Positions 1 to 64,000 of a DNA stretch of 64,000 bases are shown in pieces. The stretch is from positions 7,335-71,334 of the forward strand of contig QZKU01000026.1 in the NCBI GenBank assembly GCA_003598085.1. The letters run 5' to 3'. Source of the DNA: Candidatus Abyssobacteria bacterium SURF_5. Lineage in GTDB: Bacteria > Abyssobacteria > SURF-5. The position numbers were made by a program, and so were the translations under genes. The notes beneath the pieces were generated by a model, which worked only from the letters and a program-made list of their open reading frames with translations, was not told where the DNA came from and searched no databases. Position 1 is the first letter of the stretch. Every line of letters begins with the position of its first letter.

Positions 1-948
1 ACGCCCGAAGACGCAGAGCTGACGCTGAACCTACGACAAACTCCGGAAACTCCTGCAGAAATCTCCAAGCGAACCGGGATTCCCGAAAAGAAACTCGCCG
101 AAAAGCTTGAGGATATGGCCCTCAGGGGGCTTATCTTCCGCGTACGCGAAGGCGACCAAAGGAAATATCAGGCCGTCCAGTTCATTGTCGGCATCTACGA
201 ATTTCAACTGGCCACGATCGACCGCGAGTTCTGCGAGTATGTCGAAGAATATTTCCCCTACCTCGGCATGTCCTTCATGCCGCTCGAAACAAAACAACTG
301 CGCGTGGCGCCGATCGACGCCGCAATCGACGCGATGCCTGAAGTCGCCACTTACAACAAGATTCGAGACCTGGTGAAACAGCAGAAACTGATTGCGATGG
401 TCCCATGCATCTGTCGCAAAGAGCAGGGAATCATGGGGAAACCATGTGACCGGCCGAAAGAACTCTGTTTTTCATTCGGGGAATTCGCGCAGTACACTCT
501 CGACAACAAGGTCGGCCGCCAGTTGACAGTGGAAGAGGCGTTGAAGATGCTTGATCTGGCCGAGGAATCCGCGCTTGTGCTGCAACCGAGCAACACACAG
601 GAGCTTTCCTGGATCTGCAGTTGCTGCGGGTGTTGCTGCGGAGGACTCCGACGGATGAAGATGATGGAGAATCCGGCCGATTACGTTCGCTCATATTATA
701 CGGCCACAATCGACGCCGATCTTTGTACTGCCTGCGGGACCTGTCTTGACCGCTGCCAGATCGATGCAATCAAGGAGAACGGAGAGGTCATGGAAGTGGA
801 TCCGGCCCGGTGCATCGGATGCGGGCTCTGCGTGCCCACCTGCCCCGTCGAAGCCGTTTCGCTATTCGAGAAAGCCGGCGTCGTGACTCCACCGAAAGAC
901 TTGAACGAAATGATGGACCGCTTATCAAAGGAACGCGGCCTGGCCTGA
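1..948 (+). CDS. Fe-S cluster-binding protein with an N-terminal winged-helix-like region and two C-terminal 4Fe-4S ferredoxin motifs (5' partial; the frame is open to the window start)
   Basis: Frame 1 is open from nt 1 and the track ORF 115..948 continues it. Motifs include CICRKEQGIMGKPCDRPKELC, an unusual Cys run WICSCCGCCCGG, and two canonical CxxCxxCxxxC(P) motifs (CTACGTCLDRC; CIGCGLCVPTCP). Confidence 0.7.
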   Translation, partial: TPEDAELTLNLRQTPETPAEISKRTGIPEKKLAEKLEDMALRGLIFRVREGDQRKYQAVQFIVGIYEFQLATIDREFCEYVEEYFPYLGMSFMPLETKQLRVAPIDAAIDAMPEVATYNKIRDLVKQQKLIAMVPCICRKEQGIMGKPCDRPKELCFSFGEFAQYTLDNKVGRQLTVEEALKMLDLAEESALVLQPSNTQELSWICSCCGCCCGGLRRMKMMENPADYVRSYYTATIDADLCTACGTCLDRCQIDAIKENGEVMEVDPARCIGCGLCVPTCPVEAVSLFEKAGVVTPPKDLNEMMDRLSKERGLA

Positions 949-965
949 CGAATCCGACCTGTTCA

Positions 966-999
966 GGGGACACACTGATCAGTGTGTCCCCCTTTTTTT
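966..999 (+). terminator. Rho-independent terminator (GC-rich hairpin plus T-tract) after the Fe-S protein gene
   Basis: Perfect inverted repeat ggggacacact-gatc-agtgtgtcccc followed by tttttttg, directly after the stop at 946-948. Confidence 0.8.
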
Positions 1000-3091
1000 G
1001 ATTTTTGCCAAACACGAATGCTATCATGAAAGAAATCTGAATGAGAAGGAAAATCTCTTGCCGCAGCTTGATCTCCATGAAACACATGCCGAATATTCCG
1101 CCGAACCTGAAGTAAGAGCCCCACTCTCGCGCCGGCTGATCATATCGTTTCTTTCGATAGCCGCTATCTCGATCCTCTCTTTCCTGTGGTGTCTTCATCT
1201 GGTTCAGCAGGCGCGAAGCCAGGGATTTGTCCTGCAAGAGATCAAGCCGCTGATGGACACGCTCATCGGCTGGGGAAAGTCTCTTTATTGGCTTGGGGGC
1301 CGGCCGCTTTTCGTTCCGGCGATATTAGGTGTTGCCGCGGCGCTCGCAGTGGCAGCATATGCGGCATTTCGGAAGGACTGCGCCGCTCTTGCCTCCAATC
1401 GGCGGCTGCTGATTCTGGCGCTCGCCTTTGCGCTTATGTACATTATCGGCGGCACGTCAAGCTTCGCACTTTATATTGCCGGCATTATCGCCGTCATCCT
1501 CTTGGGCTGGTTCAGCGAGTTTCGAAGGGAAAGCGTCGCTGAGCCGGCGCCCATCGAAAGAAAAGAAAAGGCTCTTCTCGGTATGATTCTTCTGCTGGGT
1601 CTGCTGCTGCGCATGTATCAGGTGGATGTTTTTCCAAGACTCTACACGGCGGATGAGCAACTGCTCGCGCAGGTGGTGCTTGAACTGGGTGAGCGGCCCT
1701 TCGAGTTCTTTTCCGAGCCCCACATCATGAAGCCTCACCTGCTCAGAATTGCAGGGATTCGGCTGGCTTTTATGACACTGGGCACAGGCTTGTTTCAGCA
1801 GCGAGCCGTATCAGTTTTCGAGGGGACCACCACAATTCTGCTTGTGTACCTGTTGGGCCGAAGCCTCTGGGGGAACCGGGCCGGCATGTTCTCGGCGTTC
1901 CTGCTGGCGATTGATCCCTGGCATATCGGCCACAGCAAAGCCGGTGTGCACAATATCGAGGGCCCTCTGTTTCTTGCGCTGTTGCTGCTGTTGATCATGA
2001 GAACCGTACGGCAAGGCAGCATTCGGAATCTCATCTTTCTTGGGGCCGTCGCCGGCGCAACGGTTTACCTCTACCTGTCCTGTGTGATCCTGGCGCCATT
2101 CGCTGTAATTGCCGCCATTGCAGGGCGGTATCGCCAGAACAAACTGAAATCGGTCCTCTTGAAAGAAGCCGTCATCATGGTCGCTGCCGCAGTAGTCGTT
2201 GCCCTGCCATACTTCACAGTCGGCCGCGAAAATATCCGGGAACTGGAATCGTTCTACACAGCGGGCGGAAATTTTCTGACCGCGGCGAAAGAACACGGGT
2301 GGAACCCCCTCTTCGTCCTCTTTGTCAACTCGTGGAATGGCATCGAGCACATAATCAACTGGACGGATCGAAGCATTCACCCTGCGAAAACATTCTATCC
2401 GAATCCGGTGGCGGTCGGCCTGGCTCTTTTAGGTGTAGGTACGCTGATTGGCCTGCGAAAGAAGTTTGAACATGTCCTCGTGCTCCTCGTGATTCCAATT
2501 GCCTGGCTCCCAATGAGCCTGTCATACGGGTTTGCCGAGCGCCGGCTTTTTTCGGGACTGCTGCCTGTTCCAGCGTTGCTGGGGGGCCTTATCCTGGCGA
2601 GGCTGTGGGAGCAGAAGTTCTCAGGATATGCAGCCCGTCGCCTGAGTCGCGCGCTGTTCGTTTCGATTCTCATTGCCGCTGTCCCGCTGACTGCGTTTAT
2701 TGTGTATTCGGATGCCGATCCGATGTCGGGCGGCCGAGTTCACCCGCGGAAGACGGCAGAGTATATCGGCTCGCTCCCGCCGGAATATTCTGTCTTCGTT
2801 TCCAACCCGGTCAAAGACATCCCTTTCCTGGTCTGTCTTGCCAGCTACGATAGATTGAAAGGAAAGGCCGATAATAATGCCTTCAGCTTCGTCTCATTCG
2901 AGATGCTCGATGCGATGGCGGAAAAAATAGCGCTGACGCCCAATGTGGCGGTTGTTATGGGTGTCGGCGCGGGAGAGAGAGAATTTCTGCGGAAGGTAAA
3001 AGCCCTCAATCCCGATTCGGAGATTGTCGAGGCAGACGAGTTCCTTGCTTGTCTGATTCACAAAAACACACCGGACAGGCGAGAGGATTAG
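998..3091 (+). CDS. Polytopic membrane glycosyltransferase, GT-C fold (PMT/ArnT-like). The true start is probably downstream of 998, e.g. TTG 1058 after gagaaggaaaa
   Basis: 697 aa track ORF with more than 10 hydrophobic helices. The first periplasmic loop carries an acidic DE-type motif (FPRLYTADEQ) typical of PMT/ArnT GT-C enzymes. The start overlaps the upstream terminator, so 998 is unlikely to be the real start. Confidence 0.6.
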   Translation: MIFAKHECYHERNLNEKENLLPQLDLHETHAEYSAEPEVRAPLSRRLIISFLSIAAISILSFLWCLHLVQQARSQGFVLQEIKPLMDTLIGWGKSLYWLGGRPLFVPAILGVAAALAVAAYAAFRKDCAALASNRRLLILALAFALMYIIGGTSSFALYIAGIIAVILLGWFSEFRRESVAEPAPIERKEKALLGMILLLGLLLRMYQVDVFPRLYTADEQLLAQVVLELGERPFEFFSEPHIMKPHLLRIAGIRLAFMTLGTGLFQQRAVSVFEGTTTILLVYLLGRSLWGNRAGMFSAFLLAIDPWHIGHSKAGVHNIEGPLFLALLLLLIMRTVRQGSIRNLIFLGAVAGATVYLYLSCVILAPFAVIAAIAGRYRQNKLKSVLLKEAVIMVAAAVVVALPYFTVGRENIRELESFYTAGGNFLTAAKEHGWNPLFVLFVNSWNGIEHIINWTDRSIHPAKTFYPNPVAVGLALLGVGTLIGLRKKFEHVLVLLVIPIAWLPMSLSYGFAERRLFSGLLPVPALLGGLILARLWEQKFSGYAARRLSRALFVSILIAAVPLTAFIVYSDADPMSGGRVHPRKTAEYIGSLPPEYSVFVSNPVKDIPFLVCLASYDRLKGKADNNAFSFVSFEMLDAMAEKIALTPNVAVVMGVGAGEREFLRKVKALNPDSEIVEADEFLACLIHKNTPDRRED

Positions 3092-4797
3092 TACAGCTTC
3101 AGTACCGCCAGGATATTATCGGCGGACTGATCGATGTCATGGTAGATGACATACCTGAACCCCAACGCCCTCAGCCGCTCCCCCTCCTCAAGTGAAAGCT
3201 TTCCCGCTTTCGAGCTCTTGGGAATCAGCTCCCGCCCGTATTCAACCACCTGCGGATCGGTTCGGGAAAGCAGCCCCGCCGGTATCGGCTTCTCATGCAG
3301 TGTCTGATAGTACATATACTTCGCCAGCGCCGGATAGCTATCTGAAGGCAAATCCATCACCGCGAATTCCTGTTCGTCTCGTCCAATGTCCATATAAATC
3401 TTCGGAACCGCCGGCATCTCCTGCATGAATGGAATATTCCACAACTCGATCAGCAGAAGGACGCTGAAAGCCGCTGCAACCATCGTCCCGGAACGAGCAT
3501 TGCGTGAACACGCTTGAATTTTGTCAATGAAATGCTTCAGCCCATAGCATGCTAAAACGAATATCCCGATTTGCGCCGGAACAACGAACCGGTAAGGCGT
3601 CCTCATCACTCCAAAAAACGGCAAGTACTTGTACAGCGCAAGGTACGGCATCGGGATAGCGAATGACCATTTCCCGAAATGCAGGCGCGTCCCGAGCGAA
3701 AGCACCAGGAAGACCAGCAGCATCGCCAGCCAGAATCCGTTTCTGCGCATTGGAGCCTTGACCAGCGCGACAACAGCAAGACCGATAATCGTGAACGTCA
3801 GAAATGTGGCATGGCCGGGAACACCGGAAAGATAATAAATGGACTGCGGCATCAGCCGGAAGAGGAACCGGTAGAAAACGTGCTTGTCCGCCGGCAGAAT
3901 ATATCCGAGTGCGTTCGCGGAAAACAGATCGAGCATCTGCTCCGGCTGTGGTTCAGCCGCGCCTGACCTCATCACCGCGATCAAGAACGGCAGGAGCAAG
4001 AGCCCGCTTCCGGCAAAAAGAATCGAGAACCTGATGAGACTCTCCCGCCCGAACAACTCGTCCCTCCAGAACAGCGCCGAATAAACGAGGAAAAGCGCAG
4101 TCAACAGAGCGAGAAAGTAAACGTACATGTTACAGGTTAGAAAGGTGGCGCCTGCCAGCATCGCGCCGATCAGCGGGTTTCTCCATCTCTTCTCGCGCAA
4201 CGTCTTGAGCAGAAACATCACGTACAAGGGGATAAACCCGGTGCTTAACAGTGCGATGTGCACGATGTGCATGCTGCGGTAGGGAGCGAACGCGAAGGCC
4301 GCTCCCCCGAAAAAAGCAACCAGATTATCCTTTATCAGATATTTCACCAGCGCGAACATCCCCAATCCCGCAATAACAAACGAGAGAAGCGATGCAATAT
4401 TACATCCCAGAATGATTCCGTGTGGCTTGCTCATGAGGAGTTGGAACGGAATGGTCAACAGGCTGTTCAACAGAGTCAATTCGTGCAGGACCAGACTCGC
4501 GCCGTTGGGATAAAAGAGATAGGTTGTACGGAATGGATTCGTCCTCAGGTCGATAAGCGCCTTCTTAACCCACCACGCATCCCACATGACGATGTTATAA
4601 TCGGAGCTGCTCCCGATAGGACTTACAATGACGCCTGCACTGAGATCGGTAACCTGGGGATAAGTGTAAAGAAGCGTGATCGCCGCATAGAGAAGAGCCG
4701 CCGTAAGGTGCGGCGTCCAGCGAAAAGGAGCTCCGGATCGCGAATCTTCCAAAACCTTATCCTGCACTTCTAAACTTGGCTCTTGAGCGCTCTGCAC
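3088..4797 (-). CDS. Large polytopic integral membrane protein, possibly a GT-C-type glycosyltransferase (family uncertain)
   Basis: 569 aa with many TM helices; ends 4 nt inside the upstream GT-C gene; no recognisable soluble catalytic domain. Confidence 0.5.
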   Translation of the reverse strand: MQSAQEPSLEVQDKVLEDSRSGAPFRWTPHLTAALLYAAITLLYTYPQVTDLSAGVIVSPIGSSSDYNIVMWDAWWVKKALIDLRTNPFRTTYLFYPNGASLVLHELTLLNSLLTIPFQLLMSKPHGIILGCNIASLLSFVIAGLGMFALVKYLIKDNLVAFFGGAAFAFAPYRSMHIVHIALLSTGFIPLYVMFLLKTLREKRWRNPLIGAMLAGATFLTCNMYVYFLALLTALFLVYSALFWRDELFGRESLIRFSILFAGSGLLLLPFLIAVMRSGAAEPQPEQMLDLFSANALGYILPADKHVFYRFLFRLMPQSIYYLSGVPGHATFLTFTIIGLAVVALVKAPMRRNGFWLAMLLVFLVLSLGTRLHFGKWSFAIPMPYLALYKYLPFFGVMRTPYRFVVPAQIGIFVLACYGLKHFIDKIQACSRNARSGTMVAAAFSVLLLIELWNIPFMQEMPAVPKIYMDIGRDEQEFAVMDLPSDSYPALAKYMYYQTLHEKPIPAGLLSRTDPQVVEYGRELIPKSSKAGKLSLEEGERLRALGFRYVIYHDIDQSADNILAVLKLY

Positions 4798-4828
4798 AAT
4801 CCGGTTTTTCCTCAGATATCCTCAAATC

Positions 4829-4856
4829 TTGACAGGAAACGCAAGGCTATTATACC
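4829..4856 (+). promoter_or_regulatory. Possible sigma-70-like promoter for the GNAT gene in the divergent intergenic region
   Basis: cTTGACAggaaacgcaaggctaTTATACc: a perfect -35 with an imperfect -10 at 16-17 nt spacing. Confidence 0.3.
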
Positions 4857-5009
4857 ATTTTCGTAACATTTGATTGCCATGTTCAGACCGGGCTCCGACG
4901 TACGCCTTCGGTCCGTCATATTTCAATAGAACCACCGTCAGCGATTCCCGTCTCTAGCGCAGAACCCGCGTTTGCCAATGGTGAAAGAGAAGCGGCAGGG
5001 TCAGGATCA

Positions 5010-5636
5010 ATGGAATTTGTCCCGATAACAGAAAAAGATTACGGCCGGATAGCAGATCTGCACCAAACCTGTTATCCCGGCGACTTTCTGCCCAGCTTCG
5101 GGTATCGTTTCCTTGTCGCGCTATACGATGCAATGTTCAAAGCAGACGCTGTCTTCGGATTCGTCGGCAAAGAGGACGGCGAGATAGTAGGCTTCAGCCT
5201 GTGTACGGCCGATGCGGATCGATTGTTTCCCGCCACCTTGCGAAAAGGGCTCCTCAAGCTCGCATGGCTTGCCGGACTGAGACTGCTGCAAAAGCCCTCA
5301 ATCCTGAAAAAACTTTTCGAAACGTTCCTCTACAAGTCGCGCGCAAGCCTTGAAGAGGTAAACGCAGAGATGATGCTCTGGGCGATTGATCCGAAGTGCC
5401 GCGGGCGCGGCCTCGGGACGGAACTGTGGGAGGCATGCGAGAGGGAATTATTGAAGAAACGCATAGAACGGTACAAAGTTACCGTCTACGCCGATAACAA
5501 ACCTGCAAACAGCTTCTATAGAAAAAAGGGCTTCAGGCTGGTGCGCGAATTTGTACTTTACGGCAAGAAGTGGAACCTGTACGTGGGCAGGATTGCGCCC
5601 GATAGCTTTCTTCGTCTCACCAAACAAACCAGCTAG
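5010..5636 (+). CDS. GNAT family N-acetyltransferase
   Basis: Acetyl-CoA binding motif RGRGLGTELWEACE...YRKKGFR, GNAT motif A; 208 aa. Confidence 0.8.
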   Translation: MEFVPITEKDYGRIADLHQTCYPGDFLPSFGYRFLVALYDAMFKADAVFGFVGKEDGEIVGFSLCTADADRLFPATLRKGLLKLAWLAGLRLLQKPSILKKLFETFLYKSRASLEEVNAEMMLWAIDPKCRGRGLGTELWEACERELLKKRIERYKVTVYADNKPANSFYRKKGFRLVREFVLYGKKWNLYVGRIAPDSFLRLTKQTS

Positions 5637-5674
5637 TCGAGCCGCCTGCACGAGCTTTCCTGCGGCGCCCTGAT

Positions 5675-6778
5675 TTATCTCCTCGATCTGCGAATCATTT
5701 CACAGATGTAATCGATATCGTCTTCAATCAGCGTCGGCGACGACGGCAGGCTGAGTCCGCTCGAAGAAAGCATGTCGGAGACGGGGAACTTTCTGCGCGT
5801 GCCGTACATCGGCAGCAAATGCATGGGAATGAAAACCGGCCTCGTATCGATGCCGCCTGCTCTCAGATGCGCCGCGAGGTCGCCAGGGCCGGGCCCGAAC
5901 GTCTTCTCGATCAGGATCGTGTATAACCAGAATATGCTGCGAGCCCACGGCCGCTCCGGAGGAAGAACGATCCCCTCGATGCCGCCCAGACGCTCCGAAT
6001 ACAGCTTTGCCACGCGCCGCTTCGCCGCCAGAATACCGCCGATCCTCTTCATCTGCGCGCGGCCGACGGCAGCTTGCATGTTTGTCATTCGATAATTATA
6101 GCCGATCTCCGGATGAAAATATCTTCTCTTGCCATCCATCGAATGGTCGCGCAGGAAACGAATGCGAGCATCCACTTCCGGATCATTGGTTACAACCATT
6201 CCGCCTTCGCCCGTCGTAATAACCTTGTTCCCATAAAAGCTGAAACAACCGATATCGGCAAGCGGGCCGACGCGCTTTCCCTTATACAGCGAGCCGTGCG
6301 CCTCGGCGGCGTCCTCGATTACTTTCAGGTCGTGTTCGCGCGCAATCTCCACCACCCGCTCGATATCGAACGGGTGGCCGTACAGATGAACGCCGACGAT
6401 CGCCTTCGTTCGCCGCGTAATAGCCTTCTTTATCAGTTCCGGATCAATCGTCCAGGTTTCCTTCTCGACATCCACCAGAATCACTTTCGCGCCGGTGTAG
6501 GCCACGCTGTTTGCCGTGGCGACAAAGGTGAGATCGGGGACGATTACTTCATCGCCTCTTCCAATTCCCAACGCAACCAGCGCAAGGTGCAGCGCCGCGG
6601 TCCCACTCGATGTCGCCGCCGCACATTGACAGCGGCAGAACTTTGCAAACGTACGCTCAAACAGGTCGATGTGTCTTCCCAGCGATGAAATCCAGCACGT
6701 GCGGATGCATTCCTCCAGCAGGTCCAGTTCTTCCTGCCCCAGCAATGGCTCATAAACCGGATAATGCTTTTTCTTCAT
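5675..6778 (-). CDS. DegT/DnrJ/EryC1/StrS family PLP-dependent sugar aminotransferase (ArnB-like)
   Basis: N-terminal GxEExxxxxExI region, AATSSGTAALHLAL, DEVIVPDLTFVATAN, IEDAAEAHGS and SFYGNKVITTGEGGMV (PLP lysine region); 367 aa. Confidence 0.85.
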   Translation of the reverse strand: MKKKHYPVYEPLLGQEELDLLEECIRTCWISSLGRHIDLFERTFAKFCRCQCAAATSSGTAALHLALVALGIGRGDEVIVPDLTFVATANSVAYTGAKVILVDVEKETWTIDPELIKKAITRRTKAIVGVHLYGHPFDIERVVEIAREHDLKVIEDAAEAHGSLYKGKRVGPLADIGCFSFYGNKVITTGEGGMVVTNDPEVDARIRFLRDHSMDGKRRYFHPEIGYNYRMTNMQAAVGRAQMKRIGGILAAKRRVAKLYSERLGGIEGIVLPPERPWARSIFWLYTILIEKTFGPGPGDLAAHLRAGGIDTRPVFIPMHLLPMYGTRRKFPVSDMLSSSGLSLPSSPTLIEDDIDYICEMIRRSRR

Positions 6779-8418
6779 AGCGGTTTCTGCAGTTCTCCCG
6801 GCGCGATGGGATCAAGGATGCGTGTACGATAGATACTGACGGAATCGTTCTTGTATATCGACTCCAGGTACGGCGCTTGGTCGGGATCGAAATCGCCCAT
6901 GGCGCGTTCTTCGCGGCCGTAAAAGATAAAGCCGATGCCGCCGGCCCGGAGGAAATTCTCTCTGTCGCTGTCCGACGTGGTTCCAGTAAAGACCCGATGC
7001 GCCGAACGGTACCGCGCATCATGGGTGGGATGGTCATACTGCCCCAGCCACGCAGGTTTTCCGGTCATGCCGGGGATATAGTTGCCAACGACGTCCCCCG
7101 AAAGAACCACCCCTTCCCCCGTCTCGCCCTTCAAAAAACGGAGCGCCTCATACTCATCCTCGGTCAGCGAAAATGCTTCCGGATGCGTCTTCAGGCGTGA
7201 TATCCGATCAATTATATTACAGAACGTACTGGGGAAAGTAAAGGTAACCAACAGCCCGGCCAAAAGAAACGCGGCCGCTTTCCTCTTCTTCTCCGAATCC
7301 GTCCACTCGAACCCGAGCGCCGGCAAAACAGCCTGAAAAATGCCGCGTGTCGCCAGAACCGCCAGCGGCAGTTGCAGCCCAAGAACCGCCCGCGCCTCCT
7401 GCTGCAGGAGGGGATACGAGTAAAGCAGAACAAAATTTGTCGCCGTCCAGCAAATAAGCATCAGGTCTCCGCTTCTCAGGAGCCGACTCTTCAGGAGGAA
7501 GATTATGTAAGCCAAACTCAAAATCAGGAGCGGCGCAAATCCAACAAGATACGTCGCCACACCGGGAGAGCGGACAGGCACTTGCGGCAAGAGAGCCGGA
7601 TAAAGCAGCGAAAGGCGAAGATAGTATATGACCGGCCATATGGCGACCGCGCCGAAAACGATGGAAACCCGCAGCGGCCGGCTATGCTTCCCCCCAACAA
7701 ACGAAATTCCCGCATACACCGCAAGCGCCGCCATCACCACAACCAGGTTCACGACGTGAATGAAACCGAGCACCAGTCCGCAGACACCCGCGCCGAAGGC
7801 CGGCGCCAGCTTATCGCCTGAGACAGCCTTCTCAATAAGAGCGAAGCATGCCGCGATCAGGATAAGCGCAAGCGCGAGGTGCGGAAACGACATGTGGGTA
7901 AAGAACGAGGTCGCTTCGGGCGTCGCGATGTCCGCCGGAGCGAATGGCATGCTTCCGGTGCGGTAGTACGTAATCATCTGGATCCAGCCGGCCCCCGCCC
8001 CGAAACAAATCATAAGCAGACCCGCGATTCGCTCGCGCGTCGATTCGACAAAACGGCCAATAAAATACCACGCAACCGGCACGAAAAGAAAAATCGCGGC
8101 CGCCCTGGCCGCATGAAAAGCCGCCACATGGCTGAGCCCGAAAACATGTGCAGCTCGTCCGAGCAGCGCCCAGAAGAAACCGTGGTAAATCCTGTCAAGC
8201 TCTCCGCCGGCGAATTTATTCTGCAGCAGCAGCTTCCAATCATCGGCCTGCTCCATCATCATGAAATAGAAATTCGAGTCGCGGACGCCGGCCGCGATGC
8301 CCATGAACCTGCGGCCGGGCACGTGGTGGAGCCAGCCGTACAGCAGGGGGACGTTGGACAGCGCCAGGAGTGCGGCGGCTACGGCCACGAGCAGGATTGC
8401 TTGTTTTCTGGAAGACAC
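6775..8418 (-). CDS. Polytopic integral membrane protein, candidate GT-C-type glycosyl/aminosugar transferase (family uncertain). Its stop overlaps the DegT start by 4 nt
   Basis: 547 aa with more than 12 TM helices and a 4-nt overlap with the DegT gene, suggesting translational coupling of an aminosugar pathway. Confidence 0.5.
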   Translation of the reverse strand: MSSRKQAILLVAVAAALLALSNVPLLYGWLHHVPGRRFMGIAAGVRDSNFYFMMMEQADDWKLLLQNKFAGGELDRIYHGFFWALLGRAAHVFGLSHVAAFHAARAAAIFLFVPVAWYFIGRFVESTRERIAGLLMICFGAGAGWIQMITYYRTGSMPFAPADIATPEATSFFTHMSFPHLALALILIAACFALIEKAVSGDKLAPAFGAGVCGLVLGFIHVVNLVVVMAALAVYAGISFVGGKHSRPLRVSIVFGAVAIWPVIYYLRLSLLYPALLPQVPVRSPGVATYLVGFAPLLILSLAYIIFLLKSRLLRSGDLMLICWTATNFVLLYSYPLLQQEARAVLGLQLPLAVLATRGIFQAVLPALGFEWTDSEKKRKAAAFLLAGLLVTFTFPSTFCNIIDRISRLKTHPEAFSLTEDEYEALRFLKGETGEGVVLSGDVVGNYIPGMTGKPAWLGQYDHPTHDARYRSAHRVFTGTTSDSDRENFLRAGGIGFIFYGREERAMGDFDPDQAPYLESIYKNDSVSIYRTRILDPIAPGELQKPL

Positions 8419-8468
8419 GAGGGTTACGTCAGTTTCTCTTTAATAGACACTTTTCTCATTCGGAAAGT

Positions 8469-9815
8469 TCATTTCCCGCTGACGACTACATCGGTGACGA
8501 GAAACGAGGGCGAGCCGTATCGGCTGTAGAATTTCAGGTTTCGCGCGACCGCCTCGATATTCATCAGGACATCCCTTACGTTGCCCGCAATGGTCGTCTC
8601 TCGCACGGGGAATGCAGGTTTTCCGTTCTCGATCCACAGCCCGCTTGCGCCGACTGAGAAATCGCCTGAGACCATGTCTATCGTGTGCATGCCCATCGCA
8701 TCGGTCACTAAAAAACCGCGCGAGCAGTTATCGCACAGATTGTCAGGATCGGTGTCGCCCGGAACAAGATAAAAATTCGTCGCGCCGACTTCGGGCGTCG
8801 ATGCATATGAGGAGCGGACGCCGTTGCCGGTTGATTCGGTGCCGCCTTTTGCCGCCGTATACGTGTCGTAGAGGAAGCCCTGCAGGACACCCGCCTCAAC
8901 CAGAACCGTCCGCTTCGAAGCTACTCCCTCTCCATCGGCCGGCGCGGGATACAGCCCGCGTTCAAACATGCCGTCATCTATAATCGTGACGTTCCGGTTT
9001 GCCATTTGCCTGCCGACTTTATCGGCGAACAGCGACTTGCCTTTCTGCACCTGGTCCGCCATGAGCGCGTGCCCGATTGCCGCAACGAACTCGGCCGCGA
9101 CCGGAGCATCAAGGATAATCGGAACCTTCGCCGTCTCGATTTGCCGCGCCCCGAGCAGACTGAGCGCGCGCCTGCTTGCATTCCTGCCGACAGGCGCGAC
9201 ATCGAGCGCGCTGAAATAGAAGGAGTGATCGAAATCCCACCCCATTTGGGCGTCTCCTCCTTCTTCAGCGACCACCATCACGCTCGCGGCGCATGAGGTG
9301 CCCCGACTCCACAGCGATATCCCCTTGCTGTTCGCCAGGTGCGCCTCATAGCTTGCATCTGAAGCGGTCGCCTGCCGGACCTTCGTTATCCGCTTGTCGA
9401 CTGCCCGCGCGGCGCCTTCGAGATTGAGCGCGCGCTCGATCCGGTCATCAAGTCCCACGTCTTTAAGCTGCTCGTCAAACTTCTCTATTTCTATATACCG
9501 CGGAGATGGCCTCGGAAGCACGTTGAATTCATCCGGAGAACTCGATTCCGCATTCGCCAGGGCTTGCCTGGCCGCCGATTCTATAGCGGAATTACCCAGA
9601 TCGGACGTATACGCAAACCCCAGCCGATTCGCGACAAGCACGCGCACTCCAATGCCCGAGCCTTCGCGCACCTTCTGGCTTTCAACCTTGCCGCCGCTCA
9701 CTTCGACCGAGACCGAGCTTGTCCGGTTGAAGAATCCTTCGGCCTCCGTGGCGCCGGCCGAAAGCGCCGCTTCAATGGCCAGCTTTACCTTTCGCTCATC
9801 CGATTTTCTCGTCAT
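8469..9815 (-). CDS. TldD/PmbA family metalloprotease
   Basis: 448 aa with typical PmbA/TldD N-terminal (KLAIEAALSAGATEAEGFF...SVSVEVSGGKVESQ) and C-terminal (GDFSVGASGLWIENGK) signatures. Confidence 0.8.
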   Translation of the reverse strand: MTRKSDERKVKLAIEAALSAGATEAEGFFNRTSSVSVEVSGGKVESQKVREGSGIGVRVLVANRLGFAYTSDLGNSAIESAARQALANAESSSPDEFNVLPRPSPRYIEIEKFDEQLKDVGLDDRIERALNLEGAARAVDKRITKVRQATASDASYEAHLANSKGISLWSRGTSCAASVMVVAEEGGDAQMGWDFDHSFYFSALDVAPVGRNASRRALSLLGARQIETAKVPIILDAPVAAEFVAAIGHALMADQVQKGKSLFADKVGRQMANRNVTIIDDGMFERGLYPAPADGEGVASKRTVLVEAGVLQGFLYDTYTAAKGGTESTGNGVRSSYASTPEVGATNFYLVPGDTDPDNLCDNCSRGFLVTDAMGMHTIDMVSGDFSVGASGLWIENGKPAFPVRETTIAGNVRDVLMNIEAVARNLKFYSRYGSPSFLVTDVVVSGK

Positions 9816-10612
9816 TGTTTCACCGCCTTCACGAGCTGCGAAACGAAGTGGGAAACCCGCTCGATAAGATCAGGGGCGGCCGCGTTCTCTTCGATTTTCT
9901 TCACTATCGCAGAGCCGACGACAACCGCATCGGCATACCCGGCAACCTCCGCCGCCAGCGCCGGATTCGAAATGCCGAACCCGACGGCGACGGGCATTCC
10001 CGAGCGGGTGCGAATTCTTTCGACCATCGAGGAAATGCCGCCGGCCATTTTCTCTTGAAAGCCGGTGACGCCCTCGCGCGAAACGTAATAGATGAATCCG
10101 CTGCTGAAGCGCGAGATCAGATCGATTCGCTCATCGGTGCTGGTCGGCGCGAGCAGATACACGGTGCTCAAGTCCTTCATATCCATGAGCGCCTTGTAAT
10201 CCTTCGATTCCTCCGGCGGCAGGTCAAGCACCAGCGCGCCGTCAACTCCCGCATCCGCCGCCTGCGCCACAAATGTCTCGATCCCGAGATGGTGAATCGG
10301 ATTGAAGTAGCTGAAGAAGATGATCGGTATCTGCGACTCCGCGCGGATCTGCTTGACCGTCTCCAGCACCTTTTTCAGCGTTGTCCCGCGATGGAGCGCT
10401 CGCTCGGCCGCCCGCTGATTAACCGCTCCATCGGCGAGCGGATCGGAAAACGGTATCCCCAACTCGACCAAATCCACTCCGATACGATCGAACTCGATAA
10501 CCAGCCTGCGCGTCGCCTCGAGCGTCGGGTCACCCGCAGTAATATACGCGATAAAGCCGCTCCGCCCGCTTCGCTTCAAAGCTTCAAATGTTTGCGCAAC
10601 GCGATTCTGCAT
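9812..10612 (-). CDS. trpA: Tryptophan synthase alpha chain
   Basis: FIAYITAGDP, VDLVELGIPFSDPLADG and GFGISNP motifs; 266 aa. Confidence 0.9.
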   Translation of the reverse strand: MQNRVAQTFEALKRSGRSGFIAYITAGDPTLEATRRLVIEFDRIGVDLVELGIPFSDPLADGAVNQRAAERALHRGTTLKKVLETVKQIRAESQIPIIFFSYFNPIHHLGIETFVAQAADAGVDGALVLDLPPEESKDYKALMDMKDLSTVYLLAPTSTDERIDLISRFSSGFIYYVSREGVTGFQEKMAGGISSMVERIRTRSGMPVAVGFGISNPALAAEVAGYADAVVVGSAIVKKIEENAAAPDLIERVSHFVSQLVKAVKQ

Positions 10613-11829
10613 TACCTGTCCTTGTTCGCGAGGATTTCAGAAACCACCTGCACGTCCTTATCGCCGCGGCCGCTGAGGTTTATGATGACGCTGTCCGCAC
10701 GGTTCATTTGCTGCGCGATTTTAACGGCATGTGCGACTGCATGCGAGCTTTCGAGCGCAGGAATAATGCCCTCGACCCTGCCCAGCAACTGAAAGGCGGC
10801 AAGCGCCTCTTCATCCGTGACCGCCGTATAGTCGATCCGTTTCCGGTCGCGCAGATAACTGTGTTCGGGTCCGACACTGGCATAGTCCAGGCCCGCAGAG
10901 ACTGAATGTGTCAACCCGATCTGGCCGTCGGCGGTCTGCAAAACGTAGCTCATGCAGCCTTGCAGAACCCCCAACTCGCCGCTCGCAAAACGAGCGGCAT
11001 GCTTTCCCGTGTCGATGCCGAGGCCGCCCGCCTCGACGCCGATCATCTTTACCTGTTCATCCTGCAGGAAATCGTAAAACAGACCGATCGAGTTGCTGCC
11101 ACCCCCAACGCACGCGATCAGCAGGGCCGGCAGCCTTCCTTCTTTCTCGAGAATCTGCCGGCGCGCCTCTTGCCCGATTACGCGCTGAAAATCGCGCACC
11201 ATCATCGGATACGGGTGCGCACCGAGAACTGAGCCGAGTATGTAATGAGTGGTGCGTACGTTCGTCACCCAGTCGCGCATGGCCTCGTTGATGGCATCCT
11301 TCAACGTCTTGCTGCCCGAATCGACCGGTGTCACTTTCGATCCGAGAAGACGCATGCGAAATACATTGAGCGCCTGGCGGCGCATATCTTCTTCGCCCAT
11401 GTAGATCTCGCATTCGAATCCGAAGAGGGCGGCAACCGTCGCCGTCGCGACTCCGTGCTGCCCGGCCCCCGTCTCCGCAATAATACGCGTCTTACCCATG
11501 CGCTTCGCCAGGAGCGCCTGCCCTACGGTGTTGTTGATCTTGTGAGCCCCCGTGTGACACAGGTCTTCGCGCTTCAAATATATTTTTGCGCCGCCGAGCC
11601 GTTCCGTCAAGCGGCGGGCGAAAAACAGAGGAGTGGGCCGACCGGCATACTCCGTTAGGTAGTACGAAAGTTCGCGCTGAAAATCCGGGTCTTCCTTGTG
11701 CGCTCGATACGCGTCTTCCAGTTCTTTGAGCGGCGACATCAGGGTCTCCGGAACATATTTGCCGCCATAGGGACCGAAGTGACCGCCGCTGTCAGGCAAC
11801 ATAGGATTTTGCCCTCCGAATGAAATCAT
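10612..11829 (-). CDS. trpB: Tryptophan synthase beta chain
   Basis: [25 protein letters not shown] (PLP lysine) and [10 protein letters not shown] motifs; 405 aa. Confidence 0.92.
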
Positions 11830-12418
11830 GCACTTTCTGGGGATCTTTCCAACCGGGTGAAGCCTCGATGCCGCTGGAGACGTCGACGGCGTCCGGCGAA
11901 GCGACTTTAATGGCTTCGGCCACGTTTTCCGGAGTCAGACCCCCCGAAAGAATGATCGGGCGCCCAAGCGTCTTCGCTTTCGTTGCGAGGGTCCAGTCAA
12001 AAACTTTCCCGGTGCCACCCGCCATTCCCGGCACTTTCGTATCAAGCAAAATATAAGCTGCCGAGGAGCGCTCAATGAGCTCCAAGTCCGCCTCCTTCGC
12101 CACCGAAACAACCCGGATGAATTGCGCCGGATGGAATCCGGCATACCAGATGCGCTCTTCGTCATCTCCATGATACTGAATGTAGTCGAGGCCGACCAGG
12201 TCGAATATGTCGCGGGCATAAGAAGGATCGGGCTCGACAAATACCCCCACCACCGATACGAACGGCGGCAGACGCCGCCGAATGGCTACTGCAGTCTCCG
12301 GCGCTACCTGTCGCGGGCTTGGGGCGAAGATAAGACCAACGGCGTCCGCTCCGTTTGCAGCGGCCCACAGAGCGTCCTCAAGATGGGTAACGCCGCAAAT
12401 CTTTACCCTAACCATCAA
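11792..12418 (-). CDS. trpF: Phosphoribosylanthranilate isomerase
   Basis: VKICGVT...GADAVGLIF (PRAI TIM-barrel signature); 208 aa; overlaps trpB and trpC. Confidence 0.85.
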
Positions 12419-13181
12419 GCAGCTCCCGCATTTTTCGCTGAATATCCGGACTGGTCACCAGCGCCTCTCCCACGAGAATGGCGTCGACGCCGGCGTCCCG
12501 CAACATCCTCACGTCGCCTGCCGTACTTATCCCGCTTTCACTCACTAAAATTATGCCGTCGGGAACTCGCGGCGCGAGTTCGAGCGTTGTGGCAAGCCTT
12601 GTTTCGAAGGTGCGAAGATCCCTGTTGTTGATTCCGATAATGCCGGCCTTCGCTTCGAGCGCCGCATCGAGTTGCTCCGCGTCGTGAGCTTCAACCAGCG
12701 CGTCCAGTCCCAACTCCGAAGAGAGCGCCACAAAGTTGCGCAACGACTTCCGGTCAAGGGCCGCGACAATCAGCAAAACCGCGTCGCCCCCAATCACCAG
12801 GCTCTCCCACAACTGGTATTCATCGATCACAAAATCTTTTCTAAGCACCGGCAGCCGGGATACCCGCTTTGCAATGCGCAAATAGGAGGGATCGCCCTGG
12901 AAATATTTCCGATCGGTCAGAACCGATAACGCGGACGCTCCCCCGCAGGCATAGACATCTGCAAGACGCGCCGGATCGAAATCCGCGCTCAACAGCCCTT
13001 TCGAAGGCGACGCCTTCTTTATCTCCGCGATCAGCTTGATGCCGTCTACGGAACGAATCGCGCCGGCAAAAAAACCGCCTGGCCCTCTCTCGGCTTTTTT
13101 CTTCAGTTCAGGCAGGGGCGTCCGCTCTTTGGCCTCGGCGACTTCTCGGCGTTTATGCGCAAGGATGTCATCGAGTATCAC
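12408..13181 (-). CDS. trpC: Indole-3-glycerol phosphate synthase
   Basis: ILDDILAHKRREV...IAEIKKASPSKG...LSVLTD...IGINNRDL signature; 257 aa. Confidence 0.9.
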   Translation of the reverse strand: MILDDILAHKRREVAEAKERTPLPELKKKAERGPGGFFAGAIRSVDGIKLIAEIKKASPSKGLLSADFDPARLADVYACGGASALSVLTDRKYFQGDPSYLRIAKRVSRLPVLRKDFVIDEYQLWESLVIGGDAVLLIVAALDRKSLRNFVALSSELGLDALVEAHDAEQLDAALEAKAGIIGINNRDLRTFETRLATTLELAPRVPDGIILVSESGISTAGDVRMLRDAGVDAILVGEALVTSPDIQRKMRELLDG

Positions 13182-14197
13182 CGCGCCGATACCTCGCGCA
13201 GCCGCCGCAGTTTTTCCAATGCGGCGCCGGAATCAATTGAGCTTGCGGCCGCTTCGATACCGTCGGCCACAGATTCGACTTTCCCGGCGGCAATAAGAGC
13301 GAAGGCAACGTTCAGGAGGACGATGTCGCGGCGGGCGCCTTCTTCGCCTTTCAATATAGCTTCGATGATTCTCGCGTTGGCGGCCGGATCTCCTCCGGAC
13401 AGCGCCTCCCTCCGCGATCGCTTGATTCCCAATTCGGCGGGATCGAATTCATAGGTCGTCACCTTTCCATCTCTGACTTCCGCTATGAACGAGGTGGAAG
13501 TGACGGTTATCTCATCAAGCCCGTCGGCCCCGCAAACCACAAACGCATGACGGGTGCCCAGATTTCTGAGTACATGAGCCAACGGCTCAAGAAAGCTGCG
13601 ATCGCACACCCCGATTACCTGCGCATCGGCAAACGCGGGATTGGAGATGGGTCCGAGAATGTTGAAAACGGTTCGAATGCCGATCTCGCGCCTCGGCCCG
13701 ACGGCATATTTCATGGCGCCGTGGTATAGAGGTGCAAACATGAACCCAAAACCCACTTCGTCAATCGACTGCTCGACTGCAGAGGGTTCGGCCTCGATTC
13801 GGATGCCCAGTTGCTCAAGGACGTCGGCGCTCCCGCAGAGGCTGGACATGCCGCGATTGCCATGCTTCGCAACCGCCACCCCCGCTCCCGCCGCAACAAA
13901 TGCGGCAGCTGTCGAAACATTGAAGGTGCCCGCCCCGTCTCCGCCGGTACCGCAAGTATCCACCAGCGGTCGGCGCTTCGGGTTCAAGCGGATGACTTTG
14001 TCGCGCATCACCTGCGCGCAGCCGGTGATTTCCTCAACCGTCTCGCCCTTCATCCGCAGCGACACGAGAAAAGCCGCGATTTGTGCGGGAGTCGCTCTGC
14101 CACTCATGATTTCGTCCATTGCAGCGGCAGCCTCGCCGGTTGATAGATTCTTCCTGTCGCACGTTTTCTTGAGGAATTCCTTGAACATGACGATCAC
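13178..14197 (-). CDS. trpD: Anthranilate phosphoribosyltransferase
   Basis: DTCGTGGDGAGTFNVSTAAAFVAAGAGVAVAKHGNR signature; 339 aa; its start overlaps the purE stop by 4 nt. Confidence 0.9.
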   Translation of the reverse strand: MIVMFKEFLKKTCDRKNLSTGEAAAAMDEIMSGRATPAQIAAFLVSLRMKGETVEEITGCAQVMRDKVIRLNPKRRPLVDTCGTGGDGAGTFNVSTAAAFVAAGAGVAVAKHGNRGMSSLCGSADVLEQLGIRIEAEPSAVEQSIDEVGFGFMFAPLYHGAMKYAVGPRREIGIRTVFNILGPISNPAFADAQVIGVCDRSFLEPLAHVLRNLGTRHAFVVCGADGLDEITVTSTSFIAEVRDGKVTTYEFDPAELGIKRSRREALSGGDPAANARIIEAILKGEEGARRDIVLLNVAFALIAAGKVESVADGIEAAASSIDSGAALEKLRRLREVSAR

Positions 14198-14718
14198 CCG
14201 GCGTGTTTGGAAATTTCCCGCTGCAGCGCTTTCTCTTTCTGTTCGACGGATCCAGCGAGATGAGCTTTATAAGCGGTGAGTTTCTTGCGGAGACGACCAT
14301 CGCCAAGCGCCAGTATCTGGACAGCCAACAATCCTGCGTTGCGCGCACCGGCCTTGCCAACCGCCATAGTCGCTACCGGCACTCCGGCAGGCATTTGTAT
14401 TGTTGAGAGGAGAGCGTCGAGCCCTTTCAATGGGGAAGAATCTATCGGCACCCCGATAACGGGAAGCGTCGTATGAGCGGCTATCATGCCGGCAAGATGC
14501 GCAGCGGCGCCCGCCCCGGCAATTATCACCTTTATCCCGTTTTCGGCCGCGCCTTCAGTGAGCGCAATGGTTCGTTTCGGCGAACGGTGCGCCGAAGACA
14601 CCTTCATGTCGTAGCCGACACCGAATTCATCAAGTATGTCGGCCGTTTCGCGCATGATCGCATGGTCGCTTTCGCTTCCCATGAAGATGTAAACCATCTT
14701 TTTTACCGCCTTCGGCAT
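14194..14718 (-). CDS. purE: N5-carboxyaminoimidazole ribonucleotide mutase
   Basis: VYIFMGSESD...SAHRSP...IIAGAGAAAHLAGM (PurE class I); 174 aa. Confidence 0.9.
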   Translation of the reverse strand: MPKAVKKMVYIFMGSESDHAIMRETADILDEFGVGYDMKVSSAHRSPKRTIALTEGAAENGIKVIIAGAGAAAHLAGMIAAHTTLPVIGVPIDSSPLKGLDALLSTIQMPAGVPVATMAVGKAGARNAGLLAVQILALGDGRLRKKLTAYKAHLAGSVEQKEKALQREISKHAG

Positions 14719-16005
14719 TTATGAATCCCTTTCGAGACGCGCCAGAGCTTTCTTGCCGATGTCGGAGCGGAAATATCTGCCCTCGAATCGGATTGTTTCG
14801 GCGCACTGGTATGCGCGCTCGATGGCGGAGGGGATGTCCTCGCCAAGGGCCGTAGCTCCGATCACGCGCCCACCGTCGGTGACAACCTGGCCGTCTTTCA
14901 ATTCCGTGCCGGCATGAAAAACAATGGCGCCGGCCACTTTTCGCGCGTTTTCCAATCCTGTGATTCGCATCCCCTTCTTGTATTTTCCCGGATATCCGCC
15001 GGATGCCAGGACAACACAAACTGCGGCATCGTCTGTCCATTCGGCCTGCATGTCGCTCAGCGTGCCGTCCGCACATGCGAGCATGAGAGGAACGAGATCG
15101 CTCTTGAGACGCGGAATGACGACCTGCGCTTCAGGATCGCCGAAGCGAACGTTATATTCAAGCACTTTCGGACCGGCTTCGGTCATCATGATTCCACAAT
15201 AAATCACGCCACGATATTCGCAACCCTCGTGCCGGAGAGCATCGATGGTAGGTCGAATTATCTGATTCTCAATATGTTCGAGAAGCGTCGGACTGACGAC
15301 GGGGGCCGGCGAATACGCGCCCATTCCGCCCGTGTTCGGCCCTTTGTCGCCGTCGTAGATGGCCTTGTGGTCCTGCGACGCGGGCATTGTCAGAATGTTC
15401 CTGCCGTCGGTAAAAGCGAGCACCGACGCCTCTTCGCCCTGCAGAAACTCCTCGATCACGATCCTGCTGCCGGCGCGCCCGAAAGCCCCCTCAACCAGGC
15501 ACTGATTGACCGCCGAAAGGGCGACTTTCTCATCAAAGGCAACAATGACTCCTTTTCCGGCGGCCAAACCGTCTGCCTTTATCACAACCGGCGTTCCGAT
15601 CTCATGCACGAATTCGGCCGCCTCTTCGGCCTCGCAGAACGTGTGAAAAGTCCCGGTGGGGATGTTGTATTTCGCCATCAGCTTCTTCGCGAAAATCTTG
15701 CTCCCCTCCAGCAGCGCAGCCTCTGCCCGCGGCCCAAAAGCCCTTAGGCCGCGCTCGCTCAGCTTATCAACCACTCCCTCGACAAGCGGCGCCTCGGGAC
15801 CAACCACCGTGAGGTCTATCTTCTCCTTTTCCGCAAAGGCGACGAGCTTCTCCGTATCGGTCGCCTTGACATTCACGCATTCCCCAAGCTCGGCTATTCC
15901 TGCATTTCCGGGAGCACAAAATATCTTTTTCACAAGAGGGCTCTGGCTTATCTTCCAGACGAGGGCGTGCTCTCTTCCGCCCCCTCCGATAACCAATATT
16001 TTCAT
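14719..16005 (-). CDS. purD: Phosphoribosylamine--glycine ligase
   Basis: MKILVIGGGGREHAL..., ATP-grasp core; 428 aa. Confidence 0.92.
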   Translation of the reverse strand: MKILVIGGGGREHALVWKISQSPLVKKIFCAPGNAGIAELGECVNVKATDTEKLVAFAEKEKIDLTVVGPEAPLVEGVVDKLSERGLRAFGPRAEAALLEGSKIFAKKLMAKYNIPTGTFHTFCEAEEAAEFVHEIGTPVVIKADGLAAGKGVIVAFDEKVALSAVNQCLVEGAFGRAGSRIVIEEFLQGEEASVLAFTDGRNILTMPASQDHKAIYDGDKGPNTGGMGAYSPAPVVSPTLLEHIENQIIRPTIDALRHEGCEYRGVIYCGIMMTEAGPKVLEYNVRFGDPEAQVVIPRLKSDLVPLMLACADGTLSDMQAEWTDDAAVCVVLASGGYPGKYKKGMRITGLENARKVAGAIVFHAGTELKDGQVVTDGGRVIGATALGEDIPSAIERAYQCAETIRFEGRYFRSDIGKKALARLERDS

Positions 16006-16025
16006 GGCGAGCCTCCTTGCTATTC

Positions 16026-17603
16026 CTAATGCTTGAAATGCCGCATGCCGGTGATGATCATCGCAATATCATGTTCATTGGCGGCGGCAATGACCTCATC
16101 GTCTTTTTTTGAGCCGCCGGTCTGGATGATCGCCCTGATGCCGGCCTCGGCGGCCGCATCAACGCCGTCACGGAACGGGAAGAACGCATCGGAAGCAAGC
16201 ACTCCGCCCTTGGCGCGCCCGGCGGACTTGTGAGCGGCAATCATACTGGAATCAACGCGGCTCATCTGGCCGGCGCCGACCCCGAAGACCGTGAAATCCT
16301 TTGCATACACAATCGCGTTCGATTTCACGTGCTTGCAAATGACCCACGCGAAAAGCAGGTCCTTCATTTCCTTTTCCGTCGGCTTGCGCTTCGTGACGAG
16401 CTTGAACTGCGACTGGTCGTACGTCGCCCGATCGAAATCCTGCAGCAGCATACCGCCGACTACGCGCCGCATGTTCGGCGCGCTGTCACGAGCGCCGCCC
16501 AACTCGCCGACGGCAAGAACCCTGAGGCTCTCGCCCCACCATTGCCGCGTTTTCAGCACCTCGAGCGCCTCCTTGGCAAACGAGGGAGCGATGATCGCTT
16601 CAATAAACGTGTTCGGCTTCGCCATCAACTCCGCCGCCTTGAGATCGATGTGGCGGTTCGCGCCGACGATGCTGCCGAACGCTGACACCGGATCCCCAAG
16701 CAGCGCGCGCGAATACGCCTCATGGATGTCATTGCCGACGCCGGCGCCGCATGGATTCGTATGCTTGATAATCACCGCAGTCGGCTCCTGGAAATCCTTA
16801 ACGATTTCCAGAGCGGCGTCCAGATCAAGAATATTATTGTAGGAGAGCGTCTTGCCATGCAGCATCTCGGCCGTGGACACGCTCGGCTCCTTCGCATTCG
16901 GATCGACATAGAAAGCGGCCGACTGGTGCGGGTTCTCACCATACCGCAGGTCCGCCTGTTTCCGGAATTGGATGTTGAGCATTGCAGGATATTTGCCGCC
17001 CTTCTTGTCCACAGCGGCAAGATAATCGGCAATCGCGCGATCATATGTGGCCGTATGTTCGAAGACCTCGCACGCCAGATCAAATTTCAGCTTCTCCGGA
17101 ACTTTGCCGCCTCCCCTTTTCATCTCCTCGATGATCTGCCCATATCGCGCCGGATTCACCACCACCACCACATCGCGATAATTTTTTGCCGCCGCTCGCA
17201 GCATCGTGGGCCCGCCGATGTCAATCTGCTCGATCGCGTCTTCCAGTTCGACGTTCGGCTTCGAAATCGTCTCCTGGAATGGATACAGGTTGACGACTAC
17301 CATGTCGATCAGCTCGATACCGTGCCGGTCAACCTGCTGCATGTGCTCGAGGTTGTCCCTGAGCGCAAGCAGCCCGGCGTGAATCTTGGGGTGCAGCGTT
17401 TTCACGCGCCCATCCATCATCTCGGGGAATCCCGTGTAATCGGAAACCGAACGAACCGGCACTCCGGCCTGGTCAAGAGTCCGCTGAGTACCGCCGGTTG
17501 AAAGAATTTCAACCCCCACTCCGGCCAGGAATCTGGCAAACTCGACAATCCCGGCTTTGTTGGAAACGCTCAAAAGCGCGCGTTGTATCTTATTGGCAGG
17601 CAT
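16026..17603 (-). CDS. purH: Bifunctional AICAR transformylase / IMP cyclohydrolase
   Basis: [15 protein letters not shown]...STGGT (MGS-like IMPCH domain) plus the AICARFT domain; 525 aa. Confidence 0.92.
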
Positions 17604-17621
17604 ATATTCACCTCGCTGAGA

Positions 17622-18443
17622 TCAGCTTGAACGAGAAAAATCCGGTAACGAGCATCCGTTCTTGATGTAATTCACCGCATTCCGAAATACCGCCACGCCC
17701 ATTCCCTCGCGCGGGGTTTTTTCGCGGGTCCAGCGTGGATGATTGGTCTGAAAAAGGTACGCCTCCGGATGAGGCATCAGGCCGAAAATCCGGCCCGTCA
17801 AATCGCAGATGCCCGCAATGCCGTCTTGCGAGCCGTTGGGATTGTACGGGTATCCGTCTGCTTTCCCCTCTTCATCCACATATTGAAGCACGACGTGTCC
17901 GCCCGCGTGCAGCCGTTCGAGCACGGTTTCACTCGAAGTAACGAGCTTGCCCTCGCCATGACGGACGGGCAGGTACATTCTATCAATCCCTTTTGTGAAA
18001 ATGCAACGCGAATTCGGGTTCGCCGCCAGATAGACCCAGCGGTCTTCAAACTTGCTCGAATCGTTAAACGTCAGCGTCACCTGCTGATCGCCGTATTTCC
18101 GGTCGAGCGCCGGCAAGAATCCCATCTTGACAAGAACCTGGAAACCGTTGCAGATGCCGATGATCAATTTTCCGTCTTCAATAAAACGGAGCAACTGATC
18201 CCGCAGATGCTGTATCAGCTTGTTGGCGAGCACCTTGCCCGCGGCGATATCATCTCCGTATGAGAATCCGCCGGGAATCGCGAGAATGTCATAATCGCTT
18301 AATGATTTCCCGCCCGGCTCGATCAGGTCGTTCACGTGCACCCGCTCGGCGCGACCGCCGACCCGACGCATGTTAAAGGCATACTCGGTCTCATAATCGC
18401 AGTTGATGCCGTAGCCGGTAAGCACTAATACGCTTGGTTTCAT
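17622..18443 (-). CDS. purQ: Phosphoribosylformylglycinamidine synthase, glutaminase subunit
   Basis: Class-I glutamine amidotransferase with GICNGFQ (catalytic Cys) and HPE near the C-terminus; 273 aa. Confidence 0.85.
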   Translation of the reverse strand: MKPSVLVLTGYGINCDYETEYAFNMRRVGGRAERVHVNDLIEPGGKSLSDYDILAIPGGFSYGDDIAAGKVLANKLIQHLRDQLLRFIEDGKLIIGICNGFQVLVKMGFLPALDRKYGDQQVTLTFNDSSKFEDRWVYLAANPNSRCIFTKGIDRMYLPVRHGEGKLVTSSETVLERLHAGGHVVLQYVDEEGKADGYPYNPNGSQDGIAGICDLTGRIFGLMPHPEAYLFQTNHPRWTREKTPREGMGVAVFRNAVNYIKNGCSLPDFSRSS

Positions 18444-18478
18444 AATTCTAATTCAAAGATTTGATATAACCTTGAAAG

Positions 18479-20215
18479 CTAACTCTTAATAAATCTTTTG
18501 TAAAAGACCCAAGTGTTGTGAAAACCTCTCCGTTTATTACGATTTGCGCCTCTGAAAATGACAACATTGATTCCAATTTTTCGGCAGATAGGGCAATTAC
18601 ATCTTTCCCAAGGCTTCTCAGATAGAAGTTTTTCATATTTTTCAGCAAAATGATTGTCTTCACTTTGACGTTCTAACAAAGGTCCGTATCTATTTAATGC
18701 AATAAGAGTTTCTTCTGCTCCTTTTGGATTGTCTCCAAAAACACCCAAGGAGCGAAGACAATTTTCTTCAAGTATACGAGCTTTCTCTTTGGAAAGTTTC
18801 TTATCTGCTACGGCTTCCTGTATCGCTTTGGAATCACTAAACGGTACCCGAACGGCCGCATACCATGTTCCGTCAACCGCCAAATAATTTTGATCCGATC
18901 TTAGCCAAGCCTTCCGAAAATATGAGGCAGAATCAAAGCTAGATACTCCCAATGTGCGAAAAAATGGTTGTAGCTTGGGCCGAAGGATCCCAAATAGATG
19001 CAGCCATAAGTTTTCTTCGTGCCCTCTTGTTCGCTCTTGCAGAGCTTTCCTGACTGCGCCCACAATCTCGATTATTTCTGAATCAGAGCGTGGTACTAAT
19101 CCACCCAAAGCTATATGCCGATATCCCATATCTATGTACTGATGCAAGCAGGATATATAGGAGCGGACACCAACGCCCTGAATGACGCCCATAGGTATAA
19201 AAGAATAGTTCTTTTTCTTCCATAGTCCAATGAATTCAGCAGCGTTTTCTGTTGTCAGTTTTACTCTTTCGTACCTGGCAGATAGACTCAATATGCGCTT
19301 ACGTGAACTTCCATCTTTATGTTTTTTTACTATTTCTTGCAATGGTATATGGTCTACTGACGCGCCTATATCAAAGCCGTATTTGTGGTACATATCTAAA
19401 GCTTCCATTGTGGAAAAAGGAGGTTTACTCTCCGCTGTATATGAAAATGCCCCACAATCTCCAAACAGAAGCATGTTATCCGGGAGTTGTAGCACCTCTC
19501 TGAGGTTTCCAGATGAGCACCTCCCCTTGGCCATTCTATAAATTGCACCTTTACCCATATTCATGTGAGATAAACTTAAAAGCACGCCATCATAAGGGGC
19601 ATCTTTGCCGTATATTTCATGGGCGTATGCTTTACGAGACTCACCAGCCTTTATGGGTTCTTTGCCTTCGTCTGGAATAAATGGCTCATCAACGTAATCG
19701 TCCCAATCAGGAAAAAAATAAATATATGAGCGGATGCTTTTACCTTTTTTTTCGATAGATGCTGTCTTAGATGGCAGTTTTTCAAGCCATGATTTCATGG
19801 CTTTCATTTTCATGCCGATGGGTCCTTTTGCGTAAGTAAACTTCGCTTTTGGGAAGATTTTCTCAATCCCCCTGACCGCATTAAGATAATCTGCACCTAA
19901 ATTCAGGAATATACCCTCCGGCTGTGATAGCTTTTGAAGCGCTGATAGGACCCTTTTGTTAAATGATGTGGCAGAATGCGAGTCAAAACGCTGGTCGTAT
20001 TGACTTATTATAGTTGTAGCATCGATCAATCCATATTTGGCTGAGAGAATCTTAATCTGTAATCCCGGAGGCCAGCCTTTAACGAGAAGCATTTTTCTTA
20101 GAACTCGAAAGTTAACTCCATCATACAAGCACATGGCCGGAGCTTTTATTACCTGCGGTAATTTAGTTTTTGAACAGGCCACTATCAATAAGTGACCTTC
20201 GAGGTGAGTTGTCAT
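18479..20215 (-). CDS. TGT-family (queuine/archaeosine tRNA-ribosyltransferase-like, DpdA-like) base-exchange enzyme with a roughly 230 aa N-terminal domain of unknown function
   Basis: The C-terminal approx. 350 aa carry the TGT hallmarks. LFGDCGAFSY aligns to the TGT Asp-nucleophile loop (DSGGFQ). GVSSFDSASYF aligns to the second catalytic Asp loop (GxDMFDCV). The C-terminal zinc site CNCPICx22H matches TGT CxCxxC...H. The protein is Lys-rich, AT-rich codon usage; 578 aa. Confidence 0.72.
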   Translation of the reverse strand: MTTHLEGHLLIVACSKTKLPQVIKAPAMCLYDGVNFRVLRKMLLVKGWPPGLQIKILSAKYGLIDATTIISQYDQRFDSHSATSFNKRVLSALQKLSQPEGIFLNLGADYLNAVRGIEKIFPKAKFTYAKGPIGMKMKAMKSWLEKLPSKTASIEKKGKSIRSYIYFFPDWDDYVDEPFIPDEGKEPIKAGESRKAYAHEIYGKDAPYDGVLLSLSHMNMGKGAIYRMAKGRCSSGNLREVLQLPDNMLLFGDCGAFSYTAESKPPFSTMEALDMYHKYGFDIGASVDHIPLQEIVKKHKDGSSRKRILSLSARYERVKLTTENAAEFIGLWKKKNYSFIPMGVIQGVGVRSYISCLHQYIDMGYRHIALGGLVPRSDSEIIEIVGAVRKALQERTRGHEENLWLHLFGILRPKLQPFFRTLGVSSFDSASYFRKAWLRSDQNYLAVDGTWYAAVRVPFSDSKAIQEAVADKKLSKEKARILEENCLRSLGVFGDNPKGAEETLIALNRYGPLLERQSEDNHFAEKYEKLLSEKPWERCNCPICRKIGINVVIFRGANRNKRRGFHNTWVFYKRFIKS

Positions 20216-21033
20216 TTTTTGTAAATGAATTTGCGCTTGTAATTGTTGGTTAAGTTAAATTGATTATTCGCTAAAATTAAATGTGGAAGTTCCTCAAAGG
20301 ATGATATTGTAAAATGTGGACAAATATCCCTTACCGCCGGCATCCAAAATGGCTGAAAGCCACCAGCGAAATAGATAGTGTAGAATCCAGCTTCCTTAGC
20401 AGGCGCTATATCTCGATCAAGCTGGTCTCCGACCATGTAATTTGACTGAGATGCAACATCAAATTCTGCAAGGATCTCTTGATATATCCTCACTTCTTTC
20501 CTTGCAACTAGGATTTTGTGGATGTAATTAGAAAGCTCATACTTATTCAGTAATAATTTGCACTTATCCCGGTTACCTTCCGTTAGGATAACCAGAAGCC
20601 CACCTCGCTGGTGTAATTTCTTTACGCCCTGACGCACCCCAATCCGTAATGGCGGAATTTCCGATTTCAGTTTTTTAATGAACAGCATCTCCATTTCGTT
20701 AATAAAATCTCGGCCCAGCACATCTGTTCCTGTTCTTACTGCTTCTCTCACCGACACGAGGGGAGAATGTCCCGTCAGAGCTAGGGCTAGGGCATTTATT
20801 AGCAATCGCGCAGGATATTCCAAATTATAATTATGCAGTCGCGCTAAATTTTGATCCATCCTTCTCAGAAACGAAAGCTTATCATCCGAGGGAGCAGTAA
20901 CCTTCAAATGCTTTTCGATCTCGGAAAGCAAAATCAATTGGCTTTTCGCATACACCAAATCAGTATCCCATAATGTATTATCTGCATCCAAGACCACTAG
21001 CACTTCTCGGTTCCTTTTAGATTTTGCCTTCAT
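20212..21033 (-). CDS. HAD-superfamily hydrolase/phosphatase. The track ORF extends to 21129; the start is placed at Met MKAKSKRN to avoid overlap with the upstream gene
   Basis: HAD motif I VVLDADNTLWDTD (DxDxT), motif II ILTEGN, conserved Lys, and motif IV GDQLDRD; 4-nt overlap with the TGT-like gene. Confidence 0.72.
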   Translation of the reverse strand: MKAKSKRNREVLVVLDADNTLWDTDLVYAKSQLILLSEIEKHLKVTAPSDDKLSFLRRMDQNLARLHNYNLEYPARLLINALALALTGHSPLVSVREAVRTGTDVLGRDFINEMEMLFIKKLKSEIPPLRIGVRQGVKKLHQRGGLLVILTEGNRDKCKLLLNKYELSNYIHKILVARKEVRIYQEILAEFDVASQSNYMVGDQLDRDIAPAKEAGFYTIYFAGGFQPFWMPAVRDICPHFTISSFEELPHLILANNQFNLTNNYKRKFIYKK

Positions 21034-21053
21034 ATGAACCCTACTTGAAAAAG

Positions 21054-21746
21054 CTACAATGTCTCTGGGAAAACAAACATCAATCCACAAATGACTATCC
21101 ACAAAACAAAAACGATTGTACTTAGCCACAACATAAAAACCCCCAGTTGAAGGGTTTGCAGCTTAATTCGAATTTTATAAGCTATTAAATAAGCCTCATG
21201 AATGTAATGCTTTATATACAGCAATTGAAGTTGATTACTGCAATTGTCGCAAAATGCTGCTGCCCAACCTCTGGGGGTAGCCTCAATTATCTTTGGAAAG
21301 AACAGGAAGGAGGCTGGATTTTTCAAGTCTGCACTTTTCGGAGGTGAACCTTTCGACCAATCATGAGGTACGTTAAATCGTGGTCTAACTGACCAAATTA
21401 TGAAAGAAGCTCCTGAAACTACCAACAGACAGAAGAGACCGAATACGGAATAGAAAAGCCACAATGTCCAACTCCACATTTGATAATTCATCAATGACCC
21501 ATTGTCGTCTTTGGGAAGAAGAGCCACAAAAATTGCTCCTGCGAGAGCGCTTAAGAACGCGGTTGCTGTCAATATCCGGTTGGCCTTTTCGTCTTCATAT
21601 TCCGTAAGGTGCTTTACCTCCTCGAAAGAGGTTTTCGCAAAACTTAGCAGAGCACCAAGGTCTTCTCTTGCAGGATCAAGATTCTTCAGTTCTGAAAATA
21701 TGGGCTCTGAAATCTTCCGGCTTTCAGAAGGGCTAGCCTTAGCCAT
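21054..21746 (-). CDS. Small integral membrane protein (about 60 aa cytoplasmic N-terminus plus 3 predicted TM helices), a candidate membrane effector of the island
   Basis: Hydrophobic segments ILTATAFLSALAGAIFVALL, WTLWLFYSVFGLFCLLVVSGASFIIW and LGVFMLWLSTIVFVLWIVICGLMFVF; no enzymatic motif; AT-rich. Confidence 0.5.
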   Translation of the reverse strand: MAKASPSESRKISEPIFSELKNLDPAREDLGALLSFAKTSFEEVKHLTEYEDEKANRILTATAFLSALAGAIFVALLPKDDNGSLMNYQMWSWTLWLFYSVFGLFCLLVVSGASFIIWSVRPRFNVPHDWSKGSPPKSADLKNPASFLFFPKIIEATPRGWAAAFCDNCSNQLQLLYIKHYIHEAYLIAYKIRIKLQTLQLGVFMLWLSTIVFVLWIVICGLMFVFPETL

Positions 21747-21791
21747 TGATCTCTTTGTCCCTCCCTTGTCTTCCGTTATTCCTTCTCATTA

Positions 21792-22976
21792 TTATGGGAC
21801 TGTTGGCTTGGATTGCTTTTGAGCAGGACAAAAATTCTTGAAATCACATGCTGTGCAGGTTCTAATATTCTGATTAGTCTTCCAGCATTTTCTGATAGCT
21901 ACTCCAGCAATTTCTGCAAGCACGGAAGCCTCAATTTCTTCAACAGTTTGATCAAATCTGGATAAACTAGCTCCTATCGCACTTTTATTCACGGGAATAA
22001 TTCTTATTGAGCGATTTTCTTTGAACGTCCTAGAAAGACTAGGTAAATTGCTGCGTCGGTTCCAGCGTTGGATATTTTCTAGGTCCTTGCCTGTTGCCAT
22101 TATATCAGTTTGGCCTTGGTTGATATCGTTCTTAAGTGCTAGCATATCTTCAATTGATAAAGCTAATTCATTTATATATATGAGTATACCCGCTATTATT
22201 TGCTTTGCGCCCACCTGTTGTGATCGTAGCCAGGAATAGGTGAGAATCTGCCATTCGTGATGTTTCCACGTTTCGTCAACAAAAGAAGGGCGGCGCATGC
22301 CTTTGTAATCGACAATGATTTCATATTCATCAAGGGAAGAAACTTTGAAGTAATGCTGAACATCTGAATGCTGATTCAAATAATGCAGAAGCAGACTTCC
22401 AGATGGAGCATTTACAATGCTAACAGAGCTTATGACATCAATAACGCCCTTCATTCCATAATAATTTGATCTGCTAAGATTGGGATGATAACTTGGCATG
22501 TCTCGACTGCACTTCAATTTCACTTCTGCCTCGGCAATTATTGGAAACAGATGCATTCCCCATGTGTTTATGGCCATTTCTGCTCGCTGGCTAGCAATAA
22601 GTTTATGTGGATGATTGGCGTCGGGACAAAACCCTGGTGTCGTTGCAGAAGAATCAAATGGACAAAAAAGATTTGGCGGAGGTGGAAGACCTCTCGCGAT
22701 CAATCTATCATTAATTTGCGCTTCGACATTACGGATGTCTGATTCCCATAGCCACGGAAATCTTCTCTTTTTTGGCTCGTCACGCCATTCACGATACGCC
22801 TCTTCCATCAATCCATGGATAAATTCACCAAACCACAACTGAACCGGAGTCGATGGTGGGAGGGACCCTTTATTGTAATATCTATACTGAAGGCCGCATG
22901 TTAAGAATGCCAACAAGTCACCCGTCAAGCTGTATTCAGGAATACTATACGGTTTTGGTCGTACAGAAAGAAACAT
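21792..22976 (-). CDS. Cas4/RecB-like PD-(D/E)xK nuclease with a 4Fe-4S cluster cysteine set
   Basis: N-terminal C...YRYY motif (LTCGLQYRYY) typical of the Cas4/AddB nuclease domain. Core MKGVIDVI (Asp) plus IVDYKG (D-x-K). C-terminal Cys triad CTACDFKNFC. 394 aa. Confidence 0.68.
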   Translation of the reverse strand: MFLSVRPKPYSIPEYSLTGDLLAFLTCGLQYRYYNKGSLPPSTPVQLWFGEFIHGLMEEAYREWRDEPKKRRFPWLWESDIRNVEAQINDRLIARGLPPPPNLFCPFDSSATTPGFCPDANHPHKLIASQRAEMAINTWGMHLFPIIAEAEVKLKCSRDMPSYHPNLSRSNYYGMKGVIDVISSVSIVNAPSGSLLLHYLNQHSDVQHYFKVSSLDEYEIIVDYKGMRRPSFVDETWKHHEWQILTYSWLRSQQVGAKQIIAGILIYINELALSIEDMLALKNDINQGQTDIMATGKDLENIQRWNRRSNLPSLSRTFKENRSIRIIPVNKSAIGASLSRFDQTVEEIEASVLAEIAGVAIRKCWKTNQNIRTCTACDFKNFCPAQKQSKPTVP

Positions 22977-22982
22977 TTGCTC

Positions 22983-25331
22983 CTACCTCAAATGTGTCAG
23001 GTTTTGTAGTCCCCTGCCCCAATGCCAGGTATTACCTCTATCCCATCCGGTGCCGATATTGCGGATTCTATTTTTGACGGCATTCAGCCCAACTAGCAAG
23101 AGGACATCCTGAGCTCTACTGAAGGCAACAAAGTAATGTCTAATAAGATCGTCAAATGCTCTATCAAGGGATGAACGTGTTGACGTTCCCAAGGGAGAAA
23201 ACTGCCTCAATTCATCTTCAATCTTACATGTTTTGCCGCCATCTCTTGGGAATCTCTTAAAAGCCTGTCGCCAGTGATTTATCCTAAAATCACTTCCTAC
23301 ATCTACAATTACAAATGGGAATTCCAGTCCTTTTGCCTGATGAATTGACATGATATTAACTCTGTCGCTAGGAAGCGTATCAAGTAGGTCCTCATTGACT
23401 TCTATGGCTCCGCTGGCTAATGGAACAAAGATGTTCCAAAGCGCCTCTTTAACAAAAGCGTGCTCTAGACGGATATCGGCCTTATTTGGGTCGAATAGGA
23501 TTTCTGCTCCGAAGCTTCCAAACAAACCACTCTGATTGATGGATCTAGTTATAGCTTCAAGATAAACCAATCCTTCTATGTCGTCTTGCATGCTAGGTAT
23601 CCAAGTCACAAGCTTATAAACTAGATCATTCAGTGGGACTCTCTCCTTTTTCTGAATTCTTCTCCCCAGAGGAATTCGAGATTGCCAAGATTGAACGAAC
23701 TGTTGAAGATGTTCCTTGTTTGCGAGGTGGTTATTATTGACATAACCCATGGCATGGTCACGCCACGAGTTGAATGTGTTGGCCGCTGTCGTCGGCAGAT
23801 TTGTTAAACTCTTTTGAACGGAACTCCATGGATCAACACATTCCAGAATTAGACCACAAAGCACTTGCACTTCTGGAATTTGTTGAAGGGGACATCCGCG
23901 TGGATTAAAAACTTCAATTCGGGGCGATGCTTCATGTAGTTCAGTTCGTAGGAGAAAGGGAAGTCGCGGTCTATCAGAGTAATCAAATTCTTGCGGAGAA
24001 GAACATAACAAGGCAATATCACCGAGAGAGCCATCTTTGTTCAGCTTAATCGTAGCTGCCTGTCCTTTTTGGGGGATCCGCAGACCTTGTCCTCTCGACA
24101 CTTCTTCAATGAGTACAGCCAAATCATGAGCTAACGATCCGACGTCGTCTCTAAACATACCTAGAATTGGACATTCTTGTGGTTCTGGAATTTGCCGTAC
24201 GTGTTTAATTTTAGGTTTAGAGTTTACGCGAGCTTTCTGAAATTGCTGATCCAAGCCAATGAAGTTATTTATAAATTCTACGATAGTCGGAGTCGACCGA
24301 TAATTTAAAGAAAGATATTTTGGAACTGGTTTGAGATTTAAACATTTGGCCATTCTCTTTTCGAACGACCGAAATAATTCTACTGTTGCACCGCGAAAGC
24401 GGTAAAGCGATTGATCGTCATCTCCGACAACAGTAATGCTTCCCTTGTTAATTAAGGCAGCACGTGTCAATTCAAAGTATATCTTCTCTTGAAGTAGGTT
24501 TGTGTCCTGATATTCATCTATTAGGACGAACTTTATATTTTGAAGAAAGGAGTTTAACTTTTGGGAAAGAATTTGTTGAAAAAACTCTGCTTCTAATTTT
24601 GCAAAATCGTACAAAAGCTTCTTCTGTAATTCTTGATTATATGCAGTGATGGCATCACACGCAATTTGTGCTCCCAAATGCTGAGCCTTCCGTTGGAATG
24701 CAGAAATATCTATTTGGTCATGAAAGAAACGGTCTTTAATTTCTCTTAAAGTAGAACTTAACTCAGGAACATTTAACCCGAAGGTTCCACCTCTTAAAGA
24801 AGCAACATAATTCAGCAGATTTGGGTCCTTGTATCTGCCATTGGAAAAAAGGCCAGTCCGCATCATCAAGGCATTTGAAACAAAATCTTGGACTACGATT
24901 GGCGCAGGAGCACCAGGAGCGCGATAATTTCCTAAAGTCTCTTCAGCTATGCTGTCCAGAGTTCCTGTAATAATCCTGTTGAAATCTAGTGACTTCAACC
25001 TTGATCTTAACTTCTCGTATGATGAATCCTTTAGGAAAGCAGCACGAAGTTGGTCTCCCCATCCTAGAATCCTTGACCTAAGTTCAGCGGCAGCTTTACG
25101 GGTAAAGGTGGTAACCAATACATTCGAGGGGTCCATTTCATCAAGATATATTAACTTCAGCACTCTAAGTGTAATGACAGTTGTCTTACCACTGCCCGGT
25201 CCCGCGATAAGATAAAGCGAGGAACCTTGAGCAGCCTTAATCGCTTCATATTGGCTAAGATTTTTTTCTTTTCGTATGTCTCTCTGAATGAAGGTCAATA
25301 CGGCTTTTTCAAAATCGGGCCAACTAATCAT
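22983..25331 (-). CDS. UvrD/Rep/PcrA-like superfamily-1 DNA helicase
   Basis: Walker A AGPGSGKT, Ia VTTFTRKAAAEL, motif II VLIDEYQDTN, III VVGDDDQSLYRFRGA, IV LSLNYRSTPTIVEF and VI IHQAKGLEFPFVIV; 782 aa; 6-nt gap to the nuclease gene. Confidence 0.88.
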   Translation of the reverse strand: MISWPDFEKAVLTFIQRDIRKEKNLSQYEAIKAAQGSSLYLIAGPGSGKTTVITLRVLKLIYLDEMDPSNVLVTTFTRKAAAELRSRILGWGDQLRAAFLKDSSYEKLRSRLKSLDFNRIITGTLDSIAEETLGNYRAPGAPAPIVVQDFVSNALMMRTGLFSNGRYKDPNLLNYVASLRGGTFGLNVPELSSTLREIKDRFFHDQIDISAFQRKAQHLGAQIACDAITAYNQELQKKLLYDFAKLEAEFFQQILSQKLNSFLQNIKFVLIDEYQDTNLLQEKIYFELTRAALINKGSITVVGDDDQSLYRFRGATVELFRSFEKRMAKCLNLKPVPKYLSLNYRSTPTIVEFINNFIGLDQQFQKARVNSKPKIKHVRQIPEPQECPILGMFRDDVGSLAHDLAVLIEEVSRGQGLRIPQKGQAATIKLNKDGSLGDIALLCSSPQEFDYSDRPRLPFLLRTELHEASPRIEVFNPRGCPLQQIPEVQVLCGLILECVDPWSSVQKSLTNLPTTAANTFNSWRDHAMGYVNNNHLANKEHLQQFVQSWQSRIPLGRRIQKKERVPLNDLVYKLVTWIPSMQDDIEGLVYLEAITRSINQSGLFGSFGAEILFDPNKADIRLEHAFVKEALWNIFVPLASGAIEVNEDLLDTLPSDRVNIMSIHQAKGLEFPFVIVDVGSDFRINHWRQAFKRFPRDGGKTCKIEDELRQFSPLGTSTRSSLDRAFDDLIRHYFVAFSRAQDVLLLVGLNAVKNRIRNIGTGWDRGNTWHWGRGLQNLTHLR

Positions 25332-25350
25332 AGATGCACTTTTTACAACC

Positions 25351-28300
25351 TCACCAGTTCAGCGGCTGCTGCCATGCCCGCTTCAATTGGAATATATCGG
25401 CTGAAAGGATCTTTTGTCTGCCATTTTTCAAGACCAGGAGTGGAGATCGTGTTACTTTTCCCGCTCTGGCAAATGGGACTCCATCCATCATTTGTTCAAA
25501 CTCTTTCGCTTTTCGAGGAGGAACAGTTATCACGAACCGGCTCTGGGACTCGGAGAATAGCAGGTAATCGGCGCGCAGAGGTTCAGGCTGCGGAACGGCG
25601 GACAGATCGGCCGTGATGCCGAATCCGCCGGCAAAGGCGCTTTCCGCAAGCGCGACTCCGAGACCGCCGTCGGAGCAGTCGTGGCACGAGGCGATCAGGC
25701 GGCGATCGATCGCATCCGATACTCTTGAATAAATCTGTCTTGCAAGCTGAGAATTCACCCGCGGTACTGAATTCCCGATGAACCCGTGGTGCGCGAAGTA
25801 TTCGCTGCCGCCCAGTTCATTCTTCGTCACGCCGACCACGTATACGAGGTGGCTTGGCCGCTTCACGTCCATCGAAACGACTTTGCGCACGTCCTCGATC
25901 CGCCCGAGCACCGAGAACAGGAGCGTGGGCGGCACCGATATCTTGATGTCGCCGATCATGTAATCGTTCTTCATGCTGTCCTTGCCCGAGATGCAGGGAA
26001 CATCGTACGCCGTACAATAGTCGTAAAGCGCCATGTTCGAACGGACAAGCTGCGCGAGTTTGTAGTACCCGTCGGGCGTCTTCTCCGATTGCACAGGATC
26101 GGGCCAGCAGAAGTTGTCGAGTCCGGCCAGATACCCAAGCCGGCCGCCGACAGAAATCGCATTTCTCACCGCCTCGTCGATAGCGCAGGCGGTCATGTGA
26201 TATGTGTCGAGGTCGCTGTAGCGCGGGCAGATGCCGCTCGCAACGACCACGCCTTCATATGAATCATACAGAGGCTTCAGGACGGCTGCATCGCCGGGCC
26301 CGTCATTGGAGCTGCCGATAAACGGCTTGAGCGCGCTCAAGCCCTGGACCTCATGATCGTATTGCCGTACAAACGACTCTTTGCTGCACACGTTCAGCCG
26401 CGCCAGCATCTGCTCCAGCAAACGGTTGTAGTCCTGCGGCTCGGGAAGGTCCGGCTCTTCGTGCTTCGGCGCCTTCCAGCGCGCCTGCAAATTCATTCTC
26501 GGCACGCCCTCATGCAGGAAATCCATGTCGAGGTGAGCAACCACCTTACTTTCGTACAGAACCTCAAATTTGCCGGAATCGGCAAATGTTCCAAGCACCG
26601 TCGCTTCGACGTCGCGCCTCCTGGCCAGTTCGAGAAAGCGATCGATCTTTTCGGGATCAACCGCGAGCGTCATTCGCTCCTGCGCTTCCGATAGCAGGAT
26701 TTCCCACGGCTGCAGGCCCTTATATTTCAAGGGCGCCTTCTCAAGTTCGATCCGGCATCCGTTGGAGAAGCGCGCCATTTCGCCGACCGACGACGAAAGG
26801 CCGCCGGCGCCGTTGTCCGTGATCGCGCGGTACAATCCCAGATCGCGGGCCTCAAGCAGGAAATCGGTCATCTTCTTCTGCGTGATCGCGTCGCCGATCT
26901 GAACCGCCGACGTCGGCGACTCGCTGTGAAGTTCTTCGGATGAAAAGGTGGCGCCGTGAATGCCGTCCTTGCCGATCCGACCGCCGGTCATCACGATCAG
27001 GTCGCCCGGCAAAGCGGTCTTTTCATGCGCCGGCTCGCCGAGTATCTCCTTCGGCATGAGCCCGCCTGTCCCGCAGAACACGAGCGGCTTGCCCGCGTAA
27101 CGGTCGTCAAAGAGGATGCTGCCGTTGACATCCGGAATCCCGCTCTGGTTTGCGCCGTCGCGCACGCCACGGTGCACGCCCTTGAAGATGCGCTTCGGAT
27201 GGAGCAGGCGGGGCGGGAGAGGCTTGTCATAATCCGGTGGAGCGAAACAGAACGTGTCCACATTGAAAATCAGACGACACCCCTTGCCGGTGCCGAAAGG
27301 ATCACGGTTGACGCCGACGATGCCGGTTACCGCGCCGCCGTATGGATCGAGAGCTGACGGGCTGTTGTGCGTTTCCACCTTCATGACCAGGTTCCACCTG
27401 TCATTGAAGCGGATGACTCCGGCATTGTCGTGGAAAACCGATACCAGCCACGGAACCCGCTTGGAAATCTCGTCGGTCGAACGTCTGATATACGTCTTGA
27501 ACAGGCCGTTGATTTGGCGCCGGCCCTGTTCGTCCTCATAATCGATGAAGGCGTTGAATATCTTGTGCTTGCAATGTTCCGACCACGTCTGCGCAATGCA
27601 TTCCAGTTCGACGTCTGTCGGCTGATTCGAAAGTCCGTACCTGCTGCGATCGCGAATCGCGTTTTCGCTGCGAAAATAATTGCGGATCACCCGCATCTCA
27701 TCGAGACTGAGCGAAAGGATCCCCTCGCGGCTGATGCGTATCAGCTCCTGGTCGGACACAGCAAGATCGAAAGCCTTGACATGGACTGGCTGCGGTGTCC
27801 CTGCCAACGGAAGCGGGAGTGAGATGCCGCCGGAACGGCGGAATTCATCGGCGTCGGCGATGCGCCACTGTTCGATCAGGCCGTTGGCCAGCAGCCCGCC
27901 GGCGATTCTCTCAACCTGAGCCCGCTCCAGGCGGCCCCGCAAAACATATTGTTTGGCGGTGAAGACGGTGCTCCCGTCCGCGCGCTCTCCAAAGATATCG
28001 ATCATCGCCTCGCGCGAAGTCTTGCCTACATTATCGGTGACTCCGGGTTTGAAGCCGATTTCGATGACCCACGAGAAATCAGAGGCCAGAGGCTGGTCGA
28101 GCGTGGACACATCGATGACGGGATCGGCGAACAGGTGCGTGCGAAGCATGTCGGCGTCGTCGCATCTCAGGCTGGTCAACAGCGTGTATACCCGTATTAG
28201 CCGCGCGTCGTCGACGGCGATATGCAGGTCTTCCACGATATTTTTTCGAATGGCGTCGCCCGCGGCATCGAATTGATCGCGCCGCAGCCCGACTTCTATT

Positions 28301-28380
28301 CTGTAGGTATTAAGATCAATCACGGTTACCGCCGGTACTTTACCTTCCCTGTCCCCGAAACTATTCGCCCGATAGTCCAA
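25351..28380 (-). CDS. purL: Phosphoribosylformylglycinamidine synthase subunit PurL with N-terminal PurS-like domain(s) fused. The annotated start is TTG; an alternative GTG at 28323 sits 2 nt after the purM stop
   Basis: AIR-synthase-related domains (SFGDREG..., PurM-like repeats) with an N-terminus resembling PurS (KPGVTDNVGKTSREAMIDI); 1009 aa. Confidence 0.85.
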   Translation of the reverse strand: MDYRANSFGDREGKVPAVTVIDLNTYRIEVGLRRDQFDAAGDAIRKNIVEDLHIAVDDARLIRVYTLLTSLRCDDADMLRTHLFADPVIDVSTLDQPLASDFSWVIEIGFKPGVTDNVGKTSREAMIDIFGERADGSTVFTAKQYVLRGRLERAQVERIAGGLLANGLIEQWRIADADEFRRSGGISLPLPLAGTPQPVHVKAFDLAVSDQELIRISREGILSLSLDEMRVIRNYFRSENAIRDRSRYGLSNQPTDVELECIAQTWSEHCKHKIFNAFIDYEDEQGRRQINGLFKTYIRRSTDEISKRVPWLVSVFHDNAGVIRFNDRWNLVMKVETHNSPSALDPYGGAVTGIVGVNRDPFGTGKGCRLIFNVDTFCFAPPDYDKPLPPRLLHPKRIFKGVHRGVRDGANQSGIPDVNGSILFDDRYAGKPLVFCGTGGLMPKEILGEPAHEKTALPGDLIVMTGGRIGKDGIHGATFSSEELHSESPTSAVQIGDAITQKKMTDFLLEARDLGLYRAITDNGAGGLSSSVGEMARFSNGCRIELEKAPLKYKGLQPWEILLSEAQERMTLAVDPEKIDRFLELARRRDVEATVLGTFADSGKFEVLYESKVVAHLDMDFLHEGVPRMNLQARWKAPKHEEPDLPEPQDYNRLLEQMLARLNVCSKESFVRQYDHEVQGLSALKPFIGSSNDGPGDAAVLKPLYDSYEGVVVASGICPRYSDLDTYHMTACAIDEAVRNAISVGGRLGYLAGLDNFCWPDPVQSEKTPDGYYKLAQLVRSNMALYDYCTAYDVPCISGKDSMKNDYMIGDIKISVPPTLLFSVLGRIEDVRKVVSMDVKRPSHLVYVVGVTKNELGGSEYFAHHGFIGNSVPRVNSQLARQIYSRVSDAIDRRLIASCHDCSDGGLGVALAESAFAGGFGITADLSAVPQPEPLRADYLLFSESQSRFVITVPPRKAKEFEQMMDGVPFARAGKVTRSPLLVLKNGRQKILSADIFQLKRAWQQPLNW

Positions 28381-29366
28381 ACGGTCTCGCCTTGTGCGTC
28401 CAGATATGAAAGCGTTTCTTCCTCGTCGGCGGGCGATACAATAACGACCATGCCGACGCCCATGTTGAACGTGCGCAGCATTTCGCCCTCATCGATATCG
28501 CCTTCCTGCTGGATGAATTGAAATATCGAGAGCGGCCTCAACGATGCCATATTTATTTCCGCATCGACCGCCTTCGGCAGCACCCGAGGCACATTATCGG
28601 TCAATCCGCCGCCGGTGATATGCGCCATCCCTCGAATCAGATTCTTATCGAGAAGCCCGCGCACCGCCCGCGCATAACAGCGGTGGGGCTCGAGCAACTC
28701 GTCCGCCAGCGTCTTCCCGAGCGCATCCACTCTTTGATCCAGTCGATACCTTCCCGAATCCACCAGCAGCTTGCGCACCAGCGAATATCCGTTGGTATGG
28801 AGGCCCGAAGACTGCACTGCAACTATCACGTCGTCCTTTCGGATGGCTGAGCCGTCAATGATCTTATGCTTATCGACAACCCCAATGATCGTTCCGGCCA
28901 GGTCATACTCGCCCGGCTGGTAAAAATCGGGCATCTCGGCTGTCTCGCCGCCGATCAGCGAACATCCCGCCGCCCGGCAGCCTTCCGCCAACCCTGAGAT
29001 CACCTGCTCGGCAATATCGACATCGAGCTTGCCCATCGCGAGGTAATCCAGGAAAAATAAGGCCTCCGCCCCCTGCATCAAAATGTCGTTCACGCAATGA
29101 GAAACCAGATCGATTCCGACAGTATTATGCCGGCCGGTCACAAATGCGATCTTCAGCTTTGTGCCGACTCCGTCAACACTCGAAACAAGAATGGGCTCCC
29201 GATAGCGCGCGCTGTCAAACCGGAACAGGCCGCCGAACAATCCGATATCCTGCACCACGTTCGCGGAAAACGTCGAGCGCGCAAGCGGAACGATACGCCG
29301 CTTCAGCGAGCTTGCGGCTTCGATGTCGACTCCGGCTTGCTTATAGGTGAACGGTTCTTGTGTCAT
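28326..29366 (-). CDS. purM: Phosphoribosylformylglycinamidine cyclo-ligase (AIR synthetase)
   Basis: YKQAGVDIEA...VSSVDGVGTKLKIA...AHITGGGL signature; 346 aa. Confidence 0.92.
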   Translation of the reverse strand: MTQEPFTYKQAGVDIEAASSLKRRIVPLARSTFSANVVQDIGLFGGLFRFDSARYREPILVSSVDGVGTKLKIAFVTGRHNTVGIDLVSHCVNDILMQGAEALFFLDYLAMGKLDVDIAEQVISGLAEGCRAAGCSLIGGETAEMPDFYQPGEYDLAGTIIGVVDKHKIIDGSAIRKDDVIVAVQSSGLHTNGYSLVRKLLVDSGRYRLDQRVDALGKTLADELLEPHRCYARAVRGLLDKNLIRGMAHITGGGLTDNVPRVLPKAVDAEINMASLRPLSIFQFIQQEGDIDEGEMLRTFNMGVGMVVIVSPADEEETLSYLDAQGETVWTIGRIVSGTGKVKYRR

Positions 29367-30832
29367 GTCAGGTTGATGGTTACCGGATTCCGCTTGCGGT
29401 CGAGATAATATTTGTCAAAGTCCACCTTCAGGCTGATCGGATATCGGCCGGAAAAGCAGGCGATGCAGTATTTGTTCCAGTCGCCGCCCGCAGCCTCTAT
29501 CAGGCCTTCCTTGCTGAGGTAGTGAAGCGAGTCCACACGGAGATACTTCCGAATTTCTTCAAGGTTGTGGCTGGAAGCTATCAGTTCCTTCCGGGTAGGC
29601 GTATCGATCCCGTAAAAGCAGGGATGCGTAATCGGGGGCGAGCTGATACGCATATGAATCTCTTTTGCGCCCGCATTGCGGATCATCTTGACGATCTTTC
29701 GACTGGTGGTCCCGCGCACGATGGAATCGTCCACGACGACCACGCGCTTTCCTCTCAGCGCCCCTTTGAGCGCATTATATTTGATCTTGGCGCCGAAATC
29801 GCGGATCGTCTGCGACGGCTCGATAAAGGTGCGCCCGATATAATGATTCCGTATCAAACCCATGACAAACGGGATACCCGATTCATGCGAGTAGCCGATG
29901 GCGGCGGCATTGGAAGAGTCAGGCACCGGCAGAACCAGGTCGGCCTCGATCGGGTTTTCCCGATACAATGTTGCGCCAAGAGCGTGGCGTACGCGTTCAA
30001 CGTCGTATCCGAATATGACGCTGTCGGGACGAGAAAAATAAATCAGCTCAAAGATGCATAGACCGGTCCGAGCGGGTTTCGTTCCACCGATACTCATCGA
30101 ATGAACACCCGAACGATTGATCAGAAGCATCTCTCCCGGCTCGATATCGCGGATATATTTGGCGTCGACAATATCGAATGCGCAGCTCTCCGAGGCAACC
30201 ACATGGGCGCCCTTTAGAATGCCGAGACACAGAGGCCTGAACCCATAGGCATCGCGCGCAGCTATCAGGTTTTCCGTGTCCATCGCAAGAATCGAATAGG
30301 CCCCTTTGACCCGCCGCAATGCCTCCGCAAAAGCCGATGGTAAATCATGCTTTCTCGAGCGCGCCACCAGATGTACAATCACTTCACTGTCGCTCGTGGA
30401 TTGAAAGATCGAGCCCTTCCCTTCAAGTTCCGAACGCAAAACGCGCGCATTCACAAGATTGCCATTATGCGCAACCGCTAGCGGGCCTTTCGCGTAATCC
30501 ACCAGTATCGGTTGCGCATTTTTCAGAAGGCTTGAGCCGGCAGTGGAATAACGTACGTGGCCGATGGCTGTGTCGCCGGGAAGGCTGTCCAGGGTGTCTT
30601 TCTTGAAAACATCATAAACCATTCCCATTGCGCGGTGACTGTGGAGGCGATGTTCATGCGCCGAAACGATGCCGGCGCTTTCCTGACCGCGATGCTGCAG
30701 CGCGTACAGCCCGAGATAAGCAATTCTCGCGGCTTCCGGATGGCCGAAAACGCCGAAGATGCCGCACTCATGCTTCAAAAACTCGGCTTCCGACGCCGCA
30801 TCAAAGTCACGGGAATCGCGAGAATGTTTCAT
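29363..30832 (-). CDS. purF: Amidophosphoribosyltransferase
   Basis: N-terminal nucleophile CGIFGVFGH, PRTase motif VVVDDSIVRGTT, C-terminal Fe-S cysteines; 489 aa. Confidence 0.92.
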   Translation of the reverse strand: MKHSRDSRDFDAASEAEFLKHECGIFGVFGHPEAARIAYLGLYALQHRGQESAGIVSAHEHRLHSHRAMGMVYDVFKKDTLDSLPGDTAIGHVRYSTAGSSLLKNAQPILVDYAKGPLAVAHNGNLVNARVLRSELEGKGSIFQSTSDSEVIVHLVARSRKHDLPSAFAEALRRVKGAYSILAMDTENLIAARDAYGFRPLCLGILKGAHVVASESCAFDIVDAKYIRDIEPGEMLLINRSGVHSMSIGGTKPARTGLCIFELIYFSRPDSVIFGYDVERVRHALGATLYRENPIEADLVLPVPDSSNAAAIGYSHESGIPFVMGLIRNHYIGRTFIEPSQTIRDFGAKIKYNALKGALRGKRVVVVDDSIVRGTTSRKIVKMIRNAGAKEIHMRISSPPITHPCFYGIDTPTRKELIASSHNLEEIRKYLRVDSLHYLSKEGLIEAAGGDWNKYCIACFSGRYPISLKVDFDKYYLDRKRNPVTINLT

Positions 30833-30835
30833 GTG

Positions 30836-31738
30836 CTACACGTTCCTTCCCGTCAGCAGCTTAAATGCCTGTTTGTATTTTTCTTCCGTTCGCGCCACAA
30901 CGTCCGGCGGCAACTCCGGCGCCGGCGGAGTCTTGTCCCAATCGAGTGTCTCAAGATAATCACGCACGTATTGCTTGTCGAAATTCATCTGCGGTTTCCC
31001 CACCTCGTAGCTCTCCGCGAGCCAATACCGGGAGGAATCCGGCGTCAGCAGCTCATCGATCAGCAAAACGGCGCCGTCATACTCGCCGAACTCGAATTTT
31101 GTGTCCGACAGGATTAATCCTCGAGACGCGGCGAACTCGCTTGCCTTCTTGTAAATCAGCACGCTCTTCTCAGCAAGCAAATTTGCCTTTTCCGGCCCGA
31201 TTATCTTCTTGGTCTCCGCAAATGAAATGTTGACATCATGACCGCTTTCCGCTTTCGTTGCGGGCGTGAAAATCGGCTCGGGCAGCTTCTCCGATTCCCG
31301 CAATCCGGCGGGGAGCGTGATGCCGCACACGCACTTGCTTTGCTGGTACTCTTTCACCGCCGAACCCGCCAAATAGCCCCGCACCACGCATTCTATGGGA
31401 AAAGGTTTGCTCTTCTTGACGAGCATCGATCGGCCCCGAAGAACATCTGCGTATGGCCGCGTGGCACGCGGATATTCATCCACATCGACTGAAAGAACCT
31501 GGTTCGGAATGATGTCCTGCACAAAGTCAAACCAGAACTTGGATAACGCGGTCAGCACCTTCCCTTTATTTGGAATCCCATTGGGAAGAATACAGTCAAA
31601 CGCCGAAATGCGGTCGGTTGCAACCAGCAGCAGGTGGCCGTCCACCTCGTAGACGTCGCGCACCTTCCCGCGCCGGTGCAGTTTAAGACCGCTGAAGTCC
31701 GTCCGAAGCACAACGGATGAATTCGATTTCTTACGCAC
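30836..31738 (-). CDS. purC: Phosphoribosylaminoimidazole-succinocarboxamide synthase
   Basis: GKVRDVYEVD...LLVATDRISAFD signature; 300 aa. Confidence 0.9.
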   Translation of the reverse strand: MRKKSNSSVVLRTDFSGLKLHRRGKVRDVYEVDGHLLLVATDRISAFDCILPNGIPNKGKVLTALSKFWFDFVQDIIPNQVLSVDVDEYPRATRPYADVLRGRSMLVKKSKPFPIECVVRGYLAGSAVKEYQQSKCVCGITLPAGLRESEKLPEPIFTPATKAESGHDVNISFAETKKIIGPEKANLLAEKSVLIYKKASEFAASRGLILSDTKFEFGEYDGAVLLIDELLTPDSSRYWLAESYEVGKPQMNFDKQYVRDYLETLDWDKTPPAPELPPDVVARTEEKYKQAFKLLTGRNV

Positions 31739-33032
31739 TGTTCAAGCCCGCCCTTTGAAAGATTTGATCAACGAACCGAAGGTGATGCTGCAAATCAAAG
31801 CACTCGTCCAATTCTTGCTCCGAAAGGCGCGACATGATATCGCGGTCCGCAAGGAGCGCCCGGCGGAAATCCATGCCCTCCGCCCATACCTTCATCGCGT
31901 TCCGCTGGACCAATCCGTACGCCTCTTCCCGCGTCAGCCCCTTCCCCACCAGTTCCAGAAGGATGCGTTCGGAAAAAAACATTCCCTTGGTCTTCTCAAG
32001 ATTCGCGCGCATGTTGTCGGGATAAACCAGCAGCTTTTTTATGATGCCTGTGAACCGCGCAAGCAGATAGTCAATCAGGATGCAGCTGTCCGGAATGATG
32101 ACGCGCTCGACCGAAGAATGCGAGATGTCGCGCTCGTGCCAGAGCGCTATGTTTTCAAGCGCCGCCATCGCATTGGCGCGGACGACGCGAGCCAGCCCCG
32201 AAATCTGCTCGCACCGGATCGGGTTGCGCTTGTGCGGCATCGCAGATGACCCTTTCTGGCCCTTCTCGAAATACTCTTCCGCCTCCAGAATCTCCGTACG
32301 CTGAAGACTCCTGACCTCGGTGGCGAATTTATCGAGAGAACTTGCAATCAAAGCGAGAGCCGTCATGAAGTCCGCATGCCGGTCGCGTTGAATGATCTGC
32401 GTGCTCACCTGCGCCGCTTTCAATCCCAGCTTGTCGCAGACATATTGCTCGACGCGCGGGTCCGAATGAGCGAACGTGCCGACCGCGCCGGATACCTTCC
32501 CGACGCTAATGACCTGCTTCGCCCGCTCCATCCGCTCGAGATTCCGCTGAGTCTCGGTGTACCAGAGCGCCATCTTGAGGCCGAACGTGATCGGCTCCGC
32601 GTGCACGCCATGCGATCGCCCGATCATAACCGTATTCTTGTGCTCGAGCGCTCGTTCCTTCAGTACGCCGAGCAGATCGTTCAAATCGCGGATGACGAGG
32701 TCGCTCGCCTCGCGCAGGTTCACCGCGAGCGCCGTATCCAGCATGTCGGAGGACGTGAGCCCGAAGTGCATGAACCTTGAATCCGGCCCGACATGCTCTC
32801 CAACAGCGGTGAGAAACGCAATGACGTCATGCTTCGTTACATCCTCAATCTCGGCCACTCGCTCAGCCGAAAAATTCGCTTTCTCTTTTATGGTCGCCAG
32901 CGCCTGGGCCGGTATCTTGCCAAGCTGCGCCCACGCCTCGCACGCCAGAAGCTCCACCCGGAGCCACGTGCGCAGCTTGTGCTCTTCAGTCCAAATGCCG
33001 GCCATCTCCGGCCGGGAATACCGTGGTATCAT
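31731..33032 (-). CDS. purB: Adenylosuccinate lyase
   Basis: RYSRPEM..IW and the fumarate-lyase signature GSSAMPHKRNP; 433 aa. Confidence 0.92.
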   Translation of the reverse strand: MIPRYSRPEMAGIWTEEHKLRTWLRVELLACEAWAQLGKIPAQALATIKEKANFSAERVAEIEDVTKHDVIAFLTAVGEHVGPDSRFMHFGLTSSDMLDTALAVNLREASDLVIRDLNDLLGVLKERALEHKNTVMIGRSHGVHAEPITFGLKMALWYTETQRNLERMERAKQVISVGKVSGAVGTFAHSDPRVEQYVCDKLGLKAAQVSTQIIQRDRHADFMTALALIASSLDKFATEVRSLQRTEILEAEEYFEKGQKGSSAMPHKRNPIRCEQISGLARVVRANAMAALENIALWHERDISHSSVERVIIPDSCILIDYLLARFTGIIKKLLVYPDNMRANLEKTKGMFFSERILLELVGKGLTREEAYGLVQRNAMKVWAEGMDFRRALLADRDIMSRLSEQELDECFDLQHHLRFVDQIFQRAGLNSA

Positions 33033-33143
33033 CGGTTCAAAAACCTCATCCGTTCACGGATTGCAACTTGCTGGGATTGGTAGGTTTGCATACGGCCTGA
33101 ACGGGAATGACATCTGTATGATAACAGGTTCGTTCTTCCTGAG

Positions 33144-33947
33144 TCAAGCTTCTTTCAGGGGCGGGTTCCCCTTGGCTTCCTTCATCTCCAGCATCGCGCG
33201 GCGAACCCGTTCCATCAATTCATTTCTGCTCTCATACGTGTATTGTGACGCGTCAATCGGTTCGCCAAAGATCACCCTCACGCGCCCCGGACGAATGCGC
33301 CACGTCGTCTTCGGCAGTACATGGTACGTCCCCTCGATGACAACCGGAATCACCGAGACCCCCGCTTTCACTGCAAGCACGAACCCGCCTTTCTTGTATG
33401 AACCGAGGCTGCCGTCTGGGCTGCGGGTGCCTTCCGGAAAAATGAGGAGCGGCATTCCCGCCCGTACCATTTCTGCTGCGCGATCAAGGCTGCTGAACGC
33501 CTGGGCCCGGTCGCCGCGGTCAATGCTGACATACCCGGCCGCACTCATAATCCAGCCGAAGATCGGGATTTTAAACAGGCTTTTTTTGGCGACGATCCGG
33601 AATTGCTGCCGGACTTCCTTTATCAGGACGGGAATATCAAAGTGGCTGTTATGGGTGGACATGATGATAAAGGAGCCGCCGGGCGGGATGTTCTCGCCCC
33701 CCCTTGTGTCTACTTTGACGCCGCATGTCCATAACAATAGCCGCGCCCACGTCGCGATGAACCAGTAGCTGGCGTTGCCTTTCGGGTTGATTAGAGCGAA
33801 AAGCAGGCAAGGAATTCCGAGTATTGTTGTATACAGGCCGATGAGGAAGACATACATCGCGGCCTGCGCGATTCCGGTGCGCATACCCCGATCCACATCT
33901 GCGGCAGCGCCTGCGGAATGACTCAATAGACCTCCTTCTTCCTCCAT
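33144..33947 (-). CDS. plsC: 1-acyl-sn-glycerol-3-phosphate acyltransferase (lysophospholipid acyltransferase)
   Basis: Acyltransferase motifs HNSHFD (HxxxxD) and FPEGTRS; N-terminal TM helix. Confidence 0.8.
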   Translation of the reverse strand: MEEEGGLLSHSAGAAADVDRGMRTGIAQAAMYVFLIGLYTTILGIPCLLFALINPKGNASYWFIATWARLLLWTCGVKVDTRGGENIPPGGSFIIMSTHNSHFDIPVLIKEVRQQFRIVAKKSLFKIPIFGWIMSAAGYVSIDRGDRAQAFSSLDRAAEMVRAGMPLLIFPEGTRSPDGSLGSYKKGGFVLAVKAGVSVIPVVIEGTYHVLPKTTWRIRPGRVRVIFGEPIDASQYTYESRNELMERVRRAMLEMKEAKGNPPLKEA

Positions 33948-34408
33948 GATCCTCCGGCGAAAGCGTAAACGATCTCGCGTTTTGATGAATCCGAGAGAAG
34001 GAAATGGCTGTCCTTCCTGCAGTCTTCCCTCGTCGCGCTCTTTCGGGTCAGGTAAATGTTCTCTTTGAAACTGACGGTCGCAATATACGGCGTATCGACC
34101 GAGTTCGTCCGGCGCATGTTGACCGTCGGCTCCTCGCGCTCATGATACACCCGATAATATCTGCCGCCGCTCTCATACACTTTTACTTTGATCTCGCGCT
34201 GATGATACTTGTTGAATTGATTGATTTCCTCGCGGAGCACCTGATCCAATGCTCGTTTGGCGCGGTCCTCCTCGCTGCACGCGGAAAAGGAAAGCAGGAA
34301 ATGAATCGCAAGAAGCGAAGGAACAACGACAAAAAACCGTCTTCGCAATTTTTGAAGGGCGTGCTCCAGCATGCCTGCTTTAACTTCGCTACTGTCTTTC
34401 CGCCTCAT
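33923..34408 (-). CDS. Hypothetical lipoprotein
   Basis: Signal peptide with a lipobox-like LSFSAC; no other motif. Confidence 0.4.
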   Translation of the reverse strand: MRRKDSSEVKAGMLEHALQKLRRRFFVVVPSLLAIHFLLSFSACSEEDRAKRALDQVLREEINQFNKYHQREIKVKVYESGGRYYRVYHEREEPTVNMRRTNSVDTPYIATVSFKENIYLTRKSATREDCRKDSHFLLSDSSKREIVYAFAGGSWRKKEVY

Positions 34409-35106
34409 TTCCCCTCGTCTCCACTCACCAGAATTTCAATCCGCTCATAGAACCGGGTCTTCTTCAATTGGAAAGTGCTGGTCTTCTGGGGGTCCGCGCC
34501 ATAATGTTCCCCGAGATATCCGAGCCGCGCCGTGCCAAAATCTATCTGCTCATCAAACGGGTCCCATGCCTTGAAATCCACCCGCACGTTTCCATTCCAA
34601 TCACGGGAAAATACCGTGAAAAAGAGCTGGTCGTCTTTGACATACACATCTTTAAAAGTGAGCATCTGGCTCGAACTGCGCATGATGATCTTCGGCTGGG
34701 GAGCGGTTATCGCAGTGGCCTTGTCATACACGTAATACAACACGATGATTGCGAGAACGGCGATAATTATTCCAAACCCGATGTTTTCCCGGCGCCTCCG
34801 CTTCTTTACCTTCGCGATAACATCCGCCCGCCGCCACTCGTCCTCCTCCGCCGCCTCCTCAGTCGCCGGCTCGGATACCTCGATGAGGCCGTCAACCATC
34901 TTCTGGACGTAGTCGTCTCCCAGCTTGCCCGGCGAAGATCCCGAGCTTTCCGCGGAAACAGGTTCCGTACCGCCTTCGCGAATGTTGATCTTGCTGAATC
35001 CGAATTTCTGCAGTTGCGCCTTTACTTCCGCTGCGCTTTCAGCCGACGTCGTCCCGCTTACAGATCGGCCTTTCCGGTCGACTCCCTCATAAGAAAACTC
35101 TTTCAC
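34405..35106 (-). CDS. Hypothetical single-pass membrane protein
   Basis: Soluble N-terminus, one TM helix (IGFGIIIAVLAIIVLYYVY), C-terminal beta-rich domain. Confidence 0.4.
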   Translation of the reverse strand: MKEFSYEGVDRKGRSVSGTTSAESAAEVKAQLQKFGFSKINIREGGTEPVSAESSGSSPGKLGDDYVQKMVDGLIEVSEPATEEAAEEDEWRRADVIAKVKKRRRRENIGFGIIIAVLAIIVLYYVYDKATAITAPQPKIIMRSSSQMLTFKDVYVKDDQLFFTVFSRDWNGNVRVDFKAWDPFDEQIDFGTARLGYLGEHYGADPQKTSTFQLKKTRFYERIEILVSGDEGK

Positions 35107-35249
35107 AATCGCACTCCGGGACTGCTGGCACGGTCATCATTCGGGCTGGCTTGCTGGATGATACCACAACGCTGGAAGGCTGTCAACGAAAGGACGATTT
35201 GCCGCGAGATCATGTGCAATTGATTGATATCGCCCGCATTACGGCTCGG

Positions 35250-36197
35250 TCACTGCGTCGTAGAAACGGCGAGCATCGGAACAATCCGCGCCTCGTCTAC
35301 CGGCTTGCCATCCGCAGTATAAGCCAGGGAGCGGCACGAGTTGGCCGAGAATTCCAACACGAGAACGACATTGTCCTGATCGTTTCCTCCGGCTAGCATA
35401 GGATCGTTCTTCTTCAGATCGCCTTTGTTCAGTTTTCCGCCGCTGCCAGCGGTGAGATAGGTAATGCCTTTAACCGGATGAAGCCGCTCGTAGATATGAT
35501 TATGCCCGGATATGACCATGGTTACACCCTGTTCGAGCAGGATGGGTTCGAGCAACGCGGTCAACACGGGATCGGCCGGATGGTGCTTCGCGGCCGTGTA
35601 AAGTGGATGATGCATCGCAACGACTTTCCACCGCGCGTTGCTTTGGCCGAGCGCCTGCTCGAGCCACTGGATCTGTGGGGCATCGTTTTCAATTCCATTG
35701 GAATTCAGGAAGAATACTTCTACAAGATTCTCGCCGAACACCTTCGAGTAATACGGGCGGCCGTTCATATTGTACTGAGGAAAATACAGCTGATGCTCCT
35801 TCATCCCGCGACGCAGGTCATGGTTCCCGAGAATTGCGAAAAATTGCGCGCCTCGCCCGATCAGGGAAGCGTACGGTATGGTGAATGTCTTCCGGAGGGA
35901 GCGGGAAGGCGACCCCCACAGTGGAGTGTTGTCGCCAAGCAAAATGATTCCCTCAAGCGATACCGCCTGATGTACGCGGTCGAGAAGATGCGCGATTTTC
36001 GCCTGGCGCCCGACGCCCGAGCGTACATCTCCCAGCGCCGCTAAATGGATTACTGATTCTCCGGCCGGCGCCAATTCTTCAATCTCAAATTCTGCAACCG
36101 ATGACTCCGCGGAGAATCGATCCGATTCGATGACCCCAAAAACAAAGCCAACAACTATCATGAAAAACACGAGACACCTCAGAAAACGCTTTTTCAT
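35250..36197 (-). CDS. Secreted calcineurin-like metallophosphoesterase. The start is placed at MKKRF, whereas the track ORF extends to 36353
   Basis: Signal peptide plus the metallophosphoesterase motifs GD...GDN...GNHD...GHNH (LGDNTPL, AILGNHD, VISGHNHIYE). Confidence 0.75.
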   Translation of the reverse strand: MKKRFLRCLVFFMIVVGFVFGVIESDRFSAESSVAEFEIEELAPAGESVIHLAALGDVRSGVGRQAKIAHLLDRVHQAVSLEGIILLGDNTPLWGSPSRSLRKTFTIPYASLIGRGAQFFAILGNHDLRRGMKEHQLYFPQYNMNGRPYYSKVFGENLVEVFFLNSNGIENDAPQIQWLEQALGQSNARWKVVAMHHPLYTAAKHHPADPVLTALLEPILLEQGVTMVISGHNHIYERLHPVKGITYLTAGSGGKLNKGDLKKNDPMLAGGNDQDNVVLVLEFSANSCRSLAYTADGKPVDEARIVPMLAVSTTQ

Positions 36198-36389
36198 CAG
36201 AAACTCTTTTCCTTCTGGCGCTGTAAGTGCTTGAACGCGAGAATGAGCGACGGGGAATCTGGATGCGCCGGATAACCTTTGCGAATGGCTTCGCACCTGA
36301 CATATGCTGAATGGCGTGCAGCAGATATGGCTACATAGTCTCCATGTTATCACAGTTCACGGAATGATGACAATGGGGTGTCGCCGAAT

Positions 36390-38093
36390 TCATCCGGCGT
36401 GGTGGACGAGAACACAAACCAGGTCGCGGCTGCCGACCTGCCCGCGCGCGATCTGGTCGAGGATGAGAAAATCACCGGCCTCAAGCAACTGCAGGCGCTT
36501 GTGTTCGAGCACCACGTAAATATTCTCGTCCTTCCCGAGCGCCTGCATGACTTCCTCATTCGAATTGAGCCTCGTCATATTTCGGCCCATGTAATAATTG
36601 ATGTTCGGCCGATACGTCTGATAGAAGTAAAGAGAATCCCCTTCCTCTATTGCGCCCCTGACAGCGGTGCAAAATGAACGGGCCGAAAGATATTTATCGG
36701 CGGCCGGAGCTACATACCCGAAAAGGGCCGCCGATATCAGGATGGTCGCCACAGCGACGCCCAGCAAAGCGGATAGAGGGGGGATATTCATCAGGCGGCG
36801 CGCTACAAGAAACAGACCCGTTTCTCCCACAATCGCCGCTGCCAGCGCAAACCAGAAAATCTCGCGCAGGTAGACGTACGAGATTATCGTAAACACCGGC
36901 AACGCGACCGCAGAGGCGAGCGCGAGACCTGCGCATGGAACCCAATATTCGTTGCGCTCTCTGAGCCGACCTTCGAAAGGATTCCGCTTGATCAAGGCCC
37001 AGCTCATAAGCAGGCTCGCCGCCGGGAATAGCGGCAAAATGTATTGGCTGCGCTTGCCGGAGATCAAAGTGAAAAAGACGATGATAGCGGCGAACCAGAC
37101 GAACAGAAAACGAAGCCCCTGATGCGCTCGCAGGTTGGCTTCTCTTTTCAGCGTTCGCACGGTCAGCGGAATAAAAAACGTCCAGGGCAACAACTGCCAC
37201 GGGATGTTGTACAAATAGTAGAAAAACGGCCGTCGATGCGAATACGAGTCAAACATACGCCCGCCGGTTTGCTTCGCCAAAACCGAAATCGAGCCGTATA
37301 CCCCCTCGCTTTGCACATAGGCCGCCCGCCACCACGGCGCTACAACAAGAGCAACCAACGCAAGCCCCGCGACAAGGCAGAGCGTAAAGCGCAGAGATTC
37401 CCGCCAGGCCCCCTCCCGCCGCAAGACAATCTCCGAGCCGATAAAAACGAACATTACAGCCACCGGCACGACCAACCCCACCGGCCCCTTCGCCAGCGCT
37501 GCCGGCGCCAGACTCGCAAACCCCGCAAGATAGAAGGCGACAGCGCGCCGTGCATAAGCAGCGCAAAACAGACAGAGGGCCGCGCTGATGCTGAGCGCAA
37601 GCAGCATGTCGATGACGCCGATACGCCCGATCCCTACGAATTGTGCGCTCGTCGCCATGATCAATGTCCCCAAGAGCGCCTCGCGCCGCCCAAGAAGCCA
37701 ACTACCGAAGAAATACGTCAAGAGCATCAGGAGCAATGAGGCCGTCGCCGACGGAAATCGCGCGGTCAGTTCGTTTACGTCACCGAGAGGCTTTGAGAGA
37801 GCGGCCACAAGCCAAAAATACAAGGGGGGCTTCTCTGTATAAATTTGGCCGTTCAGATGCGGGACGATCCAATCGCCCGAGCGAAGCATTTCACGCGCCA
37901 CCTGCGCGTAGCGAGGCTCGTCAGGGCTCCACAAGTCATACGAACTCATCCGAAAGAAAAACAGGAAGTATGCGCTCAATAAAATTATGAGCAGGTGCTT
38001 CAGCGGAATGCGCCACCAAGGTCCGCCCTCTTCCACCGTTGCAGAAAACCCGTTGACAGGCCAATTGGCTCGCCATTTTGATTCAGTTGTCAC
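36390..38093 (-). CDS. ArnT/PMT-like GT-C glycosyltransferase (GT83/GT39-like; 4-amino-4-deoxy-L-arabinose transferase family)
   Basis: Classic first-loop motif SPDEPRYAQVAREMLRSGDWIVP...YTEKPPLYFW followed by more than 10 TM helices; 567 aa. Confidence 0.8.
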   Translation of the reverse strand: MTTESKWRANWPVNGFSATVEEGGPWWRIPLKHLLIILLSAYFLFFFRMSSYDLWSPDEPRYAQVAREMLRSGDWIVPHLNGQIYTEKPPLYFWLVAALSKPLGDVNELTARFPSATASLLLMLLTYFFGSWLLGRREALLGTLIMATSAQFVGIGRIGVIDMLLALSISAALCLFCAAYARRAVAFYLAGFASLAPAALAKGPVGLVVPVAVMFVFIGSEIVLRREGAWRESLRFTLCLVAGLALVALVVAPWWRAAYVQSEGVYGSISVLAKQTGGRMFDSYSHRRPFFYYLYNIPWQLLPWTFFIPLTVRTLKREANLRAHQGLRFLFVWFAAIIVFFTLISGKRSQYILPLFPAASLLMSWALIKRNPFEGRLRERNEYWVPCAGLALASAVALPVFTIISYVYLREIFWFALAAAIVGETGLFLVARRLMNIPPLSALLGVAVATILISAALFGYVAPAADKYLSARSFCTAVRGAIEEGDSLYFYQTYRPNINYYMGRNMTRLNSNEEVMQALGKDENIYVVLEHKRLQLLEAGDFLILDQIARGQVGSRDLVCVLVHHAG

Positions 38094-38191
38094 CCTTTAT
38101 CTCACCCAGGCGAGCCCCTTCGCACGATCATTCCGCACCGTGAGAACGACCCGGTGGGTCGCCCGCTTATAAATTCTTCGCAGATTTGGCC

Positions 38192-38656
38192 TCATTTGAT
38201 CTTGTATATGCTGTACTTGACTTTGTTTTCTCCTGAAGAGCCCACCCCCACCGCAAATGTTCCATTGAGCCATGAATACTTCGGAGAAGAGGTGCGGAAG
38301 GTGGGATTCGTGAGGATTCTGAACTCACCGCCTTGCGGTAGACCACCCTGCGCCAGCTCCTTCTTCACGTCTTCCGGAAAATCGATCAGGCCCTTGTAAT
38401 AGACATAAATAGCTGCGCCGTCGTCCGTTTCCAGCGTCGCCCGCACATCGAGCTGGCCGATGCCATCCGGCCGGATAACAAACCAATCCGCTCCCACAGG
38501 TTTCAGGGTCCCCCTCAGCTTCGGCCCCTCAAATTTGCCTCCCTGGATGTAGAAATGAATCCGCAGGCCCTCCGGCACCTGCCCTATCAATTCGGGCAAG
38601 CTCAACTCCGCTTCAATGTCAAATAAGTATTCGGTATCAAATTGGTACGCAGGCAT
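38192..38656 (-). CDS. Hypothetical soluble protein (beta-rich; the start is set at the internal Met MPAYQFD)
   Basis: The ORF is AT-poor and the same strand as the ArnT-like gene; no motif recognised. Confidence 0.35.
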   Translation of the reverse strand: MPAYQFDTEYLFDIEAELSLPELIGQVPEGLRIHFYIQGGKFEGPKLRGTLKPVGADWFVIRPDGIGQLDVRATLETDDGAAIYVYYKGLIDFPEDVKKELAQGGLPQGGEFRILTNPTFRTSSPKYSWLNGTFAVGVGSSGENKVKYSIYKIK

Positions 38657-38880
38657 GTGTTTCCTCCCTGTTTCGAGGCGCTCCCTTCGATTCGTTTCCT
38701 GCGAGGCAGGCGTTACCTGAGCCAAGTATATAGCACTGTCCAAACCATTATCAACGGCAAATCCCGACGGTAAAGGCAAAATTCCAGACTTGCGCTCGCT
38801 ATCGGCTAGTCGCAGTTGAATTTTGGGACTATAATTTGATCTAATATAAGTGGAGAAAGTGTCAATCAAGGAGGAAGCGC

Positions 38881-40995
38881 ATGCGAACAAAATATATTCT
38901 TATCGCCGCAGGAGCGCTGATCTTGATTGTGGCGATTGTGATCAGCGTGGTCCTGATCCGGTTTGACTACAATACGCTCAAGCCCAGAGCGGAGCGCGCG
39001 GTTTATCAGGCGACCGGCCGCGAACTGAATCTTGAGGGCGATGTCAAACTCCATCTGGGTCTTTCGCCCATACTTGCCGTTGAAAGTGTCACCTTCGAGA
39101 ACGCCGAGTGGGGTTCTCAACCCAATATGGCGACGATGGAACGCCTCGAAGTGCAGGTCGCCCTTATCCCGCTCCTTCGCAGAGACATCCAGGTCAAGAA
39201 TCTGGTGCTCGTCGGGCCCGATATCCTTGTCGAAACCAGCAAAACCGGCGAATCAAATATATCCTTTGGTCAAAAACCGAAAAAGGAGGAGCAGCCTCCT
39301 GAGCCCAAACCCGGCGAGGATGGGGATGGACTGAAGTCATTCACTTTCGAGGAGGTACGAATAGAAAACGGGCGGCTGACTTACAAGGATCAGAGAAAGG
39401 ATACTACCCACACTGCCACTCTCCTGAGCTTTCAAGCCACTGAAAAAAGCGGTGGTTTAATTCAAATGGAGGCCGAAGGCGCTTATAACGAGAATCCGTT
39501 TGAAATGGAAGGTACAGTGGGCTCCCTTGCGGCAATCACCGATCCGCAGGATCCGTGGCCGGTGAAATTGAGGGCCAAGACGCTGGGAACCGATGTACAT
39601 TTGAATGGAGCCGTTCAGGATGTGCTTGGGGCAAAGGGTATTGATTTGAATCTTATAGCAGAAGGGCAGTCCCTGACTGAAGTTGCGACATTGGCGGGTG
39701 TGAAAGAGGTTCCGGATCTTGGGAAGTTTGACTTGTCAGCCAGATTGACCGATCCCGCAGAAAACACCTATAAGTTGTCTGATATCAAAGCGCACCTGTC
39801 TAATAGCGATATCTCCGGTACAGCGGAGTTTTCAATGGAGGGTGAACGACCTCGGTTTTCAGCGGCTTTTGAGTCGCAAGTCCTTGACCTTCGCTCAATC
39901 ATGGCGGAGGAGAAGAACAATTCAAAGAAAACCGAGCCCGCCGGTCAGACCCAATCCACGAAACAGAAGGTTTTCTCAGAAAATGAATTGCCCCTGGATA
40001 TCGTTAAAAAGGTGGATGGAGAGGCCAACCTGCAGGCTAAACACATCCTCTTGCCACGGCTCGCACTCACCGATTTGGCAACCAAGATCACCCTGAACAA
40101 TGGAACACTTGCGATACAGCCGATACAGGCTTCAGCCGGCGGCGGGTCCTTCGCCGGCCAATTGAATCTGTCAGCAAAAGCCGAGACAGCCGATCTGAAT
40201 GTTAATCTGAAAATCGATCAACTCGACCTCGAGCGCATGCTGAGCGAGTTGGGAATTGTGGACCGCATCTACGGTAAGCTCGATGCCGATATCGAATTGA
40301 CGGGAAACGGTGATTCAGTTGCCGAATTGATGGCCGGGTTGGACGGGAAGACCGTGATGAGCATGGGCGGCGGGCGAATCAATAACAAATATCTATCACT
40401 GCTTGAAGGAGATTTTGGATCGGGACTCTTCCGCCTGCTGTACTCGCCGTCGGAAGGAATGGATTATACCGAACTGCAGTGCTTTGTCAGCCGGTTCGAC
40501 ATCAAGAACGGGCTCGCAAAGAGCACCGTCCTCCTCATCGCCACCGAAAGCATAACCGTGGCCGGCGAGGGAATCATTGATTTGCGAACCGAGGAACTCG
40601 ATCTCGCAATTGTGCCTGCCGCTAAAGAAGGAGTGCTCGCCGAAGCCGGCGCCAGGACGGGAGTTGATATCGGCGAATTGAGCAAATCCTTCAGACTCGG
40701 AGGCACTCTGGCGAATCCAAGGCTGGCGATCGATCCCCGGCAACCGGTGACGATCATCAGTCAGCTTTTGGGCGGTAAACAGGAGCCTTCCGGCATCGCC
40801 GCAGTTCTCGCCGGCGAATCGGAGGGCGACGATCCCTGCTCAATTGCTATGAACATTGCAGAAACAGGTGAGGTGCCACAGGCAGCCCCCAAAAAAGAAG
40901 AAGGGACAATCACGGAGCAACTGCCTGCCGATATGCCGGGCAAAGATGTTCTGGGCGAGGCGGAACAGCAGTTGAGGAAACTATTCGGGAAATGA
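38881..40995 (+). CDS. AsmA-family outer-membrane/lipid-transport protein
   Basis: N-terminal TM anchor, then a long AsmA-like beta-rich region; preceded by the RBS aaggagg; 704 aa. Confidence 0.7.
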   Translation: MRTKYILIAAGALILIVAIVISVVLIRFDYNTLKPRAERAVYQATGRELNLEGDVKLHLGLSPILAVESVTFENAEWGSQPNMATMERLEVQVALIPLLRRDIQVKNLVLVGPDILVETSKTGESNISFGQKPKKEEQPPEPKPGEDGDGLKSFTFEEVRIENGRLTYKDQRKDTTHTATLLSFQATEKSGGLIQMEAEGAYNENPFEMEGTVGSLAAITDPQDPWPVKLRAKTLGTDVHLNGAVQDVLGAKGIDLNLIAEGQSLTEVATLAGVKEVPDLGKFDLSARLTDPAENTYKLSDIKAHLSNSDISGTAEFSMEGERPRFSAAFESQVLDLRSIMAEEKNNSKKTEPAGQTQSTKQKVFSENELPLDIVKKVDGEANLQAKHILLPRLALTDLATKITLNNGTLAIQPIQASAGGGSFAGQLNLSAKAETADLNVNLKIDQLDLERMLSELGIVDRIYGKLDADIELTGNGDSVAELMAGLDGKTVMSMGGGRINNKYLSLLEGDFGSGLFRLLYSPSEGMDYTELQCFVSRFDIKNGLAKSTVLLIATESITVAGEGIIDLRTEELDLAIVPAAKEGVLAEAGARTGVDIGELSKSFRLGGTLANPRLAIDPRQPVTIISQLLGGKQEPSGIAAVLAGESEGDDPCSIAMNIAETGEVPQAAPKKEEGTITEQLPADMPGKDVLGEAEQQLRKLFGK

Positions 40996-42186
40996 TAACG
41001 CTGAGGTCGGCGCGAGAAGGCTTTGTTCTGCAGGCAAACTTATCCTGACAGTCGTCCCTCTATTCTTCTTGCTTCTGATGATCATGCTTCCCTTGTGCGC
41101 CCGCACAATCTTTCTCGAAATACTGAGCCCAAGCCCTACGCCACCCGGTTTCGTACTGAAAAAGGGCTCGATGACGCGTGGAAGGTTCTCCGGAGAAATT
41201 CCGCATCCGCGGTCGGCGATTCTCAGTATCACCCGCTTCGGGTTTTGATATGGAAAATTTCGCGACCGGATCGCGAGTAAGCCACCACGGGGCATTGCTT
41301 CAATAGAGTTGGTGATGATATTGGAAAGACCTTGCGCAAGTTTTTCCTTGTCTCCCATCACTCTTACCGAATCGACATCCAGCTCTTTTCTCACTTTGGT
41401 ATTCTTGAGCTTGTAGCTTACCTTGTCCAGGGCCTCGTCTACCACCTCGCTGACGGTTAACGATGAAATCTGTAGATGCAAAGGAAGTGCATAATCCACC
41501 AGATAATTGATGACTTCGGCCAGAGCATTGACTCCGTAATGAAGCTCCCCCAGTATTTCGATCGTATTCCGCTGCCCTTTCACTTCCTTTGCCAACATCT
41601 CGATTCCCATTTCAATCACCTGCAGCGGATTTCGCACTTCATGAGCCACAAAAGCCACTGCACGCTCCAGGGCCGCCAGCCTCTCCGCGCGACTGAACAA
41701 TTCATGTTTACTTCTTAACAAAGTGATGTCACTGGCAACCCCCGCAAATTTCACCACCTTCCCGTCCTTGTCGGTAATGGGAAAACCCCGGTCTCGAATC
41801 CAGCGGATGGAAGCATCCGGCCGCACAATCCTGTATTCCATTTCTTCCTGATATCCACCCTTCATCCAATTAAAAACCCGCGGACGGTCGCGCGGATGAA
41901 TGGCTTCCAGGAAAGAATAAGGCTCCTTGTGCAGGCTTTCGCGGGAGCGCCCCCAGATCGTCTCATACGCCGGACTCACATAAATCATCTTCTTCGGATA
42001 TGGCGTGCTCATCCAGAAAACATCCTGAATCGTCTCCGTCACCAATCGAAACTTCTCCTCGCTCTCTTTCAACTCCTTGACGGCTAGCTCGCATTTGGTT
42101 GAGATTTTTTGCAGTTTATCCAGTTCCGCTTCGAGGTGAGCAACACTTTCCAGCAGTTGCTCCTTTGTTTTCGCCGTGCGCACCAT
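40981..42186 (-). CDS. PAS-domain sensor histidine kinase
   Basis: H-box FVAHEVRNPL; N, G1, F and G2 boxes (NSIEA, DRGCGI, FFSTK, GVGLGLS); PAS region N-terminal; 401 aa. Confidence 0.85.
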   Translation of the reverse strand: MVRTAKTKEQLLESVAHLEAELDKLQKISTKCELAVKELKESEEKFRLVTETIQDVFWMSTPYPKKMIYVSPAYETIWGRSRESLHKEPYSFLEAIHPRDRPRVFNWMKGGYQEEMEYRIVRPDASIRWIRDRGFPITDKDGKVVKFAGVASDITLLRSKHELFSRAERLAALERAVAFVAHEVRNPLQVIEMGIEMLAKEVKGQRNTIEILGELHYGVNALAEVINYLVDYALPLHLQISSLTVSEVVDEALDKVSYKLKNTKVRKELDVDSVRVMGDKEKLAQGLSNIITNSIEAMPRGGLLAIRSRNFPYQNPKRVILRIADRGCGISPENLPRVIEPFFSTKPGGVGLGLSISRKIVRAHKGSMIIRSKKNRGTTVRISLPAEQSLLAPTSALSFPE

Positions 42187-42337
42187 CGCGTTCTCAACAA
42201 ATGCGTCTCTCGCTGGGAGAGCACGCAGGTCGTTACGTAAAATATCCTGTCCCTATTTTTGCACGAATGAGCCATTATTGCCACCGAAGCAAAGATCAAT
42301 ATGCCGATTTACTGAACCGCCCGCATTGCTTCTCGTA

Positions 42338-42346
42338 TGCTATAAT
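42338..42346 (+). promoter_or_regulatory. Extended -10 element (TGcTATAAT) upstream of the MFS transporter gene
   Basis: Sequence tgctataat lies 33 nt upstream of ATG 42379; no good -35. Confidence 0.35.
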
Positions 42347-42378
42347 GACAAAAATCTCACGGTCCCGGCCCGGCAGAT

Positions 42379-43647
42379 ATGAAAAATTCTTCGAGAGCAC
42401 CTCAAAACTGGCTGTATCTCGCTCAACTCAGCGTCAATTACCTCGGCTGGGTGTTCTGCTGGAACGTCGCCACTACCTACATGTCCCCAAACATCTTGCT
42501 CGGACTCGTAGACGATTCAGTAAAAAACACCCGTCTCGGACTGATGAGCGGCGCAGGGAATATCATGGTGATCATCCTGATTCCGCTCATTGGCGCCCTC
42601 AGCGACCGAACAACCAGCGAGATGGGCCGCAGAAGACCCTATTACATCGCTGCCGCATCCATGATGGCCGTCTTCATCATGCTGATGGTCTACTCGGGAA
42701 ACTATCTGTTCCTGCTCGCCCTGATAGTGCTCATGCATGCCGCGGCCGCGCTGTGGTTTCCCAACCGCGCGCTCGTCCGCGACATCGTCCCCATCGAGCG
42801 CCGCGGCCGTGTCTCCGGCTTGATCCAGATAGCCAATCTGATCGGGATGATGTCTGCCCATGTTCTCGCACCACGGCTGGTGGAGGCCGGACGGCTGCTG
42901 CTTCTTGCCATTATCGCGGGCGCTGTCAACGTTGTCTCCAATCTCTGGGTCGCACTCGCCATAAGAGAGCCTGCTCCGGCCTTTCGGTCGGCGCGGCCGG
43001 CGGATTCATGGAAGGAAATCTATTTCCCGAAACTCGAAAGCGGCGACGGCCTGAAGAGACTGGCCGCCTTTAACCTCCTGACGCAGATGGGAATGGTGGC
43101 TATGGTATGTTTCCTGCTCTACTTCATCAAGGACCAGGTCGACCCGGTCCACTTCAACAAGACTTTCGGTACCGTCGTCCTCATCGCGATGACTGCGGCC
43201 ATCCCGTCTTCGTTTGGCTCGGGTGTCATCGCCGACCGATTGGGACGCAAACGAGTGTTGCTTATCGGTTGCTTGCTCCAACTGGCTTGTATCCTCAACT
43301 TCCTCATTTCTCCGCGTCTGCACTCCACACTCTATATCAGCGGACTCCTTTACGGCCTGGGCAATGGCGCATACCTGAGCATGTATTGGACGCTTGTTTC
43401 AGATCTGGTTCCCGAGGCCGATGCGGGAAAGTATATGGGATTGATGCAGTACACGTTCCTCATTCCGTGGGCCATTGTTCCCCCTGCTCTGGGTCCGATG
43501 GTCGACAGATTCGGCGCCTCGTCAGGACCTGGATACAACATTCTGTTCGTCGTGATCGTTTTCTTGCTGGCAGGAGGACTGATCATGATCCGAAAAATCC
43601 CGGAAACATTTAAAACCGCACCAGCCCCTGTCGCTGATTTTTCTTGA
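42379..43647 (+). CDS. MFS transporter
   Basis: 12 predicted TM helices; MFS loop motif LSDRTTSEMGRRRP between TM2 and TM3; 422 aa. Confidence 0.8.
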   Translation: MKNSSRAPQNWLYLAQLSVNYLGWVFCWNVATTYMSPNILLGLVDDSVKNTRLGLMSGAGNIMVIILIPLIGALSDRTTSEMGRRRPYYIAAASMMAVFIMLMVYSGNYLFLLALIVLMHAAAALWFPNRALVRDIVPIERRGRVSGLIQIANLIGMMSAHVLAPRLVEAGRLLLLAIIAGAVNVVSNLWVALAIREPAPAFRSARPADSWKEIYFPKLESGDGLKRLAAFNLLTQMGMVAMVCFLLYFIKDQVDPVHFNKTFGTVVLIAMTAAIPSSFGSGVIADRLGRKRVLLIGCLLQLACILNFLISPRLHSTLYISGLLYGLGNGAYLSMYWTLVSDLVPEADAGKYMGLMQYTFLIPWAIVPPALGPMVDRFGASSGPGYNILFVVIVFLLAGGLIMIRKIPETFKTAPAPVADFS

Positions 43648-43679
43648 TTCCCGCCGATCTTCTGTGAAAGTTTGACTTC

Positions 43680-44447
43680 TTACCGCGAGCGGCTTCTACC
43701 CAGCTCAAAAGACATCCCGTCTTCAGCTACGACCACTTCACCGTGATACGCCCTTCGGCACTGGCCGGCCAAATCGTAACCGGCGGCAACCGGATATATA
43801 TGCGTCAGCGCCAATTTCCTGCAAGCTGCGCGCTCCGCCATCTCGCCCGCTTTCTCCGGAGTTAAATGGCCGGGAACCGCTATCTCATTTGGATAAGAGC
43901 ATTCCAGTATGAGCAAATCGCTTCCGTCCGCCAATCGAATTATGTTTTCACTGTAATCAGTGTCTCCTGAATACACCAGAGCGGCGCCGTCAGCCTCAAG
44001 ACGATACGAATATGCCGGCTGCGTATGCTCGGCCTTTGTCAGATCCAGCCGCCATGTCGCCCCCTCGAGCGGCTCTCCATGCAGCTCCTCGATGAAGAGT
44101 TCGTATCGTTTCGGAGTAAGCCAGTCTCCGTAAGCTGTCACAAGATTCTCATAAAGCCTCTGAATGCCGGGCGGCCCAAAGAGCGCCAATGAATTCGTGC
44201 GGTTGACATCCGGAATGTTCAGCGCAAACAGAAGCGCCGCCAGATCGCCCACGTGGTCGGTGTGAAAATGGGTGAAAAACAGCATGTCCAATGCCGCCCA
44301 ATGAATCCCGGCATGCGCCATTGCCCTTACGGCGCCAGGACCGCAGTCGAAAACCAGCAATTCTTTCCCCACATTCACCGCAATACAGGGCGAACCGCGG
44401 TCTGGATTCGGTATCCCGCAGCCTGACCCCACGATGGTTACTTTCAC
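43680..44447 (-). CDS. MBL-fold metallo-hydrolase (RNase Z / beta-lactamase-like)
   Basis: HFHTDHVGD motif (HxHxDH); 255 aa. Confidence 0.75.
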   Translation of the reverse strand: MKVTIVGSGCGIPNPDRGSPCIAVNVGKELLVFDCGPGAVRAMAHAGIHWAALDMLFFTHFHTDHVGDLAALLFALNIPDVNRTNSLALFGPPGIQRLYENLVTAYGDWLTPKRYELFIEELHGEPLEGATWRLDLTKAEHTQPAYSYRLEADGAALVYSGDTDYSENIIRLADGSDLLILECSYPNEIAVPGHLTPEKAGEMAERAACRKLALTHIYPVAAGYDLAGQCRRAYHGEVVVAEDGMSFELGRSRSR

Positions 44448-44681
44448 AATGGCTCCTCCATCTCTCCTTCTATCACCCTATTCAGAATTTATCAAGATAT
44501 TATAGCTCTCCCAGCCTCTTGCGATTCCGATTTCCTGCCATTAATTTGTCATTTTCCCACATTTATCATGTTTCAATACGAAACAACAAGCGGCCTCACT
44601 CTCGACGATCTTACCATTCAGCGCCCCCATGAACAGATATAACCACCTGACAAGCAAAGAGTTACAAATAAATAATATAGT

Positions 44682-44697
44682 TGGCACACCGGTTGCA
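44682..44697 (+). promoter_or_regulatory. Sigma-54 (RpoN) -24/-12 promoter element upstream of dnaK
   Basis: tTGGCACaccggTTGCAat matches the consensus TGGCAC-N5-TTGCW exactly. It lies about 60 nt upstream of the dnaK ATG in a 300-nt AT-rich intergenic region. Confidence 0.6.
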
Positions 44698-44757
44698 ATC
44701 AATACAGTCGAGAAAATAACTCTGAACATGGACTCTTAAACTAAGGAGATGATTTTA

Positions 44758-46686
44758 ATGGCAAAAGTTATCGGCATAGATTTGGGTACCACGAACTCGT
44801 GTGTTGCAGTGCTCGAAGGCGGGGAATCCGTGGTCATCCCGAACAGTGAGGGCGGCAGGACAACGCCGTCTGTAGTCGCTTTCACAAAGACCGGCGAACG
44901 ACTGGTCGGCACAGTGGCAAAGCGACAGGCAATCACCAATCCCGAAAACACGGTTTTCTCGATAAAACGCTTCATGGGCCGCAAATACGGGGAAGTAAGC
45001 AGCGAGATCAAGCTGGTGCCTTATAAAGTGAGCGCCGCGCCAAATGGCGATTGTCAGGTGGCGGCAGGCGGAAAGACTTACCGGCCGCCGGAGATCTCGG
45101 CGATGATTCTGCAGAAAATGAAACAGAGCGCCGAGGATTATCTCGGGCAGAAAGTGACTCAGGCTGTCATTACCGTTCCGGCCTATTTCAACGACTCTCA
45201 GCGCCAGGCCACAAAGGATGCGGGAAGGATTGCCGGTCTGGAGGTTCTTCGGATCATCAATGAACCCACGGCGGCATCGCTGGCGTATGGTTTGGACAAA
45301 AAGAAGGACGAGAAAATCGCCGTTTATGACCTTGGCGGCGGCACATTCGATATCTCCATCCTCCAATTGGGTGAGGGCGTTTTCGAAGTGCTTTCGACCA
45401 ACGGTGACACTCATCTAGGCGGCGACGATTTCGACCAAAGGGTCATCGACTGGCTGGCCGACGAGTTCAAGAAGGAACAGGGAATCGACCTGCGGAAAGA
45501 CCGGATGGCCCTGCAACGGCTGAAGGAAGCTGCGGAGAAGGCAAAGATCGAGCTTTCGAGCTCGCAGACAACCGATATCAATCTCCCATTCATTACAGCC
45601 GATGCGGCAGGCCCGAAGCACCTGAATATCACGCTGACTCGTTCGAAACTCGAGCAACTCGTTGACGATCTGGTCGAGCGAACGCGCGGACCTGTCATGC
45701 GGGCCCTCCAGGACGCCGGATTGAACCCCGAACAGGTCGATGAGGTTGTCCTTGTCGGCGGGCAAACCCGCATGCCGAAGGTGCAGGACCTGGTAAAGGG
45801 CATCTTCAAGAAGGACCCGCACAAGGGAGTGAACCCCGACGAGGTTGTCGCCATAGGGGCGGCGATCCAGGCGGGTGTTCTCGCCGGCGAGGTCAAGGAC
45901 GTGTTGCTGCTCGACGTGACTCCGCTCTCGCTCGGCATCGAGACCAAAGGCGGCGTCTTCACGAAACTGATCGAGCGCAATACTACCATCCCGACCCGCA
46001 AGAGCGAGATATTCACCACCGCGGAAGACAACCAGACCAGTGTCGAGATTCACGTGCTGCAGGGTGAGCGCGAAATGGCCTCCAACAACAAGACCATCGG
46101 CCGGTTCCACCTGACAGGACTGCCGCCGGCGCCGCGCGGCCTGCCGCAGATCGAGGTGACCTTCGATATCGACGCAAACGGGATCTTGCACGTGTCTGCG
46201 AAGGACCTTGCGACCAGCCGCGAGCAGAAAATCCGCATCGAGGCGTCCAGCGGCTTGAACGAACAGGAGATAGACCGCATGGTAAAAGACGCTCAGGTGC
46301 ATGCGGGCGAAGACCGTCAGCGTCGCGAAAAAGCCGATGCCACCAACCGGGCGGAATCGTTGGTCTACGAGACCGAGAAAAACCTCAGGGAGCTCGGAGA
46401 CAAGTTGTCTCCTGATGCCAGAAGCAGCATCGAGACTGCCGTCGGGCGCGTTAACGAGGCAATCAAGTCCGGCGAAGTCGGCGAGATTAAATCTTCGACC
46501 GATGCCCTGCAACAAACCTGGCAACAGGTGTCGAGTGAAATCTATCAGAAAGCCGGCGCACAGGCCGGGCCTCAGTCCGGCGCGGCGGGCGGACCGAGCG
46601 GAAACGGCTCGCGCAAGGAGGAAAGAGGCGGCGGCGAAGACGTAATCGACGCCGATTATGAAGTGGTAGATGAGGACAAAAAGTAG
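44758..46686 (+). CDS. dnaK: Molecular chaperone DnaK (Hsp70)
   Basis: [18 protein letters not shown]..., DLGGGTFD and [10 protein letters not shown] signatures; RBS aaggag 9 nt upstream; 643 aa. Confidence 0.95.
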
Positions 46687-46708
46687 AAAATGAAAGGAGG
46701 AAACGAAT

Positions 46709-47176
46709 ATGGCCATCATGAGATGGAGACCAAGAGCTGAAATGGATCCCTTCAGAGACCTGATGGGGATCCAGGATGAAATTAACCGCCTGTTCGACTG
46801 GACTCTGAGCAGACGGCCGTCCGAGGGCGCCGGCCTGCTCCAGGGCGAATGGGCGCCGGCTATCGATGTGGCCGAAAATGAGAACTCGGTCTTTGTGAAG
46901 GCGGAACTTCCGGGAATGAGCGAGAAGGACATTGACGTCAACATTTTGGGCAACACCTTGACGATCAAAGGCGAGAAAAAGAAGGAAGAGGAGAAAAAGG
47001 AACACAGCTACTACCGGCTCGAACGCTCGTACGGCTCATTCCAGCGCTCAATCACGCTCCCGACCGTGGTGGATTCCGCCAAATGCAAGGCCTCTTTCAA
47101 GAATGGCGTTCTCGAAATCGAGATGCCCAAGAAAGAAGAGGCCAAGCCGAAACAGATCAAGGTGAACATCGACTGA
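46709..47176 (+). CDS. Hsp20/alpha-crystallin family small heat-shock protein
   Basis: Alpha-crystallin domain (AIDVAENENSVFVKAELPGM...GVLEIEMPK); RBS aaaggagg; 155 aa. Confidence 0.85.
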   Translation: MAIMRWRPRAEMDPFRDLMGIQDEINRLFDWTLSRRPSEGAGLLQGEWAPAIDVAENENSVFVKAELPGMSEKDIDVNILGNTLTIKGEKKKEEEKKEHSYYRLERSYGSFQRSITLPTVVDSAKCKASFKNGVLEIEMPKKEEAKPKQIKVNID

Positions 47177-47374
47177 TTTCCGAATGGCCACGGAGACTGT
47201 CCGACAAGGTGCGACGGAGAATGTCCAGGCGAAGGGGACGGGCTCCATGTAGGGAAATGGCGCCTGTCCCCGAAGCAAGAATCAATCGATCATCGAACTG
47301 TCTCATAGATCCAGTGCAAAAAACCGGCGTAAACAAAGCCGCGATAACCATACCTGATAAAGGAGGAAAAATAG

Positions 47375-47728
47375 ATGAATATCCCGAGGCCGGAAAAACA
47401 ACGCTTTCGCATCCCTGCCGTCGAAATACGGGAGACGCCGACAGCCGTTATTCTCCAGGCCGAGATGCCGGGAGTCGACAAGGAAGATTTCGACATCCAA
47501 ATCGACGGCGATGAATTGACCGTAAAGGGAAAACGCAAGCAACTGAAATCCGATCTGAGAGTGATCCACCAGGAAAGCGATTCCGCCGAATACCTGCGAA
47601 GCTTTATCCTGGGCGATGAACTCGATACCTCAGCGGTCGACGCAAAGACGGAAAACGGTATCCTCACGCTGACACTCCATAAGAAGAAAGAAGCGGCGCC
47701 CCAAAAAATCGCCATAAAAAGTGCATGA
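47375..47728 (+). CDS. Hsp20/alpha-crystallin family small heat-shock protein (second paralog)
   Basis: Alpha-crystallin domain (VEIRETPTAVILQAEMPGV...GILTLTLHK); RBS aaaggagg; 117 aa. Confidence 0.8.
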   Translation: MNIPRPEKQRFRIPAVEIRETPTAVILQAEMPGVDKEDFDIQIDGDELTVKGKRKQLKSDLRVIHQESDSAEYLRSFILGDELDTSAVDAKTENGILTLTLHKKKEAAPQKIAIKSA

Positions 47729-47804
47729 GAGGACAGATACCCCGCCGGCATCGCGCCCACACCTGTTCGCGAGTGTCTGCGGGGTTTGCTCTGTGTCAAA
47801 CCGT

Positions 47805-47833
47805 TTGATGTGAATGAAGATATGTGGTAAAAT
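47805..47833 (+). promoter_or_regulatory. Sigma-70-like promoter upstream of htpX
   Basis: TTGATG-17 nt-TAAAAT, about 56 nt upstream of the htpX start. Confidence 0.4.
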
Positions 47834-47889
47834 ATTGATGAGTCTGATGATAAAGCCGGGCTTCCCCAAAGGCCCAAGGAGGAATATTA

Positions 47890-48738
47890 TTGATGAATAC
47901 TCTTCGGACAGCGTTCCTGCTGACAGCGCTCACGCTCCTGCTCATATTCGTCGGGCAGGCCGTCGGCGGCAGGGACGGCGCAATGATCGCGTTCTTTTTC
48001 GCGCTGATCATGAATGTCGGCTCTTACTGGTTCAGCGATAAACTCGTTTTGAAAATGTACCGCGCGCAGCCGGTCTCGCCGAACGAGGCGCCAAGACTCT
48101 ATTCGATGGTGCAGGAGTTGGCGCTCAGTGCGGGATTGCCGATGCCGCGCGTGTATATTATCCCGAGCCAATCGCCGAATGCCTTCGCGACCGGCAGAAA
48201 CAAGAACCACGCCGTCGTGGCCGTGACACAGGGCATACTGAGTCTGCTTGACGAAAACGAGCTTCGCGGTGTGCTCGCTCACGAACTCGCGCATGTGCGA
48301 AACCGCGACATGCTGGTCGGCTCGATAGCGGCCACGCTCGCCGGCGCCATCTCGATGCTGGGAATCATGATCCGCTGGGGCGCGATGTTCGGCGGCTTCG
48401 GCGGCAGAGACGACCGAGACAACGGCGGCGTATTCGGCCTGCTCGCCGCTGCAATATTGGCCCCAATCGCGGCAACGATCATCCAACTCGCCGTTTCGCG
48501 CTCGCGCGAATATGGCGCTGATGATTCAGGCGCTCGAATCGCCGGAAGCCCGTACGGACTCGCCGATGCATTGGCAAAGCTCGAGCGCGGCGCGCAGGCA
48601 AGACCGCTTCAGGCCAACCCGGCCTCGGCTCACCTGTTCATCGTCAATCCGCTGCGCGGTAAAAGCATCTGGAACCTGTTGAGCACGCACCCGCCAATCG
48701 AGGAACGCATCCGCCGATTGCGCGCGATGAGGCCGTAA
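47890..48738 (+). CDS. htpX: Zinc metalloprotease HtpX (M48 family)
   Basis: [10 protein letters not shown] (HExxH), N-terminal TM helices; 282 aa. Confidence 0.88.
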
Positions 48739-48756
48739 CGTAAAGGAGAAATTCTT

Positions 48757-48797
48757 ACGGGGTCGTGTCATCACATGACCCCGTTTCTTGTGTTTTC
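48757..48797 (+). terminator. Rho-independent terminator after htpX
   Basis: Hairpin acggggtcgtg-tcatca-catgaccccgt followed by ttcttgtgttttctt. Confidence 0.65.
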
Positions 48798-48838
48798 TTG
48801 CCACGACTCGATATTGGAGCGGCTGTTTCTTCTTGTTC

Positions 48839-48867
48839 TTGACAAAGTTCCGAGTGGTCCATATAAT
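48839..48867 (+). promoter_or_regulatory. Consensus sigma-70 promoter (TTGACA-17-TATAAT) for the dGTPase-like gene
   Basis: cTTGACAaagttccgagtggtccaTATAATacc: both hexamers perfect, with a 17-nt spacer. Confidence 0.6.
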
Positions 48868-48872
48868 ACCGC

Positions 48873-50000
48873 GTGAAACCTCCATCTTTGCCGCGAACTA
48901 TCGAGAAATCAAACATTAACCCGCGACGGGTGAAATCTTTTTCCATGAAATCAGAAAACGACTTCTGCGTACGAGGAATGATTATCCGCAAGATGCTTGA
49001 GAAGCGCGAGCACGAATATCTCTCGCAGCGGGCTTCGTTCAGCGACGAGAGCAGAGGGAGAGCCAGGCCGATCGACGAGTGCCCGTACCGGACCAGCTAT
49101 CAGCGCGACCGGGACCGCATTATCCACTCAAAATCGTTCCGCCGCTTGAAGCATAAAACGCAGGTTTTCCTCTCGCCGACCGGCGACCATTTTCGCACGC
49201 GCCTCACTCATACCCTCGAGGTCGCCCAGATAGCCCGCACAATCTCGCGCGCCCTCTGCCTCAATGAAGACCTGACCGAGGCAATCGCCCTCGGGCACGA
49301 CCTCGGACATACTCCGTTCGGACATGCGGGTGAAACGGTCCTCAATGAGCTTCATAGCGGCGGGTTCTCTCACAACGAGCAGAGCCTGAGGATCGTGGAG
49401 AAACTGGAGAACGGCAAGGGCTTGAACCTCACCTTCGAGGTGCGCGACGGAATTCTCAACCATTCAAAGGGGCCGATTGACATATTTGAGGGCGCCAACG
49501 GCGAAGGCCCAACAACGCTTGAAGGGCAGGTCGTGCGAATTTCGGACGGGATCGCCTATATTAACCACGACATAGACGACGCCATCCGGAGCGGATTGAT
49601 CGGCAACCACGATCTTCCCCCGGAATGTGTGAGAGTCCTCGGAAACACTTCTTCTTCCCGGATCGACCGAATGGTGGCCGACGTTATTCTCAACAGCCAG
49701 GAGGCCTGCATCCAGATGAGCCCGGACATATTGCGGGCGACAAATCGCTTGCGTGCTTATCTGTTCCAAAACTTGTATCCGCGCCCGGAAATCCAGGACC
49801 CAATCAACAGGACCAAGAGAATTTTGAAAGAGATCTTCTACCTGCTCATCGAAAATCCGAATATCTTTCTGAATGAAATAAAAATCGCCGAGCCCGAAGA
49901 GCCGCTCGAGCGCCTGGCAGTGGATTTCATAGCGGGCATGACCGACCGCTACGCTCTCGATTTCTATAGGTCTCATTTCCTGCCTCAATTTGGAGTCTGA
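48873..50000 (+). CDS. dGTP triphosphohydrolase-like HD-domain phosphohydrolase. The start is uncertain because the promoter -10 ends at 48867; an internal Met at 48945 or 48978 is more likely
   Basis: HD-domain motifs RTRLTHTLEVAQIAR...LGHDLGHTPFGHAGE...DID; 375 aa in the track. Confidence 0.8.
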   Translation: MKPPSLPRTIEKSNINPRRVKSFSMKSENDFCVRGMIIRKMLEKREHEYLSQRASFSDESRGRARPIDECPYRTSYQRDRDRIIHSKSFRRLKHKTQVFLSPTGDHFRTRLTHTLEVAQIARTISRALCLNEDLTEAIALGHDLGHTPFGHAGETVLNELHSGGFSHNEQSLRIVEKLENGKGLNLTFEVRDGILNHSKGPIDIFEGANGEGPTTLEGQVVRISDGIAYINHDIDDAIRSGLIGNHDLPPECVRVLGNTSSSRIDRMVADVILNSQEACIQMSPDILRATNRLRAYLFQNLYPRPEIQDPINRTKRILKEIFYLLIENPNIFLNEIKIAEPEEPLERLAVDFIAGMTDRYALDFYRSHFLPQFGV

Positions 50001-50053
50001 AAATTTTTTCTTGAATTGCGTCTGACTTCAACAAGTGGGGATCACATCGAGCC

Positions 50054-51364
50054 ATGGGCCTTTTAGAAGAAAAAAACGCCGCTGCTGCTCACGCTCCCGC
50101 CGACCGCGAAAAAACCTCGCATCGAGGAACGCTCAAAATAACCGCTGTAAAAGGAATGACCATAGGCAAGCCCGCTGTCAAAATTGCGGCCATTATTTTT
50201 CTCCTTTACCTGTTTCTGGTGAGTATCGGCCTGATGGAAAGCGCGTTCAGGTTCTTTGGGCAGGACTCGGCCGAAAAGCTGTTCGCTCTGGCGAGCAACC
50301 GGTTTGTCGGCCTCTTCATCGGGATACTGACGACCGCGCTTGTTCAAAGTTCTTCGTTCACCACCTCGCTCACCGTCGGCCTCGTCGGCAGCGGAGTCCT
50401 CACGATCAATGTCGCGATTCCCATTATTATGGGGGCCAATATCGGCACCAGCGTCACCAATACGCTGGTGGCCCACGGCCACGTCGGACGCCGCGACGAG
50501 TTCAAACGCGCCATACAGGCGGGGATCGTTCATGATTTCTTCAATCTGATCGCGGTCGTCATCCTGTTTCCGCTCGAAATGATGTTCGGTCTGCTGGAAA
50601 GAGCGGCTCTATTTGCGACAAGTCTGTTCGGAAGCGCCAGCGGGGCAACATTTGACAGCCCGGTAAAAGAGGCCATTAAGCCGGTAGTGGGCGCGATTAC
50701 CGATTCCATTGCAACCTTTCAGCTTTCCCAGATTGTCATGGGCATCGGCTTGCTCGTTATCTCGCTGCTCCTCTTGTTCTTCTCGCTCTTTCTTATTGTG
50801 AAAGTACTCAAGAGCCTCGTCCTCTCTCGAATCGAATCCTTCTTCAGCACGTACATGTTCCGAAATGCGGCGCTCGGCTTTCTCATGGGCCTCATCTTTA
50901 CGGCGGTAGTGCAGAGCAGTTCCGTCACCACATCCTTGATCGTCCCGATGGCCGCAGCCGGAATCCTTACGCTCGAACAGATATTTCCATACACTCTCGG
51001 AGCAAACATGGGGACTACGGTCACTGCTCTTTTGGCGTCGCTGGCCACTATTTCGGCGGGCAATCTGGGAGGCGTAACCGTGGCCTTCACGCATTTGCTG
51101 TTCAACGCTTTCGGCATTCTGATCATTTACCCGCTTCGTTTCATTCCCATTGGACTGGCGCGGGAAATGGGCAACAGATCAGCCGAAAACCGTCTGGTCC
51201 CGTTTCTGTATGTCATTGTCGTGTTTTTCTACGTACCCGGCTTGTGTATTTATCTGAGCGAGTATGGCTTGACAGTTGTTGGAATGCTGCTCCTGGCCGC
51301 GCTTCCAAGTTTGATACTTCTCTTTTCGATGCTTTCAAAGAGGATTCAAAAACGCGCGCGGTAA
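50054..51364 (+). CDS. Na/Pi-cotransporter family protein (NptA/YjbB-like)
   Basis: Duplicated Na/Pi-cotransporter repeats (QSSSFTTSL...GANIGTSVTNTLVA and QSSSVTTSLIVPM...GANMGTTVTALLAS); 436 aa. Confidence 0.8.
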   Translation: MGLLEEKNAAAAHAPADREKTSHRGTLKITAVKGMTIGKPAVKIAAIIFLLYLFLVSIGLMESAFRFFGQDSAEKLFALASNRFVGLFIGILTTALVQSSSFTTSLTVGLVGSGVLTINVAIPIIMGANIGTSVTNTLVAHGHVGRRDEFKRAIQAGIVHDFFNLIAVVILFPLEMMFGLLERAALFATSLFGSASGATFDSPVKEAIKPVVGAITDSIATFQLSQIVMGIGLLVISLLLLFFSLFLIVKVLKSLVLSRIESFFSTYMFRNAALGFLMGLIFTAVVQSSSVTTSLIVPMAAAGILTLEQIFPYTLGANMGTTVTALLASLATISAGNLGGVTVAFTHLLFNAFGILIIYPLRFIPIGLAREMGNRSAENRLVPFLYVIVVFFYVPGLCIYLSEYGLTVVGMLLLAALPSLILLFSMLSKRIQKRAR

Positions 51365-51443
51365 AGTTGCCGAATTGGAGAAATCGGGCGGGTCGGATAT
51401 AATAATACTGGAGCCAGGCGGACCAGCCGCAAGGAGATGCTTC

Positions 51444-52106
51444 ATGCTCAAAGAGCTCTTGGACATGTTGCGGGCGAAATCGCCCCTGAACGACATGCTC
51501 AATGAATTCACGCAAATGATTGAAAAGACCGAATGGATGTTCGATACTGCCGTTCAGGTGCTCATGGCAAAAAAGGGAAGCGCCGAAGTCGCCAAAGACC
51601 TCTACGCAAAAGATAAGGAGGTAAATGAGCATCAAAGGAGCATCCGGCGAAAGATCATCAGCCACCTTACACTCCACCCGCACGCCGACGTGCCCGCCTG
51701 CCTGGTGCTCATGAGCGTCGTCAAGGACGCCGAGCGAGTCGGCGACTATTGCAAGAATATCTACGAACTCTCAACCATGTTCGATGTCGCCTTCGATAAG
51801 GGCCGCTACAAGACCCCCCTGAAGGAACTGGCGGAGCAGTTGGAGAATCTGTTCGGAAAAACGCGCAAAGCGTTCATGTGGTCGGATGAGGAGGCGGCTC
51901 ATGCCATCATCGCAAAGGGCGACATGATCACCGCACAATGCGACATGCTCATCAAGCAGCTCATTGTCGATAATCTTCCCACCAACAAAGCGGTTGCGTA
52001 TACGCTCCTTGCACGCTACTTCAAGCGCGTCTCCAGCCATCTGGTGAATATCGCCACCAGCGTTGTGACCTCGGTTGATAATCTGGACCATTTTGATGAG
52101 GCTTAG
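51444..52106 (+). CDS. PhoU-domain protein, probably a regulator partner of the Na/Pi cotransporter. The start is set at MLKELLD, which has the RBS aaggag
   Basis: Two PhoU-like helical repeats; adjacent to the Na/Pi transporter as in NptA-PhoU pairs. Confidence 0.6.
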   Translation: MLKELLDMLRAKSPLNDMLNEFTQMIEKTEWMFDTAVQVLMAKKGSAEVAKDLYAKDKEVNEHQRSIRRKIISHLTLHPHADVPACLVLMSVVKDAERVGDYCKNIYELSTMFDVAFDKGRYKTPLKELAEQLENLFGKTRKAFMWSDEEAAHAIIAKGDMITAQCDMLIKQLIVDNLPTNKAVAYTLLARYFKRVSSHLVNIATSVVTSVDNLDHFDEA

Positions 52107-52115
52107 TGCTCGATC

Positions 52116-52724
52116 ATGTCCACTCAGCAGGAACAGTCGCACGACGCCCTCGGCCGCGTCCACATCTTGACAGGAGAAGGCAAGGGCAAGACAACCGCCG
52201 CGCTCGGTCTGGCGATGCGCGCCGCCGGTGGAGGCTTGAAAGTCATCATGATCCAGTTCTTGAAAAGATCGAACAGATATGGCGAGTTGAAAGCGGCTCT
52301 AAAGCTGGCGCCGGAGTTCGAGATCGTGCAGATGGGACCCGAATGCGTCCGCCTGCTTGAGGATCCTTCCGCTGATGCAACGTGCACGGGCTGTATGAAG
52401 TGTCACGTCGACCCGCAGAATCTCCGGATCGCGGACCTGGACGCCGCGCGAAAGGGGATGGATTTGGCTGAACGCGCGCTTACCGAAGATGAATACGACC
52501 TCGTCATTCTCGATGAAATTAACTACGCAATCGGATTTAATCTGGTTGCGCCCGAGGAAGTACAAGCGCTGCTGAAGCGCAAGCGGCGGGATGTCGAAGT
52601 TGTGCTTACGGGCAGAAATGCGCATCCACTCCTGCTCGAGGCTGCCGATTACGTGACCGAGATGCATGAAGTCAAGCATCCGTGGCGCCGGGGGGAGCAA
52701 GCCCGGAGGGGAATCGAATATTAG
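52116..52724 (+). CDS. cobO: Cob(I)yrinic acid a,c-diamide (corrinoid) adenosyltransferase, CobA/CobO/BtuR family
   Basis: P-loop GEGKGKTTAALG and the family signature ...IMIQFLK...DEINYA; 202 aa. Confidence 0.8.
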   Translation: MSTQQEQSHDALGRVHILTGEGKGKTTAALGLAMRAAGGGLKVIMIQFLKRSNRYGELKAALKLAPEFEIVQMGPECVRLLEDPSADATCTGCMKCHVDPQNLRIADLDAARKGMDLAERALTEDEYDLVILDEINYAIGFNLVAPEEVQALLKRKRRDVEVVLTGRNAHPLLLEAADYVTEMHEVKHPWRRGEQARRGIEY

Positions 52725-52737
52725 TTAGAACGACAGC

Positions 52738-53298
52738 ATGCCCAGCACGCGCGATCAGATAAAAAACTTCTTCCGTAATTTTTCACTCAAGCAAGTCTTC
52801 GTGCTTTTCCTCGAGGAATATGTCGCGTGGATTTTCCGCTACATCCCCGGGTTCGAGGGCTTCTTGCTCCGTTATCTTTTCCTCAAGGTGATCTGCAAGA
52901 AAATGGATGCGCTCCCGTTCATTTTTCCGGGCGCCTTTTTTCAACATAGCTATGGAATTGAGGTGGGCAAAAACCTGAACGTCAACAGGGGCGTCCATAT
53001 TTACGGCCGGGGTGGAATTACTTTCGGCGATTATGTCCTCATCGGGCCAAACGTAGTGATCACCTCCTCCCAGCATCGCTATAACGTCAAGGGGATACCC
53101 ATCCTCTTCCAAGGACACGAGCGAAAGCGGATTATTGTCGGCAGCGACGTGTGGATCGGCGCAAACGCGGTCATCCTTCCGGGTGTCACAATCGGCGACG
53201 GCGCGATCATCGGCGCGGGCGCGGTCGTCACTTCCGATGTCGGACCATATTCCATCGTCGGCGGCGTTCCCGCCAGGAAGATCGGCCAGCGCGATTGA
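52738..53298 (+). CDS. Hexapeptide-repeat (LbH) sugar O-acetyltransferase
   Basis: Hexapeptide repeats [31 protein letters not shown]...GGVPARKIG; 186 aa. Confidence 0.8.
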
Positions 53299-53308
53299 CT
53301 TCACAAAA

Positions 53309-54871
53309 ATGCATCAACAAACTTATGAACATCCGCCCGTGCGTTCAGGAACTCAACTTCGTTTTGCTGAACGCTCCTCGCTTCTCTCTCGCATCTGGCT
53401 CGGCGGCATTATCATTATCTGGGTCCTCTTCGTCGGCCTGAACCTGAGACACCTCTTCGAGCCGTTCCGAGATTACGGAAAACCGCTGGCGGGAGAACCG
53501 TTTTATGCGATTCGCTCGCTGAATTACCTGCGGCATGGGTATGCCACCCACTGGTTCGGGGTCTGCGACAACCTCAATCCGAACCCTGATGACCTCCGGT
53601 TCAAGTTCACCGAAATGCCGGCTTTTTTTGTAATCAATTCGATTGTGTTCCGGCTGAGCGGCGTCAGCTCTTCTCATTTCCGGCTGGTCGAGCTGGCGTA
53701 TGCGCTCGCGCTCTTTATCACATTTTCTCTGGCATTGCGAAAATTGTACGGGCCGACAACCGCCCTGCTCGCGAGCCTGATTTTCCTCGCGCTCCCCGTA
53801 AATATGTTTTTGCTTTACATCTCGTGGACGTTCCTTTTCTCGCTTGGCGCTCTAATATCCTACGGCTTGTGGACGCGCACACCTTCCAAAATGCTTCTCT
53901 TCCTCACCGTCGTCAGCACAGTCGTTGCATGCCTGCATCATGTCTCCGGCTTTTTTGTCGCACCCTCAGTTATTCTCGCCAATCTGCTTCTGCGCTCATC
54001 CAAAAAGAATTCGGCGGCTATTACCGGGGTACTGAGCGCTTCCCTGCTTGTGGGCCTGGTTTACCTCGGACAACTTCTTCTGCTGAGGCACGACATGGAG
54101 ATGGTGACGGCAAAAGCGATGAACGAAAGCGTGCTCAGCCTAAAATATCTCCTGAACTTTTTTGGGATCAATGCAGGCAAGTATGCGCGCAACGTTTATG
54201 AATTAGTCACCCTTCCAATGATAGCGCTGGGGGTGTGGCGGCTGCGAAAGGCCCTTCTTCTCAAGCGGGAACCGACGCCCGACAACCATCTGATGATCTC
54301 ACTCCTCCTCTTTCCCGTCTTGTTTCACGTGGCGTTCCTCTCGATGGTGGTCAGTCACCTGCACTTTCTTACCATGGCGGCTCCTTACCTCTCGTTGGCC
54401 GCTTCACAAATCATCCTGGATGTCAGGAGAAAGAAGATTGCCGGCGCAGGAGCAATTCTGCTGATCCTGTACCTGGTTGTTATGTCCTATCACGTGCAGG
54501 TGAAATACGACAAGATGATTTGGAATGAAGAGAACCAAAGGGGATATGCGCTGGCTCAGACGCTGCACGAAGTAACAAAGCCGTCGGACCTGATCGCCGG
54601 AGCCCCCGGCTTCGGGTACAATTTTGACGCGCTTTCGCCGGCCTTCTTCTTCTACCTCGACCGCAATTACATCGGGCAAATTGATACTCTGAAAGAATTT
54701 GTCAATCTGAGGGAGTCAGAAGAGCCCGCACTCTTCCTTTTCTCCACCCTGGAGGAAGAACAGCCTGCCGATTCGAGACTGGGCGAATATCTCTTCCGCC
54801 AGTACCCATATATTGTCGAGCCGGGCAGGCGCGATATAATCATTTTCCAACTGCGCTCCCTTCAAAAGTAG
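53309..54871 (+). CDS. Polytopic integral membrane protein, candidate GT-C-type glycosyltransferase. The start is set at MHQQTYE, whereas the track ORF begins at 53135 inside the acetyltransferase gene
   Basis: More than 10 TM helices with a soluble C-terminal domain; it sits between acetyltransferase and sulfatase-like genes. Confidence 0.5.
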   Translation: MHQQTYEHPPVRSGTQLRFAERSSLLSRIWLGGIIIIWVLFVGLNLRHLFEPFRDYGKPLAGEPFYAIRSLNYLRHGYATHWFGVCDNLNPNPDDLRFKFTEMPAFFVINSIVFRLSGVSSSHFRLVELAYALALFITFSLALRKLYGPTTALLASLIFLALPVNMFLLYISWTFLFSLGALISYGLWTRTPSKMLLFLTVVSTVVACLHHVSGFFVAPSVILANLLLRSSKKNSAAITGVLSASLLVGLVYLGQLLLLRHDMEMVTAKAMNESVLSLKYLLNFFGINAGKYARNVYELVTLPMIALGVWRLRKALLLKREPTPDNHLMISLLLFPVLFHVAFLSMVVSHLHFLTMAAPYLSLAASQIILDVRRKKIAGAGAILLILYLVVMSYHVQVKYDKMIWNEENQRGYALAQTLHEVTKPSDLIAGAPGFGYNFDALSPAFFFYLDRNYIGQIDTLKEFVNLRESEEPALFLFSTLEEEQPADSRLGEYLFRQYPYIVEPGRRDIIIFQLRSLQK

Positions 54872-54918
54872 AATCAACGGCGACGGCGTCGAAGCATCAA
54901 TCGATGTCGGAGAGCGCA

Positions 54919-56331
54919 TCACTTCAAATAGCCGAGACTCTTCAGCTTCTCCTCCGTATCTGAATCCATCTCTTGTACGGTCTGCTTTGGAGCGCCTGTC
55001 GGACCATACTTTCTCGTCAGATTGATCATCTGGTCCATTAAAAGATTGTACGTCTCCCGATTGTCGCCCATTACATCGAACAGTTCCAGCGGGTCCCTGC
55101 CAACGTGATAAAGTTGCCCCACGTATTCCTTGCCCGTCTCCTTCTCCATCATGACATATACCAACTTCCATTCGCGCGTTCGCAGTCCGCTGAGTTTGAC
55201 CGGGATATCGTTCAGATCGTCGCTCTCATAATACGGCAGCAAGGTTTCCAGCAGGATCGGCTCCTCAATTTCCGCCCCCTTGAGCAGCGGCAACAGGCTG
55301 ACCCCCTGCATCTCGGAAGAGCCTTCAGTGATACGAAGGATAGAGAGGATCGTGGGCATGATATCGAGTGTCTTCGCCATTTCGCCGATCCGCCGCCCCT
55401 TCGGCAGACTTTCATGAGACAGAATGAGAGGAACCAGCATGGTCGTATCGAAAAGGAATTGGCCGTGCGTGAGCTCCTTATGGGCGCCCAATCCCTCACC
55501 ATGATCGCCCGCCAGCACTACGAGCGTTTTCTCCTTCAGCCCCAACGATTCAAGTTTCTTAAGTAACCTGCCTACCTGTTCATCCGTATAAGCCACTTCC
55601 CCATTGTAAGGACTATCGAAGAGCGCGTCGTACGGCGGCGGCGGCTCGTACGGCCAGTGTGGATCGAAGTAATGCACCATCAGGAAGAACTTCTCGTTCT
55701 TCTTCTCTTCCAGCCAGCGGAATACCCGCTCATTTACCTCGGCCGCCGTCCTCTCAAATCCCTCGACCTCGTGTCCGATCCATGACCTTTCCTTTTTCTT
55801 GACGGAAACAGAAAAATCATCATCGAACAGCTCGAACCCCTGATCTGTCTTGAACCGCGAGTCCAGCGGAAATCCGCCGATAAAAGCGGCGGTCGCATAC
55901 CCCTTCTCCTGTAATACCTCCGCCAGAGTTATGCTGGAATCGTGTAGAAAAAACTTGCCGTTGTATCTGACATTATGATAATGGGGATACGTAGACGTTA
56001 GAATCGTGGAAACCGAAGGCAAGGTGACCGGAGCACACGTGACTGCCTTTTCAAACAGCACCCCCTCGCGGGCGAGCTTGTCGATGTGCGGGCTTGTCCC
56101 CAGAGAGAATCCATAACAGCCAAGCCGATCCGGCCGGATCGTATCGATGACGATCAAAACCACATTATCCTGCCGCTCTCTGTGAACAAGCGAACATGCC
56201 GTCGCAATGGCAATGAACAGCAGGACCCCCGCTCGGGCAATATTCCGCTTCAGCGGCATCTTCATCTTAATTTCATCTCCAGCGCCGACAGTTTCTGCGT
56301 CACCGATGCACCTCATAGAGAATTGTTCCAT
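54919..56331 (-). CDS. Sulfatase-like hydrolase/transferase of the alkaline-phosphatase superfamily
   Basis: N-terminal TM anchor; VVLIVIDTIRPDRLGCYG metal-binding start; GDHGE motif; no canonical CxPxR, so a transferase role (LtaS/EptA-like) is possible. Confidence 0.7.
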   Translation of the reverse strand: MEQFSMRCIGDAETVGAGDEIKMKMPLKRNIARAGVLLFIAIATACSLVHRERQDNVVLIVIDTIRPDRLGCYGFSLGTSPHIDKLAREGVLFEKAVTCAPVTLPSVSTILTSTYPHYHNVRYNGKFFLHDSSITLAEVLQEKGYATAAFIGGFPLDSRFKTDQGFELFDDDFSVSVKKKERSWIGHEVEGFERTAAEVNERVFRWLEEKKNEKFFLMVHYFDPHWPYEPPPPYDALFDSPYNGEVAYTDEQVGRLLKKLESLGLKEKTLVVLAGDHGEGLGAHKELTHGQFLFDTTMLVPLILSHESLPKGRRIGEMAKTLDIMPTILSILRITEGSSEMQGVSLLPLLKGAEIEEPILLETLLPYYESDDLNDIPVKLSGLRTREWKLVYVMMEKETGKEYVGQLYHVGRDPLELFDVMGDNRETYNLLMDQMINLTRKYGPTGAPKQTVQEMDSDTEEKLKSLGYLK

Positions 56332-58504
56332 CGGATGTGTAAAATGGCAGACAGTATCCCTTCAGGAACTCCCTGAACACCATGCAGTCCTCATCCAGCC
56401 GCGACTTGTCCTCCGCCGAAAGAGCGAACGGCGGAAACTTCGTGAAATAGAACTCATTAAAGAGAACAAAACCAATCCCCATTGACTTCAGTTTCTGATA
56501 AAAAGCTTCGGCAGTCCCAGCCTCGCTCACCAGCTCCAGCATGCTCGGAGCCTCAAAAACACTGTCTCCAATCTGCTCTCTCTCACAGAAAAAGCCCCGG
56601 TTGTCCCAGAAAAACGCGATCCGGGCGTCGAGAGGCAGGTTCTTGTTTATGTACTGGAAAGTCTCATACCCGGGAACTGTCTCCTTGAGAAACTCGTCGC
56701 CCGTCTGTTCACCCCAGACAACCGGCCCGAATTGCGCCGGAACCCTCAGCGGATAGGTGAAGGAAAAAGAAAACCAGACTATCCCGCATGCGGCCGCAAT
56801 TACCGCAAAACTGATCCTTCCGAATAATGGAGAAACGGCAGCGCCCTTCTCTTTTAGAACCACAATCACATACGCGGCTAACAGACTGAGAAGAGGAAAG
56901 ATGGGCATGAGATATCGCGTGATGTGTGTGGAGAGCAACCAGCTCGCGAAGTAAACCGTGCAAACAAAAAGCAGCCATTTCACAACAGGCGCAGTCCGCC
57001 GGATCACAAACAAAACCGGCAGAAAAATCAACCACAGCGGCGTAATGACCGCGTCGAAATATTCATACCCGGGCTTTCCCCATATCGTCAGGTTCCATGG
57101 AAGCAGCACCAGATGCTTCCAATCATGCCCCATCCCGTGCGAATCGACGTACGCCAGCATCCGCTCTACTTGCAACGGCGTTAGCCATTTCCCGCCAAAT
57201 ATCCCGTACATCAGAGGATATACCGGATTCCCGCTTATCAGATAATTCTTGACAAGGTACGGCAGCACCGCCGCGAGCACGATGCCCGCAAATATAAAGA
57301 ACCTTTTCGAGAGCCGACGGAAATCTCTCTTTGCCGCGACGGTTTCAGCGGCTAAAACCGCCGCGCCGGCAGCTATCAGCCCGTGGAGCGAGGTGTATTT
57401 GATGCCCGCAAAAATACCGGAATACATACAGAACAAAAAGAACCAGCGGTTGTCCCCCTCCGTTTTCCATTTCCACAGCGCCGCCATCATGAGCAGGAAA
57501 TAGAACATCATCCCCAAATCCACGTACGCGATCGAGACCTCGTTCAGCACCAGCGGATTGAAAAAAAGAATGAGGACCGCCGCGCGCGCAACGGCGGCTC
57601 CGAATAGAGGACGAGCCCACGCATACAGAGTTGCCAGTGCGGCCAATCCTAAACCAAAATGCAAAAGGTTCGCCAGAACAAAATCATCGATCAACAACGC
57701 CAGCGCATACAGCATCTCCATATTGAGGACGGTATTAGAAAACAGGTTGTATGGGATCGGGACTATCTTATGCTCGGTCGCGTAATTGTGCGGCACGTTG
57801 AGATGATATACCATCGCATCATGCGTTATGCTCGGGGCAAGAGCGATGATCAGAAGCGAAATAGTAATGATCCAAAGCCCTGCAATAGCGAGGCCGGACA
57901 AACTGAACGTCGCAGGTTTCGAGCGATCCTTTTTAAAAAGTTCTCGTATCTCATTTGACAGCCTTCGCAAATCTGGAAAAGCTGCAACGAGAATCACCAG
58001 CATCAACAGCCATATCGCTTGCGCATACAACAATCCCAGCACCCCAAATGCGAGAGCGGTGTACATCAGGAAGCCCAGCCCCAGCCCAAGCGCAAGCATG
58101 AGGCGTTGAACGATCTCCCACTTGTCAAGCGAGCCTGCCGGCGGTTGAATACCCATAAACTTCAGCAGTTGTCGTCCGGCAAGAACGGCAGTGCTCAATA
58201 CCAGAATTGCAAGCGCCAGATGCCGAGCGGCCAGGAGAAGCTTTGCAAGATCAAATTCGAAAGGAATGCGAAAATTGATGAGCAGGCGCAGCACCAATGG
58301 AAGACTCAAAGGGTGCTCCTCGAAAAATCGAAACAGCACGACGCCGCCCCATAGGCCCAAAAGAACAAATCCAAATATAACCGGGCCCCGCGCGCCCCTT
58401 TCCGGCGGCTGCTCCAGTTCAACGACGGCGCTCTTTCCCTCAGAATACATCAACCCGTCATCCTGTCGCCGAAGCCCGGAGAGGTTCGGCCGGCGGCAAA
58501 ACAA
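56300..58504 (-). CDS. Very large polytopic membrane protein (about 16 or more TM helices), candidate GT-C glycosyltransferase; the true start is probably an internal Met
   Basis: 734 aa in the track and almost entirely hydrophobic; overlaps both flanking genes. Confidence 0.45.
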   Translation of the reverse strand: MFCRRPNLSGLRRQDDGLMYSEGKSAVVELEQPPERGARGPVIFGFVLLGLWGGVVLFRFFEEHPLSLPLVLRLLINFRIPFEFDLAKLLLAARHLALAILVLSTAVLAGRQLLKFMGIQPPAGSLDKWEIVQRLMLALGLGLGFLMYTALAFGVLGLLYAQAIWLLMLVILVAAFPDLRRLSNEIRELFKKDRSKPATFSLSGLAIAGLWIITISLLIIALAPSITHDAMVYHLNVPHNYATEHKIVPIPYNLFSNTVLNMEMLYALALLIDDFVLANLLHFGLGLAALATLYAWARPLFGAAVARAAVLILFFNPLVLNEVSIAYVDLGMMFYFLLMMAALWKWKTEGDNRWFFLFCMYSGIFAGIKYTSLHGLIAAGAAVLAAETVAAKRDFRRLSKRFFIFAGIVLAAVLPYLVKNYLISGNPVYPLMYGIFGGKWLTPLQVERMLAYVDSHGMGHDWKHLVLLPWNLTIWGKPGYEYFDAVITPLWLIFLPVLFVIRRTAPVVKWLLFVCTVYFASWLLSTHITRYLMPIFPLLSLLAAYVIVVLKEKGAAVSPLFGRISFAVIAAACGIVWFSFSFTYPLRVPAQFGPVVWGEQTGDEFLKETVPGYETFQYINKNLPLDARIAFFWDNRGFFCEREQIGDSVFEAPSMLELVSEAGTAEAFYQKLKSMGIGFVLFNEFYFTKFPPFALSAEDKSRLDEDCMVFREFLKGYCLPFYTSDGTILYEVHR

Positions 58505-64000: not shown

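Follow-up and report, generated by a model that had tools for sequence, protein, structure and literature searches.

A conserved sigma-54-type promoter with an enhancer-like upstream motif in front of the dnaK-hsp20-hsp20 genes of Candidatus Abyssubacteria

Introduction

Which promoter drives the main chaperone genes of an uncultivated deep-subsurface bacterium from a candidate phylum is the question raised by a short intergenic region of Candidatus Abyssobacteria bacterium SURF_5. Textbook descriptions of heat-shock control are built on sigma-32, HrcA/CIRCE, HspR and CtsR, and to our knowledge the master heat-shock regulator is mostly unknown outside model phyla. [quoted passage not shown] The initial annotation of a 64-kb stretch of the SURF_5 genome, hereafter the window, pointed to an exact -24/-12 match in front of a cluster composed of dnaK, two hsp20 genes and htpX, and considered sigma-54-driven dnaK uncommon. 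The metagenome-assembled genome (MAG) of SURF_5 was recovered from the former Homestake mine, 1.5 km below the surface; its lineage was placed within or near the candidate phylum Hydrogenedentes, and neither sigma factors nor chaperones are mentioned in its description (PMC6121073).

Results

The locus and its close relatives

The region of interest is a spacer of 310 nt (44448-44757) that separates dnaK from a divergent gene for an MBL-fold hydrolase (43680-44447, minus strand). The dnaK gene (44758-46686, plus strand) encodes a canonical DnaK of 642 aa, which matches the Pfam HSP70 profile with E = 6.5e-271, exceeds the cut-offs of NCBIfam NF001413 and TIGR02350, and shows 100% identity to the DnaK deposited at NCBI for Candidatus Abyssobacteria bacterium SURF_5. 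The true start of the gene is the ATG at 44758, located 9 nt after a Shine-Dalgarno AAGGAG (44743-44748, plus strand) whose GGAG is conserved in relatives; the in-frame ATG at 44749, taken as the start by one gene caller, belongs to the ribosome-binding region, and in one relative (L163) it is not in frame. Downstream, on the same strand, are hsp20a (46709-47176; 155 aa), which lies 22 nt after dnaK and has its own GGAGG ribosome-binding site, hsp20b (47375-47728; 117 aa, with versions of 116-120 aa in relatives), and htpX (47890-48738), predicted to encode an M48 zinc metalloprotease (Pfam Peptidase_M48; NCBIfam NF002826 score 380, cut-off 369). The Pfam and NCBIfam profiles agree with the gene order first proposed (dnaK, two Hsp20 genes, htpX), and grpE and dnaJ, described initially as not adjacent to dnaK, are both absent from the whole 64-kb window.

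Eight contigs bearing related loci (L161-L168), whose DnaK proteins are 81-93% identical to that of the window, were obtained by a protein search; scans of genomes and metagenomes with DnaK yielded only relatives at 78% identity or less. In all eight, the arrangement dnaK-hsp20-(hsp20)-htpX is kept, with an HD-domain dGTPase-like gene next in line, and the gene upstream of dnaK varies, being an MBL hydrolase, an MFS transporter, an MscS channel, a PhoD-like gene, an isocitrate/isopropylmalate dehydrogenase or an unknown gene.

The -24/-12 element and its comparative footprint

The spacer contains TGGCACACCGGTTGCA (44682-44697, plus strand), an exact copy of the sigma-54 consensus TGGCAC-N5-TTGCA, with the GG at 44683-44684 (-25/-24) and the GC at 44695-44696 (-13/-12), 10 nt apart. 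As originally reported, the match is exact and lies upstream of dnaK. It is on the dnaK strand, at 76 nt from the ATG, and it turned out to be the sole TGGCAC-N5-TTGCW sequence on either strand of the window. Its geometry places the predicted transcription start at 44706-44708 (plus strand), which would give a leader of about 50 nt. By itself, this match is only suggestive, since dinucleotide-preserving shuffles gave a mean of 0.10 exact matches per window and at least one match in 10 of 100 shuffles, a chance expectation of about 10%. When up to two mismatches were allowed, 50 matches were found in the window against 61 expected, that is, no enrichment, so the sequence of the window alone could not settle whether this is a promoter.

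The comparison with the relatives gave a clearer answer. Alignment of the nine upstream regions (the window plus the eight relatives) showed a mean column identity of 56% and four islands of conservation, consisting of the -24/-12 element, an upstream block, a short (G)TTA, and the ribosome-binding site together with the start codon. The TTGGCA and TTGC columns are invariant in nine of nine orthologous loci, and the N5 spacer and the flanks vary, resulting in the pattern TTGGCAY-N5-TTGCW (TTGGCACACCGGTTGCA, TTGGCATTTGAATTGCT and TTGGCATCCTCCTTGCT are examples). This footprint is the decisive evidence that TGGCACACCGGTTGCA is more than a chance occurrence, and the -24/-12 bases display the pattern expected under selection as a sigma-54 promoter. 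The element unites the GG/GC spacing of such promoters with an intergenic position on the dnaK strand and invariance among orthologous loci, and the invariance supports the earlier proposal of a functional-looking sigma-54 promoter for dnaK.

A pattern such as TTGGCAY-N5-TTGCW might in principle serve an unrelated DNA-binding protein as its operator, or a different alternative sigma factor as its promoter. When six-frame translations were scanned for GAFTGA, Walker A and RpoN-box motifs, no rpoN or bEBP gene was found in the 64-kb window or in the loci of the relatives (L161-L168); bEBP genes are frequently unlinked to their target genes. The only sensor gene near dnaK encodes a PAS histidine kinase (40981-42186), and no evidence ties this kinase to dnaK control. 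Nevertheless, we regard an operator or another sigma factor as extremely improbable, given that the conserved bases are exactly those of the sigma-54 consensus at its proper GG-to-GC distance, that the element is neither a palindrome nor a direct repeat, unlike usual operators, that bEBP genes occur in related loci, as in a Gemmatimonadaceae locus (L055), and that the same architecture precedes chaperone genes in phyla where sigma-54 use was mapped experimentally (PMC9723704).

Other heat-shock control elements and promoters

The remaining known elements of heat-shock control were searched by consensus. CIRCE (TTAGCACTC-N9-GAGTGCTAA) was absent from the window at up to three mismatches, and a search of 151 related loci at up to four mismatches likewise found none within 1.5 kb before dnaK. 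The HAIR element (CTTGAGT-N7-ACTCAAG) was not found near dnaK, and its four weak matches elsewhere in the window are a chance-level count. The sigma-32 consensus CTTGAA-N13-17-CCCCAT had no match in the window, and no near-match (at least 9/12) was conserved upstream of dnaK across the nine loci. The sequence CCCCCATGA at 44624-44632 was considered as a sigma-32 element and discarded, as it lacks a -35 at the proper spacing and shows no conservation. These searches confirm the initial annotation in that dnaK carries no CIRCE, HAIR or sigma-32-type promoter. An RNA thermometer of the ROSE or fourU type and a riboswitch were rejected as well: the predicted leader is not unusually structured (-8.4 kcal/mol, z = 0.19), and its sequence is not conserved in the nine-locus alignment except for the ribosome-binding site. 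No Rfam family matched the spacer or the leader, the sole sub-threshold match between 44300 and 48950 being an sRNA model inside htpX (E = 0.15).

A sigma-70-like sequence, CTGACA-18-AATAAT (44647-44676, plus strand), is located just upstream of the -24/-12 element and matches 10 of 12 consensus positions. The housekeeping sigma factor could therefore be thought to drive dnaK from this site, with the -24/-12 element contributing little or nothing, the more so because a basal level of DnaK is normally needed and would be poorly supplied by a strictly activator-dependent promoter; similar hexamers are also found at the same relative place in two relatives (L161 and L166). However, comparable hexamers are present in only three of the nine loci and not conserved in the other six, and the corresponding alignment columns vary, whereas the -24/-12 bases are invariant. 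The lack of a conserved sigma-70 promoter before dnaK is meaningful, since canonical sigma-70 promoters are clearly in use at other genes of this clade: the HD gene has a perfect TTGACA-17-TATAAT (48839-48867) that all relatives retain, and htpX also has a conserved promoter of this class, described below. Transcription of dnaK mainly by the housekeeping sigma factor thus seems highly unlikely, and CTGACA-18-AATAAT, which is not the conserved promoter, may provide basal transcription.

Extent of the transcription unit

The initial annotation had assigned the sigma-54 promoter to the four genes of the cluster, which probably holds for dnaK and the two hsp20 genes and not for htpX. A GC-rich hairpin (CCCCGC...GCGGGG; 47740-47784, plus strand) with a conserved stem follows hsp20b, its folding energy being -31.4 kcal/mol (z = -3.98), and it probably marks where the sigma-54 transcription unit ends or is attenuated. 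Behind this hairpin, htpX has a sigma-70-type promoter of its own, TTGATG-17-TAAAAT with an extended TG (47805-47833, plus strand), and hexamers resembling TTGAYR-N17-TAAAAT are conserved before htpX in eight of eight loci compared (the window and seven relatives). Given both the conserved hairpin and the conserved promoter of htpX, the sigma-54 unit is probably dnaK-hsp20a-hsp20b, and htpX would be at least partly independent of the sigma-54 promoter. The htpX gene is followed by a strong intrinsic terminator (48757-48784, plus strand), made of a 12-bp stem and a T-rich run (TTCTTGTGTT), and an equivalent stem-loop is visible, by eye only, in the spacers of the relatives.

A conserved upstream block as candidate enhancer

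The conserved block upstream of the promoter (44545-44586, plus strand; TTTGTCATTTTCCCACATTTATCATGTTTCAATACGAAACAA in the window and TGTTGAAnTTTTCCACATTTnnnCTGTTTCAAnATGAAACGA as clade consensus) is a candidate enhancer (UAS). This block contains the palindrome GTTTC-N5-GAAAC (GTTTCAATACGAAAC; 44570-44584, strand not applicable), the sole exact copy in the window, which we propose as a bEBP binding site. In the window, it is centred at about -131 relative to the predicted start and about 106 nt upstream of the GG. Classical bEBP sites are typically found 80-150 bp upstream and depend on the helical face. The palindrome is exact in seven of the nine Abyssubacteria-type loci and has two mismatches in L163 and L166, and the distances from its centre to the GG in the nine loci are 94, 105, 106, 106, 107, 114, 116, 117 and 117 nt. 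These distances fall into three classes (94, 105-107 and 114-117 nt) separated by about one helical turn, as would be expected if an activator bound upstream must face the polymerase. The block remains with dnaK whatever the upstream neighbour gene, which argues that no divergent gene uses it as a promoter. The spacer had been suggested to be able to hold sites for enhancer-binding proteins, and this phased, conserved palindrome supports the suggestion with a candidate site.

The palindrome is not restricted to this clade. The 168 loci plus the window (1.69 Mb of sequence) contain 15 exact copies, and for 13 of them a sigma-54-like site follows 40-220 nt downstream, an enrichment of about 200-fold. 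Outside the Abyssubacteria-type loci, it is found before the sigma-54-type promoters that head hsp20-dnaK or hsp20 operons in loci whose taxon labels, given for MAG loci as deposited, are Eisenbacteria (L002, L016), Hydrogenedentota (L047) and Fibrobacterota (L074), and also in two unlabelled metagenome loci with the hsp20-dnaK layout (L084, L104).

Even with a real sigma-54 promoter, the upstream block might not be its enhancer, the activator working from solution or from another site and GTTTC-N5-GAAAC binding a different regulator such as a repressor or a nucleoid protein. Some bEBPs, such as FlgR and CtcC, have no DNA-binding domain. The degenerate palindromes of L163 and L166 point in the same direction, as does a clpB gene in the relative L164, where the sigma-54 sequence TTGGCACCGATATTGC is located 46 nt before the start codon and no GTTTC-N5-GAAAC with one mismatch or less accompanies it; a loose resemblance there (CCGAATTTCCCAAT vs TTGAATTCTTCCACA) was not convincing as an enhancer. 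On the other hand, spacing classes one helical turn apart, a centre at a position classical for enhancers, and the strong enrichment upstream of sigma-54-like sites in several phyla all argue against such a role, and we consider it unlikely that the block is something other than the enhancer.

The DNA between the palindrome and the promoter is 55-67% A+T. An IHF site was sought in this interval and rejected: the window has only a weak, low-confidence match (AAGCAAAGAGTTA at 44652-44664, plus strand; WATCAANNNNTTR, 1 mismatch), of which only the (G)TTA is conserved, and the relatives show no consistent site. Another palindrome, TGYCA-N3-TGRCA, shows an enrichment of about 140-fold before the sigma-54-like sites of other phyla, namely in many loci labelled as Zixibacteria, Gemmatimonadota or Ignavibacteria and in Bacteroidota-like loci; as it is absent from the spacer of the window, even with one mismatch, it was rejected as the enhancer of this dnaK. 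No earlier report of either upstream motif was found in a limited literature search.

Occurrence among other dnaK loci and chaperone genes

Within the window, the only sigma-54-type chaperone promoter is that of dnaK-hsp20-hsp20. For 151 related dnaK loci, the available upstream sequence was long enough for a scan. In 54 of them, the 200 nt before dnaK hold a site that agrees with the consensus at 9 or more of 11 positions, against 1.65 expected from the rest of these loci; in 22, the agreement is 10 of 11 or better, against 0.29 expected. In the wider set of 160 loci, many of which come from a single phylum, Gemmatimonadota, and are not independent, 52 sites anywhere in the sequence reached this stricter level of at least 10 of 11. 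Of these, 23 are directly upstream of dnaK, and many of the remaining ones are found before the hsp20 of hsp20-dnaK operons, before J-domain genes or before a grpE-like gene. Putative sigma-54 dnaK promoters are seen here in several more poorly studied phyla. To call sigma-54-driven dnaK uncommon was an overstatement, in view of these 54 loci, of cases with mapped transcription start sites (TSS; PMC9723704) and of the enrichment found in a computational survey (PMC12316311).

Discussion

The main finding of this work is that dnaK-hsp20a-hsp20b of this Candidatus Abyssubacteria genome is probably under the control of a genuine sigma-54 (RpoN) promoter. The anatomy of the region fits the sigma-54 scheme, with a consensus promoter, a palindrome in helical phase with it at a distance of about 106 bp, and AT-rich DNA between the two. 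We hypothesize that sigma-54 RNA polymerase binds TGGCAC-N5-TTGCA (44682-44697) as a closed complex that is unable to open alone, and that the upstream block, most likely at GTTTCAATACGAAAC (44570-44584), is bound by an AAA+ enhancer-binding protein whose gene lies elsewhere in the genome. This activator would contact the polymerase through looping of the AT-rich DNA and open the promoter by ATP hydrolysis. Transcription would then start near 44706-44708, with a leader of about 50 nt bearing a strong Shine-Dalgarno, and the transcript would cover dnaK and both hsp20 genes up to the hairpin at about 47740-47784, htpX being transcribed from its own sigma-70-type promoter. Judging from the gene content and from the precedent of Flavobacterium, proteotoxic stress or heat would most likely be the inducing signal. 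It is plausible, as pure speculation, that DnaK restrains the activator in a feedback loop, comparable to those of DnaK with sigma-32 or PspA with PspF.

If the main chaperone operon of Abyssubacteria relies on sigma-54, an ATP-driven activator is needed for its expression. It is possible, and we put it forward tentatively, as something somewhat short of probable, that many poorly studied phyla run their core chaperone regulon from sigma-54 promoters, replacing sigma-32/HrcA, under one or two ancient enhancer-binding proteins. These phyla may include Abyssubacteria/Hydrogenedentota, Eisenbacteria, Fibrobacterota, Zixibacteria, Gemmatimonadota, Ignavibacteria and relatives, alongside Bacteroidota, and the sites of the activators may be GTTTC-N5-GAAAC, the type of the window, and TGYCA-N3-TGRCA, the sister type. 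If this proves true, the enhancer motifs would be a direct handle on the master heat-shock activator and on its sensing of unfolded proteins. The comparison of 168 loci indicates that a sigma-54 chaperone logic extends well beyond Bacteroidota and Planctomycetota, and the two conserved motifs could serve to define the regulon genome-wide and to help fish out the activator, by which the sensing of proteotoxic stress in these bacteria would become testable. For the 64-kb window alone, the outcome is a well-supported and unsurprising annotation: the promoter is real, ordinary in kind and located in a new lineage, and the new detail is the enhancer-like motif.

Previous studies of other bacteria provide several points of comparison. 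In E. coli, sigma-54 stress promoters include that of pspA, activated by PspF, and an internal promoter of ibpB, both of which require a bEBP, and dnaK itself is sigma-32 dependent. The Abyssubacteria locus resembles pspA and ibpB in that a stress-protective or small heat-shock gene would be expressed via sigma-54, and differs from E. coli in that sigma-54 appears to serve the principal conserved promoter of dnaK, with no sigma-32-type promoter present. In Myxococcus xanthus, the dedicated two-component bEBP system HsfA/HsfB activates lonD through a sigma-54 promoter. This is likewise a heat-shock gene behind a sigma-54 promoter, in a different lineage and with a different target gene; unlike HsfA/HsfB, no homologous two-component pair is linked to the dnaK locus studied here.

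The closest precedent is Flavobacterium psychrophilum, in which TSS-mapped sigma-54 (SM4) promoters precede dnaK, groESL, grpE-dnaJ, htpG, clpB and lon, and in which induction was reported on blood agar, under osmotic stress and with plasma, not in a heat-shock experiment (Guerin et al., 2021; PMC9723704). In both cases dnaK is immediately preceded by a -24/-12 promoter, the activator is unnamed, and the same promoter class is found at further genes, here the clpB of L164 and the hsp20, dnaJ-like and grpE-like genes of other phyla. Different from this member of Bacteroidota, the present case belongs to a phylum related to Abyssubacteria/Hydrogenedentes, has the operon dnaK-hsp20-hsp20, and is known from sequence alone; a conserved and phased upstream palindrome is defined here and was not reported for F. 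psychrophilum (PMC9723704). More recently, a weight-matrix survey of 1,414 KEGG GENOME organisms from 16 phyla, published in PLoS One in 2025, revealed that, in Bacteroidota and Planctomycetota, sigma-54 promoters are over-represented before genes of the GroEL, GroES, IbpA, GrpE, DnaJ and DnaK COGs (PMC12316311). Like that survey, our study draws computational inferences from -24/-12 matches upstream of chaperone genes and finds a lineage-specific trend; a text search of the survey showed no mention of Gemmatimonadota or Hydrogenedentes, and enhancers were outside its analysis. Sigma-54 promoters of chaperone genes are thus already known in kind from these two studies (PMC9723704; PMC12316311), to which the Abyssubacteria case adds a new lineage.

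Recurrence of the dnaK enhancer-like palindrome

The GTTTC-N5-GAAAC palindrome, found in the window at 44570-44584 ahead of the dnaK promoter, was encountered again in other hsp20 and dnaK operons, where it likewise lies upstream of their sigma-54-type promoters. Among the loci fetched for comparison (L numbers; taxon labels as deposited), it is present in two labelled Eisenbacteria (L002:4603 and L016:5190), in one labelled Hydrogenedentota (L047:3760), in one labelled Fibrobacterota (L074:1210) and in two unlabelled metagenome loci (L084:1592 and L104:4211). This recurrence across differently labelled loci suggests that the activator specificity for the motif is old and common to these lineages.

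Within the Abyssubacteria clade, a match to the sigma-54 promoter also precedes clpB of the relative L164 (TTGGCACCGATATTGC at 1238-1253, 46 nt 5' of the start codon), and this predicted site is a second sigma-54-type chaperone promoter of the clade; the DNA upstream of it holds no clear GTTTC-N5-GAAAC. Consensus sigma-54 promoters also precede genes of other kinds, namely a stand-alone receiver-domain gene immediately 5' of dnaK in a Poribacteria-labelled locus (L011:1108-1671) and a gene for an ECF-type sigma factor in a Latescibacterota-labelled one (L063:12133).

The dnaK cluster and its surroundings

Public annotations of the window disagree on the start of dnaK (44749-44760), the product having 642 aa according to NCBI vs 645 aa according to JGI. 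We favour the ATG at 44758 as the probable start, because of its Shine-Dalgarno spacing and because the equivalent of the other start is out of frame in the relative L163. Downstream, in three relatives (L164, at 8000-8128 and 8543-8605, and likewise L165 and L166), the two spacers flanking hsp20a contain reverse-complementary sequences, GCAAGAGGAGCCG upstream and CGGCTCCTCTTGC downstream, which might base-pair with each other over the hsp20a mRNA. The window, with a dnaK-hsp20a spacer of only 22 nt, lacks such sequences.

Further along, a dGTPase-like HD gene (48873-50000) lies directly behind a sigma-70 promoter of perfect consensus (TTGACA-17-TATAAT, 12/12, 48839-48867), kept in all relatives in the form CTTGACAAA...(C)ATATAATAC; such strength is unusual for a housekeeping nucleotide hydrolase. 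Elsewhere in the window, a minus-strand island of low GC (18479-25331; 0.41-0.45 vs about 0.55-0.59 in the flanks) splits the purine-biosynthesis genes, separating a purQ-like (17622-18443) from a purL-like gene (25351-28380). Its genes specify a DUF6884-DpdA-like protein (PADLOC DpdA, E = 2e-102), a HAD hydrolase, a PD-(D/E)XK/Cas4-like nuclease, a UvrD/GajB-like helicase and a small TM protein whose PycTM-like matches are weak. The region has the appearance of an island for DNA modification or defence that was gained by horizontal transfer.

Signalling genes and a possible second enhancer type

The sole signalling gene near the dnaK promoter of the window is an orphan PAS-HisKA-HATPase histidine kinase (40981-42186, minus strand), located 2.5 kb upstream and with no adjoining response regulator. 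Three Gemmatimonadaceae loci carry, about 3.5 kb 3' of dnaK, a gene for an AAA+ enhancer-binding protein (bEBP) with Sigma54_activat, AAA lid and HTH_8 domains (L055:11442-12335, minus strand; same type in L039 at ~8630 and L150 at ~9408), neighboured by TPR and TPR-HD(HD_5) genes, so sigma-54 activators are present in that phylum.

A different 13-bp palindrome, TGYCA-N3-TGRCA (e.g., TGTCATATTGGCA and TGCCAAATTGGCA), accompanies sigma-54-type chaperone promoters in loci that carry the labels Zixibacteria, Ignavibacteria and Poribacteria and in related loci that bear no label (L004 ~1720-1830, L006 ~3210-3300, L009 ~3960-4050, L081 ~4060-4120, and L082, L011, L062 and L128). Two to four copies are present in these loci, about 80-170 nt 5' of the promoter. 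Upstream of such promoters it is enriched ~140-fold (21 copies in 27.8 kb vs 8 in 1.5 Mb), and it may represent a second enhancer type. In Gemmatimonadota loci (e.g., L022, L031 and L044) the palindrome directly adjoins the -24 element, in the order CTGCCAAAAAGGCAG, 8-10 nt, CGGTAC, a proximity to the promoter that is unusual for a bEBP site.
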